Position numbers and translations under genes: made by a program
Shown: positions 1 to 43,318 of the stretch, one piece after another
Layout: the number at the start of each line of letters is the position of its first letter
Position numbering within the stretch: position 1 is the first letter of the stretch
From: Actinomycetota bacterium
GTDB taxonomy: Bacteria > Actinomycetota > UBA4738 > CALAEC01
Reading direction: 5' to 3'
Length of the DNA stretch: 43,318 nucleotides
Assembly: GCA_036833435.1 (NCBI GenBank)
Contig: DAITPV010000001.1
Location: forward strand, 1-43,318
Notes under the pieces: model-generated
Seen by the model: only the letters and a program-made list of their open reading frames with translations
Databases searched by the model: none
What the model was told of the DNA's origin: nothing

Positions 1-780
1 GTCGGCCCCGGCCTTCCGCATCATCCCGAGCAGCTCGCCGGTTCCCGTGCCGAAGTGGATCAGTGGCACGCCGAGGTCCCGGAGCCCGGCGAAGATCCGG
101 GTGCTGGTCGGGAGGACGCGCTCGCGGTAGTCGTCTGGATCAAGCGCTCCCGCCCATGAGTCGAACAACTGAAGCGCGTCGGCGCCCGCTTCGGCCTGGG
201 CCCGGAGGTACGGGAGGACCACGTTGTCCGCGAGGGTGTCCATCAACCGTTGCCAGGTCCCTGGTTCCGCATGCATCAAGGCCTTGGCCCGAGCAAAGTC
301 TCGGGACGGTCCGCCCTCGATCAGGTAAGACGCCAGCGTGAACGGCGCCCCGGCGAACCCGACAAGCGGGACCGAGAGCTCCTTCTTCAGGATGCGAACG
401 GTCTCGATCGTGTACGGGACGTCCTCGGCGGGTTCGAGCGGCCGGAGGCGGTTGATGTCCTTCTCGGATCCGAACGGCTCCTCGATCCGGGGGCCCTCGT
501 TCGCCACGATGCTGACGCCGACCCCCACCGCCGCGATAGGCACCATGATGTCGGAGAACAGGATCGCGGCGTCCACGTCCATCCGGCGGACCGGCTGCAG
601 GGCGATCTCTGCCGCGGCCTCAGGGTCCCGGGTCAGCGTGAGGACGTCGGAGTCGCCGCGGAGCTTCCGGTACTCGGGCAGATACCGCCCGGCCTGGCGC
701 ATGAACCACACCGGGGTGGCATCCACCGGCTCTCGCCGGCAGGCTCGCAGGAACCGGTCCTTAATGAGTGTGGGACTCAT
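1..780 (-). CDS. hemE: uroporphyrinogen decarboxylase, N-terminal 260 codons (C-terminus runs off the left edge)
   Basis: My own minus-strand translation from ATG (780-778) gives MSPTLIKDRFLRACRREPVDATPVWFMRQAGRYLPEYRKLRG...LFSDIMVP...GFAGAPFTLASYLIEGG. The WFMRQAGRYLPEY signature is typical of HemE/UROD. The ORF is absent from the track because it has no stop in the window. Confidence 0.9.
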   Translation of the reverse strand, partial: MSPTLIKDRFLRACRREPVDATPVWFMRQAGRYLPEYRKLRGDSDVLTLTRDPEAAAEIALQPVRRMDVDAAILFSDIMVPIAAVGVGVSIVANEGPRIEEPFGSEKDINRLRPLEPAEDVPYTIETVRILKKELSVPLVGFAGAPFTLASYLIEGGPSRDFARAKALMHAEPGTWQRLMDTLADNVVLPYLRAQAEAGADALQLFDSWAGALDPDDYRERVLPTSTRIFAGLRDLGVPLIHFGTGTGELLGMMRKAGAD

Positions 781-873
781 CGGAACGAGTGTATCCGGGT
801 GGCCATTGAGGACCGGAAGGAGACGGTCGGGCCAGCGTCGAACTGATTAGGACCGACTTCAAGGAGGACTAGC

Positions 874-3834
874 TTGCGCCCGCGTCGTCCGGCCATCGCC
901 GTCCTGGCGACCCTCTGTCTCATCGTCGCGTTCCCTGTCCTGGCATCTGGGGCTACTGGGACTCGCATTGACCCTGACCTCCAGTCGCTCATCGACCGAG
1001 TGGGCCCCAGCGGAGACATCGCCGCCTTCGTCCACTTCGCCCAGAACGTTCCGTACGACGCAGGGGTCGAGGCTATCCGAGACGCCGGAGGCTCCATATC
1101 TACCGACCTTCCAGCCGGTCACCTGGCGTACGCGTACGGCCCGGTACCGGCGTTCCTCTCGCTGGCCACCAGGCCCGAGGTCACCTTCCTCGAGCACGGC
1201 GGCACCGAGCCACTGCTCCTGGAGACGGCCACCTGGGCCACCCGGGCCCGGACGCTGTACGAGGAGACCGGCGGCCTGGACCTCCGGGTCCGCGAGCCCG
1301 ACGGCGACCTCATCGACGGCAAGGGCGTGGGCATCGCCATCGTGGATAGCGGCGTGGACGGCACCCACCCCGACTTGGAGTGGGCCGGATCTGGAGGCGC
1401 CGACCCCAAGACCCTCCTGAACTTCAAGGTGGCCTGCACCATGGTCAACCTGGACGACGCCGGATGCCTCGGTGGGATCGTGATGCAGGACGTACCCGAC
1501 TCCGACACCTCGAGCGGTCACGGGACTCACGTGGCCGGGATCGCCGCCGGGAGCGGGATCGCCAGCGACTCGGACGGCGACGACACGACCACCGGCGACC
1601 GGATGTTCCGGGGCGTGGCCCCCGGAGCGAAGCTGTACGGGTTTGGAGCCGGCGAGGGCCTGTCGATCTTCATCCCGTCGGCGGCCGCGGCGTTCCAGTG
1701 GATCTACGACAACGGGCTGTCCCAGGACCCTCCGATCCGAGTGATCAATAACTCGTGGGGCGGCACCGGTGCACACGACCCCAACCTGGCGATCAGCAAG
1801 CTGAGCAACGCGCTGGTCGAGGACCGAGACATGACCGTGGTGTTCGCCTCCGGCAACGCCGGGGGTGACGGCACCGCCATCAGCACCAATCCGTACGCCA
1901 ACAACCCCACACCGGGTGTCATCAGCGCGGCCAACTACAACGATGCGAACACTGGCGGCCGAGACCTGGACCTCGAAGCGAGCTCCAGCCGAGGACAGTC
2001 GGACCTTCCGGAGACGTGGCCGGACGTCGCCTCGCCGGGCACCGGGATCACCTCGACCTGCAAGATCGCCACGGTGGTGTGTCCCACGGGCGCTCCCGTG
2101 GCCTACCCACCGAACTACACGGACGCCACGGGGACCTCGATGGCCGCGCCCCATACCTCAGGCGTGGTGGCACTCCTATACCAGGCCGACCCCTCGATCA
2201 CCCCCGCGGAGGTCGAGGACGTCCTGGAGGACAACGCCCACAAGTTCACCGCCGGAGCCGCATACGAGGCCGACCCGGCCAACCCAGACAACCAGTCCTC
2301 GTTCGACAAGGGCCATGGTCTCGTGGACGCCCGCGCCTCGGTGCTGGAGACCCTGGGCCTGCCCCTGAACTTCGGCCACGCGCCGGCAGCCGGATCGCCT
2401 TCGGTGACCATCGCTGCCCCATCGGATGGCGAGGTGGTTCCGCCGAGCTTCCCCGTATCGGGTGGTGCGGATCCAGGAGGTTTGGCTCCCACGGGGTCAA
2501 CCACCACCGTCATCGCCGAGGGAGACTCCGGGGACCACCCGGACGACGTCCTCGACCTGGACTCGGTGACGGTCACCGAGGACACCTCGTTGGGGACCGT
2601 GACGATCGCCTGGACGGTGGCTGCCGTCGGGGCCCCTCCGGGAGGAGAGTCCTCATATCGGTTGTTCACCTCGGTCGACGGCGTCCCCCTCGACCTTCAG
2701 GTGACGTGGGACGGAACGACCCTCACCTGCACGGGTGACCTGCTCGCCACCTGCGTGCCGGGAGTGGCTGGCAACACGTTCTCCGCGACCTTTACGGACG
2801 CAGCGGCGTTCGGAGCCAGCCGTGGCGCGGTGATGTTCGATTCGTGGGCCGCCACCTACGCGGGCGCCATTCAGGATCGAGCGCCCGGAGGCGAGGGCGC
2901 AACATTCGTCTCGGCACCGGCTCGAGGACAGGAGCACGTGTTCGTGGCCACCTCTGGCGGAGGCCCGGGTGCCCTGGGCGAGGTCTTCGTGTCGGTCGAC
3001 GGCGGGACCCCTGAATCCGCCGGCACAGGCTCGGGGCCATTCACGTGGTCCAACGCCGTGGGTCCGTTGACACCCGGCCCACACGCCCTGATCGCGGAGC
3101 TCGAGGTCTCAGGCAACCCGGTGGCCACGGACACCGCGAACGTCACGGTGGCGGAGAGCACCACTGAGCCGTCAATCGTCCTCGTGGCTCCCGACGACAA
3201 CACCGAGGTACCCGCGAGCCTCATCGAGGTCCGGGGGATCTCCAACTCCGACGCCTCCGACGGGACCGCGTCGGTGCGGATCAGGGCCACGGATCCCGGC
3301 TTCGACAGCGGGTTCATCGACGCGGCCGACACCTCGGTGTCCGGCCGGTTCACCACGTGGGCCGCCGACTTGAACCTGGACGGCCTTGGTGGGAGGACGG
3401 TCACGATCGTGTCGGAGCTTCGGCTCAACGGCACCACCGCCGCCACCGACGAGGTCCAGGTCACCGTGAAGGCCCCCGCCGGCCCGGCAGCCCCCGTGGC
3501 GGGAGGGTCGAACGTCCTGTGCCCGGGGAAGGCACCGCCCTCCGCCACCCACGTGGTTGGGACGGGCGGCAAGGACGTACTCATCGGGACGCCGGGTCCC
3601 GACGTGATCTGCGGCCTGGGAGGGGGCGACCGGCTCAAGGGCCTCGGTGATGCCGATGTGCTTCTCGGCGGTCCCGGGTCCGACGTGCTGTCCGGAGGCG
3701 GGGGGAAGGACCGGCTGAAGGGCGGACCGGGAAAGGACGACCTCCTCGGAGGCGCGCAGCGCGACATCCTCAACGCCGGCCCCGGGAACGACGAGTGCTC
3801 GGGTTCGGGCTCGGACCGCCTCCGCAACTGCTGA
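874..3834 (+). CDS. secreted subtilisin-like (S8) serine protease with a long beta-rich C-terminal extension and RTX-like Ca-binding repeats
   Basis: AAGGAGGA SD sits 5 nt before the TTG start. Signal-like N-terminus MRPRRPAIAVLATLCLIVAFPVLASG. Catalytic triad motifs IAIVDSGVD, HGTHVAGI and GTSMAAPH are present. The C-terminus carries repeated GGxGxD-like nonapeptides (GGGDRLKGLGDADVLLGGPGSDVLSGGGGKDRLKGGPGKDDLLGG). Confidence 0.9.
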   Translation: MRPRRPAIAVLATLCLIVAFPVLASGATGTRIDPDLQSLIDRVGPSGDIAAFVHFAQNVPYDAGVEAIRDAGGSISTDLPAGHLAYAYGPVPAFLSLATRPEVTFLEHGGTEPLLLETATWATRARTLYEETGGLDLRVREPDGDLIDGKGVGIAIVDSGVDGTHPDLEWAGSGGADPKTLLNFKVACTMVNLDDAGCLGGIVMQDVPDSDTSSGHGTHVAGIAAGSGIASDSDGDDTTTGDRMFRGVAPGAKLYGFGAGEGLSIFIPSAAAAFQWIYDNGLSQDPPIRVINNSWGGTGAHDPNLAISKLSNALVEDRDMTVVFASGNAGGDGTAISTNPYANNPTPGVISAANYNDANTGGRDLDLEASSSRGQSDLPETWPDVASPGTGITSTCKIATVVCPTGAPVAYPPNYTDATGTSMAAPHTSGVVALLYQADPSITPAEVEDVLEDNAHKFTAGAAYEADPANPDNQSSFDKGHGLVDARASVLETLGLPLNFGHAPAAGSPSVTIAAPSDGEVVPPSFPVSGGADPGGLAPTGSTTTVIAEGDSGDHPDDVLDLDSVTVTEDTSLGTVTIAWTVAAVGAPPGGESSYRLFTSVDGVPLDLQVTWDGTTLTCTGDLLATCVPGVAGNTFSATFTDAAAFGASRGAVMFDSWAATYAGAIQDRAPGGEGATFVSAPARGQEHVFVATSGGGPGALGEVFVSVDGGTPESAGTGSGPFTWSNAVGPLTPGPHALIAELEVSGNPVATDTANVTVAESTTEPSIVLVAPDDNTEVPASLIEVRGISNSDASDGTASVRIRATDPGFDSGFIDAADTSVSGRFTTWAADLNLDGLGGRTVTIVSELRLNGTTAATDEVQVTVKAPAGPAAPVAGGSNVLCPGKAPPSATHVVGTGGKDVLIGTPGPDVICGLGGGDRLKGLGDADVLLGGPGSDVLSGGGGKDRLKGGPGKDDLLGGAQRDILNAGPGNDECSGSGSDRLRNC

Positions 3835-3879
3835 ACCGCGCTTGTTTCGCCGATCGGTCCTCCGGGTACCGACGGGGGC

Positions 3880-4128
3880 ATGGACCGGTATCAGGAGCTG
3901 GTGAAGAAACGCGACGGCGAGGGACTCACCGACGAGGAGGCCGATGAGCTCGGCCGACTGATGGCCGAGCGTCAGGGCGAGGAGTACGCCAACGCCGACG
4001 ACCCCCCCGAGGAAGTAGAGGTCGAGCGGGTCGGCACCGTCGACGCCACCGAGAAGGACGTCGCTGAGCTCGAGAAGCAGAAGGAAGAGGAGAAAGCCCG
4101 CCAGGACGAGAAAACCACCGGCAACTAG
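3880..4128 (+). CDS. small highly acidic hypothetical protein (82 aa)
   Basis: ATG ORF with strongly G/C-biased third codon positions, typical of genuine coding in this genome. I recognise no motif. Confidence 0.55.
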   Translation: MDRYQELVKKRDGEGLTDEEADELGRLMAERQGEEYANADDPPEEVEVERVGTVDATEKDVAELEKQKEEEKARQDEKTTGN

Positions 4129-4213
4129 AGCCAGCGGACTCCTCGCCACGAATACCGCATCGTCCCTGGTCAGAGGGTGCGTGGACCCTGAAGCGTAGAC
4201 TTGAATTGAGACC

Positions 4214-7200
4214 ATGGCGAAGCGAGTAGACAGGGAGGGGTTCGGCCCCAACACCTGGCTGGTCGAGGAGCTGTACCGCCAGTACCAGGAAGACCCGCAG
4301 TCCGTCAGCGAGACCTGGCGGGAGTTCTTCGAGGACTACGTCCCCAGCAGCGGCGACGGCCAGGGAGCGCGGCCGGAGGCGAGGGCGGCCGAGGCCCCGG
4401 CGAGTTCGGAGCCGCCCCCAGCCAAGGAGGCCCCCGAGCCCGCAGCGGCGACGCTGTCTGAGCAAGGGGCCCGGCCGCCCGAGGCTGAGAAGGCGGAGCT
4501 ACTGACCGGGATCCCCGCGGTCATCGCCAAGCGGATGGAGGAGTCCCTCGAGGTCCCCACGGCGACCAGCGTTCGCACCGTCAACGCAAAGCTCCTCGAG
4601 GTCAACCGGGGGATCCTCAACAACCACCTGAAGCGCCATCAGGGCGGAAAGATGTCCTTCACCCACATCATCGCGTACGCGGTGGTCCGCGCTCTCACAG
4701 AGATGCCGGGCATGAACGTCACCTATGCGGAAAAGGACGGGAAGCCCGCGGTCACCAGACACGACCACGTCAACCTCGGTCTCGCCGTCGACGTCAAGCG
4801 AGAGGACGGGACTCGGGTCCTCCTGGTCCCGGTGGTCAAGGAGGCCGACACCCTCGAATTCGCCTCGTTCCACCACACCTACGAGGAGCTCATCCAGAGA
4901 ACCAACCGCAACAAGCTGACTCCCGACGACTTCGCCGGAGCCACCCACACCATCACCAACCCCGGGACCCTCGGCACCGTCCAGAGCGTTCCGCGACTGA
5001 TGGCCGGGCAGGCCGCCATCATCGGAGTGGGAAGGATCGGCTACCCGTCCGAGTTCGCCGGGGCCGACGAGGACACCCTGGCCGAGCTCGGCGTGGGCAA
5101 GACCCTCACCCTCACCTCCACCTACGACCACCGGGTGATCCAGGGCGCCGAGTCCGGCGAGTTCCTGGCCCTGGTCGAGCAACTCCTCCTGGGCAAGGGG
5201 GTGTTCTACGAGCGGATCTTCCGCGCCATGCACGTCCCCTACGTGGCGGTGCAGTGGCGCCAGGACGAACGCCCCGAACGCGGAACCATCGAGGAGGCCG
5301 AGCAGCACATGCGCCTCCGCCAGCTCATCCAGATGTACCGGGTCCGCGGCCACCTGATCGCCGACCTCGACCCCCTCGAGCAGCGCGACCCCACCATGCA
5401 CCCCGAGCTGGACCCGGCGACCTACGGCTTCACCATCTGGGACCTGGATCGGACCTTCGCCACCGGCGGGTTCGGCGGGCAACGCGAGATGAAGCTCCGG
5501 GACATCCTGGCGATCCTCCGCGACGCCTACTGCCGCACCGCCACCGTCGAATACATGCACATGCAGGACCCCGACCAGAAGGAGTGGATCCAGGAGCACT
5601 CAGAGGGCGTGGACACCACCCTCCCTCGCGAGGACAAGCTCCGGATCCTGTCGAAGCTCGGCGAGGTTGAGGCCCTGGAGCAGTTCCTCCACAAGCGGTA
5701 CATGGGCCAGCGCCGGTACAGCCTGGAGGGCAGCGAGTCGCTGGTCCCCATCCTCGACGCGGTCCTGTCGGCCGCCGCCGACCAGGACGTGGTGGAGTCG
5801 GTGATGGGGATGTCCCACCGGGGCCGCCTCGACGTGCTGACCTCGATCGTGGGCAAGTCCTACTCCGACCTGTTCCGCGAGTTCGAGGGGGCCCTGCCGC
5901 TGGATCTCCCCCAGGGCTCCGGCGACGTGAAGTACCACGTCGGCGCGGAGGGGAAGTTTACCGGCACCAGTGGCAGGGACATCAAGGTCACCGTGGCCTC
6001 CAACCCCTCGCACCTGGAGGCGGTGGACCCGGTGGTCGAGGGGATGGCCCGGGCCAAGCTAGATCTCGTGGGTCGTCCGGACGAGGCTCCCGTCCTCCCA
6101 ATACTGATCCATGGCGACGCCGCGTTCGCCGGCCAGGGCGTGGTGGCCGAGACCCTCAACCTCTCGGCCCTCCACGGCTTCGGCACCGGAGGGACCGTGC
6201 ACGTCATCGTGAACAACCAGCTGGGGTTCACCACCGGGTCGGACTACGGGCGGTCCAGCACCTACGCCAGCGACGTGGCCAAGATGGTTCAGGCCCCCAT
6301 CTGGCACGTGAACGGCGACGACCCCGAGGCCTGCGTCCGGGTGGCCCGCCTGGCTTTCGCCTTCCGCCAGCGGTTCCACAAGGACGTGGTCATTGACATG
6401 TGGTGCTACCGCAAGTGGGGCCACAACGAGGGCGACGACCCCTCGTACACCCAGCCGCTCATGTACCGGAAGATCAAGGACCTGCGGACGATCCGGAAGC
6501 GATACGTGGAGCTGCTGGTAAACCGGGGAGACCTGTCGGTCGAGGAGGCCGAGGAAGCCCTGGAGGAGTTCAAGCAGCGCCTGGAGCAAGCCTTCGAGGA
6601 GATCCCTCGGGAAGAGAAGGAGGCCCCGCCGAAGCTCGAGCGCCAGAAGCCGGCGCCGGCGGAGCAGAAGCCGGTGGAGACCGCGGTAGCGAGGGACAAG
6701 CTGGACGAGATCGTCCAGGCCATCACCACTGTTCCCGAGGGATTCCACGTTCATCCCAAGCTGGAGAAGTGGCTCGAGCAGCGCAGGCACGCGCTGGACG
6801 AGGACGCCGTTGATTGGTCGCTGGCCGAGGCGCTGGCCTTCGGAACCCTGGTGAGCGAAGGGCGGACGGTGAGGCTGAGCGGCCAGGACAGCAGGAGGGG
6901 AACGTTCAGCCAAAGGCACTCCGTGCTGGTGGACCAGGAGACCGGCGAGGAGTACACGCCGCTGAAGAAGCTGGAAGAGAACGGGGACGGGAAGTTCTTC
7001 ATCTACGACAGCCTGCTGAGCGAGTTCGCGGTGCTGGGCTTCGAATACGGCTATAGCGTGGCCAACCTGGATGCTCTGGTGCAGTGGGAGGCTCAGTTCG
7101 GAGACTTCATCAACGAGGCCCAAGTGGTCGTGGATCTGTTCATCGCCGCCGGAGAGGACAAGTGGGGCCAGACGAGTGGAGTGACTCTGCTGCTGCCCCA

Positions 7201-7810
7201 CGGATACGAGGGCCAGGGCCCGGAACACTCGAGCGCTCGCCTCGAACGCTTCCTCCAACTGGCCGCTGAGGACAACATGCAGGTCGTGGTCCCGAGTACC
7301 CCGGCTCAGTTCTTCCACGTGCTGAGGCGCCAGGCCTTGAAGGAGCGAAAGAAGCCACTTGTGGTGTTCACGCCGAAGAGCCTGCTTCGGATGAAGGAGA
7401 CGTTCAGCGAAGCCTCAGCGCTGACCGAGGTCCGGTTCCAACCAGTCCTGCCGGACCCGGATCCCCCGAAGAACGTGGAGCGCGTCGTGTTGTGCCAGGG
7501 CAAGTTCTTCTGGGACCTCCTCAACGGCCGGGAGGACAAGCCCGTGGCCCTGATCCGAGTGGAGGAGCCTTACCCGTTCCCCAAGAAGGACCTGGAGAGG
7601 GAGCTGGAGAAGTACTCCGGAGCCGAAGTGATCTGGGCCCAGGAAGAACCCGAGAACATGGGCAGCTGGCCGTTCATGGAGCGCGAACTCCGCAAGCTCA
7701 GCCTCGAGCCGAAGGCCGTGACCCGCGAGGAAAGCGCCAGCCCAGCCACCGGCAGCTTCAATCTGGATGGTGACGAACATGCGACTCTGCTCCGCACAAC
7801 GCTGGGGTAA
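4214..7810 (+). CDS. kgd: multifunctional 2-oxoglutarate dehydrogenase/decarboxylase E1 with N-terminal E2-like succinyltransferase domain (actinobacterial Kgd type)
   Basis: 1198 aa. The N-terminus FGPNTWLVEELYRQYQEDPQSVSETWREFF is Kgd/SucA-like. It is followed by an acyltransferase core (LTLTSTYDHRVIQGAESGEFL) and a full TPP-dependent E1 (HRGRLDVL, GDAAFAGQGVV, WEAQFGDF). Confidence 0.95.
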   Translation: MAKRVDREGFGPNTWLVEELYRQYQEDPQSVSETWREFFEDYVPSSGDGQGARPEARAAEAPASSEPPPAKEAPEPAAATLSEQGARPPEAEKAELLTGIPAVIAKRMEESLEVPTATSVRTVNAKLLEVNRGILNNHLKRHQGGKMSFTHIIAYAVVRALTEMPGMNVTYAEKDGKPAVTRHDHVNLGLAVDVKREDGTRVLLVPVVKEADTLEFASFHHTYEELIQRTNRNKLTPDDFAGATHTITNPGTLGTVQSVPRLMAGQAAIIGVGRIGYPSEFAGADEDTLAELGVGKTLTLTSTYDHRVIQGAESGEFLALVEQLLLGKGVFYERIFRAMHVPYVAVQWRQDERPERGTIEEAEQHMRLRQLIQMYRVRGHLIADLDPLEQRDPTMHPELDPATYGFTIWDLDRTFATGGFGGQREMKLRDILAILRDAYCRTATVEYMHMQDPDQKEWIQEHSEGVDTTLPREDKLRILSKLGEVEALEQFLHKRYMGQRRYSLEGSESLVPILDAVLSAAADQDVVESVMGMSHRGRLDVLTSIVGKSYSDLFREFEGALPLDLPQGSGDVKYHVGAEGKFTGTSGRDIKVTVASNPSHLEAVDPVVEGMARAKLDLVGRPDEAPVLPILIHGDAAFAGQGVVAETLNLSALHGFGTGGTVHVIVNNQLGFTTGSDYGRSSTYASDVAKMVQAPIWHVNGDDPEACVRVARLAFAFRQRFHKDVVIDMWCYRKWGHNEGDDPSYTQPLMYRKIKDLRTIRKRYVELLVNRGDLSVEEAEEALEEFKQRLEQAFEEIPREEKEAPPKLERQKPAPAEQKPVETAVARDKLDEIVQAITTVPEGFHVHPKLEKWLEQRRHALDEDAVDWSLAEALAFGTLVSEGRTVRLSGQDSRRGTFSQRHSVLVDQETGEEYTPLKKLEENGDGKFFIYDSLLSEFAVLGFEYGYSVANLDALVQWEAQFGDFINEAQVVVDLFIAAGEDKWGQTSGVTLLLPHGYEGQGPEHSSARLERFLQLAAEDNMQVVVPSTPAQFFHVLRRQALKERKKPLVVFTPKSLLRMKETFSEASALTEVRFQPVLPDPDPPKNVERVVLCQGKFFWDLLNGREDKPVALIRVEEPYPFPKKDLERELEKYSGAEVIWAQEEPENMGSWPFMERELRKLSLEPKAVTREESASPATGSFNLDGDEHATLLRTTLG

Positions 7811-7827
7811 CCCAACCGGGAGAAGCC

Positions 7828-9711
7828 TTGCCTAGACAGAGTCTCACCAAACCCGAGACTTGGCAGATCGCGGAACTTGAAGACTCCCTTGCCGACGTTC
7901 CACAGCGAAATAGACGACTCGAACTCCCCCGGTTTCAACGTTCGATAGTCTGGGACGAACCCCAGCAGAGGGATCTCATCGCATCGTTGCAGCAAGGCTA
8001 TCCGATCGGATCGCTTCTCTTGTACGAACGGGGAAGCGAGGCCGGTAACGTCAAGCGCTATCTTCTTGTAGATGGGCTTCAGCGTACGACTGCGATCAGG
8101 AACTACCTGCGCGAACCTTTGAACTTTGCGTCCATCCATCACCTTTCCCTCGAGCGTCTCGAGCCGGCCAAGGCGACGATCCAGGAGTTGCTGGGCGTGG
8201 CGGACGCTGGCGCTCTTAACCGAGCGATCGATAACTGGATGGTTGGAACAAGAACGCTCCGAGCGGCCGACGGATACTCATCCCATGGCTTCCTTGAGAC
8301 GCTCGCCAGTGAACTCCAGATTGGACCTCCTGATTCTCCGGAACTACTCTACGAAGCGATTGATCCCCTTCTTGACGAGATCCGCGAGCAAGTCGACATT
8401 CGACGGATGTCCTTGCCGATAATCATCTACGAGGGTGATGAAAGCCACCTACCAGACATCTTCGAGCGAATCAACGCGCGCGGAACCGCACTCAGCAAGT
8501 ACGACATCTACGCGGCCAGCTGGGTCGATCAGGAAACGCGAATCGAAAACACCAAAATACGGGATGCGATCGATGAGAAGTATGAGGAACTTCTTGAAAG
8601 CGGATACTCAATACATGGCTTGGAGCAGGATGGTGAGCGCGCATACAGTTTGTTCGAGTACCTCTTTGGGTTGGGTAAGGTGATCTCCCAGGAGTATCCC
8701 CGCCTCTTCTCTGCCAAATCAGATCCAACCGAAACCGAATCCATCGGCTTCACTCTGGTAACCGTGGTGAACCAGATGCGCCTTGCGGAGATGCCTCGCT
8801 TGCCCGGCCGTCTACCGCGCGACCCTCAGGGCCGAATTGATCCTTCCCAGTTCGAGGAGCCCCTCTTTGACGCCATCAACAGGGTGGATGAATGTCTAAG
8901 GCCCTTCTTGGGAATCGCCTTGAACCGGCGAACGGGACCTCCCTCGGTGGGCCACACCGAGTATCAAATTGCATCACTCATCGCTAGGGCACTTGCAGGA
9001 CGGTTCGTGTCCCGCACCTGGGAGGAACGCCGAGATTGGGAAGAAGAATGGGCGACTATGAGCACTAGCCTGCCTCAGCACTATCTCTATGACATCTTGT
9101 TGCAAAACTGGAGGGGCTCTGGAGATACCAGGCTTTTTGACATGACTTGGAGAGAGGAACCTGTAGGCACCTTCCGTCTCTCAGCCCACTACTCGCGCCC
9201 CATCCCTAGGAAAGAATGGGACGAGGCCCTAGGTCTCTGGTTTCGTGAGCAAACCCAACGCGAGCAACGGTCCCGTCCGAAAGTTCGAGCAGCAGACAAG
9301 GTCTTCCTCAGGTACGTCTACTCCGGGATCGTTAGTTACCTGCAAGATGCGCGCGACACGTTTGAGCTTGAGCATCTCTATCCCGTTAGCAGGCTCCGAA
9401 GTCTCATCCGTACGGATGAGCCAGGCTGGCCGATCAGCTCGGTGGCAAATCTCGCACTCTTCGACTGGATCCTGAACCGTGAGAAGTCGAAGCTGACTAT
9501 CCGAGAATACCTCGAGAGAATTGATGATGACACCGAACGAGGAAGGGTCGCCGATCGAGTCCGGAGTTTTCTGCTCTGTGAGATCCACGACGTGGAGATA
9601 CCTCGAGAGAATGCCACGGATGTCCTGACGCGTGAACAATACGAAAGCTTCCTGATACGTCGCTATGATCGGATGAAATCGCAGCTCTATGAGAATCTCG
9701 GGATTGGGTAA
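7828..9711 (+). CDS. GmrSD-like type IV (modification-dependent) restriction enzyme: N-terminal DUF262 (ParB-like) plus C-terminal DUF1524 His-Me finger nuclease
   Basis: N-terminus LPRFQRSIVWDEPQQRDLIASLQQGYPIGSLLLY and LLVDGLQRTTAI match the DGQQR-type DUF262 motif. C-terminus FELEHLYPVS...SVANLALFDWILNREKSKLT matches the DUF1524 H..P / NL..N pattern. TTG start 17 nt after the kgd stop. The lower-GC region begins here. Confidence 0.8.
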   Translation: MPRQSLTKPETWQIAELEDSLADVPQRNRRLELPRFQRSIVWDEPQQRDLIASLQQGYPIGSLLLYERGSEAGNVKRYLLVDGLQRTTAIRNYLREPLNFASIHHLSLERLEPAKATIQELLGVADAGALNRAIDNWMVGTRTLRAADGYSSHGFLETLASELQIGPPDSPELLYEAIDPLLDEIREQVDIRRMSLPIIIYEGDESHLPDIFERINARGTALSKYDIYAASWVDQETRIENTKIRDAIDEKYEELLESGYSIHGLEQDGERAYSLFEYLFGLGKVISQEYPRLFSAKSDPTETESIGFTLVTVVNQMRLAEMPRLPGRLPRDPQGRIDPSQFEEPLFDAINRVDECLRPFLGIALNRRTGPPSVGHTEYQIASLIARALAGRFVSRTWEERRDWEEEWATMSTSLPQHYLYDILLQNWRGSGDTRLFDMTWREEPVGTFRLSAHYSRPIPRKEWDEALGLWFREQTQREQRSRPKVRAADKVFLRYVYSGIVSYLQDARDTFELEHLYPVSRLRSLIRTDEPGWPISSVANLALFDWILNREKSKLTIREYLERIDDDTERGRVADRVRSFLLCEIHDVEIPRENATDVLTREQYESFLIRRYDRMKSQLYENLGIG

Positions 9712-9816
9712 GCGAACCTAAGCCTTCATTGTGACCACCCCGCGAATGGCATCGGCACCGACCGCGAGGCGTGTCAGCGGGTCTTTGAACAGCCACGAGC
9801 GTCGCTCCCTGAAGCA

Positions 9817-10887
9817 TTGACAGCGCAACCTCTTCGATTCGATCAAAAGGGATGGGAGGCAGCTACCACATGGCAGGGAAGGCCTCCGACACCCTCCCAG
9901 ACATGGGCCCTCCTCCAAGATCCCCGCCTACCTCGCCTGTTCCGAGAGCAAGTCGCGCGTTCTGCCGCAAAGTCACCCACCCTATTAGGGGCGTTCGCCC
10001 AATCCAGGGCTGCATCTGGGCGTTCCCAGCAAGAAATCATCAAGGATGTGCAAAGGCTGACCGGTCGAAGCATTCGGGTGCAAACGGCGGCCCGGCTCCT
10101 AACCACCCGGACACAGCTCGGCTCATGGAAGATTCGCTTCACTAACCTTGTATCAGGCCGTTTCACGGAGCTACTGTTCGAGCGATCCTTTCGACCAAAG
10201 CTTGAGTCCCTCCGTCTCCAGCTGCATGAAGAGACCGGCCAGCGAAACTACCTTGATTATCGGATTTCCGCCGACCCTGATTTTGAGATAGGGATCAATC
10301 TAAAGAACGCTGGTGTCCAGTATCGGGAGTCAGCCAAATGGGTCGGTCTGCATCCTGAGGATACCCTTCCGATTGCTACCTACAAGATTTTTGGCTCTGA
10401 AGTGGCCAGGATCCCCCCTCTCATCTACGTCTTTCTCGTGGACTGGACATTGCTCGAGCGACTACGAGCAATCTACTGGACGAAACTACTCAACGATCAG
10501 GAGAGAGCCGTCTTTCGCTTCATCGCAAGAGCAAGAGCCATTCCTCGAAATGTGGAGGATGCGTTCATTGACGGGACCGCAGGCCGCGGACTGGCCAGGT
10601 TGACTAGGCTGTTGGGCTACGCAAGCCTTGAACCTTCCGAGTTACCGTTTCGTGCCATCTCGGCGGGCAAGTGCCGTCGTATCTTCTATGACCATCACGA
10701 CCGAAGCCCGTACGTTTATAGGCGTCGAATGAACACGGATCCGAACGTTCACATAAGTGTCTCGGAGGAGACTCTGAGTTTCGCCGTGTTTGTTGACAAG
10801 TACCTCGCTTCGGCAAAGAGTCGCCGCGACCTTCTTACGGAGCTGCGCCACACCATCCACCTACGAGTCGTTTCTCCCAGTGTTTGA
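9817..10887 (+). CDS. hypothetical protein; positional candidate for the type II restriction endonuclease partner of the adjacent m5C methyltransferase
   Basis: 356-aa ORF convergent with the dcm-like gene; the two stops are 4 nt apart, a classic R/M layout. A possible PD-(D/E)xK-like stretch (LDYRISADPDFEIGINLKN) is weak. I recognise no family. The TTG start is uncertain. Confidence 0.4.
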   Translation: MTAQPLRFDQKGWEAATTWQGRPPTPSQTWALLQDPRLPRLFREQVARSAAKSPTLLGAFAQSRAASGRSQQEIIKDVQRLTGRSIRVQTAARLLTTRTQLGSWKIRFTNLVSGRFTELLFERSFRPKLESLRLQLHEETGQRNYLDYRISADPDFEIGINLKNAGVQYRESAKWVGLHPEDTLPIATYKIFGSEVARIPPLIYVFLVDWTLLERLRAIYWTKLLNDQERAVFRFIARARAIPRNVEDAFIDGTAGRGLARLTRLLGYASLEPSELPFRAISAGKCRRIFYDHHDRSPYVYRRRMNTDPNVHISVSEETLSFAVFVDKYLASAKSRRDLLTELRHTIHLRVVSPSV

Positions 10888-10891
10888 CTCT

Positions 10892-12001
10892 TCAAATGGC
10901 GACGAGTTCCCCCTGAACTCCCGACGGACGAAAACCCTCCTCGAGCTGATGCCGCATGGCGACCCCGATGGTCCGAGCGAGCGGGGGAGGTACTGCATTG
11001 CCTACTTGAACCTGAATCGCACGACGGGTTCCAGCGAATCGAAAATCGTCGGGGAATCCGTGAAGCCGCCTGAGTTCCGGAACGCGTAACCGTCGGTTCT
11101 CCCAGTGGAAGGGTCCAACGTACGGACCGGGCTGCGCCTGGATAGTGCTCGCGGGTCTCGATGGATCCAGCTTGAGTAGAAACGTCCAATACCTAGATCG
11201 CCACTCGAATATCGGGTGGGGATGCCCTTCGTGAGCCGTGAAGTAGAGATAGTTTCTTCCGGGAGGAACCCCCGGAAGAAGGTGCCCGAACTTGCCGCCA
11301 ACGACCTCCTCTGGCTCGGGCGACGTGACCAAGTCTTCAAACACTTGCCCCGACGTCACGTGCGGAAGCAAATCCCCCAAATTCTCGGGTGGGCGCCTAC
11401 GTTCGTGTTCACCCCAATGTGTGGGGGGTGGAAACCTCAGTGGTTGATTCTCTCTGGATCCGATTAGAAAAACACGCTGTCGGTTCTGCGGAACCCCGTA
11501 ATCAGCGGCGTTTAGCACGGCGGCAGTGAGCGAGTAGCCAAGCTTGCGAATACCTTCCTTCAGGCCCGTAAAGAAGGGTGAGGATTGATTACGGTAAGCG
11601 AGGCCAAACACATTCTCCATTACGAACGCTCGTGGCCGAAGAGCGTCCAAGAAGCGAAGATAGTCCCACAAAAGACCAGCGCGGGGGTCTCGCCCCTGTC
11701 TCTTGTATTCGAGGTGAAAACCCGACTTGGAGAAGGCAACACACGGAGGGCCTCCCAGAAGAAGGTCCACCTCGCCAATGGCCACGTCTAGATCCCGCAT
11801 GACCTGTTCGGGATCCAGCCGAGTAATGTCCTGGGGGCGTAAGTGGCCCAAGTCAGGGAAATACTTCCGGTTCAGATCAAGTGTCTCGACAGCTGTTTGC
11901 TCATTTTCGACCGAGTAGACGACTGAAAAACCCGCCTGCTCGAAACCCAGGTCAAGTCCTCCCGCTCCAGCAAAGAGGCTTACTGCTGATCGCTGCGTCA
12001 T
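10892..12001 (-). CDS. dcm: DNA (cytosine-5)-methyltransferase
   Basis: Motif I SLFAGAGGLDLGF, motif IV GGPPCVAFS, motif VI FVMENV, motif VIII QNRQRVFLIG and motif X GNAVPPPLA are all present. The ATG overlaps the vsr stop as ATGA. Confidence 0.92.
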   Translation of the reverse strand: MTQRSAVSLFAGAGGLDLGFEQAGFSVVYSVENEQTAVETLDLNRKYFPDLGHLRPQDITRLDPEQVMRDLDVAIGEVDLLLGGPPCVAFSKSGFHLEYKRQGRDPRAGLLWDYLRFLDALRPRAFVMENVFGLAYRNQSSPFFTGLKEGIRKLGYSLTAAVLNAADYGVPQNRQRVFLIGSRENQPLRFPPPTHWGEHERRRPPENLGDLLPHVTSGQVFEDLVTSPEPEEVVGGKFGHLLPGVPPGRNYLYFTAHEGHPHPIFEWRSRYWTFLLKLDPSRPASTIQAQPGPYVGPFHWENRRLRVPELRRLHGFPDDFRFAGTRRAIQVQVGNAVPPPLARTIGVAMRHQLEEGFRPSGVQGELVAI

Positions 12002-12447
12002 CTTGAAGCAATCCTCTGCCGTACCGCCTGCACGATGCGATCCGCCGCCTCCACGGGATCCTCATGCTCCCACACGCGGATCGGCATCCAGTCTGCTGCC
12101 ACGAGAAGGGCATCATTCCGTGAATCCCGGGCTCGATTCACCTGAATCTTGGTTCTCCAGTATTCAGCGTTCACCCGCGGAAAGGTGAAGTGTTTGGGAC
12201 AGCCATGCCAATAGCAGCCATCAACGAAGACAGCGACGCGAGCCTTTGCGAAAACGAGGTCCGCGGTACCAACGTCCACGAACGGCCGGCGGGCCACGCG
12301 ATAGCGAAGACCGGAACGATGAACCTGGGCTCTGATCGCCAGCTCCGGCCTCGTGTCCTTCTTGCGATTCCCTCTCATAACCGCACGCACTCCCGCTGAT
12401 GAGGCCCAAGGCACATATGGCTGAGGGGCTGCGCCCGTGAATGACAT
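11998..12447 (-). CDS. vsr: very short patch repair (T:G mismatch) endonuclease
   Basis: RKKDTRPELAIRAQVHRSGLRYRV...ADLVFAKARVAVFVDGCYWHGCPKH...NAEYWRTKI is the canonical Vsr pattern. Confidence 0.92.
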   Translation of the reverse strand: MSFTGAAPQPYVPWASSAGVRAVMRGNRKKDTRPELAIRAQVHRSGLRYRVARRPFVDVGTADLVFAKARVAVFVDGCYWHGCPKHFTFPRVNAEYWRTKIQVNRARDSRNDALLVAADWMPIRVWEHEDPVEAADRIVQAVRQRIASR

Positions 12448-12531
12448 CGTCGTGATTCTAAGTGCCTGGACTAGGCAGGCGCTAGCCCGATCCGGCGTTG
12501 CTTGCGGGACTTGTTAGCTATCAGGGCCTAG

Positions 12532-12560
12532 TTGACAAACGGCGCTTAGTTGGTTAAGGT
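12532..12560 (+). promoter_or_regulatory. putative sigma-70-type promoter for the 12591-17802 operon
   Basis: TTGACA (12532-12537), 17-nt spacer, TAAGGT (12555-12560). It is followed by the SD AGAGGAGGAGG (12578-12588) and the GTG start at 12591. It lies in the divergent gap between vsr and the DGQHR gene. Confidence 0.4.
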
Positions 12561-12590
12561 CCTCCCCCAAGACTCGCAGAGGAGGAGGCC

Positions 12591-13880
12591 GTGGCGGTTC
12601 AGAATTCGATCCCTTCGGGTTACGCGGAGACGGACGATTACATCGGAGTCGCACACCAGCAGGATCGGCTGCGGCTAGTCACGGTGCAGCTCCCATGGCC
12701 AGCACTAGTAAAAATGGTGAAGCTCCCCGATCCGAGCCGCCAAACCGACTACAACCGACCCCTGCGGCCCGGGCATGCTCAAAAATTCATGCAATACATC
12801 GATGTCGTGGATCAGCCCTATACGCCGCCGATTGCCCTCTTCACAGACCCTGCAAATCTGGACGTCCAAGAGATCAAAGGGCTTCCTCAGTCGATAGGCA
12901 ACGTCCGGTTCGTGCTGGCCAAGTTCATCCGCTCAGCCCGGGATCAAGTTCACATCCTCGACGGACAGCACCGCATCTTCGGGGGGCACCTCCTAGAAGC
13001 CAAGTACCAGGAGGACCTCGCAAGCGCCCGCGAGCAATATCGACGAGCTGAGAAGTTCGAAGGTACTGAACTCGTCGCTGAAGCCCGTGACCGGGTGCAG
13101 AGGATTCAAGACAAGATCGCCCGGTTTGGAAGCATGACTGTCACTGTGCAGATCGCCCTCACGGGGGATCGTGGGGTTGCAAAACAGATCTTCGCCGATG
13201 TCGCCGATAACGCGCTAGGAATTTCTCGTTCGATCCTAAGCGAGTTTTCCACACGATCCGCCTTCAATCGGGCTGCGCAGGAACTGGCCCAGAAGGATCT
13301 CGCCGGTGTGGTCGACAACGTCAAGGATCGGATGTCGCGATCAAACCCTCACTGGCTCAGCCTCAAGGACGTGGTCAATGTCGTGCAAGGCCTTGAACTG
13401 CCGCTTGCTAAGCGCTGGTCCCACAAACTAGAGGAAAAGCTGGACGAGGGAAGAATATACAAGCAAGGCGCGGTCTTTTTCGCGGGACTTGCGGAGGCGT
13501 TCCCCGACGTCCGCCTTGTTCTCGATGGCGAACTCAGCGGTCCAGATCTGCGACTCGGGGGGGAGCAACAGAGCCTGCTGGGCTCAACAACAATGATTCG
13601 AGTTCTAGCCTCGGCCTACCGGGTCCTACGTGACGGCGACGAACACCACGGCCCCTTGCAACATGACGAGATTGTTGGCTTCTTCGCCTCCCTACCGATG
13701 CAAGCTGGATTTACGGGAGAGACGAGGGAAGACGCCCAGCCATTGCTCGACGCCCGTTGGCTTGAGACAGGAAAGTTCAGCTACCCGTACGTGGCCCCTG
13801 TGGCTAGAACGCAGGACATCGAGGAACTGACCGAGTTCATCGTGGCATGGACTAGGGAACGAAGCGAGACCGAAACCTAG
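12591..13880 (+). CDS. DGQHR-domain (DndB-like, ParB-fold) protein
   Basis: ILDGQHRIFGG is the eponymous DGQHR motif of the DndB family. 429 aa, GTG start behind a strong SD. No dndA/C/D/E genes are present in the window. Confidence 0.7.
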   Translation: MAVQNSIPSGYAETDDYIGVAHQQDRLRLVTVQLPWPALVKMVKLPDPSRQTDYNRPLRPGHAQKFMQYIDVVDQPYTPPIALFTDPANLDVQEIKGLPQSIGNVRFVLAKFIRSARDQVHILDGQHRIFGGHLLEAKYQEDLASAREQYRRAEKFEGTELVAEARDRVQRIQDKIARFGSMTVTVQIALTGDRGVAKQIFADVADNALGISRSILSEFSTRSAFNRAAQELAQKDLAGVVDNVKDRMSRSNPHWLSLKDVVNVVQGLELPLAKRWSHKLEEKLDEGRIYKQGAVFFAGLAEAFPDVRLVLDGELSGPDLRLGGEQQSLLGSTTMIRVLASAYRVLRDGDEHHGPLQHDEIVGFFASLPMQAGFTGETREDAQPLLDARWLETGKFSYPYVAPVARTQDIEELTEFIVAWTRERSETET

Positions 13881-13895
13881 GGAAGGGAGGACGAT

Positions 13896-14276
13896 GTGTC
13901 GGACAGAAAGACGGTATTCATCGCCTTTGCCAAGGAAGACGAGGGGATCCGCAATCTATTCACCGGTCAACGTGTGCACCCTAAGACGCCCTTCGAATTC
14001 ATCGACATGGCAGTCAAGGAGCCCTACAAAAGCGAGTGGAAACAGAAGGTGCGTTCGCGAATCAAGCGCAGCGATGGTGTCATCGCGCTGGTCTCCTCGA
14101 ACACGCCGTCAGCAGATGGCGAACTCTGGGAGATCAAGTGTGCGGTCGAGGAAGACCAGCCGTTGGTCGGCATCTGGATCGAAGACAAGTACCGGACGAA
14201 GCCATCGGTGATGGGAACTACTGCATGCAAGAACTGGACCTGGCAAAACGTGGCTGATTTTATCGACAGCCTGTAA
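13896..14276 (+). CDS. ThsB-like TIR-like domain protein (DUF1863 / MTH538 TIR-like family)
   Basis: 126 aa. KTVFIAFAKEDEGIRNLFTGQ...TPFEFIDMAVKEPYKSEWKQKVRSRIKRSDGVIALVSSNT...GELWEIKCAVEEDQPLVGIWI follows the family pattern (FisF..eD, fef.D.s, W.....I..sd.vi.l.s..T, W-E-I..A). The putative catalytic Glu79 codon is at 14130-14132. GTG start with SD AGGGAGGA, 15 nt after the previous gene. Confidence 0.75.
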   Translation: MSDRKTVFIAFAKEDEGIRNLFTGQRVHPKTPFEFIDMAVKEPYKSEWKQKVRSRIKRSDGVIALVSSNTPSADGELWEIKCAVEEDQPLVGIWIEDKYRTKPSVMGTTACKNWTWQNVADFIDSL

Positions 14277-14286
14277 GGGAGACGTC

Positions 14287-15237
14287 GTGAAACGCGCGCT
14301 CCTGATCGGTGTAGACGAGTACACGAACTTCCCTACCTTGACGGGTTGCGTAAGTGACGTGCTCGCTCTGGAACCCCTTCTATCCCAAGACGAGGATGGG
14401 AGTCCCAATTTCGACTGTCAAGTTAATGCCAGCGTAGATGTGACAGAGCGGGATGAGCTTATCGAGGCGTTACGAAGTCTTTTCGCACCCGGAGCCGACA
14501 TAGCCCTCCTGTACTTCGCAGGTCACGGAGCTGAGATCGACGGCGACGTGGTCATTTGTTCAACGGATGGGACGACCTCCTCGCCAGGGATACCCCTCGC
14601 CCAGGTTCTCGGCTTCGTTCAATCCTCGTCCGTAGGGGAGGTCATTCTGCTGTTGGACTGTTGCTTCTCGGGAGCTGCGGGCGGCGTCCCTCAGCTCGGT
14701 CTTAGCACCGCGGCTATTCGTGACGGTGTATCGATCTTGGCGGCTAGTAGGCCGGAACAGACGGCCGCGGAGGCACCGACGGGGCGGGGAGCGTTTTCAA
14801 CGTACTTGTGCGGGGCTCTGGGAGGCGGCGCGGCCGATGTCGTTGGCAAGGTGACTCTCGCGGGGATATACGCCTATCTCTCCGAATCGTTTGGGGCGTG
14901 GGACCAGCGACCGACTTTCAAATCGAATGTCGACCGGCTTCACGAGATCCGTCGTTGTAGACCTGCGGTGCCCCTGCAGGAGTTACGTCAGCTGCCTGAG
15001 ATCTTTCCAAGTGCAGACGAACAAGTGTCGCTGGATCCATCGTACGAGCCTACTGAGGAACCCAAGGATGACGAACATGAGGCTGTCTTCGCAATTCTTC
15101 AACGGTGCCGCGCGGCGAAGCTTGTGGAGCCGGTCGGCCATGACCACATGTACTATGCAGCCCTCTACGGCCTTTCGTGTCGTCTAACACAGCTCGGAAA
15201 ACACTATTGGCGGCTGGCCGAGCAGGGTCGACTGTGA
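14287..15237 (+). CDS. caspase-like (peptidase C14 family) cysteine protease with an uncharacterised C-terminal domain
   Basis: ALLIGVDEYTNFPTLTGCVSD, then LLYFAGHGAE (catalytic His80) and ILLLDCCFSGAAG (catalytic Cys125/126), which is the caspase/metacaspase His-Cys dyad context. GTG start with SD AAGGGAG, 10 nt after the TIR gene stop. Confidence 0.8.
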   Translation: MKRALLIGVDEYTNFPTLTGCVSDVLALEPLLSQDEDGSPNFDCQVNASVDVTERDELIEALRSLFAPGADIALLYFAGHGAEIDGDVVICSTDGTTSSPGIPLAQVLGFVQSSSVGEVILLLDCCFSGAAGGVPQLGLSTAAIRDGVSILAASRPEQTAAEAPTGRGAFSTYLCGALGGGAADVVGKVTLAGIYAYLSESFGAWDQRPTFKSNVDRLHEIRRCRPAVPLQELRQLPEIFPSADEQVSLDPSYEPTEEPKDDEHEAVFAILQRCRAAKLVEPVGHDHMYYAALYGLSCRLTQLGKHYWRLAEQGRL

Positions 15238-15707
15238 CGGTTGTGGGTGCCACAGGGCACCAGCAGATTCCCGGACCAGCAATCGAGTTCGTTCGAACGA
15301 AGATTGGTTCCGTCCTCGATCAATCCGGTCAGTTCACGGGGGTCTGCTGTCTAGCCGCCGGGGCCGACCAGCTCTTTGCGCGGGCCGTACTAGAACGCGG
15401 AGGCTTCTTGCACGCGATAATCCCTTCAGAAGGATACGAGGCTACGTTTGCGAGCAAGACCGATCGCGACACATATGTGTCTCTGCTACAGCGAGCGGAC
15501 ATTGTCGAACGCTTGCCCTTCCCTAGACCAAGTGAGGACGCTTTTCTGGCAGGAGGAAAGCGGGTAGCAGACGAGGCAAATGTCATCGTGGCGATCTGGG
15601 ACGGAAAGCCTGCCCGAGGCAAAGGAGGAACCGCCGACGTGGTCGCTTACGCGCGTGAGCGTCGCAAGAGGGTCGTTGTAATCTGGCCCCATGGACTGGA
15701 TCGATAG
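15234..15707 (+). CDS. standalone SLOG-like (Smf/DprA-LOG superfamily, MoCo-carrier/YpsA-like) putative nucleotide-ligand-binding protein
   Basis: VTVVGATGHQQIPG (glycine-rich loop after strand 1), CLAAGADQLFARAVLERGG, and ANVIVAIWDGKPARGKGGTADVVAYARERRKRVVVI (GGT motif) fit the SLOG Rossmann pattern. I prefer the GTG at 15234, which overlaps the caspase stop as GTGA, over the track start at 15177, which lies inside the caspase gene. Confidence 0.55.
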   Translation: MTVVGATGHQQIPGPAIEFVRTKIGSVLDQSGQFTGVCCLAAGADQLFARAVLERGGFLHAIIPSEGYEATFASKTDRDTYVSLLQRADIVERLPFPRPSEDAFLAGGKRVADEANVIVAIWDGKPARGKGGTADVVAYARERRKRVVVIWPHGLDR

Positions 15708-15750
15708 GATCAACCGCGGGGAGGGGACCAGCTTGAAGGGAGCGCATCAC

Positions 15751-16122
15751 ATGCCGGGAGAAGGGCGAGAGATCTTGAAGCGTCCTTTCCTCTATCAATT
15801 CGCTGAACCTGTCTCCGGAGAGATCCGGAGCGATACGAGGATTACCAAAATGCCAGAGACCACCGACGATGAGGGCGGACGACGCAAGCATATCCAGCGA
15901 CGTCACGCGACGCCCTTCCTAACAAGAACCGCTGAAGTGGCGCCGGGGCCTGTGGCCAATCGAACAATACTCACGCGCGCACGCGAAACAACCGACGATG
16001 AGCCCCGACAACTACGGTGGCTGAGGAGCACGCCTTTTGTCCAGCAAGTCCCGAGTCTCGGGGCGCGAAAGTCCAGGGGCAGGACCATTGTCACCGAGGC
16101 TCGGGAGACTACCGACGACTGA
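15751..16122 (+). CDS. putative multi-core graspetide (omega-ester RiPP) precursor with three leader-plus-core repeats
   Basis: Three units share the same pattern: RPFLYQFAEPVSGEIRSDTRITKMPETTDDE, TPFLTRTAEVAPGPVANRTILTRARETTDDE and TPFVQQVPSLGARKSRGRTIVTEARETTDD*. The PF(L/V) segment resembles the microviridin PFFARFL leader helix. The core T-x-x-T-x-x-x-E-T-T-D-D-E resembles T-x-K-x-P-S-D-x-E-E. It lies immediately upstream of an ATP-grasp maturase. ATG at 15751 has SD GAAGGGAG; an alternative ATG at 15691 overlaps the SLOG gene end. Confidence 0.6.
   Translation: MPGEGREILKRPFLYQFAEPVSGEIRSDTRITKMPETTDDEGGRRKHIQRRHATPFLTRTAEVAPGPVANRTILTRARETTDDEPRQLRWLRSTPFVQQVPSLGARKSRGRTIVTEARETTDD
15781..16119 (+). 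repeat. three tandem in-frame coding repeats (about 30-31 codons each, at 15781-15873, 15910-16002 and 16030-16119) separated by Arg/Lys-rich linkers
   Basis: Alignment of the translated units is given above. The linkers are GGRRKHIQRRHA and PRQLRWLRS. At the DNA level, ccagagaccaccgacgatgag, cgcgaaacaaccgacgatgag and cgggagactaccgacgactga are related. Confidence 0.75.
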
Positions 16123-17089
16123 GCGAGACGCGGACAAGAAGCACAAGTCCAAGCCTACGATCTTGTTGGTGGCCCACGGAGTCGACGAGCACTCGTCTCA
16201 CCTCGAGTCTCTGCTTCGGGCGCGAGGCCACGCAAGGGTCACTCGGATTTCCACCGATATACTTCCGAACGGGGACTTAACCTGGTCCCCAGGAAAGAAC
16301 CTCATTCTCGGCGACGATCATGTTCCGCTTTACGGTGCGGGCCTATGGCGTCGACCAGGCTTTCCCTCGGTTTCGGACTATGCAAGTGAATTTCGGGATT
16401 TTGCCGTCTCAGAATGCCTAGATGCTTTCGAGGGAGCGGTCTTGGCCAATTCCATCACATGGCTGACACACCCATCCGTCCTGACATACGCAGAGCTGAA
16501 ACTGATCCAGCTCCAGGTCGCACGCCGCCTAGGCATCACGATCCCAGCCACCCTAGTGACTAACTCGGCCGATAAGGCAACTAGATTTGCCCAGAAGCAT
16601 CAGCAAGTCGTCGTCAAACCCGTCAGATATGGCCTCCTCAATAACGACGCCGCTCGCCCCCTCGTGGCATGGACTAGCTCGGTATCCGAGGAGGATCTTC
16701 AGGAACTCAAAGGGCCCCCAGTCATTGTCCAGGAACGAATCGACGCCGAAGCGCATTTGCGTGTCGTAACGATTGGCCAGCGCACGTTTGCCGCAGCCCT
16801 CCGGACTGCCGAACTCGACTGGCGGTCAGAACTCTCAAACCACGAGAGTTTCGCTCCCGTCGCTGATCTCGATCTAATGAGACTTCTTGAGGACCAGGCT
16901 CAGCGAGTCGCTCGCGTCCTCCAGCTTGGCTATTCAGCTCAGGATTGGGTTCTCGCACGAAGCGGTAAGTTGTTCTTCCTCGAGGCCAACCCCAACGGCC
17001 AATGGCTCTTCCTCGACGACGCGTTCTCCGGGCAGATCTCGGAGTTCCTGGCTGCAGAGCTTGAAGCCTTGGCGACCGCGGTCACATGA
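16037..17089 (+). CDS. ATP-grasp ribosomal peptide maturase (MvdC/MvdD-like macrocyclase)
   Basis: The sequence follows the pattern of RiPP ATP-grasp ligases: WRRPGFPS, AELKLIQLQVARRLGITIPATLVTN, VVVKPV, VIVQERIDAEAHLRVVTIG, LDWRSE and GYSAQDWVLARSGKLFFLEANPNGQWLFLD. The start is uncertain. TTG 16037 has a GAGGAG SD 8 nt upstream but overlaps precursor repeat 3 by 86 nt. TTG/GTG at 16163-16169 would give MLVAHG... without overlap but without a clear SD. Confidence 0.8.
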   Translation: MSSKSRVSGRESPGAGPLSPRLGRLPTTERDADKKHKSKPTILLVAHGVDEHSSHLESLLRARGHARVTRISTDILPNGDLTWSPGKNLILGDDHVPLYGAGLWRRPGFPSVSDYASEFRDFAVSECLDAFEGAVLANSITWLTHPSVLTYAELKLIQLQVARRLGITIPATLVTNSADKATRFAQKHQQVVVKPVRYGLLNNDAARPLVAWTSSVSEEDLQELKGPPVIVQERIDAEAHLRVVTIGQRTFAAALRTAELDWRSELSNHESFAPVADLDLMRLLEDQAQRVARVLQLGYSAQDWVLARSGKLFFLEANPNGQWLFLDDAFSGQISEFLAAELEALATAVT

Positions 17090-17802
17090 ACGAGACCTGG
17101 CGGCGGCTTCGCGCATACCTGACGGGTAACTCGGAGGTTGCCGAGGACTTGGCGATCCCGGCTGTCGAGGACGTTCCTTGGGTTCAGGCGGCCGCGCAGG
17201 ACCCCGAAAGTGCTGACTACGCAGTCGAGGCAGCGAAACGCAGCGCGGATTTTGCGAATTCAGCCGTCAGTCAGGTTCAAGACAAGGCCTCTGCCCTGCT
17301 AAGCGTCACCCTGGTCCTGATTCCGTTTGCAGCCGGAGCCTTGGCTGTCGCCTCGTCTCGAGAGAACTCGTGGCTTCGTGTGATCTCGATTGGATGTTTC
17401 GCCTTCGTAGCCCTCGCCCTGGCGTGGGCGGCTTTGCGTGCGTTCTTAGCGTCCGGATCAGTACTTGGAGGAGGACTCAACATCGCGCGCCTTTCACGCT
17501 CAGGTGATGACTCCGCTGCATCGCTAAAGACCAGGGAGGCCCAGACATGGCACTGGTCTGCGCAGGTCGCGATGGAGGTCGCCACTCGCAGATCTGGAGA
17601 CCTGTTTTCTGCACGGCGGGCCCTCATCATCGCGCTTGGATTTGCCGGCCTGGGGACCTTCGCTCTCTCCGTATCCGAGGAGAGAGCTGGCCAACCTCCG
17701 ACTGTGCCGATCGAGCGCGAATCACCGTCTGGAATGAAGACGCACAGCGATTGCGCAGTCGCAGCAACAGGGGCCTCTCCACCGGTTTGCTTGGCTCCCT
17801 GA
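17086..17802 (+). CDS. 3-TM membrane protein, unknown function (candidate membrane effector or exporter/immunity component)
   Basis: The ATG overlaps the ATP-grasp stop as ATGA. A soluble helical N-terminus ends in VQDKASALL and runs into TM1 (LSVTLVLIPFAAGALAV). TM2 is ISIGCFAFVALALAWAALRAFL and TM3 is ALIIALGFAGLGTFALSV. This topology recalls SLATT/Pycsar-type TM effectors, but that is impression only. Confidence 0.55.
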   Translation: MNETWRRLRAYLTGNSEVAEDLAIPAVEDVPWVQAAAQDPESADYAVEAAKRSADFANSAVSQVQDKASALLSVTLVLIPFAAGALAVASSRENSWLRVISIGCFAFVALALAWAALRAFLASGSVLGGGLNIARLSRSGDDSAASLKTREAQTWHWSAQVAMEVATRRSGDLFSARRALIIALGFAGLGTFALSVSEERAGQPPTVPIERESPSGMKTHSDCAVAATGASPPVCLAP

Positions 17803-18180
17803 TCCAAGGCCTGACCGATTCTTTTCTTCAGGTCCTCAGGTTTCCTCACCGGTCCGAGCGGTCGGAAGTTCGTAGTCCTCCGAAGGGTTTCTCAGTCATG
17901 CTCCGGACGCTTGCCGACGATCCAACCTTACAACGCCCTCCTTCTACGAAATCTTTCTCGCGCTCAGCTTCCGGCGGGTGGTGAATGGCGAGTCTATTGA
18001 TTGCATTCCTCTTCCCTCAGATATACAGGCGAACGTCGACCGAATCGTCCGGACCGCTAGCGAAAAAATCTCATCTGCTCTCGCCAGGGAAGCAATTGCT
18101 GCGGAAATTGAAGCGGAGGCCACGTAGGTAATCTCGTCTGGGAAGCTGCGTCACCTCATTACTCTTGCACCTGGCCTGCT

Positions 18181-18648
18181 TTAGTCGTTTCTACCCTGCC
18201 TCTCCAGGTAGATGGGACTTCTAAGGAACCGCCTCGGATGTCGACCTGCAAACATGAGTTCGTGGCGCCGGATCAGGGTCCCTTGCTTGTTCACAAGGTT
18301 GTGTCCTTCGGCGAGAAAATGCCTAATCAATGCGCGCTCCACCAACCTAAGGACTGTATTTAGTTGCTGGCCCTGGCGAGGTCGAACGACACCGGCCAAC
18401 ACGATTCTGGCTCCGGTTTGGGCGGTTCTCAGGTTCTCCACCAGATTGACGTTGTTCAGTTGCTGGTCTACTCGCCTTCGAATCGAACCGCTCGCTTGCC
18501 CTATGTAGATTGCCTCGTAGCGGTTGCCCCAATGCCGGGCGAAGACGTAAACGCCGGGTCTCGTTGGAAGGCTAATGAGGTCGACCGCATAGCCGATACC
18601 CTCTCGTCTGAGGGGAATCGGGCGACTCCACTCAACATAGAGTTTCAT
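18181..18648 (-). CDS. small GIY-YIG-like nuclease domain protein
   Basis: PGVYVFARHWGNRYEAIYIGQASGSIRRRVDQ matches GIY-x10-YIG followed by the conserved Arg. Downstream LVERALIRHF...HNLVNKQG supplies the Glu and Asn positions. It is the last low-GC gene of the island. Confidence 0.55.
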   Translation of the reverse strand: MKLYVEWSRPIPLRREGIGYAVDLISLPTRPGVYVFARHWGNRYEAIYIGQASGSIRRRVDQQLNNVNLVENLRTAQTGARIVLAGVVRPRQGQQLNTVLRLVERALIRHFLAEGHNLVNKQGTLIRRHELMFAGRHPRRFLRSPIYLERQGRND

Positions 18649-18689
18649 CTTGATCTGAGCATAGGGCGCTCAGTTTAGCCTCGCCGTAG

Positions 18690-19110
18690 GTGGACATCCT
18701 TGGGAGCCTCGGGAGTTCCGACTCCAGTCATACAGTCGGCATCTTGTAGACTTCGACCTGAGAGCGGAACTCATTTCTTCGAGGACTTGTCGACGCTCGT
18801 CGTCGGTTCTTCCCGAGGAACAGCACGTCGCGGATGAGGACCTCGCCCATTGACTTGCCGACCACGTCGGCTCGGTGCCGTCGTCGCTGGTCAAGCGCAG
18901 GTCGATCAACGGCATGGCCAGCCATTGCTTGGCCCGCAGGCGAGCACGCTTGATTCTCCGGCAGCTCGGCGAGGCCCCCCTTCACCCACGACAGCGAGCC
19001 TACCTGCCCGGTCTCGGTCCCCTCCATCTGCATGAACATAGGCCTGACCTGGGCGAATACGTAGATGTCAGAGGAGGTAGCTGCGGGCACGCTCACCATG
19101 ATGCGACGCT
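18690..19110 (-). pseudogene. frameshifted internal remnant of an AMP-dependent acyl-CoA ligase, paralogous to 34649-36274
   Basis: Three minus-strand frames together spell RIMVS..., [54 protein letters not shown] and GKSMGEVLIR. The intact ligase reads LRMVTSGG...[66 protein letters not shown]. At least two frame changes are needed, and both gene ends are missing. The boundaries given are approximate. Confidence 0.75.
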
Positions 19111-19232
19111 TGCACCTCGTCCCGCAAGATGCCGGGCTCCTTCCGGATTCCAAGCAACCACTGAGAAGAATTCCGCTGCTGAGCGGTCACCAGGTCATTT
19201 AGAGGCGCTAGAGTGTCGATCTCCTGCAGCGC

Positions 19233-22200
19233 GTGGCGTCCAACCACCGTACGCTCTTCACCGTGGAGACTCGCAAGACTGTCACCTTTGTGTTCAACGA
19301 CGTAGTCGGGTCGACCTCACTCGGCGAACAACTCGATCCGGAGCCTCTTCGGCGGGTGATGACCACTTACTTTGAGAGGATGCGGGCTGTCCTCGAGCGG
19401 CATGGGGGCAACGTGGAGAAGTACATCGGGGACGCGATCGTGGCCGTGTTCGGGATCCCCGAGGTGCACGAGGATGATGCCCTTCGGGCCGTCCGGGCGG
19501 CTTCCGAGATGCGCTCCACGCTCGATGAACTCAACCGCGAGCTCGAGGACCGGCACGGCGTCCGGATCGAGGCACGGACCGGGGTCAACACCGGCGAGGT
19601 ACTGGCCCAGGAGACTCAGGCCGACACCCCCCTGACCGCGGACGTGACGAACACCGCCGCCCGGCTCGAGCAGGCCGCCGGGACCGGCGAGATCCTCATC
19701 GGCGAGTCCACCTACCGACTGGTCCGGGACGCCGTCACCGTCGAGCCCGCCGGCCCACTGGAACTTAAGGGCAAGGCCGCCCCCCAGACCGCCTGGCGGC
19801 TCCTCGAAATCACTCCAGAGGCGCCCGGCGTGGCCCGGAGGCTAGACTCCCCCATCGTCGGGCGGGACCGCGAGCTCTCCCTCCTCCGAGAAGCGTTCGA
19901 TCGAGCCACCCAAGGGCCCTCCTGTCGGCTAGTAACCGTCATCGGCCCCCCCGGCGTCGGAAAGACCCGCCTCAGCGCGGAGCTCATCTCCTGGCTGGAG
20001 GGCCGGGCCCGTGTCCTCCAGGGCCGTTGCCTCCCCTACGGAGATGGGATCACCTACTGGCCCGTTGCCGAGGTGATCCGGGAGGCCGGCGCCATCAGAG
20101 AGGAGGAGGCCGCCGAGGAGGCCGTCGCCAAGATCGCCTCCCTGTGCGGCGACGATGAGGACACCGCGACGATCGCGGAGCGGCTGACCTCGGTCATCGG
20201 CCTGACCGACAACCTCGCCCCGCCGCAGGAGACGTTCTGGGCGGTGCGCCGGCTCCTCGAGGCCATGGCCCGGCACGAGCCGCTGGCGGTGGTGTTCGAC
20301 GACATCCACTGGGGCGAGGCCACGTTTCTCGACCTGGTCGAGTACCTGGCCGGATGGAGCACCGGTGCGCCGATCCTCCTCCTCTGTCTGACCCGCCCCG
20401 ACCTCATGGACTCCAGGCCCGCGTGGGGCACCGCCGTCCCCGACGCGACCTCCATCCGGCTCGACCCGCTCACCGAAGAGGACAGCGAGCGGCTGATCGA
20501 CAACCTACTGGGCCGGGCTCCCCTCGACGAAGAGGTCCGGGCCCGGATCCGCCTAGCCGCGGAGGGCAACCCACTGTTCGTGGAGGAGATCCTCCGAATG
20601 CTCGTCGACGACGGGCTCCTCCAGCTCGACGACGGCCGGTGGGGTGCCGCGGGCGATCTCGAGTCCATCTCCATCCCCCCCACGATCAGCGCGCTGCTGT
20701 CCGCCCGGCTGGAGCGCCTGTCGCGCGAAGAGCTGGCGGTGGTCCAGCGGGCCGCGGTGGTGGGGAAGGTGTTCTGGTGGGGAGCGGTGGCCGAGCTCTC
20801 CCCCGTAGCCGAACAGTCCACGGTGGGGGGTCACCTCCAGGCCCTGGTCCGCAAGGAGCTGGTCCGTCCCGATCGTTCCCGGTTCACAGACGAAGACGCT
20901 TTCCGCTTCAGCCACATCCTCATCCGGGACGCGGCATACGCGGGGACGACCAAAGAGCTCCGAGCCGAGCTCCACGAGGGGTTCGCCGACTGGGTGGAGC
21001 GACGAACGGCCGACCGGATGTCCGAGTTCGAGGAGGTCGTCGGGTATCACCTGGAGCAGGCTCATCGATGCCGAACGGAGCTCGGCCTCGACGGCGAGGC
21101 GATCCCTGGACTGGCCGCGCGGGCGGCGCGCCATCTGGCCTCGGCCGGAGAGCGGGCCCTGAAGCGCGTGGACATCCACGCGGCGATCAACCTCCTGTCT
21201 CGAGCGACGCAGCTCATGGACCGGGGTGACTCCGAGCGCGTGGAGCTCCTCATCGACCTGGTGGAGGCCCTCATGGAGGCCGGCCACATGGACCAGGCGC
21301 GAGAGGTGGTCGAGGAGGCCGCCGCCGAAGTCGAGGCCCGGTCCGACGATCGCCTGGCCGCGCACGTGCTCATGGGCCGGTGGTACATCCGACGGAGCGA
21401 GGGACCGGGGGAGTTCGAGCCCGCCGAGCGTGATGGCCTCGGCGCGGCGGAGGTCTTCCGAACTCATGGAGACGAGCTGGGATTGGCCCGGGCCTGGCAG
21501 ATGGTGGGTGTGGCGAGGTGGTGGGCCGGTCGGGCCGGAGACGCGGAGGACGCGCTAGAGCGGGCCCGTCAGCACGCCCGAGCCGCCGGCGACCCCCGGA
21601 AGGAAGCGGAGAGCCTGCTAACCCTCAGCGCCGTCGTGGCGCAGGGTCCCCGCCCCACCGAGGAGGGGGCCAGCTGGGCGGAAGCGATCCTGGAGGAGCA
21701 CGCGGGCACCCGCACCGTGGAGGCAGCCATGCTCCATACGCTCGCGCACATCCGGGCCTGGCAGGGCCAGTTCGACGAGGCTCGGAGCCTCGCCCGCCGG
21801 TACCGGGAGATCCTCCGGGAGAACGGCCAGGAGGCCAACTGGGCCGACTCCTCAGAGTGCGAGGGTGACGTCCTCCTCATGGCCGGCGACGTCGAGGGAG
21901 CGATCCGGCTCATGGAGGAGGGCCAGCGCCGGTTCGAGGAACTGAATATCACCGACACCACGATCCTCCCCTTCCTGGCCAACACGCTGGTGGCCGCGGG
22001 TCGCTGGGAGGAGGCCGAAGCTCCCGCCCTTCGGTCCATCGAGGGAGGTCATCCCCTGTGGAGAACGCTGGGGCAGACCGTCCTCGCCAGGATACGGGCC
22101 CGCCGGGGGAGAGGAGAGGAGGCCGAGCGGTTGGCTCGGGAGGCGCTCGCCGCCACCCGGAGGTCCGACTATCCGCTCTGGAAGGGCCGCGCGGCTCTGG

Positions 22201-22325
22201 GCCTCGCCGAGGTCCTCGAGCTCCTCGGGAAGGACGGAGAGGTCACCTCGCTCCGCGAGTACGCCCGCCAGGAGTTCGAGCGGAAAGGTGCCAAGGTGCG
22301 GGCCGAGCAGCTCGGCTTCTCCTGA
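19233..22325 (+). CDS. class III adenylate/guanylate cyclase domain fused to a STAND/AAA ATPase and TPR-like C-terminal region
   Basis: VTFVFNDVVGSTSLGEQL...VEKYIGDAIVAVFG...GVNTGEV is cyclase-type. VIGPPGVGKTRL is a Walker A, and VVFDDIHW is a Walker B-like motif. A long helical repeat region follows. Confidence 0.88.
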   Translation: MASNHRTLFTVETRKTVTFVFNDVVGSTSLGEQLDPEPLRRVMTTYFERMRAVLERHGGNVEKYIGDAIVAVFGIPEVHEDDALRAVRAASEMRSTLDELNRELEDRHGVRIEARTGVNTGEVLAQETQADTPLTADVTNTAARLEQAAGTGEILIGESTYRLVRDAVTVEPAGPLELKGKAAPQTAWRLLEITPEAPGVARRLDSPIVGRDRELSLLREAFDRATQGPSCRLVTVIGPPGVGKTRLSAELISWLEGRARVLQGRCLPYGDGITYWPVAEVIREAGAIREEEAAEEAVAKIASLCGDDEDTATIAERLTSVIGLTDNLAPPQETFWAVRRLLEAMARHEPLAVVFDDIHWGEATFLDLVEYLAGWSTGAPILLLCLTRPDLMDSRPAWGTAVPDATSIRLDPLTEEDSERLIDNLLGRAPLDEEVRARIRLAAEGNPLFVEEILRMLVDDGLLQLDDGRWGAAGDLESISIPPTISALLSARLERLSREELAVVQRAAVVGKVFWWGAVAELSPVAEQSTVGGHLQALVRKELVRPDRSRFTDEDAFRFSHILIRDAAYAGTTKELRAELHEGFADWVERRTADRMSEFEEVVGYHLEQAHRCRTELGLDGEAIPGLAARAARHLASAGERALKRVDIHAAINLLSRATQLMDRGDSERVELLIDLVEALMEAGHMDQAREVVEEAAAEVEARSDDRLAAHVLMGRWYIRRSEGPGEFEPAERDGLGAAEVFRTHGDELGLARAWQMVGVARWWAGRAGDAEDALERARQHARAAGDPRKEAESLLTLSAVVAQGPRPTEEGASWAEAILEEHAGTRTVEAAMLHTLAHIRAWQGQFDEARSLARRYREILRENGQEANWADSSECEGDVLLMAGDVEGAIRLMEEGQRRFEELNITDTTILPFLANTLVAAGRWEEAEAPALRSIEGGHPLWRTLGQTVLARIRARRGRGEEAERLAREALAATRRSDYPLWKGRAALGLAEVLELLGKDGEVTSLREYARQEFERKGAKVRAEQLGFS

Positions 22326-22329
22326 CATC

Positions 22330-23298
22330 TCAGGGCGTGGCCGGAGTCCGGAGCTCCTCGATCGATGGCGGGTTCGCCGGTGCCACGAGCTCCCGTGTCG
22401 TACCGAGCTCGGAGTACGTGACCGTGTACGTCCACGCCGGCCAGGTCACGGCGATCTCCCGGACGATGCCGTCCGCCCCCACCGTCATCTCCATGTCGAG
22501 AAGAGAAGCGGGATCTGCGGCTTCGTCGTGAGCGACGTACCCGAACGGCAGGACCCGGATGTGCTGGCCCTCCTTGAATCCCGTCTCCCTGGCGATCTGC
22601 CCGGCCGCCACACTGCCGCTGTAGACAGTGGCGCCGTCGTCGAGGGTGCGGGTGGTCAGCCCGGTCATGGCCTCAGTGATGCGGCGCAGCGTCTTGCCGC
22701 CGATGTCCTCTTGAACGGCAGCGAGGTGCTCCGCAGGCGTCGTGCCGCTGTCCGGGTCGATGACGTCCGGGCTGCCGAACTCGACCCAGCCGCCCATCCC
22801 GGGGTCAATGCCGTAGAGGATCCCGTCGACGACCAGGAACTCCACTCCAGCCTCGGCTGGGGCATCCCGCGAGACTTCAACGTCTTCGTCGTTCCATCGG
22901 ATCGTTTTCCCGCCCAACAGCTCGCCGTGATGAGTGATCCGGACGATCGCGGTGCCCGACTGCTCGGCGGAGGCGGCTGAGACCGAAGCAGCTTGTTTTA
23001 CGGCGGCAGCCGCGCTCTCGATGCCCGGACCCCCGCCCGGCGATCCGAACGTCAGGAACGCCACCGCAGCCGCAGCCACGAGCGAGGCAAGCGCTGCGGA
23101 GACCCCGGCGAAGCGACGCCGGAGATGTGATGGCTTGATGGGACGTGCCGGCTCATGGAGGTCCCGGGTGTCTTCCGCCACGGCGGTGGCGATCCGGGTG
23201 TCCGTTGCCTCCACGGCAGCCTGGATGGACTGGGTGAAGTCGGCCCGGGCGCGAGGGTTGGCTCGACGCAGGATCTGCAAGCTGTCGGACATGGTCAT
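22330..23298 (-). CDS. single-pass membrane protein co-transcribed with the ECF sigma factor (possible anti-sigma / LolA-like extracytoplasmic domain)
   Basis: The ATG overlaps the sigma gene stop as ATGA. It has a cytoplasmic N-terminus, a TM segment (FAGVSAALASLVAAAAVAFLTF) and an extracytoplasmic domain of about 230 aa. No zinc-finger anti-sigma motif is present. Confidence 0.5.
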   Translation of the reverse strand: MTMSDSLQILRRANPRARADFTQSIQAAVEATDTRIATAVAEDTRDLHEPARPIKPSHLRRRFAGVSAALASLVAAAAVAFLTFGSPGGGPGIESAAAAVKQAASVSAASAEQSGTAIVRITHHGELLGGKTIRWNDEDVEVSRDAPAEAGVEFLVVDGILYGIDPGMGGWVEFGSPDVIDPDSGTTPAEHLAAVQEDIGGKTLRRITEAMTGLTTRTLDDGATVYSGSVAAGQIARETGFKEGQHIRVLPFGYVAHDEAADPASLLDMEMTVGADGIVREIAVTWPAWTYTVTYSELGTTRELVAPANPPSIEELRTPATP

Positions 23299-23906
23299 GA
23301 CCCTCCTTCTCGGATCGGAGCCGCCCGCATTACGCGGGCGACCGGACGGCGCTGCCGCGAACCATTCGATGACTGCAAGCCCTGGGGATCAGGAAGGTGG
23401 TCTCGCTCAGCCATCTCCTCGTAGACAGCGCGGAAACGGCGCCGGGCCCTGTGCAGCCGCCCCCTTGCAGTGACCGTGAGGCACCCCATCACGACAGAGA
23501 TCTCGGAAGGCGACAGGCCCTCCCATTCAGCAAGCAGGAGGACCTCCCGATCGACGGGCCGCAGGTGACGAAGCGCCTCGCGCACCAGCGGCGCCTCATG
23601 GCTGGACTCGCCTTCATCCGAAGTGCTCACGGCCTCGAGGGCCAGACGCTCCTGGAGGGCGGCGCGGCGGCGGCTCGAGCGTCGCTGGTTGGCGATCACC
23701 CGGCGGGCGGTTGCGTACAGCCACACCCGAGCCAATTCGCCTTCGGGCACCTCATGCAGCCGGCGCCAAGCTGTCAGGAACACCTCCGCAACGGCGTCCT
23801 GAGCGTCGCTCGGAGAACCGGCCCGCCAGCTGCAGAACGCGGTGATGTCTGCGCCGTGCGAGGCGAACAGGTCGTGGAATCGTCGCCTGAGCTGGCTATC
23901 CCTCAT
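23295..23906 (-). CDS. ECF-type RNA polymerase sigma-70 family factor
   Basis: Region 2 is DAQDAVAEVFLTAWRRLHE...WLYATARRVIANQRR. Region 4 is LLAEWEGLSPSEISVVMGCLTVTARGRLHRARRRF. I chose the start at MRDSQL (23906) rather than the track start at 23948. Confidence 0.85.
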   Translation of the reverse strand: MRDSQLRRRFHDLFASHGADITAFCSWRAGSPSDAQDAVAEVFLTAWRRLHEVPEGELARVWLYATARRVIANQRRSSRRRAALQERLALEAVSTSDEGESSHEAPLVREALRHLRPVDREVLLLAEWEGLSPSEISVVMGCLTVTARGRLHRARRRFRAVYEEMAERDHLPDPQGLQSSNGSRQRRPVARVMRAAPIREGGS

Positions 23907-24013
23907 CACTCTTACTGTGTCCGGGGGGCCCGTGATCGTTCGACCCACCGGGACATTCTCCCCCGCTCGCCACAGCGACCTGCCAAGAGCCCGGGTTCGG
24001 CTCTACGATTCGG

Positions 24014-26632
24014 GTGATGAGCGACCTGCCCACCGGGACGGTCACGTTCCTGTTCACGGACATCGAGGGATCCACGAGTCTCCTCCAGGAGCTCGGATCC
24101 GACCAGTACGACCGCCTGCAGGACGAGCACGCGGCCATCGTCAGACGAGCCATCGAGGTCGGCGAGGGTGTTGAGATCCGGACCGAGGGCGACTCGTTCT
24201 TCGCGGTGTTCCCCAAACCCGGCGGGGCTCTCCTGGCCGCCGTCAACGCACAGCGGGACCTGGCGGCCCATCCCTGGCCCGAGGACGCCACCATCCGGAT
24301 CCGCATGGGTCTGCACACCGGCGAGGGCCGTACGGGCGGAGGCGACTACGTGGGGATCGACGTCAACCGGGCCGCTCGCATCGCCGCGGCCGGGCACGGC
24401 GGCCAGGTCCTCATCTCCGACGCCACGCGAGGCCTGGTGGAGCACGACCTGCCCGACGGTGTGCGCATCCGTGAGCTCGGCGCGCACCGCCTGAAGGACA
24501 TCGCCCATCCCGAGCAGCTCTTCGACCTGGTCATCGAGGGGCTTCCCACCGAGTTCCCCTCTCTGAAGACCCTGGACGCACGGCCGAACAACCTTCCTCT
24601 CCGACTCACCAGCTTCGTGGGACGGGAGACCGAGACCGCGGAGACTGCACGACTGCTTGATGACCATCGGCTTGTGACCCTCACCGGGCCCGGCGGAACC
24701 GGGAAGACTCGCCTGGCTCTCGAGGTGGCCGCCGAGGTCCTTCCCCGCTTCGCCGACGGCGCATTCTTCGTGGACCTTGCTCCAGTCGCCGAACCCAGCC
24801 TGGTCGGGCCCACCCTGGGTCGGGAGCTCGGGGTCAGGGAGCAAGCGGGACGAGAACTGTCGGCTACGCTCGCCGACCACCTGGCGGACAAGGAGCTCCT
24901 TCTGGTCCCCGACAACCTCGAGCATCTCCTGGAGGCCACCCCGATCATCGAGCACCTCCTCGCCTCCGCCCCCGGGCTTCGCATCCTTGCCACCAGCCGG
25001 ACACCCCTGGGCCTATACGGAGAACAGGAGCAACCGGTCCCGCCGCTGGTCCTCCCCGACCCGAGTCAACTCCCGAAGGCGGAGGCCCTCTCTCGGAATG
25101 AGGCGGTGGCCCTGTTCGTCGAGCGGGCGCGCGAAGCGAGACCCGACTTCGAGCTCACCTCGGACAACGCTTCCGCCGTTGCCGAGATCTGCGTTCGGCT
25201 GGACGGGTTGCCGCTGGCAATTGAGCTCGCCGCCAGCCGGATCAAGGTTCTTTCTCCTCCCGCGATCCTGGCTCGGCTGGAGCACCGACTCGAGCTGCTC
25301 ACCGCGTCGGCTCGAAACCTTCCGGAGCGGCAGCGCACCCTCCGAGGAGCGATCGAGTGGAGCTACGACCTCCTCGACGAGCATCACCGACGGCTGTTCG
25401 CCCGGCTGTCGGTGTTCTCCGGCGGGGCCGACCTGGAGGCAGCAGAGGCGGTCGGCGGGCTCGGAGTGGAGACGTTGGACGCACTCGCGTCGCTGGTGGA
25501 CCAGAGCCTCCTTCGACGATCGGAGACCTTGAGGCAGGAACCTCGCTTCGGCCTGCTGGAGTCGATCCGCGAATACGCCGGCGAACGACTGGCTGCGGAG
25601 TTCGACGCCGAGGAAACACGCCGTCGCCATGCCCAACACTTCCTGACCCTGGCGGAGGAAGCCGAGCCCCATCTCGCGAGGGAGGAAACGGCGGAATGGC
25701 TCGACCGGATCGAGCTCGAGCACGGCAACATCCTGGATGCCCTCGCGTGGGCGGTCGAAGGGGATGCAGATCGAGGGATGCGAGCCGCGGCGTCCATCTG
25801 GCGCTTCTGGCAGCTCCGCGGCCACATGGCGGTGGGGCGGCTCTGGCTCGAGCGCCTGCTGGCCGTGCCGGGTGGGCGGACCTCCGCGAAAGCCAAGGCT
25901 CACAACGCCGCCGGGAGCCTCGCCTACTGGGCGGCGGACGCCGAGCCGACGGAGCATCACTACCGGGAGGCACTGGCGATCTACCGAGAGCTGGACGACC
26001 GGCCGGGCATCGCTCAGGCCACGTATGACCTTTCGTTCCTTCCGCTCACAGCTCGAACCGGGTTCGAGGAAGCCTTGGACCTTCTCGATTCCGCGATCGA
26101 GCTCTTCCGCGAGGTGGGGAACGAGGACGGTGTGGCCCGGGCCAAGGGTGACCGTGGGCTCCTCCTGTTGATGCTTGGCAAATCTGCTGCAGCCCTTCCT
26201 CTCCTCGAGGAGTCTCTGGCCAAGACCCGAGAGCGAGGGGAGATGTTTCGCTTGATGGACGACACCCTCCGTGTCGCCGAGGCCAAACGGGTACTTGGTC
26301 ATCACGAGGAGGCCCGAGGCCTACAGCTGGAGGCCCTCGACATCGCGGAGCGAGCCACTATTCCAGGCGGGATCGCCGCGATCCTCGAGATCATGGCGGC
26401 GGTGGACTCCGATCAGAACCGCCATGTGCGGGCCATGCGACTGATGGGAGCCGGTCAGTCCATCGCCGTGTCGTTGGGAGACGAGATGGGGGCGCCGCCG
26501 TATCACCTTGCCGACCCAATCGGCGATGCCCGGAAGGCCATCGGCGACGAGGCCACGGAACGTGCGCTGGATGAAGGCCGAGCCATGTCAGAGGAGAAGG
26601 CCATAGCCTACGCTCGGTCAATCGAGGACTGA
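24014..26632 (+). CDS. class III adenylate/guanylate cyclase domain fused to an NB-ARC/STAND ATPase and TPR repeats (paralogue-like of 19233-22325)
   Basis: VTFLFTDIEGSTSLLQELG...EIRTEGDSFFAVF...GLHTGEG is cyclase-type. LTGPGGTGKTRLALEVA is a Walker A and LLVPDNLEHL a Walker B-like motif. A TPR-like C-terminus follows. Confidence 0.88.
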   Translation: MMSDLPTGTVTFLFTDIEGSTSLLQELGSDQYDRLQDEHAAIVRRAIEVGEGVEIRTEGDSFFAVFPKPGGALLAAVNAQRDLAAHPWPEDATIRIRMGLHTGEGRTGGGDYVGIDVNRAARIAAAGHGGQVLISDATRGLVEHDLPDGVRIRELGAHRLKDIAHPEQLFDLVIEGLPTEFPSLKTLDARPNNLPLRLTSFVGRETETAETARLLDDHRLVTLTGPGGTGKTRLALEVAAEVLPRFADGAFFVDLAPVAEPSLVGPTLGRELGVREQAGRELSATLADHLADKELLLVPDNLEHLLEATPIIEHLLASAPGLRILATSRTPLGLYGEQEQPVPPLVLPDPSQLPKAEALSRNEAVALFVERAREARPDFELTSDNASAVAEICVRLDGLPLAIELAASRIKVLSPPAILARLEHRLELLTASARNLPERQRTLRGAIEWSYDLLDEHHRRLFARLSVFSGGADLEAAEAVGGLGVETLDALASLVDQSLLRRSETLRQEPRFGLLESIREYAGERLAAEFDAEETRRRHAQHFLTLAEEAEPHLAREETAEWLDRIELEHGNILDALAWAVEGDADRGMRAAASIWRFWQLRGHMAVGRLWLERLLAVPGGRTSAKAKAHNAAGSLAYWAADAEPTEHHYREALAIYRELDDRPGIAQATYDLSFLPLTARTGFEEALDLLDSAIELFREVGNEDGVARAKGDRGLLLLMLGKSAAALPLLEESLAKTRERGEMFRLMDDTLRVAEAKRVLGHHEEARGLQLEALDIAERATIPGGIAAILEIMAAVDSDQNRHVRAMRLMGAGQSIAVSLGDEMGAPPYHLADPIGDARKAIGDEATERALDEGRAMSEEKAIAYARSIED

Positions 26633-27768
26633 TGGGTCTGATCACGCGCCTTCTCCCCCTGGCACTGCTGCTTGTCGCCCTGCCGGCGCCGGCTTCTCAT
26701 GCGCAGGGGCAAGACCCGCTGCAAGATCGGGTCCTGGGGGAGCTTCGGGAGTTCACGGACTGGCTTCAGCGGTACGGCGTCGATGGGTACATCGGTGAGG
26801 TCGGATGGCCCGACGACGGGCGTGGCGATGCGGCCCAGTGGAACGCCCTCGCGGAGGCGTGGTTCACCCAGGCTGACGCCGCCGGTCTGTGGGTCCACTA
26901 CTGGGCTACAGGCGAATGGTGGGGGACAAAGTACCTGCTGGCAGCGTACGAGGACCGAGACCCCGCGGCGGGCGTGGACGCTCCGAACAGCCAGGCACCG
27001 ATCCTCGAGGCCCACCTCGGGACGGGGCGAGGGATCGTGGACGCGGGCGGGGAATTTGGAGAGGCCCCCACCACCGATCGAACCAGCACGTTCTCGAACG
27101 AACATCCAGGTGCGTACGGGCACGAGTACCACTACGACACCGCCGCGACGTTCGCGTTCCTGGCTTCTCGAGGCATCCGGATGGTCAAGATCCCTTTCCG
27201 GTGGGAGCGGCTCCAGCCAAAGCCGGGCGGTCGCCTCGATCCCAAGGAGCTCCGCCGACTCAGGGCGGTTGTCGAACGAGCGGGCGCCGCCGGGCTCGAC
27301 GTGGTCCTGGACGTGCACAACTTCGGGGCCTACTACCTGGAGCGGGATGGGGTGGGACACCGGTGCGCGATCGGGCAGCGCGACTGCACGGTGGGCGACT
27401 TCGCCGACCTGTGGCGCAGAATCGCGGCGGCGTTCAGGGGTTCCGCTGACGTTGTCGGTTACACCCTGATGACCGAGCCCGTGGCCATGAAGCCCGTCGG
27501 CTCACGATCGCCGGCCGAGGTGTGGCGCAGGGCTTCCCAGGCAGCCGTCAAGGCGATCCGCCGTGCAGGCGAGAATGACGCGGTCCTGTTCGTCTCGGGC
27601 TATCACTGGTCCGGCACCCACGACTGGAGCCACTGGAACCCCCAGCCCTGGATCACCGACCCGGCGGACCTCATCCGCTACGAGGCTCACCACTACTGGG
27701 ACCGAGACCACTCCGGCTCCTACCGGCACACGTATGCCGAAGAGGTCGCTGCCTCCAGAGCGCCGTAG
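26632..27768 (+). CDS. secreted glycoside hydrolase family 5-like (cellulase superfamily) protein
   Basis: Signal-like N-terminus, then MVKIPFRWERLQP, VVLDVHNFG and YTLMTEP (NEP-like acid/base position). The start overlaps the upstream stop (TGATG). Confidence 0.65.
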   Translation: MGLITRLLPLALLLVALPAPASHAQGQDPLQDRVLGELREFTDWLQRYGVDGYIGEVGWPDDGRGDAAQWNALAEAWFTQADAAGLWVHYWATGEWWGTKYLLAAYEDRDPAAGVDAPNSQAPILEAHLGTGRGIVDAGGEFGEAPTTDRTSTFSNEHPGAYGHEYHYDTAATFAFLASRGIRMVKIPFRWERLQPKPGGRLDPKELRRLRAVVERAGAAGLDVVLDVHNFGAYYLERDGVGHRCAIGQRDCTVGDFADLWRRIAAAFRGSADVVGYTLMTEPVAMKPVGSRSPAEVWRRASQAAVKAIRRAGENDAVLFVSGYHWSGTHDWSHWNPQPWITDPADLIRYEAHHYWDRDHSGSYRHTYAEEVAASRAP

Positions 27769-27793
27769 CCCCAGCCTGCGATAGGTTCGGGTC

Positions 27794-28540
27794 GTGGCGC
27801 TCCCTTGGAAGCGATTCGTCGCGCTCGGAGACAGCATGACCGAGGGTGTGGGCGATCCCGGGCCCGGCGGCCGGCTGCGAGGGTGGGCCGACCGCCTGGC
27901 CAAGTCACTGATTGCGGCCGACGGAACCCTCTCCTACACGAACCTGGCCCGCCGAGGACTCAAGACCGAGGAGGTCCGCCGGCACCAGCTCCAGCGGGCG
28001 CTCGAGCTCCGGCCGGGCCTGGCCTCCGCCCTCGTGGGCATGAACGACCTGTTGGACCCCAACTTCGACGTGGCCCGCTTCGAGCGAGAGCTCGAGGCCA
28101 TCGTCGGTCCGCTGCGCGAGACCGGCGCCCTGGTGCTCATGGCCACGTTCCCGGACATCACGGCGTTCTCGCCGCTCCCCGCTCGATTCACAACTGGGAT
28201 CCGAGCCCGGCTTCGCGCCGCCAGCGAGGCCGTCCGGGAAGTCTCGGCCCGCCACGGCGCGCTGCTGCTCGACGCCGACGACGTGCCCGAGTCCCGGGAG
28301 CGCGAGGTGATCAGCGTCGACCGGCTGCACCCCGGCCCTCGAGGGCACGTTCTCATCGCCCAGACGTTCGCCCGCCTCCTCGAGGAGCACAGCGGCGTTC
28401 CGATCCCCCAACCCGAGGGAAGCGACGTCGCCAGCAAGCTCGCCCAAGCCCGGTGGCTGGTCCGCCAGTTCAAGCCGGCCGAGGTGGCCCGGTTTGTGTA
28501 TCGCTTCTACCTGGCGCCCCGCCGCCGGACGAGCACGTAG
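27794..28540 (+). CDS. SGNH/GDSL family hydrolase
   Basis: Block I is FVALGDSMTEG, block III is VGMNDL, and the C-terminal block is DRLHPGPRGH (D-x-x-H). Confidence 0.85.
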   Translation: MALPWKRFVALGDSMTEGVGDPGPGGRLRGWADRLAKSLIAADGTLSYTNLARRGLKTEEVRRHQLQRALELRPGLASALVGMNDLLDPNFDVARFERELEAIVGPLRETGALVLMATFPDITAFSPLPARFTTGIRARLRAASEAVREVSARHGALLLDADDVPESREREVISVDRLHPGPRGHVLIAQTFARLLEEHSGVPIPQPEGSDVASKLAQARWLVRQFKPAEVARFVYRFYLAPRRRTST

Positions 28541-28547
28541 AGGAGCA

Positions 28548-29033
28548 TCAACTCTCCTGGGACCCTCGAGTCCGGCGAGGCGGAAGAGCTCGGCTCGCCA
28601 AGAGATCTGCCTCGGTGTTCATCTCGCGAGGCACCCAGGACAGCCTGCGGTCGGTGAAGGACTCGTACAGAGCACGCGCCTCGGCCTGAAGACTCTTGAG
28701 ATGCTCGTCCTTGAGATCCCAATCGCCCCCGACGGTGTTGACCACAAGCTCTGAGTCGAGGAACACCCGGATCTTGTCCACCCCATAGGTCCGAGCGAGC
28801 TTGAGCCCCTCGATGAGCGCCCGGAATTCAGCCGTGTGGTGATCCGGGGCCACCCCGATCGGCTCCGAGATAGCCTCGACCAGCGAATTATCGGAATCCC
28901 TCAGGACCACTCCGATGGCGGCTTCTCCTCCAGGTTGACCGAGAGTGGCGACCATCCCGCCGTCAGCGTTGAGCGTGTACAGGCCGCGCTTGGGCCGGGG
29001 ACTCGCGGTGATCGGCGCCTCGGGTTCCGCCAC
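28548..29033 (-). CDS. RNase H family protein (RNase HI-like)
   Basis: The DEDD residues occur in LNADGG, HTAEFRALIEGL, FLDSELVV and NTEADLLA. Confidence 0.8.
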   Translation of the reverse strand: MAEPEAPITASPRPKRGLYTLNADGGMVATLGQPGGEAAIGVVLRDSDNSLVEAISEPIGVAPDHHTAEFRALIEGLKLARTYGVDKIRVFLDSELVVNTVGGDWDLKDEHLKSLQAEARALYESFTDRRLSWVPREMNTEADLLASRALPPRRTRGSQES

Positions 29034-29144
29034 TCGAAAACGGAGCGTACCGCAGCCGTTCCGACGTGCCTGGCCATGTCACTGGGTGCCTCTAACCTCA
29101 GTTCGGAAAGGAAACCGAATGGGGCAAGCCATCTACCTCGAGGT

Positions 29145-29176
29145 TTGCAGGCTAGCATGACAGCGTGATAGCATGC
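29145..29176 (+). promoter_or_regulatory. putative promoter/operator of the antitoxin-doc operon
   Basis: TTGCAG (29145-29150), 18-nt spacer, TAGCAT (29169-29174). The direct repeat TAGCATG occurs at 29153-29159 and 29169-29175 and could be an RHH operator. Confidence 0.3.
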
Positions 29177-29202
29177 CTGCACATGGACCGAAGGAGGTTG
29201 GC

Positions 29203-29430
29203 ATGGCTGAGGAAACCCGAAGCGCCGTCCTTACCATCCGAGCCCCGAGAGAGGTGCACGAAACATTGAAAGCCGTGGCGTTTGCGACGGGCCAGAGCAT
29301 CAACGAGATCGTGCTTCATGCCATTCGCGAGCACCTATCGACGCAGGAGCATCGAGACCTGGTGGACGGGCTCCTTGAACGCGCCCGGGAGCAATACCGA
29401 ATAGCGCTGGACAAACTGGCGGACCTTTAG
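29203..29430 (+). CDS. ribbon-helix-helix (Arc/CopG-like) antitoxin
   Basis: MAEETRSAVLTIRAPREVHETLKAVAFATGQSINEIVLHAIREHL has an RHH beta-strand plus two helices. The SD GAAGGAGG lies 5 nt upstream of ATG 29203, which I prefer to the track ATG at 29173. It lies directly upstream of a Doc toxin. Confidence 0.7.
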   Translation: MAEETRSAVLTIRAPREVHETLKAVAFATGQSINEIVLHAIREHLSTQEHRDLVDGLLERAREQYRIALDKLADL

Positions 29431-29445
29431 GAGGAGGCGAGACGG

Positions 29446-29859
29446 ATCAGGTACCTGACAGCGGACGACATCACTCGGGCCAACGCGCTCGCTCTGGGCC
29501 GCAGCCCTCAGCCGGTCCGCTCCCTCCTCGAGGCGGCGGCTGCCAGGCCGGCAGCGTCCGCGGGCGGAGTCGATGCCTTCGCCACCGTTCACTCGAAGGC
29601 GGCCGCCCTCTTCCACGCCATCGTTCGGGATCACCCGTTCGACGATGGAAACAAGCGCACAGCGGTGCTCGCCACGTTCGCGTTCTACGCCCTCAACGGG
29701 TGGTGGGTCGAAGCGACGCAGGACGAAGTCATCGATCTCGCCGTTGGATCGGCCGCCGGCGAGCTGACTGTCGAGGACATCGAGAAGCGCCTGGCAGAGT
29801 GGGCATCACCCCTCACGGGCGACGGGAGGGAAAGCGTGACCGGAGAGGAGGGCCGCTGA
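29446..29859 (+). CDS. doc: Doc (death-on-curing) / Fic-family toxin with a non-canonical or lost start codon
   Basis: The frame reads IRYLTADDITRANALALG...FHAIVRDHPFDDGNKRTAVLATFAFYALNGW, including the Fic/Doc motif HPFxDGNKR. There is no ATG/GTG/TTG in frame between the antitoxin TAG (29428-29430) and GTG 29665, which lies downstream of the motif. AGGAGGAGG (29429-29437) sits 8 nt before ATC 29446. Whatever the start, the 5' end is uncertain. Confidence 0.7.
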   Translation: MRYLTADDITRANALALGRSPQPVRSLLEAAAARPAASAGGVDAFATVHSKAAALFHAIVRDHPFDDGNKRTAVLATFAFYALNGWWVEATQDEVIDLAVGSAAGELTVEDIEKRLAEWASPLTGDGRESVTGEEGR

Positions 29860-30683
29860 TGCCGACCATCGAGAGCGGCTTCAAGCGCATCGGGGCGAGG
29901 GTTCGGGTCATGCCAACCGATAGGAATCCACGCTTCGATGTCGTGCGGGAGCGGCGGGGTGAGGTGTTCGAGCTCCGCTTGTCTTCGAGGGTCGATGTCT
30001 CGGTATTGGACATCGATGAGCCCGACCGACACCTCCTGTTGCTGATGCGTGACGGCGCGATCAAGTCTCGATTTCTGTGTGGGCATGATGAACGGCAGTG
30101 GTTCGTCGCGGCCATTCCGGAGTCCTCGCCGATCTCGACGGTTCGGCAGGCGAAGGAAGCACTCAAGCCTGATCTCGTCCTCGAGCGCCAGGCACAGGTC
30201 AAGAGGAAGCTGCGGGCCCGCCGCCAGAATCCGGCTTACGTGCGGCAGGGGGAATGGTTCTTCGTTCCCATGCCTGACATGCGAGTGGACCCGATGTATG
30301 TCCGGCGCCGCGAGCCACTCTCGCGTGGGCCTGGGAGCAACACCCATCTCGCGGAGGAAGCGGTCCGATGGGGCGGAGTGACCGTCTACGTTCTCCGTGT
30401 GGCGCGCCTGCGGGATCGCCAGAGGCTCGACACGTATCTCGACGAGATGGCCTGGGATCCGGCCACCGGACTGACGCAGGAACAATACGAGACCCTGCTG
30501 AGCGAGTTCCCAGAGGCGAGCCACTGGTCCTGGCAGATCATGCGCCGCGATCCCGAGGTGTACGTGCGGGGAAGGGTGTCACACCCGGAGCACCGGACCG
30601 TCGTGCTGCCCGGATGGCACCGGGTACTTATGAATACCGAGCCTCAGGCGCGTGCCCGAGCGAACGTCGTGTTCCTGGACTGA
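29859..30683 (+). CDS. hypothetical protein translationally coupled to doc
   Basis: ATG 29859 overlaps the doc TGA (TGATG). 274 aa, containing FLCGHDERQWFVAAIP and RQGEWFFVPMP. I recognise no family. Confidence 0.55.
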   Translation: MPTIESGFKRIGARVRVMPTDRNPRFDVVRERRGEVFELRLSSRVDVSVLDIDEPDRHLLLLMRDGAIKSRFLCGHDERQWFVAAIPESSPISTVRQAKEALKPDLVLERQAQVKRKLRARRQNPAYVRQGEWFFVPMPDMRVDPMYVRRREPLSRGPGSNTHLAEEAVRWGGVTVYVLRVARLRDRQRLDTYLDEMAWDPATGLTQEQYETLLSEFPEASHWSWQIMRRDPEVYVRGRVSHPEHRTVVLPGWHRVLMNTEPQARARANVVFLD

Positions 30684-30706
30684 CGCAGCTCTCCGGCCCT
30701 GGGTAG

Positions 30707-32029
30707 CTACGAGTACGTCCAGTCGGGACGCTTGCGTGCGTAGGTCTCATCGTAGGTGAACCGGCCCGCGTCCTCGTCCCAGTCCACGATCTTCGGAAGC
30801 ACGAGGTCCCGGGGAGATGGGCACCGTCGGTCGAAGTGGTCACGAAACTCGCGCTCGAACGAGAGGAACAGGCTCTGCATCAGCAGGCTGGTCCCAGTAG
30901 GAAGGGCGCACTTCTGACCGTCGGTGGACGAGCGGGCTCGCGAGAGGGCCACGTCGAGATCGCCGCCGCCCTCCCCTCGCTCCAGGCCTTCGAGGAACTC
31001 GAGGACATCAGCGGAGTTGAGCTTGCATGGAGGACATTGGCCGCACGACTCCACGTGGAGGAACCGGCAGAACAGCAGGGAGGCCTGGACGATGCACGTG
31101 GTCTCGTCGTACACGGCGAACCCGCCGGCTCCCAGGCCCGAGCCAACTGCGGCCATGCTCTCGAACGCCAGCGGCGTGTCGAGCTGGGCAGGGAGGATCG
31201 CGGTGTTCGAGGCCCCGGGAAAGATGGCCTTCACCTCGCGCCCCTCCCTGACCCCGCCGGCCAGGTCCAAGAGCTGACGCAAGGGCGCCCCCATCGGAGC
31301 CTCATAGACACCTTCGCGCTCGACGTCGCCGGCCACCGTGAACAGCATGGTTCCGGGCGACGCGTCGGTTCCCCACTGGCGCAGCCAGTCCGGCCCATCC
31401 GCCAGGATGTGGGAGACGTTCGAGAGTGTCTCCACGTTGTTGACCGCCGTGGGATTCTCGTTGGGAGGCCGGGCGAACAGCCCCAGGACGTAGGGCTGGG
31501 CCGCCCGGGGCAACGGGTCACGCTCCTCGATCACTTCCAGAAGGCCGGTCTCTTCTCCCAGGAGATAGTGATCGGGCCCCGCCACCAGGCCGATCGAGAC
31601 CGGCAGGGCATCGGCATTCTCCATCTCGCGGAGGGCACGAGTCAGCAGCTCGATCTCGGTGGCGAACGAGTCCTTGATCCCGATGAATGCCTGCTCGGCG
31701 CCGACCGCGTAGGCGGCGATCTCCAGCCCGTCGATCACTCGGTACGGATTGCGGCGGATCAGCAGACGATCCTTGTAGGTGGCCGGCTCCCCTTCCGCCG
31801 TATTGCACACGACGTACCTGGACCCGGTTCCGGTCGTCCGTACCGCCAGCCACTTCCGGCCGGTGGGGAACCCGCCGCCGCCCCGGCCCCGCAGCCCTGA
31901 GAACGACACCTCTTCGATCACTTGCTCGGGGGCCATGGCCAGGGCCCGTTCCAGGCCCCGGCCCCCGCCCCCATCCACGTACTCGTCGAACGAGGAGGCC
32001 GCGTGCTCCAGGAGGGCCATCGAACTCAT
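30707..32029 (-). CDS. NuoF-like NADH dehydrogenase flavoprotein (51 kDa subunit family), not in a nuo operon
   Basis: GLRGRGGGGFPTGRKW is the FMN/NADH-site motif, YVVCNTAEGEPATYKDR follows, and ESCGQCPPCK is the 4Fe-4S motif. I chose the start at ATG 32029 with the GGAGTGAAAGG SD. The track's longer start at 32170 has an implausible N-terminus. Confidence 0.8.
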   Translation of the reverse strand: MSSMALLEHAASSFDEYVDGGGGRGLERALAMAPEQVIEEVSFSGLRGRGGGGFPTGRKWLAVRTTGTGSRYVVCNTAEGEPATYKDRLLIRRNPYRVIDGLEIAAYAVGAEQAFIGIKDSFATEIELLTRALREMENADALPVSIGLVAGPDHYLLGEETGLLEVIEERDPLPRAAQPYVLGLFARPPNENPTAVNNVETLSNVSHILADGPDWLRQWGTDASPGTMLFTVAGDVEREGVYEAPMGAPLRQLLDLAGGVREGREVKAIFPGASNTAILPAQLDTPLAFESMAAVGSGLGAGGFAVYDETTCIVQASLLFCRFLHVESCGQCPPCKLNSADVLEFLEGLERGEGGGDLDVALSRARSSTDGQKCALPTGTSLLMQSLFLSFEREFRDHFDRRCPSPRDLVLPKIVDWDEDAGRFTYDETYARKRPDWTYS

Positions 32030-32067
32030 CCTTTCACTCCGGCCGAGTATGCGATTCTGGGTCCGAA

Positions 32068-32691
32068 ATGCCGAAGGATCCGCTCGAGGACTATCGCCGC
32101 AAGCGCGACAGCAAGAAGACGCCGGAGCCGGCCGGGCGAAGAGCCAAGTCTGGCTCACAGCGCAAGCCACGGTTCGTCATCCAGCAACACGACGCCACCG
32201 CCATGCACTGGGACTTCCGCCTGGAAGCGGAGGGCGTGCTGAAGTCGTGGGCCGTCCCCAAGGGTCCGTCCACCGACCCTCGGGAGAAGCGCCTGGCGAT
32301 GCCCACCGAGGACCATCCCATCGAGTACCGAACGTTCGAAGGAGTCATCCCCGACGGCGAGTACGGAGCCGGGCCGGTCATCGTGTGGGACGCCGGCACG
32401 TACCGGAACCTGACCGACAAGAAGGGCCAGGAGATCCCGGTTGAGGAAGGTGTCCGGAAGGGACATGTGAAGGTGTTCCTCGAGGGGGAGAAGCTCCAGG
32501 GCGCCTACGCCCTGACCAGAACCGGCCAGGGCGATCGGCCCCGGTGGATCCTGGTCAAGATGAAGGATGAGTATGCGGACGCCCGCCGAAACCCGGTCCG
32601 CAGCGAACCTCAGTCGGTGATCAGCGGCAAGACCCTCAAGGACCTCGGCCTGAGGAAACGCGGAACGAGGCGCCGGCGAACCGGGAGCTGA
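32068..32691 (+). CDS. standalone LigD-type 3'-phosphoesterase domain protein
   Basis: From ATG 32068 the translation reads MPKDPLEDYRRKRDSKKTPEP...RFVIQQHDATAMHWDFRLE..VLKSWAVPKGPS...MPTEDHPIEYRTFEGVIP..YGAG.VIVWD.G, the characteristic LigD PE domain. The track start at 31687 is antisense to the NuoF-like gene. Confidence 0.88.
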   Translation: MPKDPLEDYRRKRDSKKTPEPAGRRAKSGSQRKPRFVIQQHDATAMHWDFRLEAEGVLKSWAVPKGPSTDPREKRLAMPTEDHPIEYRTFEGVIPDGEYGAGPVIVWDAGTYRNLTDKKGQEIPVEEGVRKGHVKVFLEGEKLQGAYALTRTGQGDRPRWILVKMKDEYADARRNPVRSEPQSVISGKTLKDLGLRKRGTRRRRTGS

Positions 32692-32717
32692 TCCTGGCCA
32701 CCGGTCTCCTCGACACG

Positions 32718-33695
32718 TTGTCCGAAGACGAACGCCGGCTCCTCCGGAAGCAGCGCCAGCCCGAGTGGATCGACCCCATGCTGGCCACCCTCACCGACCG
32801 GTCGTTCTCCGACCCGGACTGGATCTTCGAGCGGAAGCTCGACGGTGTCCGTGTTCTGACGTTCCGCAAAGGGAAGCGTGCTCGGCTTCTTTCGAGGAAC
32901 AACAAGGATAAGAACAACGCCTACCCGGAGATCGCGGAATCGATTGCTGGCCAGTCGGGGATCGACGCTGTGGTGGATGGCGAGGTCGTGGCCTTCGAAG
33001 GTCGACAGACCTCGTTCGCCAAGCTCCAGGGTCGCAGCGTGACGCGCCGCCGGGTCGCCATCAAGTACTACGTGTTCGACCTCCTCCACCTCGACGGTCG
33101 GGACGTCACACAACTTCCGCTTCGACGGCGAAAGGCACTCCTCCGCCAAGCTCTGGACTTCGCGGATCCCCTGCGGTTCATGACTCACCGGGCCACCCAC
33201 GGCGAGCGCTATCACCGCGAGGCGTGCGAGAAGGGATGGGAGGGGGTGATCGCAAAACGAGCCGAAGCGCCATACACGTCGGGGCGATCAGGGGACTGGC
33301 TGAAGCTGAAGTGTGTCGCTGACCAGGAGCTGGTCATCGGGGGCTTCACCGATCCTCAGGGCTCCCGAGCGGGATTCGGAGCCTTGCTGGTCGGCTACTA
33401 CGAGGACGGGGATCTGGTCTACGCGGGGAAGGTGGGGACCGGCTACAACGAGAAGCTGCTCCGCGACCTGCGCAGCCAGCTAGACCGACTGACGCGTCAG
33501 AAACCACCGTTCCAGCGACACACCGGGCTGCTTCCTAAGAAGGGAGTTCACTGGGTGAGACCCAAGCTGGTGGCCCAGATCGGTTTCACCGAGTGGACCG
33601 GCGACGGCCGACTCCGCCATCCACGATTTCAAGGACTCCGCCAGGACAAGTCACCCAAGGACGTGATTCGCGAACGCCCTCAAGGACTCCGGTGA
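32718..33695 (+). CDS. ligD: ATP-dependent DNA ligase (LigD ligase domain)
   Basis: PMLATL is present. ERKLDGVRV is motif I (KxDG). The OB-fold C-terminus reads WVRPKLVAQIGFTEWTGDGRLRHPRFQGLRQDK. TTG start. Confidence 0.88.
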   Translation: MSEDERRLLRKQRQPEWIDPMLATLTDRSFSDPDWIFERKLDGVRVLTFRKGKRARLLSRNNKDKNNAYPEIAESIAGQSGIDAVVDGEVVAFEGRQTSFAKLQGRSVTRRRVAIKYYVFDLLHLDGRDVTQLPLRRRKALLRQALDFADPLRFMTHRATHGERYHREACEKGWEGVIAKRAEAPYTSGRSGDWLKLKCVADQELVIGGFTDPQGSRAGFGALLVGYYEDGDLVYAGKVGTGYNEKLLRDLRSQLDRLTRQKPPFQRHTGLLPKKGVHWVRPKLVAQIGFTEWTGDGRLRHPRFQGLRQDKSPKDVIRERPQGLR

Positions 33696-33742
33696 CCGAA
33701 GTGGAGGCCTAGATCCCAAACCACTTAAGTCTTGACCGGGTG

Positions 33743-34075
33743 TCACTGGAGTGTGACTAAGCCCTCTGAGTTCCTGCCGAGATCCAGCTGCTCTCCTTCT
33801 CGGACATTTGCGAGGGCGCCTTCCCCGACGAGAAGCACGGCCGATCGCTCTCGGTCCGGACCGGTTCGGGGATCATAAGTGCCCCGGACCCGAAGACCAC
33901 GCAAAACCACCTCGATGTCGCGCTTAGAAGGTGGAAAGTAGTCCTTCGCCTTCCGAGGGAATCGTATCTGTCCGCGCTCAAGGTCGTTAGCGGTGACGCG
34001 TTGGCTGTGGGACCCATCAGGCTCGGTAGGCCCGTCTCGGTGACGCTCTCCCCGAGCCACATCGTCGTTTCTCAA
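33743..34075 (-). CDS. small protein with possible B3/EcoRII-N-like pseudobarrel DNA-binding domain
   Basis: VTANDLERGQIRFPRKAKDYFPP...IEVVLRG...LLVGEGALANVREGEQLDLGRN..GLVTL follows the B3-type pattern (lt.sD...g.i.iP...a..fP ... l...f....l..Gd.l.l). The TTG start overlaps the upstream stop (TTGA). This is a local lower-GC patch. Confidence 0.4.
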   Translation of the reverse strand: MRNDDVARGERHRDGPTEPDGSHSQRVTANDLERGQIRFPRKAKDYFPPSKRDIEVVLRGLRVRGTYDPRTGPDRERSAVLLVGEGALANVREGEQLDLGRNSEGLVTLQ

Positions 34076-34644
34076 CCCTCGAACTTGTCCCGGAGTTCTC
34101 TCTTCACGACTTTCCCTTCGGCTGTCCTCGGAATCTCGTCAAGGAAAGCGACTTCATCTGGAAGTTTTGGGTTGGCTCCTCTGTTCTTCAGAAAGACCAT
34201 GACCCCATCTCTTGTGAGCCGGGTCCCCGGCCGCAGGACCAAAGCTGCAAGGGGGCGCTCGTTCGACTTGGTGCGAACTATCACGGCAGCCTCAAGCACA
34301 TTGGGGTGCTCTCTGAGTGCACCTTCGAGTGCCTTGTTCCGATCTTTCGTGTGCTTCTTCTTGTGAGTTCTTGCAAAATCGACCCTGTTGCAGAGAACGT
34401 GCGCTAGCCGAAGGTTCTCAATGCTCCTTAGTCCGCCTTTCATCTTCAATTCCGGGAAGTGGTCCTCGTTCAGGGCCCAGTCCGTCAGTGGCTGCGTCCT
34501 CGGGTCGAAGTAGCCCCGTCCCTTTGGGCAGAGACACTCATCCATCGCGCAGACGAGCTCAGTAAGTCTCCCTTGCTTTGCGGCGTCGACAAGCGGGCCA
34601 TGGATCCCCATTTCCTCCAGCCGAGCTGCAAGCGTGTTCGCCAT
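34072..34644 (-). CDS. chimeric ORF: HNH endonuclease-like N-terminal domain fused in frame to an AMP-binding-enzyme C-terminal domain
   Basis: From ATG 34644, 4 nt after the ligase stop, the N-terminal part reads ...CAMDECLCPKG...EDHFPELKMKGGLRSIENLRLAHVLCN (HNH: Cys cluster, DH, GG, NL..H..CN). It continues ALEGALREHPNVLEAAVIVRTKSNERPLAALVLRPG...LPDEVAFLDEIPRTAEGKVVKRELRDKF. This parallels the C-terminus of the upstream ligase ([36 protein letters not shown]...[28 protein letters not shown]). Confidence 0.6.
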   Translation of the reverse strand: MANTLAARLEEMGIHGPLVDAAKQGRLTELVCAMDECLCPKGRGYFDPRTQPLTDWALNEDHFPELKMKGGLRSIENLRLAHVLCNRVDFARTHKKKHTKDRNKALEGALREHPNVLEAAVIVRTKSNERPLAALVLRPGTRLTRDGVMVFLKNRGANPKLPDEVAFLDEIPRTAEGKVVKRELRDKFEG

Positions 34645-34648
34645 TGCG

Positions 34649-36274
34649 CTAGACCGTGGGAAGCACGTAATCGCCAAACTGGGCGCGGAGGTCCTTCTTG
34701 GAGAACTTCCCCACGCTCGTCTTTGGGATCTCCTCGAGGAACGCCACGTCGTCTGGCAGCCACCACTTGGCCACCTTGTCCTCAAGGTAGGACAACAAGT
34801 CCTCCTTGGTGAGCTCCTCTCCCGGCTTGACGACGACGCACGCCAGTGGCCGCTCCTGCCACTTCGGATGCGCGACTCCGATCACCGCGGCCTCCAGCAC
34901 CTTCGGGTGGCCCATGATCGCGCTCTCCAGATCCACCGAGCTGATCCACTCTCCACCTGACTTGATCAAGTCCTTGGCCCGGTCCACCAGCTGGAGGTAC
35001 CCCTCGTGGTCGATGACTCCGATGTCCCCCGTCTTCAGCCACCCCTCGTCCCACGATTCTCCAGCCCGTTCATCCTCGTAGTACGACGAGGCCACCCACG
35101 GCCCCCGGATCTGCACCTCGCCCATCGACTTGCCGTCCCACGGCTGGACCTCCCCGCCGTCGCCCATCAGTCTCAGCTCGATCAGCGGCAGGGCCATCCC
35201 CTGCTTGGCCCGCAGCCGAGCCCTCTCGTCCTGCGGCAACCCGGCCAACTCGCCTTTCACCCACGACAGCGTCCCGACCGGGCCCGTCTCGGTCATTCCC
35301 CAGCCCTGGACCAGCGGAATCCCCAGCTTGTCGAACGCCTCGATCATCGACACCGGGGTGGCCGAGCCTCCCGACGTCACCATCCGCAGTGACGACAGGT
35401 CGTGCTCATGCTCCTTCTGGTCCTGCAGCACCCCGATCCAGATTGTCGGTACGCCCGCCGAGAACGTCACCTTCTGCTCCTCGACGATCCCCGCCAGGTC
35501 GTGCGGGGTCATGAACGGGCCCGGGTACACCTGGGTGCATCCGAGCATGGTGGCCCCGAAGGGGAGGCTCCACGCGTTGGCGTGAAACATCGGCACGATC
35601 GTGAGCGTGGTGTCCTTCTCCGAGATGGCCAGTCCGTCGGTCCCCGACAGCGCCAGGCTGTGAAGCACCAGCGATCGGTGCGTGTACAGCACGCCCTTGG
35701 GGTTGCCGGTGGTCCCGCTCGTGTAGCACATGATGCAAGCGGTCTTCTCGTCGAGCTCCGGCCAGTCGAACTGGGGGTCCTGCTCCTCGAGGAGCGCCTC
35801 GTAGGAGTCCACCGGAACCTTGAGCTCGCTCGGCGGCGGCTCGGTTCCTTCGCCCATGACCACGTACCGCTCCACGCTCTCGAACTTCGGAGCCAGCTGC
35901 TGGCACGGCTCGAACAGGGAGTCGTCGATGAACATCACCTTGTCGTTGGCGTGGTTCACGATGTAGGTGATCTGCTCCGGGAACAGGCGGATGTTCACCG
36001 TGTGGAGCACGGCACCGAGGCACGGGACCGCGAAGTACAGCTCAAGATGCCGGTGGCTGTTCCAGGCGAAGGATGCCACCCGGTCACCGGGACCGACTCC
36101 CATGGCCTTCAGCGCCCGGGCCAAGCGCTGGACTCGCTCGTAGAAGTCCTCGTACGTGTACGCGTGGTACCCCTCGGCGGTCTTGGTGAGGATCCGCTTG
36201 CGAGGGAAGTACGTTGCCGCTCGCTCGAGCAGGCGGGTCAGGGTGAGCGGGTAGTCCATCATCAGCCCTTGCAT
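34649..36274 (-). CDS. fadD: long/medium-chain fatty acid-CoA ligase (AMP-dependent synthetase)
   Basis: The AMP-binding motif is [25 protein letters not shown] and the C-terminal domain with the [11 protein letters not shown] lysine are also present. Confidence 0.92.
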
Positions 36275-36351
36275 CGGGCACCTCCTGGGCCGGATCGTGG
36301 AGGCCCATTCTCCCGCCTCACCGGGCCCGGAGGGAAATCAAGGGTAGAACG

Positions 36352-36385
36352 CGTGGAGGGGCGATCCGGAGACCGCCCCTCCACG
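36352..36385 (-). terminator. intrinsic-terminator-like hairpin downstream of the S8 protease gene
   Basis: Perfect 12-bp GC-rich stem CGTGGAGGGGCG (36352-36363) / CGCCCCTCCACG (36374-36385) with a 10-nt loop. It begins 10 nt past the protease stop. On the minus strand it is followed by CGTTCTACCCTTGATTT. Confidence 0.6.
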
Positions 36386-36395
36386 TCCTTCCCCT

Positions 36396-37544
36396 CTAGA
36401 GGTTCGTGAACAGCAGGTGCGCGTTCGGGGTGCTGCTCCCGCCCACGATGTTCTTGGTGGTCAGGTCGAACAGCGCCTGGCGCACCGTGGCCGGGGAGGC
36501 CCCCGGGTTCCCCTGCAGGTACAGGGCGGCAACGCCGGCTGTGTGCGGCGTGGCCATCGACGTCCCGCTGATGGTGTTCGTGGCCGTGGGGCTCGTGTAC
36601 CACGCCGAAGTGATTCCGACGCCCGGCGCGAACCAGTCCACGCACGAGCCGTAATTGGCCCACGACGCCTTCTGGTCGCTGCTGTCGGTGGCACTGATGG
36701 TCATGGCCTCGGCCACCCGGGCCGGCGAGTAGAAGCAGGCGTCGTCCTCGAAGCCGAGGATGTCGCCGTTCCCCGCGGCCACGGCGTAGCTCACGCCGTC
36801 GGCGATGGAGGTGCGGAGGGCGTTGTCCAGCGCGGTGCTGGCTCCGCCGCCGAGGCTCATATTGGCCACGGCCGGCTCACCGGCCTGGTGGTCGGCGGTG
36901 ACCCAGTCGATCCCGGCGATGACACCCGAGGTCGCCCCGCTGCCGGCGCAGTTAAGGACCCGCACGGCGACGAGGCTCGCGGATTTGGCCACGCCGAAGG
37001 TCGAGCCCCCGACGGTTCCGGCCACGTGGGTCCCGTGGCCATTGCAGTCGTCGGCCGAGCCTCCGTCGATGGAGTCGAACCCGCTCACCGCCCGGCCCCC
37101 GAACTCCGAGTGACCGAACAGGATCCCGGTGTCGATGATGTACGCGTTCACCCCCGCACCGGTGTTGAAGTAGGTGAAGTTCCCGTCCAGGGGCAGGTTC
37201 CGCTGGTCGATGCGATCCAGCCCCCAGGTGGCTCCGGTCTGGGTGGTGTCGATGCGCATCACCCGGTCACGTTCGATGGACGCCACGTTGGGGTTCGCGG
37301 CGAGGACGTCGGCCTGGTTGGCGGTGAGGTCCAGGGCGAATCCCTCGATGGCGTGGCGATACACCAGGTCGAGATCGGTACCGAAACGCTGGGCCTGGTT
37401 GTGGCCGATGGCGCCGGGCTGCTCGACCGATCGCTTGAGCACCACGATGTAGGAATGCCGTTCGGCGGTGGCTGCTCCGGAGGCGGCCGGCCAAAGCGTG
37501 ACCAGAACTGAGAGAACGAGCGTCAGGACGTGAGTCTTCCTCAC
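36396..37544 (-). CDS. secreted S8 (proteinase K/subtilisin-like) serine protease with I9-type propeptide
   Basis: Signal peptide MRKTHVLTLVLSVLVTLWPAASGA. The propeptide is YIVVLK...F..Y..A..GFA. The catalytic triad motifs are AYIIDTGI, HGTHVAGTVGG and GTSMATPH. GTG start with an AAGGAGG SD. Confidence 0.92.
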   Translation of the reverse strand: MRKTHVLTLVLSVLVTLWPAASGAATAERHSYIVVLKRSVEQPGAIGHNQAQRFGTDLDLVYRHAIEGFALDLTANQADVLAANPNVASIERDRVMRIDTTQTGATWGLDRIDQRNLPLDGNFTYFNTGAGVNAYIIDTGILFGHSEFGGRAVSGFDSIDGGSADDCNGHGTHVAGTVGGSTFGVAKSASLVAVRVLNCAGSGATSGVIAGIDWVTADHQAGEPAVANMSLGGGASTALDNALRTSIADGVSYAVAAGNGDILGFEDDACFYSPARVAEAMTISATDSSDQKASWANYGSCVDWFAPGVGITSAWYTSPTATNTISGTSMATPHTAGVAALYLQGNPGASPATVRQALFDLTTKNIVGGSSTPNAHLLFTNL

Positions 37545-37662
37545 GGGCGTACCTCCTTCTAGGGCGGAAGGATGGGTCAGCGGGCGGGCGGAGCGATCCT
37601 TCGTTGTCCCCGGGCCTCACCTCCTCGTGACGCCGAGCCGGGGGATTATAGGGCGAAGGCCA

Positions 37663-39312
37663 TCAATCGGGCAAAGGTTGCTCTTCGGGAGTGGACCGCG
37701 CCCGAGCCACGGCGTCGGCGGCCTCGCGGCTTTGGGGATGGCCGGTGAGGGCTTCCAGGAAGTCGGCCCGCTCCAGGGCCACCAGCCGCGTTGGAACCGT
37801 GACGACCACGGTGGCGTTCCGAGGGGCATCGCTCAGGAGGGCCACCTCCCCGAAGTGACCCCCCGGTCCCATGTGGGCCAGGCGCCGACCGTTTCGCATG
37901 ACCTCCACTTCCCCCTCGGCGATCACGTAGAACCGGTCGCCAGTCTCGCCCTCTCGAATCACCGCGGTGCCCGGTTCCACGGCCACGGTGACCAGGCGCG
38001 AGGCCAGACCCTCCAGCGTGGGCGGGGGGAGCGGAGCGAACATGTCGATCGATCGGAGGAGCGCCAGCTCGGGCCCCGGAACCCGGCCGGTCCGATCGGC
38101 ATTCTGGAGTGGCCGCCACAGGGCCACCGCAACGAGCGGCAGCAGGAGACCGAGGACGGCGATCCCTCGCTCGACGCCGAACAGCTCGATGAACAGCGGC
38201 GCGAGGATCGCGCCCAGGGCCAGGGCTGCTTGATGGAGCGACTCGAGGACGCCGAACACCCGGGCCATGAGCCGGTCGGGCACCACCCGCTGCAGGAGGG
38301 TGCGGCCGGCCACGTCGGTCACCGTGAACCCCACCCCACTGAGCATCAGGAGGCCTCCGGCCACCAGGGCTCCTCGGGTCAGGCCGAGGAAGGCCACGGG
38401 GATGCCGAACCCGACCAGCCCCAACGCCAGCGCCGGAGCGAGCCGGCGGCGGCCGACCAGCCCCAGAGCCACCGCGCCCCCGATCACCCCACCGGCTCCC
38501 AGGGCGGCGGTGAGGTATCCGGCTCCCGACTGGTCGAGACCGAGCAGCGCCAGGGCCACCACCACACACAGCACGTCGGTGGCTCCGTCGATGACCGACT
38601 TCGCCGCCACCAGTCCGACTACCACTCGTTGCCTCGGCTCTCGGGCCACGCTGCGGATGCCCCCGATCGCCTCCCGAAGCGGATGCTCTCGATCGCCGAC
38701 TTCCGGGACCGCCTGGGCCCGGATCCCGGCGACCAGCACCGCTCCGATCAGGAACCCGCCGGCCAGCGTGGCGAACACCATCCCCGGCTCGCTCACCGCG
38801 AGCAGGAGGCCGCCGAGCGCCGGCCCGGCAAGGATCATGGCGCTCTCGATCGTCCCGGTCGCAGCGTTCGCTGCGGTGAGCTCCTCTGGCGACCGAGCAA
38901 GGCTCGGCAGGAGAGCCGACTGGACCGGTCGGGTGATGGTCAGGCTGGTGGCCGCCGCCGCGGCCAGCGCATAGATCACCGGCACCGGGGCATCGAGCAA
39001 CATGGCGGCACCGGTGGCTGCGAAGGCCACCGCCTGGATCAGGTAGGCACCGAAGAGCACCCGGTCACGGCGAAACCGATCGCCGAGCACCGAGGCGAAC
39101 GGGGCGATCAGCGCGGCGGGAACGAGCTGGATGACCGCAACGAGGCCGACCTCGGTGGCTCCGCCCTGCTCGAAGGCGAACACCAGGATGGCCACCCACG
39201 TGCCGTACTCGGCGAGACCGAATGCGGCGTAGGCGATCTCCACCCGACGGAGGTCCGGGTTGGCGAACACCGCACCGAAGACCCGGAGCCTCCCCCGCAC
39301 GGCGCGAAGCAT
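37663..39312 (-). CDS. MFS transporter fused to a C-terminal cyclic-nucleotide-binding domain
   Basis: About 12 predicted TM helices are followed by MFAPLPPPTLEGLASRLVTVAVEPGTAVIREGETGDRFYVIAEGEVEV...GPGGHFGEVALL, the cNMP-binding FGE motif. Confidence 0.85.
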   Translation of the reverse strand: MLRAVRGRLRVFGAVFANPDLRRVEIAYAAFGLAEYGTWVAILVFAFEQGGATEVGLVAVIQLVPAALIAPFASVLGDRFRRDRVLFGAYLIQAVAFAATGAAMLLDAPVPVIYALAAAAATSLTITRPVQSALLPSLARSPEELTAANAATGTIESAMILAGPALGGLLLAVSEPGMVFATLAGGFLIGAVLVAGIRAQAVPEVGDREHPLREAIGGIRSVAREPRQRVVVGLVAAKSVIDGATDVLCVVVALALLGLDQSGAGYLTAALGAGGVIGGAVALGLVGRRRLAPALALGLVGFGIPVAFLGLTRGALVAGGLLMLSGVGFTVTDVAGRTLLQRVVPDRLMARVFGVLESLHQAALALGAILAPLFIELFGVERGIAVLGLLLPLVAVALWRPLQNADRTGRVPGPELALLRSIDMFAPLPPPTLEGLASRLVTVAVEPGTAVIREGETGDRFYVIAEGEVEVMRNGRRLAHMGPGGHFGEVALLSDAPRNATVVVTVPTRLVALERADFLEALTGHPQSREAADAVARARSTPEEQPLPD

Positions 39313-39338
39313 CCCACTCCGCGGGCCAGACGAGAAGG

Positions 39339-41195
39339 CTAGATGCTCTTCTTCTCCTCGCAGCCGTGCGCGGTGTCCTCGCCCGGGCCGCCGCGACAGC
39401 GGTCCTTCCCTGCGCCGCCGTTCAACCGGTCACGGCCGGGACCGGTCTTCAGGCGATCCTTGCCCTCCTGGCCGAAGACGCGGTCGGCCCCGGTGAAGGA
39501 CCTCACCACATCCTTCCCGGCGCCGGCACAGATGACGTCGGCGCCCCCAAGACCGTCGATAACCTCGTTGCCGGCGCCACCGACCAGGACGTCATCGTTC
39601 TCGGTCCCTGTGAGAGGTTCGCCGGGAGCTGTCGAGAAGCGGGTGGCCTCCCGGCCTCCGCACAACGGCGGATCCTCAACCTCGCCCACGTTGGAGTTCC
39701 CCTCCCGGAACCCGATGCTGGAGATCTCCGAGGCCCGGGGTCCCGTGTAGCGAAGGACGTACAGGCCGTTGCGAAGGTCGGTGACGTAGATCAGGCCGTC
39801 CTTGATGATGGGGAAGCTCCACATCACCACCTTGTTGTCGCCCATGCTCAGCGCGGGATCCTCGTTGGCCACGCTCGAAAGTGGGGTCGGAGAGAACCAT
39901 CCGGCCTGGGTCATGACCACGGGGTTGGAGATGTCGAGGACCTGGAGCCCGCCCGAGTGCCAGGTGATGAGCGCCAGGTTGTCGGTGATCGTCGGGTTGT
40001 GCGCCGCGTAGCTGGTGCGGTCCTGATCCGCGGCGCTCGGAGGCGGACAGGAATCCTCCGGGATCCGATATTCCCCCACCACCGTCGGATGCGCCGGATC
40101 GGTGACGTCCAGGCTGTGGACCCAGCCCCAGGGGCAGCCGTGGGTGGGGAGCGCGAACGTCCCGTACACCTCGTCGGTGATCAGGGAGTACGGCCGGCCG
40201 ACGAACGGCACGGCCGAGTGGCCGGGGTTGGAGTTCACCCACGCCGGGCGGTTCTCCGCAGGTGTCAGCAGGTTGTCGTTGAGGTCCACCACGGTGCCCG
40301 AGGGGAAGGTCTCTTCCGCGACCTCGGCCGTGTCGATGATGAGGAAGTAGGCAGCCAGGTAGGCCAGGTGAGTGACGGTGCCGTCGGGGGTGGGGGTCAT
40401 GGAGTGCAGCTGAACGTTGGGGACCCCCTGAGGGCTCCCCGGCACGATCTTGTCGTTCCAGTTGCCCTGGGCGATCAGCACCGGGGGCTCGCCGGTCGGC
40501 ACCTGGCTGATGTCGGCGATCAGGAGGTTGGCCCGGTTCGGATCCGTGGACGTGGTCGGCGTGGAGATCCACAGCAGGGCCCGTCCGGGCTCGCCGGGGT
40601 CCTGCCATAGGTAGAACTCGTGGGGCGTGCGGATGTCTCCGTTCGCCTGCTTGGGGTTCCACTCGGAGAGGAACGCCGGGTGGAGCGGGTCAGATAGGTC
40701 GAAGAACCGGAACGCCGGCGTCACGGCTGCTCCTCCACCCGGACAGGAGTGGATCGTCGTGCTGCAGGCGAAGTTGGCCACGATCAGGAGCTTCTGCTGG
40801 GGCCACACTCGCAGTTCCCGGGTGGTCTCGTTGAGGTTGCCGGCGTGCGGGGGGCCGATCTCCCCCACCACCGCCGGTGCGGTCGGGTCGGAGATGTCCA
40901 CGATCAGGATCCCGGGGTTGATGTGAGGACAGGAGTCGGGCCCCATCGCCTCACGAGGATCCCCGTCCCCGCACCTGCTGGAGCCGTCGGTGCGATTACC
41001 AACGTAGAGGTAGTCCCCGAACATGGCCGGGGCCGCGTTCATGCCCCGGGAATGGAGTGGGTTGTGGCCGATCAGCTCGAAGTTCGAGGAGGTTCCGGGA
41101 GTTCCGCCGCCGGGCCCCACGGTGGGGTCGCCCTGGGCGATGGACGGAACCACGAGCAGCAGCGCAACCAAAAGGAGCGGGACGATCCGGCGCAT
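39339..41195 (-). CDS. secreted beta-propeller (LVIVD-repeat-like) protein with C-terminal RTX-like Ca-binding repeats
   Basis: I chose the start at MRRIVPLLLVALLLVVPSIAQG (ATG 41195, GGAGG SD). Repeated motifs include LLIVANF, LIADIS, YFLIIDT and LIYVTDLRNGLYVL. The tail is DDVLVGGAGNEVIDGLGGADVICAGAGKDV...GKDRLKTGPGRDRLNGGAGKDRCRGGPGED. Confidence 0.7.
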   Translation of the reverse strand: MRRIVPLLLVALLLVVPSIAQGDPTVGPGGGTPGTSSNFELIGHNPLHSRGMNAAPAMFGDYLYVGNRTDGSSRCGDGDPREAMGPDSCPHINPGILIVDISDPTAPAVVGEIGPPHAGNLNETTRELRVWPQQKLLIVANFACSTTIHSCPGGGAAVTPAFRFFDLSDPLHPAFLSEWNPKQANGDIRTPHEFYLWQDPGEPGRALLWISTPTTSTDPNRANLLIADISQVPTGEPPVLIAQGNWNDKIVPGSPQGVPNVQLHSMTPTPDGTVTHLAYLAAYFLIIDTAEVAEETFPSGTVVDLNDNLLTPAENRPAWVNSNPGHSAVPFVGRPYSLITDEVYGTFALPTHGCPWGWVHSLDVTDPAHPTVVGEYRIPEDSCPPPSAADQDRTSYAAHNPTITDNLALITWHSGGLQVLDISNPVVMTQAGWFSPTPLSSVANEDPALSMGDNKVVMWSFPIIKDGLIYVTDLRNGLYVLRYTGPRASEISSIGFREGNSNVGEVEDPPLCGGREATRFSTAPGEPLTGTENDDVLVGGAGNEVIDGLGGADVICAGAGKDVVRSFTGADRVFGQEGKDRLKTGPGRDRLNGGAGKDRCRGGPGEDTAHGCEEKKSI

Positions 41196-41322
41196 CGGGT
41201 TACCTCCTTGACGTTCGACGAGTCCTGGAGGCGCGGGCAGGGCGCTCCGGTCCGTAGGGTACATGGCCGACCAAAGCGAGCGCCAGGCGGCGATCCCGGT
41301 GGTAGCCTCGGGTGACGTCCGC

Positions 41323-42699
41323 ATGAAGCGCTTCCCCAAGAACCTCGCGCTCGCCGCCGCGATCGGCGTGCTCATGGCCATCGTTCCGGTACCGGCGATG
41401 GCCTTGTCGGCGCCGGAGACGTTGAGCGCCACCACGGCAGTCGGCGACGTCGATGGACGCGGTCCCGTCGTTGAGGCCTCGTTCCCGGTTGGACATCTGG
41501 GTCTGTCGTGGATCGGGGACCCACACCCTCACCCCGAAGTGCGGTTCCGCACGGATGATGCATGGGGGCCGTGGACCGAGGTCCACGAGGACGAGATCCA
41601 GACCGCGTCCGACCGAACGTGGTCAGCGCTGGTCCCGGCATGGGGAGCCGACGCCTATCAGATCCGCGGCGACGCGCTGGATGTCCGGGCCTACGAGATC
41701 AACACCACCGATGGTCCCCGGCACCTCGAGTGGGAGCAACCGGAAGCTCAGGCCTCACACATCGCCCAGCCACCGGTGATCTCCCGTCTGCAGTGGGGCG
41801 CCGACGAGTCGATCCGATTCAAGCCAAACGGCACCGAAAAGGGACTGCGGACCTTCTACCCGACCAAGAAGCTGATCGTGCACCACACCGTGACCGCCAA
41901 CAACGATCCCGACCCGGCGGGAACGGTGCGAGCCATCTACGAGTACCACGTGCAGAGCCGGGACTTTCAGGACATCGCCTACAACTTCTTGATCGACGCC
42001 GCCGGCCAGATCTACAAGGGCCGGTACTCCGGTCCGCAGAACACGACCGACCAGGACACCCCGACCGGTGAGGATCCCCAGGGCCGAGGGGTCACCGGGG
42101 CCCACACCGGCGGATACAACTCGGGAACCATGGGGGTGGCAATCCTGGGCACGTACACGTCGACCCCCATCACGGCGGCCACGCAGGGCGCCCTGGTGGA
42201 GCACCTGGCCTGGGAGGCCGAACGGCATCTGCTCGACCCTATGGGCACGTCACAGTTCACCAACCCGGCAAGCGGCGAGACCAACACGGCCGGAAACATC
42301 TCCGGGCACCGGGACTGGGGCTCGACCGAGTGCCCCGGCGGGAGTCTGTACGCCCAGCTCCCCACGATCCGGCAGCAGGTCGCTGCCCGGGTCGGTCAGC
42401 TCGCCGCTGCCAGCGACAAGAAGCCGCCCAGGATCAAGAAGCTCGAAGCCAAGAAGGTGAAGGGACAGTCAGCGATCATCCGGTACCGCACCAGCGAGCC
42501 GGCAACGGGGACCATCCAGTTCTGGACCAAGGGCGGGATGCGCCGCACCACAGCGCCCGAAGGAGCGGCACGGAAGGGCCACAAGACCCGGCTGAAGGGA
42601 CTGAAGAACGACACCGAGTATCGCTTCGTGGTCACGGGCCAGGATGCCGCCGGGAACACGGGGGCCAGCAAGCGCCGGGACTTCGCCACCGAGGCTTGA
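41323..42699 (+). CDS. secreted N-acetylmuramoyl-L-alanine amidase (PGRP/Amidase_2 domain) with C-terminal FN3-like domain
   Basis: Signal peptide MKRFPKNLALAAAIGVLMAIVPVPAMA. The amidase motifs are LIVHHTVT, IAYNFLIDAAGQIYKGR and GHRDWGSTECPG. The C-terminus has IRYRTSEPATG...TEYRFVVTGQDAAGN. Confidence 0.85.
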   Translation: MKRFPKNLALAAAIGVLMAIVPVPAMALSAPETLSATTAVGDVDGRGPVVEASFPVGHLGLSWIGDPHPHPEVRFRTDDAWGPWTEVHEDEIQTASDRTWSALVPAWGADAYQIRGDALDVRAYEINTTDGPRHLEWEQPEAQASHIAQPPVISRLQWGADESIRFKPNGTEKGLRTFYPTKKLIVHHTVTANNDPDPAGTVRAIYEYHVQSRDFQDIAYNFLIDAAGQIYKGRYSGPQNTTDQDTPTGEDPQGRGVTGAHTGGYNSGTMGVAILGTYTSTPITAATQGALVEHLAWEAERHLLDPMGTSQFTNPASGETNTAGNISGHRDWGSTECPGGSLYAQLPTIRQQVAARVGQLAAASDKKPPRIKKLEAKKVKGQSAIIRYRTSEPATGTIQFWTKGGMRRTTAPEGAARKGHKTRLKGLKNDTEYRFVVTGQDAAGNTGASKRRDFATEA

Positions 42700-42706
42700 C
42701 CCTGCG

Positions 42707-43093
42707 GTGGCCAAGACCTGGTCGGTCTATGTAGTGAAACTGCGGGAGGAAGCCCGAGAGCGGGTTTTGGGGAGCATGCCATCGCTGACCCGGATGCGGA
42801 TCGATCGCCGGCTGCCCATGGTCTACGTGGGAGTCACGGCGCTGAGGCCCAAGGAACGCTACGCGAAGCATCGCGAGGGCGGGATCACCGCGGCTCCCAT
42901 CGTCCGTGAGTATGGAGTCGGGCTCCTCGAGAGCCTGTACCGAGATCGCAACCCGCTCCCCGCAAAGACAGAAGCGGAAGCGCTCGAAGCGGAGGCCGAG
43001 CTCGCGGAGGACCTCCGGGACCGCGGCTACGCGGTGTGGGGTGAGCACGGAAAGCCCTTGGACCTCGGCCTCCCCGATCGCGACCAGGAGTAG
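42707..43093 (+). CDS. small GIY-YIG-like protein
   Basis: From GTG 42707 the translation reads VAKTWSVYVVKLREE...LPMVYVGVTALRPKERYAKHREG, which fits GIY ... YVG ... R..H spacing. It then has an acidic helix and an Arg. The assignment is tentative. Confidence 0.4.
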   Translation: MAKTWSVYVVKLREEARERVLGSMPSLTRMRIDRRLPMVYVGVTALRPKERYAKHREGGITAAPIVREYGVGLLESLYRDRNPLPAKTEAEALEAEAELAEDLRDRGYAVWGEHGKPLDLGLPDRDQE

Positions 43094-43106
43094 CCACTCC
43101 CGCAGA

Positions 43107-43128
43107 GGTGGTCGGGATCCCGACCACC
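43107..43128. terminator. perfect 22-bp GC-rich palindrome between convergent genes (bidirectional terminator candidate)
   Basis: GGTGGTCGGGATCCCGACCACC is self-complementary. The flanking CGCAGAG / CCTTGCG can extend the stem with a bulge. Confidence 0.5.
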
Positions 43129-43141
43129 CTTGCGGCACCCG

Positions 43142-43318
43142 CTAGCCGCCGGCGCCGAGCTCCCGGGTCGCTTCCAGGATCGTCTCCAGGACGTGGTCCC
43201 CGAAGCACCGGTCGATGGAGAACACCTCTTCGTATTCGCCGGTACCGCCGGCGTCGGTGACGACGGTCGCGCCCTCGTCGAACTCGAACGACTGGATGAT
43301 GTAGCCGAGGGCGTCGTT
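43142..43318 (-). CDS. C-terminal fragment of a hypothetical protein (N-terminus beyond the right edge)
   Basis: My own minus-strand translation gives ...NDALGYIIQSFEFDEGATVVTDAGGTGEYEEVFSIDRCFGDHVLETILEATRELGAGG*. GC3 is high. I recognise no family. Confidence 0.4.
   Translation of the reverse strand, partial: NDALGYIIQSFEFDEGATVVTDAGGTGEYEEVFSIDRCFGDHVLETILEATRELGAGG

Follow-up and report, generated by a model that had tools for sequence, protein, structure and literature searches.

A TIR–caspase–SLOG cassette beside a graspetide-type cassette: probable co-residence in a low-GC defence island of an Actinomycetota bacterium

Type IV Thoeris is the described system whose architecture some of the genes considered here match. 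In the studied systems the cyclic ADP-ribose signal is N7-cADPR, and the caspase cuts after Arg. The tested two-gene TIR+caspase systems defend without a SLOG protein, the C-terminal domain of the caspase has been proposed as the sensor, and defence is lost when PsTIR carries E79Q (Rousset et al.). For graspetide clusters, uncharacterised membrane proteins are known companions that are thought to be exporters (PMC8939145), and, for another RiPP class, a preprint reports lanthipeptides with anti-phage function (bioRxiv 10.1101/2024.06.26.600839). We compared with these systems a window (the whole stretch of DNA analysed) of 43,318 nt from contig DAITPV010000001.1, in which GC content drops to 0.55–0.61 over about 7.8–19.2 kb, compared with 0.66–0.72 in the flanks.

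Within this low-GC region, seven ORFs, all on the + strand between 12532 and 17802 and preceded upstream by GmrSD, Dcm and Vsr genes, were found where a sequence-only reading had placed them, and its domain calls (DndB, ThsB-type TIR, C14, SLOG and ATP-grasp maturase) were upheld by profile searches or by an AlphaFold model (Table 1). The junctions it had listed also match the sequence: genes 1 and 2 are 15 nt apart and genes 2 and 3 10 nt apart, the caspase and SLOG genes share a GTGA overlap (15234-15237), 43 nt separate the SLOG stop from the precursor ATG at 15751 (ATG 15691 would instead create an overlap), genes 5 and 6 either overlap by 86 nt (TTG 16037) or leave a 40-nt gap (TTG 16163), and genes 6 and 7 share an ATGA overlap (17086-17089). 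Genes 1, 2, 3 and 5, and gene 6 with its 16037 start, have SD-like motifs ahead of them, in line with the claim that most starts carry their own SD. The single good promoter proposed ahead of gene 1 stands as a TANNNT-type candidate only, since a strict sigma-70 consensus scan returned 0 sites and did not pass it. No + strand terminator-like site was found by scanning 12300-18300, so a single transcript is possible, and the tight junctions together with this result are compatible with co-expression.

Table 1. Coordinates of the features discussed, in positions of the window.
Feature	Position	Strand	Basis or remark
Dcm, C5 cytosine DNA methyltransferase (M1)	10892..12001	-	Pfam DNA_methylase 3.1e-60; outside 12532-17802
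Vsr very-short-patch repair endonuclease (M1)	11998..12447	-	Pfam Vsr 3.9e-16
Promoter candidate: TTGACA, 17 nt, TAAGGT	12532..12560	+	Read from sequence; fits TANNNT-type -10 only
Gene 1, DndB/DGQHR-like, 429 aa (M1)	12591..13880	+	Pfam DndB 2e-17
Gene 2, ThsB-type TIR, 126 aa (M2)	13896..14276	+	Pfam ThsB_TIR 2.8e-8; PADLOC ThsB 1.2e-6
Gene 3, C14 caspase-like protease, 316 aa, ThsE-like effector (M2)	14287..15237	+	Pfam Peptidase_C14 1.1e-16
Gene 4, stand-alone SLOG-fold protein, 157 aa (M2 accessory)	15234..15707	+	Start overlaps caspase stop (GTGA)
Gene 5, graspetide-type precursor, 123 aa from ATG 15751 (M3)	15751 (or 15691)..16122	+	SD GAAGGGAG
Core 1, TRITKMPETTDD	15835..15870	+	Sequence
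Core 2, TILTRARETTDD	15964..15999	+	Sequence
Core 3, TIVTEARETTDD	16084..16119	+	Sequence; directly before stop codon
Gene 6, ATP-grasp RiPP macrocyclase (M3)	16037 (or 16163)..17089	+	TIGR04187 2e-47
Gene 7, helical membrane protein, 238 aa (M3)	17086..17802	+	ATGA overlap with gene 6; conserved third M3 gene

Our preferred reading, to which we give a probability of roughly 0.6, is that of a low-GC defence island holding three autonomous cassettes head-to-tail, in which M2 and M3 adjoin through co-residence or co-selection. M1 (10.9-13.9 kb), M2 (13.9-15.7 kb) and M3 (15.75-17.8 kb) would be packed on one strand, the Dcm and Vsr genes of M1 being divergently transcribed, and transcription probably runs through them to give one transcript or a few.

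Gene 1, whose protein literally contains the DGQHR motif (TIGR03187 DGQHR at 2.3e-13, below the model cutoff), separates from the genes that follow it. The DNA of 10935-13850 is 73% identical to three other loci (L093, L094 and L095), the last of which also keeps the Dcm–Vsr–DndB order, and this similarity stops at 13850, 30 nt before the DndB stop at 13880 and 46 nt 5' of the TIR start. The closest DndB homologues (89%, 77% and 71% identity) have downstream genes that differ from those of the window: behind the 89% homologue lie genes for a 206-aa protein, an HATPase_c_3 protein and a 704-aa protein, with no Thoeris genes, and the other two have yet other neighbours. These comparisons indicate that the DndB-like gene moves together with the Dcm and Vsr genes, which are transcribed divergently from it, and is unrelated to the genes after it. 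The earlier idea of one wired conflict system of all seven genes, DndB included, could draw on their common strand, the short DndB/TIR junction, the single upstream promoter candidate, the lack of an internal terminator-like site and a weak DndB-family gene that adjoins, divergently, the TIR–caspase–SLOG unit of one other locus (L003). However, the block-wise conservation of DndB with Dcm–Vsr and the unrelated genes behind its closest homologues speak against it, searches of the 82 SLOG loci and of the M3 loci detected no relative of gene 1, and a metagenome contig (L100, see below) has M2 and M3 without DndB; the neighbourhood data thus split the stretch into three modules, largely refute an integrated seven-gene system and leave it exceedingly improbable.

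M2 resembles two-gene TIR+caspase operons of E. coli and P. aeruginosa plasmids, to whose TIRs its own TIR is 52% identical, with the catalytic Glu79 in an LWEI motif. Its caspase is 39–41% identical over residues 1-314 to the caspases of the operons on E. coli pCREC-591_1 and on a P. aeruginosa plasmid, alignments to plasmid caspases adjoining TIR genes span 99–100% of its length, and the C-terminal domain of about 100 aa is conserved. It matches NCBIfam caspase_w_EACC1 at 5.8e-29 (below the model cutoff), its His80/Cys126 dyad is invariant across 18 homologues, and the active-site residues previously named for both proteins (TIR E79, caspase H80/C126) are present. The plasmid operons have the type IV Thoeris architecture without any SLOG gene, whereas the window adds SLOG as a third gene, a three-gene form that is also found on B. 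subtilis pBS72. Judged by sequence, M2 belongs to type IV Thoeris and differs from its two-gene form by the added SLOG gene, and the earlier reading correctly saw a Thoeris-like TIR/caspase module beside a graspetide module; we infer orthology to the tested PsCaspase/PsTIR system by way of the E. coli and Pseudomonas plasmid operons, which share its architecture. By homology, infection would lead the ThsB-type TIR to turn NAD+ into a cyclic ADP-ribose signal, this signal would act on the C-terminal domain of the caspase-like protease to activate it, and promiscuous cleavage at Arg by the active protease would then abort the infection.

The SLOG protein, for which 808 homologues were found, gave no match in a Pfam search with the protein itself, and its family members match Pfam weakly (DprA in 9/36, YpsA in 7/36). 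Its AlphaFold model (pLDDT 96.6) nevertheless upholds the fold, with YpsA as best Foldseek match (1.3e-9, TM 0.78) and ShosA, DprA, LOG and the ThsA SLOG domain as further PDB matches. A caspase gene lies upstream of SLOG in 32 of the 82 distinct SLOG-family loci, with TIR genes in the same loci; SLOG is immediately 3' of the caspase in all of these except L024, and the caspase gene in most cases runs into the SLOG start or stops no more than about 30 nt away. TIR–caspase–SLOG therefore recurs as a tight unit, and no description of a 157-aa SLOG accessory of TIR/caspase systems was found in the literature. The role of signal sensor proposed for this protein has to be qualified, since two-gene operons without SLOG exist. 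Given that two-gene systems defend without SLOG and that the caspase keeps its full C-terminal domain, SLOG is a conserved accessory, translationally coupled to the caspase, and not the primary receptor. In our proposed reading it binds, and perhaps hydrolyses, the ADP-ribose-derived signal, and would thereby set an activation threshold or turn the protease off, like ring nucleases in type III CRISPR.

In M3, the precursor consists of three units, in each of which a leader-like PF(L/V) motif precedes a core of the form T-x-x-T-x3-E-T-T-D-D, and two DNA repeats (15856-15883 and 15985-16012) are 79% identical. With either start the precursor is absent from the public protein collection; homologous precursors carry one to four copies of a PFL…GRT-x-x-T…ET(T/S)D(D/E) unit, and nearly every core has an Arg or Lys either within the loop or directly ahead of it. 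Gene 6 matches TIGR04187 (Table 1) and MvdC/MvdD (5e-32), all below the family cutoffs, and its ATP-grasp core residues are invariant. It encodes 350 aa from TTG 16037 (SD GAGGAG at 16023-16028) or 308 aa from TTG 16163; its start is ambiguous because about 37 close homologues measure 305–331 aa, lengths that suggest the start at 16163. The ATP-grasp enzyme would dock on the PF(L/V) motif ahead of each of the three cores and close Thr-to-Asp/Glu side-chain ester rings within them.

The protein of gene 7 belongs to no known family and is rare (53 representatives among 1.84 billion proteins), and in 8 of 9 cassettes a homologue of it comes after the ATP-grasp gene. It had been described as a 3-TM protein: the model (pLDDT 89.6) indeed has three long helices, with the count of membrane spans plausible only, and searches of PDB and BFVD gave no structural match. 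The full M3 cassette was found in L084, L086, L087, L088, L100, L101 and L181, and L085 carries the precursor and ATP-grasp genes but no membrane protein gene. Note that no ABC transporter, leader peptidase or signal peptide was seen in the M3 cassettes inspected; the three-helix protein may export the product or give immunity.

Whether M2 and M3 belong together can be judged from these loci. M3 recurs in eight loci besides the window, seven of which lack TIR, caspase and SLOG; conversely, M3 genes are missing from all 32 genomic caspase–SLOG loci and from the four plasmid operons inspected (H1, H4, H13 and H25). Within 10 kb of SLOG, no relative of DndB, the peptide or the membrane protein was found in the 82 loci, and the sole ATP-grasp match (31% identity, L033) lies about 8 kb off. 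Each cassette is thus autonomous, and these neighbourhoods show that M2 and M3 each function as units elsewhere without the other. The exception, L100, is a 7-kb metagenome contig in which SLOG←caspase←TIR stands back to back with peptide→ATP-grasp→membrane protein around roughly 200 bp of common intergenic DNA, the six genes making up a self-contained insert between ordinary flanks (DUF2306, AraC and glyoxalase). Identity between the window and L100 is 44% for the caspase, 44% for the ATP-grasp enzyme and 29% for the membrane protein, and this divergence, with the different orientation, argues against a trivial recent copy. As both cassettes are rare, adjacency in two of nine M3 loci exceeds what we would expect of random stacking, and L100 keeps a facultative M2–M3 link in play.

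Such a link may take the form of one six-gene conflict system (the seven-gene proposal minus DndB), in which the cross-linked peptide is a stored inhibitor, decoy or substrate of the caspase, its Arg/Lys loops meet an Arg-specific protease and the membrane protein is a second effector or release route. Microviridin-type graspetides are protease inhibitors, the basic residues at nearly every core suit the cleavage after Arg of type IV Thoeris caspases, M3 lacks export and leader-processing genes of its own, and the junctions are tight, without internal terminator-like site, in addition to the self-contained insert and the two diverged, differently oriented arrangements. We nonetheless consider this reading unlikely, for the distribution of M3 apart from Thoeris and of caspase–SLOG loci and plasmid operons apart from M3 runs against it, two-gene TIR+caspase systems defend alone, and the two co-occurrences could reflect common descent of a composite island. 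Co-residence or co-selection in a defence island, and not a common biochemical pathway, is most likely what the M2–M3 adjacency of the window and L100 reflects; the earlier alternative of stacked modules came closest to the evidence, with three modules rather than two.

A rather doubtful alternative holds that M3 acts against phage or by abortive infection in its own right, as a separate defence system beside Thoeris and not the source of a secreted natural product; the membrane protein would then disrupt membranes as its effector, regulated or triggered by the cross-linked peptide. The lack of transporter or peptidase would fit, as would the anti-phage lanthipeptides of the preprint cited above and a weak PADLOC PycTM match of gene 7 (8e-5). 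However, this match was seen in only one of five family members, that of the window, the membrane protein is without structural match, presumed exporters of this kind already accompany graspetide clusters, and the sample is of nine loci. In favour of this alternative, every M3 locus with readable flanks lies in a variable or defence region, the neighbours being BREX with HEPN/MNT and BrnT (L084), a Bub ubiquitin-like system (L088), Dcm/Vsr with HATPase_c_3 (L181), transposases (L085 and L087) and Thoeris (the window and L100).

Conservation of gene neighbourhoods divides the seven plus-strand genes of the window into modules that are separable: a Dcm-Vsr-DndB block, which includes the first gene (DndB/DGQHR-like), a TIR-caspase-SLOG module (genes 2-4), and a graspetide cassette formed by a peptide precursor, an ATP-grasp enzyme and a membrane protein (genes 5-7). 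The sequence-only reading had joined all seven into one conflict system, an idea that was rejected on this ground; what stands of its interpretation are the type IV Thoeris-like and graspetide modules, but not their wiring into a seven-gene unit. We put the probability that these are three autonomous cassettes at roughly 60%. The genes belong to an island (~7.8-19.2 kb) with a GC content of 0.55-0.61, compared with 0.66-0.72 outside it in the GC profile of the window (an entire contig of 43.3 kb), and its gene order is GmrSD, a 356-aa ORF, Dcm, Vsr, the seven plus-strand genes and a GIY-YIG-like ORF. No tRNA gene was found in the window, nor were there convincing direct or inverted repeats bounding the island. 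The seven ORFs and their junctions could be read from the sequence as previously described. The proposed promoter, TTGACA-17 nt-TAAGGT, is present but failed the strict sigma-70 scan, which returned 0 sites; given this failure and the absence of plus-strand terminator-like sites at 12300-18300, co-transcription is plausible but unproven. Note that the 356-aa ORF may be a partner of the Dcm methylase.

Features of the island and its borders, and third genes of other type IV Thoeris operons
Feature	Location	Strand	Remark
2-oxoglutarate dehydrogenase gene	window 4214-7810		left border of the low-GC island
GmrSD-type (type IV restriction) gene	window 7828-9711		first gene of the island
356-aa ORF	window 9817-10887		no family match
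C5 DNA methylase (Dcm)	window 10892-12001	minus	
Vsr	window 11998-12447	minus	
155-aa ORF	window 18181-18648	minus	weak GIY-YIG likeness (UvrC/Cho nuclease domain, ~5e-4 to 2e-3); downstream edge of the island
Cyclase-AAA-TPR gene	window 19233-22325		right border of the low-GC island
RyR-like third gene	L090 4002-4283 (P. aeruginosa plasmid CP136985)		RyR 7.7e-4, below cutoff
RyR-like third gene	L091 4487-4771 (Paenarthrobacter pYJN5-2)		RyR 2.2e-3, below cutoff

The naming of the first gene as DndB-like holds, with a profile match of 2e-17 and a literal DGQHR motif. Dcm (minus), Vsr (minus) and this gene (plus) form a conserved block of ~2.9 kb, whose DNA is 73% identical to the metagenome contigs L093, L094 and L095 over 10935-13850, and the likeness ends 30 nt short of the DndB stop at 13880, which puts its end 46 nt ahead of the TIR start. 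The closest DndB homologue (89% identity) lies on metagenome contigs that share the Dcm(-)/Vsr(-)/DndB(+) arrangement and is followed there by a 206-aa protein, an HATPase_c_3 protein and a 704-aa protein, while the neighbours differ again for homologues with 77% and 71% identity; the SLOG and graspetide loci examined had no gene 1 relative beside them. DndB as a Thoeris partner was rejected on the integrity of the Dcm-Vsr-DndB block and on the end of the DNA likeness near the DndB stop. A seven-gene system that includes DndB is therefore very improbable, since the gene is tied to Dcm-Vsr and its relatives have unlike neighbours downstream. The DndB Pfam match and the DGQHR motif are shared with Dnd phosphorothioation, whereas gene 1 goes with Vsr and a C5 methylase of the Dcm type, and the Dnd partner genes (dndACDE, dndFGH) are absent among the island ORFs at 7.8-19.2 kb. 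The conserved block suggests that the DndB-like protein acts together with the C5 methylase and Vsr instead of with Dnd partners. The RNase H/nuoF flank of L093/L094 is 72-77% identical to core genes of the window at 28741-28985 and 30713-31234, so that the Dcm-Vsr-DndB block would occupy a different chromosomal site in a related genome. In addition, an HATPase_c_3 protein with a large unknown protein occurs beside Dcm/Vsr, DndB or the graspetide cassette (L181 1673-7317; L093 7063-11406), and the recurrence of such pairs suggests a shared pool of reshuffled island modules.

Profile searches bore out both the TIR (Pfam ThsB_TIR 2.8e-8, above the 21.2-bit cutoff) and the caspase (Peptidase_C14 1.1e-16), and the residues singled out earlier, TIR E79 and caspase H80/C126, are present. 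Indeed, E79 lies within an LWEI motif and has the same residue number as E79 of PsTIR, an experimentally studied type IV Thoeris protein, and all 18 homologues compared retain H80 and C126; the window E79 and H80/C126 correspond to PsTIR E79 and PsCaspase C129, which were mutated in Rousset et al. 2025 (bioRxiv 10.1101/2024.10.24.620036). The two genes are 10 nt apart. E. coli pCREC-591_1 and a P. aeruginosa plasmid carry two-gene TIR+caspase operons; the window TIR is 52% identical to their TIRs, and the window caspase is 39-41% identical to their caspases, with residues 1-314/316 aligned. This two-gene architecture is type IV Thoeris according to Rousset et al. (bioRxiv 10.1101/2024.10.24.620036), in whose account two-gene systems defend without a SLOG protein, the C-terminal domain of the caspase is the proposed signal sensor, and the caspase is Arg-specific. 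The C-terminal 100 residues of the window caspase are conserved in the homologue alignment, and the domain of the type found in ThsE, the caspase-like effector, was judged through the plasmid-operon caspases; a PDB sequence/profile search returned no solved ThsE structure, and the protease domain matched metacaspases and MALT1 only. As in type IV Thoeris, a short ThsB-type TIR with Glu at E79 adjoins a caspase-like protease of ~316 aa with a His/Cys dyad and a matching C-terminal domain, in a defence island. At the level of sequence, the window TIR and caspase are homologous to the type IV Thoeris architecture, a recently described link from TIR signalling to caspase-type cell death, and their catalytic residues are intact.

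The window differs from type IV Thoeris by a third, translationally coupled, stand-alone SLOG gene. Gene 4 has no Pfam match, and its designation as SLOG was supported by structure, since its AlphaFold model (pLDDT 96.6, built on 36 homologues) had SLOG proteins for all of its best PDB matches in Foldseek, namely YpsA (E 1.3e-9, TM 0.78), ShosA, DprA, the Moco carrier protein, LOG and the ThsA SLOG. The AAGADQ and GGTAD motifs are invariant, in keeping with the Rossmann-like SLOG fold and its Gly-rich nucleotide-binding loops, and Pfam DprA matched 9 of the 36 relatives and YpsA 7, all weakly and neither of them the window protein; gene 4 is a distinct SLOG family, outside Pfam YpsA/DprA. Its coupling to the caspase gene is also tight. 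The 157-aa protein has more than 800 homologues, and a caspase homologue lies upstream in 32 of 82 distinct loci, immediately so in all but L024, with the caspase stop overlapping the SLOG start or within ~30 nt of it in most of them. The caspase-SLOG loci also carry at least one small ThsB-type TIR gene, a few having larger TIR-containing proteins, and their hosts include Actinomycetota, Acidobacteriota, Planctomycetota, Nitrospira, Rhodothermales, Armatimonadota, cyanobacteria, an alphaproteobacterium and a Bathyarchaeia MAG. The same three-gene form is found on the B. subtilis plasmid pBS72; the plasmid search gave a caspase match in 131 records and a SLOG match in 47, and about eight of the listed SLOG matches are annotated beside a caspase or lie on a plasmid that also matches the caspase.

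The pairing of a SLOG fold and a ThsB-type TIR in one operon recalls type I Thoeris, and the structural search also matched the ThsA SLOG (7uxs, E 2e-4). In contrast, type I ThsA is a SIR2-SLOG effector sensing 3'cADPR, whereas gene 4 consists of the SLOG fold only, its best match is YpsA rather than ThsA, and the effector of the window is a caspase with its own presumed sensor domain; a profile search found no SIR2 domain in any of the seven proteins. The sequence-only reading had cast the SLOG protein as the signal sensor. Because the caspase retains its full C-terminal domain and two-gene operons without SLOG exist and defend, a SLOG protein replacing that domain as primary sensor was rejected, which leaves the protein as an accessory and not as the primary receptor. 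Upon infection, the TIR would make an N7-cADPR-like signal that would activate the caspase-like protease and lead to the degradation of cell proteins, and the SLOG protein may bind or hydrolyse this signal, thereby setting a threshold or ending the response. The wide distribution of the three-gene form suggests a host-encoded regulator of an ADP-ribose-derived signal (threshold setter, buffer or off-switch); no such Thoeris regulator is described in the papers searched, and the type IV Thoeris paper, the systematic TIR survey, the sponge paper and the conflict-systems paper of Kaur et al. hold no description of the third SLOG gene. The two-gene type IV Thoeris kind is known, and the SLOG accessory gene makes the window locus a variant of it.

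Some other type IV operons have as third gene a RyR-domain-like protein of 93-94 aa, marked by the motif (E)H(E/A)RWAHWQ. The place downstream of the caspase seems open to alternative accessory genes. Two or three ThsB-type TIRs often accompany caspase-SLOG, as in L001, L003, L004, L009, L010 and L018, upstream or downstream and on either strand, and the TIR companions in L025, L027 and L028 are larger TIR-containing proteins.

Gene 5 is a graspetide precursor with a repeated unit structure. The triple-repeat ETTDD peptide reported earlier is read from the sequence as three units, each with PF(L/V) followed ~15 residues later by T-x-x-T-x3-E-T-T-D-D. With either start (15751-16122 region), the peptide is absent from the public protein collection, and the precursors matched no NCBIfam (including TIGR04186) or Pfam model, so that assignment to TIGR04186 or another named family was rejected. 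For gene 6, called an ATP-grasp RiPP maturase earlier, the homology is clear (TIGR04187 2e-47; MvdC/MvdD ~5e-32), although all scores are far below the family cutoffs (e.g., 162 vs 350 bits); judged by these profile scores, it is a relative of the named ATP-grasp equivalogs and apparently not a member of any. Its start is ambiguous between TTG 16037 (good SD, 86-nt overlap) and TTG 16163. The database protein has 350 aa from TTG 16037 and overlaps the third core, whereas homologue lengths of 305-331 aa suggest ~308 aa and thus fit TTG 16163. The close ATP-grasp clade comprises ~37 proteins (43-52% identity), and the metagenome search for the cassette was done with the ATP-grasp alignment. Eight other loci of the cassette have usable flanks (L084-L088, L100, L101 and L181); in these, a small gene upstream of the ATP-grasp encodes 1-4 copies of PFL...GRT-x-x-T-x3-5-E-T-(T/S)-D-(D/E), the units having been compared over seven homologous precursors, and a gene 7 homologue (29-45% identity) follows the ATP-grasp in seven of the eight.

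The gene 7 family is tiny, with 53 representatives in a set of 1.84 billion clustered proteins; the model (pLDDT 89.6) shows three long helices and had no match in PDB or BFVD, and the protein had none in plasmids. A SLOG-associated (SLATT-type) effector gained no support, as Pfam SLATT models gave no match save one DUF4231 at E=2.3, and neither did a PycTM effector, with a PADLOC PycTM match (8e-5) in only one of five family members. Pycsar, which pairs a PycC cyclase with a PycTM effector, was rejected as a reading with the downstream cyclase as partner of gene 7: the PycTM likeness is weak, and that cyclase is a 1030-aa adenylate/guanylate cyclase-AAA_16-TPR protein with host-like GC beyond the island's edge, separated by an opposite-strand ORF.

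The cassette resembles multi-core graspetides (plesiocin/thuringinin-type, Bacteroidota) in its ATP-grasp, related to MvdC/MvdD and SAV_5884-type maturases, in its repeated Thr-rich/acidic cores behind a PFL-type motif, and in its companion uncharacterised membrane protein. Such membrane proteins were noted as companions of graspetide clusters by Makarova et al. 2022 (PMC8939145), whose supplements contain a multi-core family with a similar core, T-x-x-T-x3-E-x-S-D-x-D, but not the strings ETTDD or ETTDE. Unlike the known multi-core graspetides, it combines a sub-cutoff ATP-grasp, precursors matching no model and a tiny unclassified membrane protein family, and it occurs in defence or variable islands, twice beside type IV Thoeris. 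Its neighbours are BREX and toxin-antitoxin genes (L084), a Bub ubiquitin-like system (L088), Dcm/Vsr and an HATPase_c_3 gene (L181) and transposases (L085, L087). Graspetides are a known class, and this cassette makes up a small family in it that is new. The ATP-grasp would dock on the PFL motif and then form Thr-Asp/Glu ester rings in each core, and the membrane protein may export the product or give immunity.

As to whether the genes co-occur elsewhere, the TIR-caspase-SLOG module recurs and is found with the graspetide cassette again in L100, a diverged metagenome contig of 7 kb, but DndB is not part of such a unit. In L100, SLOG<-caspase<-TIR and peptide->ATP-grasp->membrane protein stand back to back across a short shared intergenic region; a DUF2306 membrane protein borders them at one end, an AraC regulator with a glyoxalase at the other. 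Compared with the window, the Thoeris genes of L100 are 63%, 44% and 48% identical and its graspetide genes 36%, 44% and 29%, and neither module of L100 is the nearest relative of that of the window. The two cassettes adjoin in two of nine graspetide loci (the window and L100), in differing orientations, and since both are rare we judge this to exceed what random stacking would give. The adjacency could reflect a composite island that was inherited and then rearranged, or the co-selection of two defence-island residents. Searches of viral contigs with the ATP-grasp and SLOG alignments gave no further close graspetide cassettes and no new pairs of the two modules.

Graspetides are RiPPs and classically protease inhibitors. 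A real biochemical link between the two cassettes would agree with their adjoining in two loci, with the Arg/Lys-rich core loops and pre-core positions of the peptide, and with the Arg specificity of the type IV caspase, but each cassette is autonomous elsewhere, which makes obligatory coupling unlikely, and none of the 32 caspase-SLOG genome loci contains graspetide genes; we regard such a link, which the sequence-only reading had raised for the peptide and the caspase, as improbable. Its fullest form, which we consider doubtful to a like degree, would make the crosslinked, intracellular multi-core peptide a decoy or safety-catch inhibitor for the caspase, or a product released by it, with the membrane protein as second effector and the SLOG protein as host-encoded signal buffer or off-switch. 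If true, a graspetide would for the first time be part of a bacterial immune signalling pathway, and a functional link would join RiPP chemistry to the control of an immune protease. We favour three autonomous cassettes, and the SLOG accessory gene and the recurrent Thoeris-graspetide adjacency provide concrete, testable leads.

Distant SLOG relatives (41-45% identity; Lentzea, Actinoplanes, Streptomyces and others) have no caspase nearby. In 12 loci (L030 and 11 others among L029-L083), a ~430-aa XRE-type HTH protein lies just upstream of such a distant relative, and on Caballeronia plasmids a SLOG relative is found under a gene annotated DUF4231.

Follow-up and report, generated by a model that had tools for sequence, protein, structure and literature searches.

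A conserved SLOG-fold gene adjoins the TIR and caspase-like protease genes of a type IV Thoeris-like locus in an Actinomycetota bacterium

Results

Organization of the locus

The window, that is the whole stretch of DNA that was analysed, comprises 43,318 nucleotides from an Actinomycetota bacterium (GenBank assembly GCA_036833435.1, contig DAITPV010000001.1). Three genes occupy positions 13896–15707 of the forward strand and encode a short TIR protein of the ThsB type, a C14 caspase-like protease, and a protein with a SLOG fold. These assignments and the Thoeris framing were first proposed in an original prediction, made from the sequence, and are borne out by Pfam, PADLOC, AlphaFold2 (AF2) and Foldseek. 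The features of the locus are the following:

13880–13890, + strand: Shine-Dalgarno-like GGGAAGGGAGG, 5 nt upstream of the TIR start (read from the sequence)
13896–14276, + strand: thsB-like gene, TIR protein of 126 residues, GTG start (Pfam, PADLOC, identity to PsTIR)
14287–14925, + strand: C14 protease domain, residues 1–213 (Peptidase_C14 match, AF2 model)
14926–15237, + strand: C-terminal domain of the protease, residues 214–316, plus stop codon (alignment to canonical-clade caspases)
15234–15237, + strand: GTGA, start of the SLOG gene over the stop of the protease gene (read from the sequence)
15234–15707, + strand: SLOG-fold protein of 157 residues (AF2, Foldseek, 808 homologues)

The first base of GGGAAGGGAGG is the final base of the stop codon of an upstream DndB-like gene. 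The caspase gene begins 10 nt past the TIR stop codon, and the GTG start of the SLOG gene at 15234 overlaps the TGA stop of the protease gene at 15235–15237. The GTGA start/stop overlap suggests translational coupling of the SLOG protein to the protease.

The locus belongs to a defence island of low GC content, where its neighbours include GmrSD-like, Dcm/Vsr and DndB-like genes. No SIR2 is found among the annotated neighbours. The DndB/DGQHR-like gene, which ends 16 nt before the TIR gene, was considered as a fourth component and rejected, as it has no BLAST-detectable homologue in 104 other loci. The same result was obtained for the other neighbours in the window. A DndB-superfamily gene is present near one of these loci (L104) and is unrelated to the DndB-like gene of the window. 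Scanning for promoters and terminators gave no signal over the shuffled expectation.

The TIR protein

The product of the first gene matches the Pfam model ThsB_TIR (PF08937) with an E-value of 2.8e-8, over the curated cut-off, as well as the ThsB models of PADLOC. It is 49% identical (E 1e-45) to PsTIR, the TIR protein of the validated type IV Thoeris; the TIRs of other SLOG-linked loci show 65–67% identity to PsTIR. The pair W78 (14127–14129) and E79 (14130–14132), encoded by TGG GAG at 14127–14132, had been singled out in the original prediction and is indeed present. Among the TIRs of the window's type from the fetched loci, E79 is invariant (47/47) and W78 is found in 45 of the 47. E79 aligns with the PsTIR residue that is mutated in the published E79Q construct. 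Judged from the alignment, E79 is the catalytic glutamate of the TIR.

The caspase-like protease

The second gene (14287–15237) has a GTG start and codes for 316 residues, of which residues 2–213 match Peptidase_C14 (PF00656) with an E-value of 1.1e-16. Against the NCBIfam model of EACC1-type (EACC1-associated) caspases, the protein gives an E-value of 5.8e-29, under the cut-off of that model. Its AF2 model has Foldseek matches to MALT1, caspases and metacaspases. The catalytic residues anticipated from the motifs AGHG and DCCFSG are invariant across 61 homologues, namely H80 (14524–14526) and C125/C126. The probable nucleophile is C126 (14662–14664), because only C126, and not C125, is common to the clade of canonical type IV Thoeris caspases. 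H80 and C126 are kept in both caspase clades, the canonical one and that linked to SLOG genes.

The protease ends with a C-terminal domain which, as foreseen, is not assigned to any family, and which spans about 100 residues (214–316) rather than the expected 125 or so. This domain is of the alpha/beta type, with an AF2 pLDDT of about 80–90 over residues 230–316, and Foldseek with the caspase model gave caspase-domain matches only. The caspase aligns over residues 1–316 with caspases of canonical loci at 37–42% identity, including those of two loci (L025 and L027) with TIRs 85–86% identical to PsTIR; homology to PsCaspase is established via these near-orthologous loci, at most nine residues of PsCaspase itself having been compared. 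Within the C-terminal domain, 24 conserved positions are common to the SLOG-linked and the canonical clades and one is switched. The common core reads LDPSYEP...F..LQ...L..P...H...AA...C.LT.LG..Y. By sequence, the C-terminal domain of the window's protease is homologous to that of canonical type IV Thoeris caspases.

The SLOG-linked caspases form a separate clade, about 40% identical to the canonical caspases, while the TIRs are about 65% identical. The strong divergence of the caspase could reflect an adaptation to depend on the SLOG protein.

The SLOG-fold protein

Starting from the GTG at 15234, the third gene encodes 157 residues, a length (156–158 residues) also found in hundreds of homologues. 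The 808 homologues retrieved are nearly all of about 157 residues, and the family comprises 10,492 representative clusters. The description of the SLOG-like protein as a stand-alone 157-residue polypeptide, starting over the protease stop, is upheld by the sequence and by these lengths. The product is named "hypothetical protein" in every source that gives a name.

No match was found in Pfam, NCBIfam or PADLOC at E ≤ 0.1, and a PDB sequence search returned nothing significant. In a PDB profile search, ShosA and DprA were matched weakly, at the level of motifs, with E-values of about 0.5. A precomputed DprA match exists for a single homologue (P0067) and a weak YpsA match for another (P0349). 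Taken with its predicted structure, the protein is a member of an uncurated SLOG family.

The AF2 model, with a mean pLDDT of 96.4 and a pTM of 0.91, consists of alternating beta and alpha elements. The structure search called for in the original prediction places it in the SLOG superfamily, with a Foldseek match to YpsA (2nx2, E 2.6e-9, TM-score 0.77). DprA, ShosA, TM1055, the Moco carrier protein, LOG and the SLOG domain of ThsA were also matched with a probability of 1.00. The match to the SLOG domain of ThsA (7uxs) has an E-value of 3.7e-4 and a TM-score of 0.50, versus 0.77 for YpsA. The model shows one compact domain, pLDDT values exceeding 90 over nearly its whole length, and no linker, pro-segment or autoinhibitory extension.

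The conserved motifs are GxTGHQ (residues 5–10, 15246–15263), LAAGADQ (40–46, 15351–15371), PSE (99–101), WDG (122–124) and GKGGTAD (129–135, 15618–15638). They are proposed to form a putative nucleotide pocket lined by His, Asp, Glu and the GGT element. Residue R128, in the PARGKGG loop, is mostly Arg in the family, with Q, K or V in some homologues.

Linkage of the caspase and SLOG genes

Of 80 genome loci, 20 have a SLOG gene immediately downstream of the caspase gene; these 20 all belong to one caspase clade, and metagenome loci show the arrangement too. In none of the 52 loci of the canonical clade does a SLOG gene follow the caspase gene. Counted as independent loci, which are spread over several phyla, the arrangement occurs in about 26 of about 29. 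When close caspase homologues were sampled from the caspase side, the SLOG gene was present in 3/3. An ATGA, GTGA or TTGA is found at the caspase/SLOG junction of most related loci examined, and the NTGA overlap was also seen in L082, L083, L103, L104 and the P0230 locus. The adjacency is beyond chance and the SLOG gene is a linked component. Many of the related loci contain extra TIR genes.

The caspase–SLOG pair is found without a TIR gene within about 6 kb in seven loci, one of which (L012) has a downstream flank that meets the contig end before 6 kb. In a Pseudofrankia locus (L014), the pair is flanked by CATRA-EAD1 and CATASP genes; in a Frankia locus (L013), it directly follows a CATRA-EAD1 gene. 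The tight linkage of the SLOG gene to the protease gene, noted in the original prediction, is upheld by the conserved NTGA overlap and by the persistence of the pair without a nearby TIR.

Two-gene derivatives without SLOG (L010 and L030) are nested within the SLOG-linked clade. The SLOG gene is split in three further loci (L019, L022 and L028); the splits could stem from errors in long-read assembly and not from pseudogenization, and are thus weak evidence of dispensability. Orphan SLOG genes with neither a caspase nor a TIR gene nearby also occur (L084/L085). A search of 5.8 billion protein clusters with a concatenated caspase–SLOG query yielded no fusion among the best 120 matches, all of 315–334 residues. 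Pairwise distances over 14 loci gave correlation coefficients of 0.10 both for caspase versus SLOG and for caspase versus TIR, neither being significant in a comparison of little power.

Other contexts of SLOG relatives

One relative (P0337), with a SLOG domain 43% identical to that of the window, is fused to a membrane domain (Pfam 8xMP). Fusions to a STAND-like NTPase or to a RyR domain, with TIR proteins adjoining, are found in further relatives, and in L100 a SLOG gene lies directly downstream of two TIR genes. A metagenome scan with the P0337 fusion returned SLOG-domain relatives only, without the fusion itself; the loci recovered included TIR-linked SLOG contexts. Judging by domain composition and gene neighbourhood, fusions to effectors and TIR neighbours are what would be expected of a domain sensing a TIR-made signal.

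Discussion

Comparison with known systems

Type IV Thoeris is a system of two genes encoding a ThsB TIR and the caspase-like ThsE (Rousset et al., Science 2025; 10.1101/2024.10.24.620036). The original prediction overlooked that the TIR–caspase combination had already been described and validated in that system (10.1101/2024.10.24.620036). The locus of the window resembles it by a ThsB-type TIR with a catalytic glutamate, an adjoining C14 protease with the His/Cys dyad and the same C-terminal domain, and an operon layout in a defence island. It departs from the two-gene architecture in that the window's clade adds a stand-alone SLOG gene coupled by an overlap. The TIR–caspase pair being already known, the conserved SLOG gene is the new part. 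In the searchable literature, no account was found of a SLOG gene as the third component of a type IV Thoeris.

In type I Thoeris, the SLOG domain of ThsA, fused to a SIR2 effector, is the proven receptor of 3'cADPR. Both systems have a SLOG-fold module within TIR signalling. In contrast to ThsA, the SLOG protein of the window is separate, 157 residues long and nearer to YpsA and DprA, and the effector is a protease with a putative sensor domain of its own; the locus has none of the SIR2- or TM-SLOG fusions of type I Thoeris. Type III Thoeris is a further point of comparison, as are two putative Thoeris effectors, termed "SLOG and 4TM" and "SLOG Patatin" (Yirmiya et al., 10.64898/2025.12.03.692087). 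There too SLOG domains go with TIR genes, and the P0337 membrane fusion provides a relative of the window's SLOG, but the SLOG domain is part of the effector polypeptide.

A small gene directly 3' of a caspase-like protease gene is also the layout of protease-effector modules and CATRA. Partners of prokaryotic caspases such as MBL, hydrolase, Pepco and EACC1 are switched by cleavage (10.1101/2025.11.14.688446, PMC12642450), and PMC12642450, the text of which does not mention SLOG, counts CATASP among protease-associated effectors. Those partners are latent toxins with cleavable segments, whereas the SLOG protein of the window has no obvious pro-segment. YpsA, DprA, the antitoxin ShosA, LOG and the Moco carrier protein share its fold and glycine-rich pocket motifs, but no family match is significant, their gene neighbourhoods differ from that of the window's SLOG gene, and these proteins have no link to caspases.

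Proposed mechanism

The locus is considered a three-gene variant of type IV Thoeris in which the SLOG protein is an accessory, nucleotide-binding regulator of the caspase, a reading to which we give an even chance. Upon phage infection, the TIR would use E79 to produce, from NAD+, an isomer of cyclic ADP-ribose, which by analogy with the Pseudomonas system would most likely be N7-cADPR. By the same homology, the signal would activate the caspase-like protease through His80, Cys126 and the C-terminal domain, and the activated protease would cut cellular proteins promiscuously, aborting the infection. The SLOG protein may take up this TIR-made nucleotide in the conserved pocket and tune the activation of the protease, either as a stoichiometric buffer or safety catch setting a threshold, or by turning the signal over. 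A regulatory or co-sensing subunit is possible. The analysis shows which genes are present, their folds, the homology to type IV Thoeris and the overlap-coupled linkage of SLOG to the caspase within one clade. We infer which molecule is the signal, that the SLOG protein binds a ligand, and whether it promotes or restrains the protease.

We do not think that the SLOG protein is the only sensor of the system. In the published work, N7-cADPR activates the caspase in lysates containing caspase and tagged EF-Tu, the cloned operon having no SLOG gene, and the authors hypothesize that the C-terminal domain of the caspase is the N7-cADPR sensor (10.1101/2024.10.24.620036). A SLOG protein acting as sole sensor is less economical, because canonical caspases respond to N7-cADPR without SLOG and the C-terminal core is kept. 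An accessory role is favoured because the two-gene loci L010 and L030 are nested in the clade and no fusion was found in the 120 best matches of the concatenated query.

More tentatively, the SLOG protein might be a signal buffer or off-switch encoded by the host, which would sequester the cADPR isomer, or hydrolyse it in the manner of LOG, at a fixed ratio to the caspase. If so, it would set an ultrasensitive threshold and shield the cell from a promiscuous protease, in analogy with the ring nucleases of type III CRISPR. We know of no earlier dedicated signal-control component in TIR-signalling defence. Its presence in TIR-less CATRA loci would then imply that CATRA systems also use a nucleotide signal. 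The TIR-less pair is nevertheless awkward for a SLOG protein that solely buffers or destroys a TIR product; direct action on the caspase fits better.

The original prediction went further and divided sensor and effector between two polypeptides, with a possible non-covalent complex of the two; in this reading SLOG would be the receptor and the caspase of this clade would require ligand-bound SLOG. The linkage of the two genes and the TIR-type contexts of SLOG relatives are in keeping with that proposal; the retention of the caspase C-terminal domain and the existence of SLOG-less derivatives are not. The NTGA overlap and the strict adjacency across phyla argue for this division, but no caspase–SLOG fusion occurs among the best 120 matches, and caspase and SLOG distances are uncorrelated (r = 0.10 over 14 loci, a test of low power). 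In the SLOG clade the caspases, unlike the TIRs, are strongly divergent from their canonical counterparts, yet their C-terminal core is unchanged, and N7-cADPR directly activates homologous caspases that share this C-terminal domain (10.1101/2024.10.24.620036). The pair is kept in TIR-less CATRA loci, like one portable effector unit, and SLOG relatives are fused to effector-like membrane domains and adjoin TIRs; against this stand the natural TIR–caspase loci of the clade that do without SLOG (L010, L030). A strict division of this kind is considered unlikely.

It is improbable that the SLOG protein, say as a nucleotide N-glycosidase of the LOG kind, instead serves the caspase as a latent second effector or as a dedicated substrate that is switched on or off when cleaved. 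Its gene stands immediately 3' of the caspase gene, as is typical of protease-effector layouts (PMC12642450), the caspase scores against the NCBIfam model of EACC1-associated caspases, and the pair is found inside CATRA loci, where CATASP is a protease-associated effector. However, PMC12642450 does not name SLOG as a protease-associated effector. LOG enzymes are related to it in structure, but the SLOG model is compact, lacking the linker, pro-segment or autoinhibitory extension of a latent toxin. PsCaspase is Arg-specific (10.1101/2024.10.24.620036) and R128 in the PARGKGG loop, mostly Arg, would offer a site, were it not replaced by Q, K or V in homologues. The type IV Thoeris caspase is moreover itself a promiscuous killing effector (10.1101/2024.10.24.620036).

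Very little weight is given to a SLOG protein independent of the TIR–caspase pair, with a role of its own in, for example, nucleotide metabolism or DNA processing (as DprA, YpsA or ShosA), since the orphan copies (L084/L085), the very large family (10,492 representative clusters) and the weak motif-level likeness to the DprA-like antitoxin ShosA are set against a position directly after the caspase gene in about 26 of about 29 independent loci from many phyla, where the stop codon of one gene overlaps the start codon of the next, confinement to one caspase clade and the TIR linkage of other relatives.

Significance

In type IV Thoeris, caspase-like proteolysis is coupled to TIR signalling, a combination known elsewhere from animal immunity. 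The gating of the protease has so far been addressed by a published sensor domain that is a hypothesis only, and the SLOG clade provides an experimental handle. The SLOG fold is a reader of cADPR isomers in type I Thoeris; here, the clade could be used to ask whether a free SLOG protein sets the threshold, co-senses, or terminates the signal. The occurrence of the caspase–SLOG pair in CATRA and Thoeris loci suggests a portable two-protein effector unit common to otherwise unrelated defence architectures. This conserved SLOG component would escape defence-system finders and annotations in which type IV Thoeris consists of two genes.

The TIR–caspase core

The trio consists of the following genes:

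13896–14276, TIR protein, 126 aa; GTG start with a strong Shine-Dalgarno-like sequence
14287–15237, C14 caspase-like protease, 316 aa
15234–15707, SLOG protein, 157 aa; its GTG start overlaps the protease TGA (GTGA)

[quoted passage not shown] Its TIR makes N7-cADPR; in lysates of cells that produce both tagged EF-Tu and the caspase, this molecule switches on the protease, which then cleaves promiscuously after arginine (Rousset et al., 10.1101/2024.10.24.620036). On every feature tested, the TIR–caspase core of the window is a member of this type. The TIR protein matches ThsB_TIR over the Pfam cut-off, as well as the PADLOC ThsB models, and is 49% identical (E 1e-45) to PsTIR, the Pseudomonas TIR, the gene of which was taken from Table S2 of Rousset et al. 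E79, of the W78-E79 pair noted originally, is invariant in all 47 collected TIRs of the window type; it aligns with the residue changed in the E79Q construct of Rousset et al.

Peptidase_C14 matches residues 2–213 of the protease. An unassigned C-terminal part does exist, as had been proposed, with a size of about 100 residues and not 125. The predicted His and Cys dyad is borne out by H80 and the pair C125/C126, which are invariant in 61 homologues, C126 alone of the pair being common to more distant relatives. Foldseek with the caspase model (pLDDT 77) returned caspase-domain matches only, and no structural relative for the C-terminal domain.

A scan with the caspase alignment over one genome per GTDB species yielded 363 relatives, the best 80 of which were kept. 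Nearly the whole 316 residues are aligned in 78 of these 80 loci, the exceptions being a contig-end fragment (L029) and a disrupted copy (L019). The aligned relatives include Pseudomonas loci, with 37–42% identity to the window caspase, and two loci (L025 and L027) with TIRs 85–86% identical to PsTIR. The likeness to type IV Thoeris extends from the TIR to the caspase and its C-terminal core, by way of loci of the canonical clade, formed by the caspases of two-gene loci. Between this clade and the one that includes the window caspase (the SLOG clade), the C-terminal domain has 24 conserved columns in common and one switched. Caspases are about 40% identical between the clades, versus about 65% for the TIRs; the far better conservation of TIRs was seen on comparing L025, L027, L010, L011, L083 and L006 with the window. 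TIRs of the SLOG clade are 65–67% identical to PsTIR, that of the window being more diverged.

The published operon has two genes, whereas the window adds a third, the SLOG gene. No mention of it was found in Rousset et al., in a 2025 survey of TIR systems, where type IV is entered as caspase only, or in the other literature searched. The system is a three-gene variant of type IV Thoeris and not a new kind, with a SLOG partner that is apparently undescribed.

The SLOG protein

The 157-aa protein has no match in Pfam, NCBIfam or PADLOC, nor by sequence in the PDB. A collection of 5.8 billion clusters contains 808 homologues, unnamed and nearly all of 156–160 aa, a uniformity of length that speaks for translation starting at the GTG at 15234. 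A very confident AlphaFold2 prediction based on 66 homologues (pLDDT 96.4, pTM 0.91) was placed by Foldseek in the SLOG superfamily, with YpsA (E 2.6e-9, TM 0.77) and further matches to DprA, ShosA, TM1055, Moco carrier protein, LOG and the SLOG domain of ThsA. This bears out the SLOG-like call, originally made from motifs alone. Invariant residues of the protein (G8, H9, A41, G43, A44, D45, Y68, P99, W122, G131, G132 and D135) belong to the loops lining the nucleotide pocket of this fold.

At E ≤ 1e-3, the family numbers 10,492 representative clusters. Some members are fusion proteins: P0337 joins a 43% identical SLOG to a membrane domain (Pfam 8xMP), a STAND-like NTPase carries two SLOG copies, and RyR domains are further fusion partners. 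More distant relatives have TIR proteins, among them TIR-WD40, as neighbours. Such fusions and neighbours are the pattern expected of a module reading TIR-made nucleotides. Stand-alone SLOG proteins of equal size and very similar predicted structure are also found in phages (BFVD; TM 0.83, r.m.s.d. 2.0–2.5 Å, 22–23% identity), for example a 'DprA-like' protein of Streptomyces phage Mildred21; conceivably, they could serve as signal sponges against Thoeris-type defence.

Linkage of SLOG and caspase genes

Profile HMMs of the caspase, of SLOG and, iterated, of the TIR were run against the 80 loci, and a neighbour-joining tree of the caspases was built. In 20 of these best 80 of 363 loci, a SLOG gene comes immediately 3' of the caspase gene, intact in 17 and split in three by frameshifts that may be long-read assembly errors. 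Counted against the 363 relatives, about 5% of the family or more has the three-gene form. All 20 fall within one caspase clade, and the HMM search found no SLOG gene in the 52 canonical-clade loci. The partner is widespread and conserved, the hosts being Actinomycetota, Acidobacteriota, Planctomycetota, Nitrospira, Verrucomicrobiota, Thermoanaerobaculia and a Bathyarchaeia bin. Two-gene derivatives with TIR and caspase but no SLOG are nested in the SLOG clade (L010 and L030) and are read as losses.

The GTGA overlap noticed in the window recurs as ATGA, GTGA or TTGA in most loci examined. Three look-ups out of three from close caspase homologues gave a downstream gene of 157–158 aa with a 4-nt overlap at the caspase stop; the two with available DNA were both confirmed by the SLOG HMM. 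Gain or loss of one base at the NTGA junction would be enough to fuse caspase and SLOG; no natural fusion was found in the top 120 matches of a concatenated query. Starting from SLOG homologues, the TIR–caspase–SLOG cassette was also found in Ornithinimicrobium murale and several metagenome contigs; integrases adjoin many of these cassettes, and extra TIR genes follow some.

In many three-gene loci, one or two extra TIR genes, on either strand, come right after the SLOG gene; the window has none. Examples are:

L082, 6498–7339
L004, 7328–8441
L103, 4466–5029
L104, 4437–5550
L101, 4534–6780, encoding a TIR-WD40 protein

In seven of the SLOG-positive loci, no TIR occurs within about 6 kb (in L012, up to the contig end). 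The caspase–SLOG pair of Pseudofrankia (L014 549–7935) is flanked by CATRA-N/C+EAD1 and CATASP proteins, and a WD40 protein is encoded upstream. That of Frankia (L013 4252–7439) comes immediately after a CATRA-N/C+EAD1 protein, and L015 (3895–7427) has a CATASP/CHAT protein upstream. As the pair is kept in TIR-less loci, the caspase–SLOG link is tighter than the TIR–caspase link in the SLOG clade. The CATRA contexts suggest that the pair is a portable effector unit, which CATRA conflict systems also use. Other arrangements are an orphan SLOG copy without adjacent caspase (L084/L085), a reversed order on a short contig (L087, SLOG then caspase), and L100 (3171–7494), with the order TIR, TIR, SLOG, a soluble 389-aa protein without Pfam or PADLOC match, TIR_2 and a canonical-type caspase. 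In L100, SLOG is not caspase-adjacent and the canonical-type TIR–caspase pair is 2 kb off.

Genomic context in the window

The trio is in a low-GC island (about 7.5–19 kb, GC 0.55–0.61 versus about 0.68 in the flanks) located after an actinobacterial-type 2-oxoglutarate dehydrogenase gene. Besides the trio, the island includes a GmrSD-like gene, a Dcm methylase with Vsr, a DndB/DGQHR-like gene and an ATP-grasp peptide-maturase cluster:

7828–9711, GmrSD_N/DUF262 protein
9817–10887, unknown ORF of 356 aa
10892–12001, minus strand, Dcm methylase, overlapping Vsr
11998–12447, minus strand, Vsr
12591–13880, DndB/DGQHR-like protein, ending 16 nt before the TIR start
15691–16122, ORF with three ETTDDE motifs spaced by 129 and 120 nt
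16037–17089, ATP-grasp maturase, TIGR04187 SAV_5884 family (E 2e-47)
17086–17802, 238-aa protein; no Pfam match, weak PADLOC match to PycTM (E 8e-5)
18181–18648, minus strand, 155-aa ORF at the island end, weakly GIY-YIG/UvrC-N-like (Pfam E 0.058; NCBIfam Cho/UvrC E ~1e-3)

The genes at 7828–13880 have no homologue adjoining the trio in 104 other loci, and were therefore treated as separate cargo. Directly 3' of the SLOG gene, 15691–17802 is a likely graspetide (ATP-grasp RiPP) cluster, in which an ATGA overlap couples the maturase gene to that of the 238-aa protein.

Possible role of the SLOG protein

The core pathway, from TIR through signal to caspase, is regarded as settled by homology. 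Infection would activate the TIR, which would produce a cADPR isomer, most likely N7-cADPR since the TIRs of the clade are 49–67% identical to PsTIR. The signal would switch on the caspase-like protease, and broad proteolysis would abort the infection.

The data speak for a real functional link between the SLOG protein and both the caspase and TIR signalling, without fixing in which direction it acts. Direct action on the caspase is favoured by the conserved overlap coupling, the TIR-less pairs, and the divergence of the caspases (~40%) but not of the TIRs (~65%). In the favoured reading, the SLOG protein would be an accessory nucleotide-binding regulatory partner that tunes how a dangerous, promiscuous protease is activated: it would titrate the signal, turn it over, or act as a ligand-released safety catch. 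Taken jointly, the core assignment and this accessory role have roughly even chances of being right.

The original prediction of a sensor split from its effector is partly supported: the overlap and the TIR-less pairs favour a SLOG–caspase link, but the transfer of sensing to a separate polypeptide is not favoured. An obligate split of this kind is unlikely, as canonical homologues work without SLOG, the putative sensor domain is kept unchanged in the SLOG clade, and SLOG-less derivatives exist inside it. It is distinctly improbable that the SLOG protein is a second effector activated by cleavage, or a substrate of the caspase: the logic would be that of newly described protease-effector modules (PMC12642450), but the SLOG model is compact and fully ordered, and Arg128 is not conserved. 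It is highly implausible that the SLOG gene is an unrelated neighbour.

The SLOG partner offers a direct experimental way into the gating of the TIR–caspase axis, which it links to CATRA systems.

Follow-up and report, generated by a model that had tools for sequence, protein, structure and literature searches.

Does a short open reading frame beside an ATP-grasp gene encode a graspetide precursor in which the whole leader, and not only the core, is repeated, and, if so, where does the ATP-grasp gene begin? The question is raised by positions 15751-17802 of a 43,318-nucleotide stretch of DNA from an Actinomycetota bacterium (the window, meaning the whole stretch that was analysed). The characterised multivalent graspetides (plesiocin, thuringinin, chryseoviridin and AMdnA) all serve their several cores with a single N-terminal leader, and the precursor in the window differs from them, bearing out the claim of a sequence-only reading that such repetition of the recognition element is unusual. 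We consider it likely that 15751-17802 is a three-gene graspetide cassette whose precursor is made of three autonomous leader-core modules, presumably esterified, and whose ligase starts after TTG16037. The cassette would comprise the precursor, an ATP-grasp macrocyclase and a dedicated small membrane protein, laid out as follows.

15735..15742, + strand: Shine-Dalgarno-like GAAGGGAG, read from the sequence, 8 nt 5' of ATG15751
15751..16122, + strand: precursor peptide gene, 123 aa plus stop, with homologous multi-unit peptides upstream of homologous ligases
15784..15873, + strand: unit 1, PFLYQFAEPVSGEIRSD followed by core TRITKMPETTDDE, with Pro at −17 from the first core Thr
15913..16002, + strand: unit 2, PFLTRTAEVAPGPVANR followed by core TILTRARETTDDE, matching the family unit pattern
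16033..16119, + strand: unit 3, PFVQQVPSLGARKSRGR followed by core TIVTEARETTDD and then the stop, fitting the family consensus
16037..16162, + strand: 5' extension of the longest ATP-grasp ORF, probably untranslated from TTG16037; TTG16088 is a possible start
16163..17089, + strand: ATP-grasp ligase (graspetide synthetase), conserved 308 aa, assigned by HMM, PDB sequence search and fold
17086..17802, + strand: partner membrane protein, 238 aa, about three predicted TM helices, invariant DLFxARR, conserved 3' of the ligase

Translation from ATG15751 gives MPGEGREILKRPFLYQFAEPVSGEIRSDTRITKMPETTDDE GGRRKHIQRRHATPFLTRTAEVAPGPVANRTILTRARETTDDE PRQLRWLRSTPFVQQVPSLGARKSRGRTIVTEARETTDD*, and this start is favoured over ATG15691 because family precursors begin 4-11 residues before their first Pro-hydrophobic-hydrophobic (P-h-h) element. 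The ORF holds the three leader-plus-core units that had been proposed for it, each 29-30 aa long and consisting of PF(L/V), exactly 14 residues and a core of the pattern T-x2-T-x3-E-T-T-D-D. The whole recognition element therefore recurs before each core, as had been suggested, with 17 residues from the Pro of PF(L/V) to the first core Thr in all three units. The units are identical to one another at 11-13 of 29 positions, while repetition at the DNA level is limited to the segment encoding ETTDD(E) (86-93% over 14 nt), indicating that the repeats are old and have been kept at the protein level. Two further proposals stood in part. Strongly basic linkers do occur in the window, yet they are specific to it, with linker residues outside the P-h-h element unconserved in relatives. 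The element said to resemble PFFARFL of microviridin leaders is leader-like, but it is nearer to thuringinin RPYIAKYVE and to the general graspetide leader motif Phhx(1,2)h (PMC8939145) than to PFFARFL specifically; segments of the general type in the window are PFLYQF, PFLTRT and PFVQQV. Searches of Pfam, NCBIfam and PADLOC with the peptide gave no match.

The enzyme encoded downstream proved to be a graspetide-type ligase by HMM, PDB sequence search and fold alike. Among NCBIfam models it matched TIGR04187 (2e-47), MvdC (5e-32) and MvdD (6.5e-32), all below the curated cut-offs. For TIGR04187 the score was 161.9 bits (170.5 for the close homologue P0004), about half of the 350 bits required, so that the ligase falls outside the GRASP_SAV_5884 subfamily as that model defines it. 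A PDB sequence search retrieved MdnC (3e-26) together with MdnB, AMdnB, PruB and CdnC, and PsnB weakly (7e-6). The AF2 model of the ligase (pLDDT 88) was matched by Foldseek to CdnC, MdnC, AMdnB, PruB, MdnB and PsnB with E values from 1e-24 to 1e-16, and every graspetide synthetase in the PDB ranked above RimK/LysX, with graspetide-synthetase TM-scores, normalised to the target, of 0.73-0.82. The ORF pair combines three features by which graspetides are recognised, namely an MdnB/MdnC/PsnB-type ligase, an adjoining precursor with Thr ahead of Asp/Glu, and a P-h-h leader motif.

Upstream peptides of this kind, each with 1-4 cores, were found at 15 loci (window included) whose ligases are 42-53% identical, and a partial precursor additionally at L068. 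Every close locus with upstream sequence keeps the peptide ORF 5' of its ATP-grasp gene. The unit consensus is ..PFL...A....G...GRT..T....ETTDD, and the 36 family cores follow T-x2-T-x3-5-E-(T/S)-(T/S)-D-(D/E), with a T-to-E spacer of x3 in 15, x4 in 19 and x5 in two of them. Pro stands exactly at −17 in 28 of the 36 cores (its overall frequency is 7%) and a complete P-h-h in 27, indicating that a leader-like element plus a core is the repeated unit across the family; the repeats are kept in relatives at the protein level, including this element at its fixed 17 residues. A unit HMM matched solely ORFs upstream of close ligases, apart from one weak match (E 1.2e-4) upstream of a more distant ligase in L011. 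Hosts of the ligase clade are Actinomycetota and Chloroflexota represented by MAGs, and on viral contigs no close member of the family was found, the ligases there being distant (28-38% identity). In those parts of the Makarova 2022 and Carter 2026 supplements that were open to text search, the strings ETTDD, ETTDE, ETSDD and ETSDE hit thuringinin-type and unrelated peptides and no member of the family, which the large RODEO set may include. Groups 34 and 35 of Carter 2026, whose precursors contain repeats, were considered as this family and set aside, as their peptides differ in the portion consulted.

The nearest known system is thuringinin (TgnA/TgnB; graspetide group 3; Makarova cluster 13, 'Branch_Thuringinin'), which like the window has a single ATP-grasp ligase and a cluster of precursor, ligase and uncharacterised membrane protein. 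Its leader RPYIAKYVE has the same pattern as RPFLYQFAE in the window, its core TRITKTLENIDPDE closely resembles the window core TRITKMPETTDDE, and its core TTRITKTLENIDPDE shares with TRITKMPETTDDE the spacing T-x2-T-x3-E-x2-D, in tandem repeats in both systems. All three window cores fit the thuringinin spacing T-x2-T-x3-E-x2-D(-x-D), answering the suggestion that they be compared with known graspetide cores; T-x2-T-x3-E-x2-D is reportedly given as the formal group 3 motif by Lee et al. 2020. By contrast, the one leader of thuringinin is N-terminal, about 43 residues ahead of the first core, and its later cores are leaderless, while the window carries an element before each core. The gene order also differs (ligase, membrane protein, precursor in thuringinin; precursor, ligase, membrane protein in the window), as do the hosts, which are Bacillota for thuringinin and high-GC Actinomycetota or Chloroflexota MAGs for the window family. 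The window ligase is 28% identical (E 2e-33) to the thuringinin-branch enzyme of B. thuringiensis HS18-1 and not clearly closer to it than to MdnC. An hhalign comparison of the window membrane partner (profile A2) with the 361-aa ORF at L154:2916-4001 of a thuringinin locus, presumably the Makarova cluster 18 membrane protein, gave a probability of 0.1% and no detectable homology.

Other systems share fewer features. Plesiocin (PsnA/PsnB, group 2), AMdnA and chryseoviridin are multivalent like the window, with one ligase of the same fold for several tandem cores, but they have a single leader and core motifs of TTxxxxEE or TxKxPSD. Microviridins (group 1) have a PFFARFL leader, a TxKxPSD core and the MdnB plus MdnC ligases, and the window departs from them in having just one ligase, another leader and cores free of Lys. 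Fuscimiditide comes closer in its leader, with a conserved RPFG element, in its Thr-Asp esters and in TIGR04187 (SAV_5884), the best NCBIfam model of the window ligase; it has just one leader, a long one, and one stem-loop core, and the window cassette lacks a PIMT methyltransferase. The next ligase clade out (36-40% identity) comprises single-core relatives from Microbacteriaceae, Streptomyces and Nanopelagicaceae (L004-L012, L018, L011), with one leader and one core each; their cores are in the style of the window (GTSTITETIESSDTDE, RTTTMAVETTDGD and GRTTMTKARPETTDE), and a partner membrane protein of the window family was undetected in them. Iteration of a module within one polypeptide, each core cassette flanked by its own short recognition sequences, is familiar from PatE-type precursors of cyanobactins and Oak-type precursors of cyclotides; the analogy to the window is one of architecture only, with unrelated enzymes and chemistry.

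The family data also bear on whether each unit brings its own leader. Eight of the 36 cores have perfect core motifs and no P-h-h element of their own, so the ligase can probably modify a core that lacks its own leader, and the case for autonomous units is the weaker for it. These cores would fit a graspetide in which the first P-F-L alone is the leader and the internal P-F-(L/V) elements are parts of linkers or of the mature structure (fold, cleavage signal or target-binding surface). Plesiocin, thuringinin and AMdnA are all processed from one leader, and ThfB can modify engineered tandem cores from one leader (PMC12291112). However, the internal elements share with the N-terminal element both the sequence pattern and the exact 17-residue spacing, that pattern matches the generic graspetide leader motif, and linker residues beyond the element are not conserved; we therefore judge a single functional leader to be unlikely.

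With three leader-core modules as the preferred reading, and with gene order, repeats, family-wide conservation, fixed spacing, and ligase family and fold as observed, a maturation route can be outlined by analogy with MdnC, PsnB, CdnC and thuringinin. Each module would present a docking element (R/T)-P-F-(L/V), a fixed 14-residue spacer and a thuringinin-like core T-x2-T-x3-E-T-T-D-D. Binding of the P-F-L element by the ligase would place the core, 17 residues on, in the active site, where Glu/Asp side-chain carboxylates would be activated with ATP and attacked by the hydroxyls of upstream Thr residues to give side-chain macrolactones. Each unit would most likely gain two nested rings, T1-D11 and T4-E8, making about six esters in total, and the invariant T9/T10 and D12/E13 leave room for more; thuringinin carries two esters per repeat (PMC12291112). 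Since each unit brings its own docking element, units may be processed largely independently. The product, as with other characterised graspetides, would most likely be a multivalent protease inhibitor.

The second part of the question concerns the start of the ligase. As had been noted, its reading frame extends back to TTG16037, which GAGGAG precedes by 8 nt, and the two alternatives offered were an 86-nt overlap with unit 3 or a later unmarked start; the later start is favoured by homologue N-termini, codon usage, start positions in other loci and the structure model. Matching residues for the first 14-21 positions of the extension were present in none of 18 aligned homologues, which begin 0-27 residues before strand beta1 with short, unconserved extensions. 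Codon-usage log-odds in the ligase frame were −9.4 bits over 16037-16087, −8.8 over 16088-16120 (against +8.1 for the peptide frame there) and +10.2 over 16121-16162. In the AF2 model of the long version no structure is predicted before residue 41, with pLDDT below 50 at residues 1-4, 8-16 and 18-35 and block means of 42-43 over residues 1-30. Where definable in other loci, ligase starts lie −26 to +52 nt relative to the peptide stop codon; an 86-nt overlap is impossible in nine loci, where the ligase frame opens fewer than 75 nt before that stop, in six of the nine at the stop or beyond it. A hairpin stem is predicted in the RNA at 16049-16106, with a region z-score of only −1.6.

Translation from TTG16037 by way of the GAGGAG, which would overlap unit 3 by 86 nt, is thus quite improbable: the spacing of 8 nt is ideal, the public gene call is this 350-aa version, and there is no canonical start just 5' of strand beta1, but the GAGGAG falls within the codons for W-L-R-S, no homologue has matching N-terminal residues, and the codon usage, the AF2 model and the nine loci all speak against it. 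The most probable ligase starts are TTG16088 and 16163-16169 (TTG16163, TTG16166 or GTG16169), either of which leaves little or no overlap with unit 3, and the public call is probably 17-42 codons too long. Between 16088 and 16163 there is no canonical start codon, though 16121-16162 looks coding in the ligase frame.

The third gene follows without a gap, its ATG overlapping the ligase stop codon as ATGA, an overlap frequent in the other loci too. The membrane protein lies directly 3' of the ligase in 15 close-ligase loci, and it follows the ligase in all close loci with readable downstream sequence; it is also found after ligase fragments in L050 and L124, and in broken form in L147. A word-indexed homologue search retrieved the protein itself alone and, with a profile, four proteins; an exhaustive search among 1.84 billion proteins gave 58 family representatives and no link to a known family. 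Pfam gave no match, and Foldseek of its AF2 model (pLDDT 68.8, of moderate confidence) against the PDB produced no match with E under 0.1. Three PycTM models were matched weakly by the window protein (8e-5, 0.032 and 0.065), any one of them being matched by just 1-2 of 12 family members and without Pfam or fold support. The cassette contains no conserved peptidase, leader peptidase or transporter/exporter. The protein is translationally coupled to the ligase and is presumed to have a role in export, in immunity or as a partner of the peptide.

The surroundings raise the issue of whether the product is secreted at all. The cassette sits within a low-GC defence island (55-60% against 66-71%) whose members include GmrSD, a C5 methylase, a DGQHR protein, a ThsB-like TIR and a caspase, together with one further ORF:

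15177..15707: orf176, no Pfam or PDB sequence match

The orf176 product may be SLOG-like. Elsewhere in the family, the flanking genes are toxin-antitoxin genes, an integrase, DUF87 or HATPase_c_3. A scan for promoters and terminators around the cassette gave nothing above shuffle expectation, and a tRNA scan of the window found none and no integration site. The TIR-caspase-orf176 trio adjoins the cassette in one other locus, L069, in opposite orientation, and is absent from about 13 others, so that a link to the neighbouring C14 protease, suggested earlier as a test target of the product, is only weakly indicated.

These neighbours, the flanking genes at other loci, the recurrence of the trio in L069, the weak PycTM matches (8e-5 at best) and the lack of a conserved exporter or leader peptidase could all be accommodated by a mobile conflict or defence module that is not a secreted natural product, with the esterified peptide staying intracellular and the membrane protein acting as effector. 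We hold this to be improbable; in such a module the peptide might, for example, resist proteolysis and serve to inhibit or bait either a phage protease or the caspase-like protease next door. The trio is missing from about 13 other loci, the PycTM matches are weak and confined to few members, thuringinin and plesiocin clusters likewise contain an uncharacterised membrane protein, no close family member occurs on viral contigs, and small RiPP cassettes commonly sit in variable islands. More doubtful still is that the multivalent esterified peptide serves as an intracellular inhibitor, decoy or sensor substrate (of TIR-caspase-orf176 or a phage protease) with the membrane protein as downstream effector. 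If the cassette were a defence module, its reiterated leader-core modules would be a polyvalent, independently matured bait.

That the precursor is a chance ORF and its repeats a compositional artefact has next to no probability and is effectively refuted by conservation, since, despite its absence from the gene calls of the public protein collection and a whole-ORF codon-usage score near zero, homologous repeated peptides with invariant positions occur in the 15 loci and in part in L068, and a 5-mer seen at least three times, as ETTDD is here, arose in just 18 of 200,000 composition-preserving shuffles.

Taken together with three leader-core modules as the preferred reading, a docking element repeated at a fixed 17 residues before most cores would be a second way to build multi-core RiPP precursors, amounting to the fusion of complete leader-core modules. 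Graspetide engineering now repositions and multiplies leaders by design (PMC13003496), and the family would offer it leader-plus-core cassettes of about 30 residues. For annotation, the locus is a case of a precursor missing from gene calls beside a ligase call that is probably over-long at its 5' end. Finally, the existence of a small clade of ligases that has its own unannotated membrane partner and often lies in defence islands raises the question of how graspetides benefit their producers.

The candidate cassette consists of three genes, as follows.

15751-16122, forward strand: precursor peptide, 123 aa from ATG15751 in a frame open from 15682
16037-17089, forward strand: ATP-grasp ligase, longest ORF, 350 aa
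17086-17802, forward strand: partner membrane protein, 238 aa from ATG17086, predicted to span the membrane with about three helices; DLFxARR motif invariant

The sequence-only reading had proposed three leader-plus-core units in one peptide, and this was borne out by the precursor ORF, with GAAGGGAG sitting 8 nt 5' of its ATG15751. All three units follow the pattern P-F-(L/V), 14 residues, T-x2-T-x3-E-T-T-D-D(-E), with exactly 17 residues from the Pro to the first core Thr in each. ETTDD occurs three times, and a 5-mer seen at least three times was found in 18 of 200,000 shuffles. The units share 38-45% pairwise identity. Given that DNA-level repetition is confined to the ETTDD(E) codons, the repeats are old and held at the protein level rather than products of recent duplication. 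A search of the window with a unit HMM found no second precursor. A 15-billion-protein collection lacked an exact match to the precursor, whichever ATG was taken as its start, and thus the precursor is unannotated.

The ligase matched models of RiPP ATP-grasp maturases (TIGR04187, 2e-47; MvdC, 5e-32; MvdD, 6.5e-32), all under the curated cut-offs. A PDB sequence search placed MdnC first (3e-26), followed by MdnB, AMdnB, 9bou (PruB), CdnC and PsnB. Foldseek with an AF2 model of the ligase (pLDDT 88) ranked RimK, LysX and ArgX below all solved graspetide synthetases (E from 5e-24 to about 1e-14). The ligase can therefore be placed firmly among the graspetide synthetases, though not in any one named subfamily: it scores 162 bits on TIGR04187 against a curated cut-off of 350.

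Searching 5.8 billion proteins with the ligase retrieved about 58 relatives (E < 1e-45, 39-54% identity), nearly all of metagenomic origin. Upstream sequence was compared at 15 loci, namely the window and 14 related loci from three MAGs (Actinomycetota, Chloroflexia and Limnocylindrales), two metagenome contigs and nine contigs obtained by exact protein look-up. A small ORF lies directly 5' of the ligase in 15/15, carrying one to four cores of the same type (36 in total) with the unit consensus ..PFL...A....G...GRT..T....ETTDD. Pro stands exactly at -17 in 28 of the 36 cores, in 27 of these in a P-h-h form (PFL, PYL, PWL, PIL and similar), and at any other upstream position in at most 11. Both the precursor ORF and its repeats are thus conserved beside homologous ligases, and two outcomes that the sequence-only reading had named as refuting it did not occur. 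The cores without an element of their own number eight: in L152 and L153 the first and third, in L148 the two middle ones, in L069 the middle one and in L002 the first (Met for Pro). Repetition of the leader-like element is the rule in the family without being obligatory, and the window shows it cleanly, before 3/3 cores.

It had also been suggested that the ligase starts at TTG16037, inside unit 3, or else at a later site. Ligase homologues are 305-331 aa long and conserved from the first strand, beta1 (ILLVAHGVDEH, residue 42 of the long ORF), with short, unconserved extensions ahead of it. Across loci, 1-70 nt separate the peptide stop codon from beta1; the ligase frame opens at or past the peptide stop in six loci, and overlaps in loci that offer an ATG reach no more than about 26 nt. 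In the AF2 model of the long ORF, almost all of residues 1-35 have pLDDT below 50 and the first strand spans residues 41-45. Codon-usage log-odds were as follows.

16037-16087: ligase frame -9.4 bits, peptide frame -1.3 bits
16088-16120: ligase frame -8.8 bits, peptide frame +8.1 bits
16121-16162: ligase frame +10.2 bits (+4.7 with island-only training), peptide frame -1.7 bits

Together these results rank TTG16037 last among the candidate starts, its GAGGAG notwithstanding, and the later-start alternative is favoured: the ligase probably begins further 3' than its longest ORF implies, and the 350-aa call carried in the protein collection is probably 17-42 codons too long. TTG16088, which is preceded by GGGGCAGGA and would overlap the peptide gene by 35 nt, is plausible, as are TTG16163, TTG16166 and GTG16169; the window ligase frame holds no canonical start codon between 16088 and 16163. 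A palindrome, CCGAGNCTCGG, occurs twice at 16049-16106 with the copies 43 nt apart, and could form a 13-bp RNA stem enclosing TTG16088 and the GGGGCAGGA stretch; the stem appears in both MFE and centroid structures, with a region z-score of just -1.6. At two related loci, L001 (5962-6013) and L150 (3827-3938), the ligase frame holds no ATG, GTG or TTG from its opening to beta1, and translation there may begin at a rare codon or by reinitiation past the precursor stop.

The membrane-protein ATG overlaps the ligase stop codon (ATGA), and each close locus with readable downstream sequence has a homologue directly 3' of its ligase. The family numbers 58 representatives among 1.84 billion proteins. 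The window protein has no Pfam match, its moderate-confidence model found no structural neighbour, and weak PADLOC PycTM matches were seen for it (8e-5) and for few other family members. It may serve in export, immunity or as an effector. Downstream of a distant ligase (31% identity), an ORF at L116 5845-6864 weakly matches the membrane-protein profile (E 1.6e-6), so the partnership may reach beyond the close clade. Three cassettes appear decayed (L050 6001-6798, L124 5001-5798, L147 5894-6613): in L050 and L124 an intact membrane gene is preceded by just the last ~63 ligase residues (56% identity), and in L147 the membrane gene is fragmentary, split in two pieces.

The cassette lies in a low-GC island (7800-19000; 55-60% GC versus 66-71% in the flanks) with the following genes.

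7828-9711: GmrSD
10892-12001, reverse strand: C5 DNA methylase
12591-13880: DGQHR/DndB-like protein
13896-14276: ThsB-like TIR
14287-15237: caspase, EACC1-associated type
15177-15707: orf176, with no Pfam or PDB sequence match
18181-18648, reverse strand: putative GIY-YIG-like ORF, very weak matches only

No tRNA gene was found in the window, and the flanking chromosome carries a fused 2-oxoglutarate dehydrogenase of actinobacterial type. Just beyond the island lie two paralogues (19233-22325, 24014-26632) with an adenylate/guanylate cyclase domain, STAND ATPase and TPR repeats; a 986-aa S8 subtilase with C-terminal RTX repeats occupies 874-3834. Neighbours at other loci include toxin-antitoxin genes, an integrase, DUF87 or HATPase_c_3, and viral contigs yielded no close family member. 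The TIR-caspase-orf176 trio (13896-15707) adjoins the cassette elsewhere only in metagenome contig L069 (1126-3020, reverse strand; 63, 44 and 49% identity, respectively), on the opposite strand and divergent to the cassette, and was absent at all other loci compared. A functional link between cassette and caspase thereby has suggestive but thin support.

Makarova et al. 2022 (PMC8939145) give Phhx(1,2)h as the general graspetide leader motif and describe cluster 13 (thuringinin; Lee groups 3, 5 and 6) as having a single leader that serves repeated cores, as in TgnA (MYRPYIAKYVEE...GPDTTIVTETIENADPDEY...DPDTTIHTFTVENNDTDEH...GPETTRITKTLENIDPDEYYS; supplement of PMC8939145). Thuringinin carries two esters per repeat (PMC12291112). 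Its leader RPYIAKYVE resembles RPFLYQFAE of the window, its core TRITKTLENIDPDE resembles TRITKMPETTDDE with a common T-x2-T-x3-E-x2-D spacing, and thuringinin and plesiocin clusters likewise hold an uncharacterised membrane protein. From these parallels, the window family would share the thuringinin grammar of core and leader. By contrast, it forms a separate ligase clade, has another partner protein and reiterates the leader-like element. The ligase of a thuringinin-type locus, L154 (B. thuringiensis HS18-1 plasmid pHS18-2, NZ_CP012101.1), is 28% identical to that of the window (2e-33), and no homology to the window membrane protein was detected in its neighbouring 361-aa ORF. This L154 ligase (1735-2916; 8.6e-51 against TIGR04187) is annotated 'PH domain-containing protein'. 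The literature searched describes no natural graspetide whose leader is reiterated, and multiple leaders occur in it as an engineering strategy only (PMC13003496). A 2026 RODEO survey, covered in part, lists 43 groups and 21,584 predicted graspetides.

Precursors in the ligase clade just outside this family (36-40% identity; Microbacteriaceae, Streptomyces and Nanopelagicaceae) have a single leader and a single core of similar style. They lie ~250-600 nt 5' of the ligase match (L004-L012, L018, L011; for example ...SLFAELASYPQSVVDGVRGTSTITETIESSDTDE..., ...RTTTMAVETTDGDPFCL and ...GRTTMTKARPETTDEGNLTALFEVAGFPLP), and may represent single-unit ancestors of the multi-unit family. Taken together, the original observation is confirmed and its interpretation supported: the three genes form a predicted graspetide cassette whose cores are thuringinin-like and whose clade is new and rare, and its distinguishing trait is the reiteration of the leader-core module.
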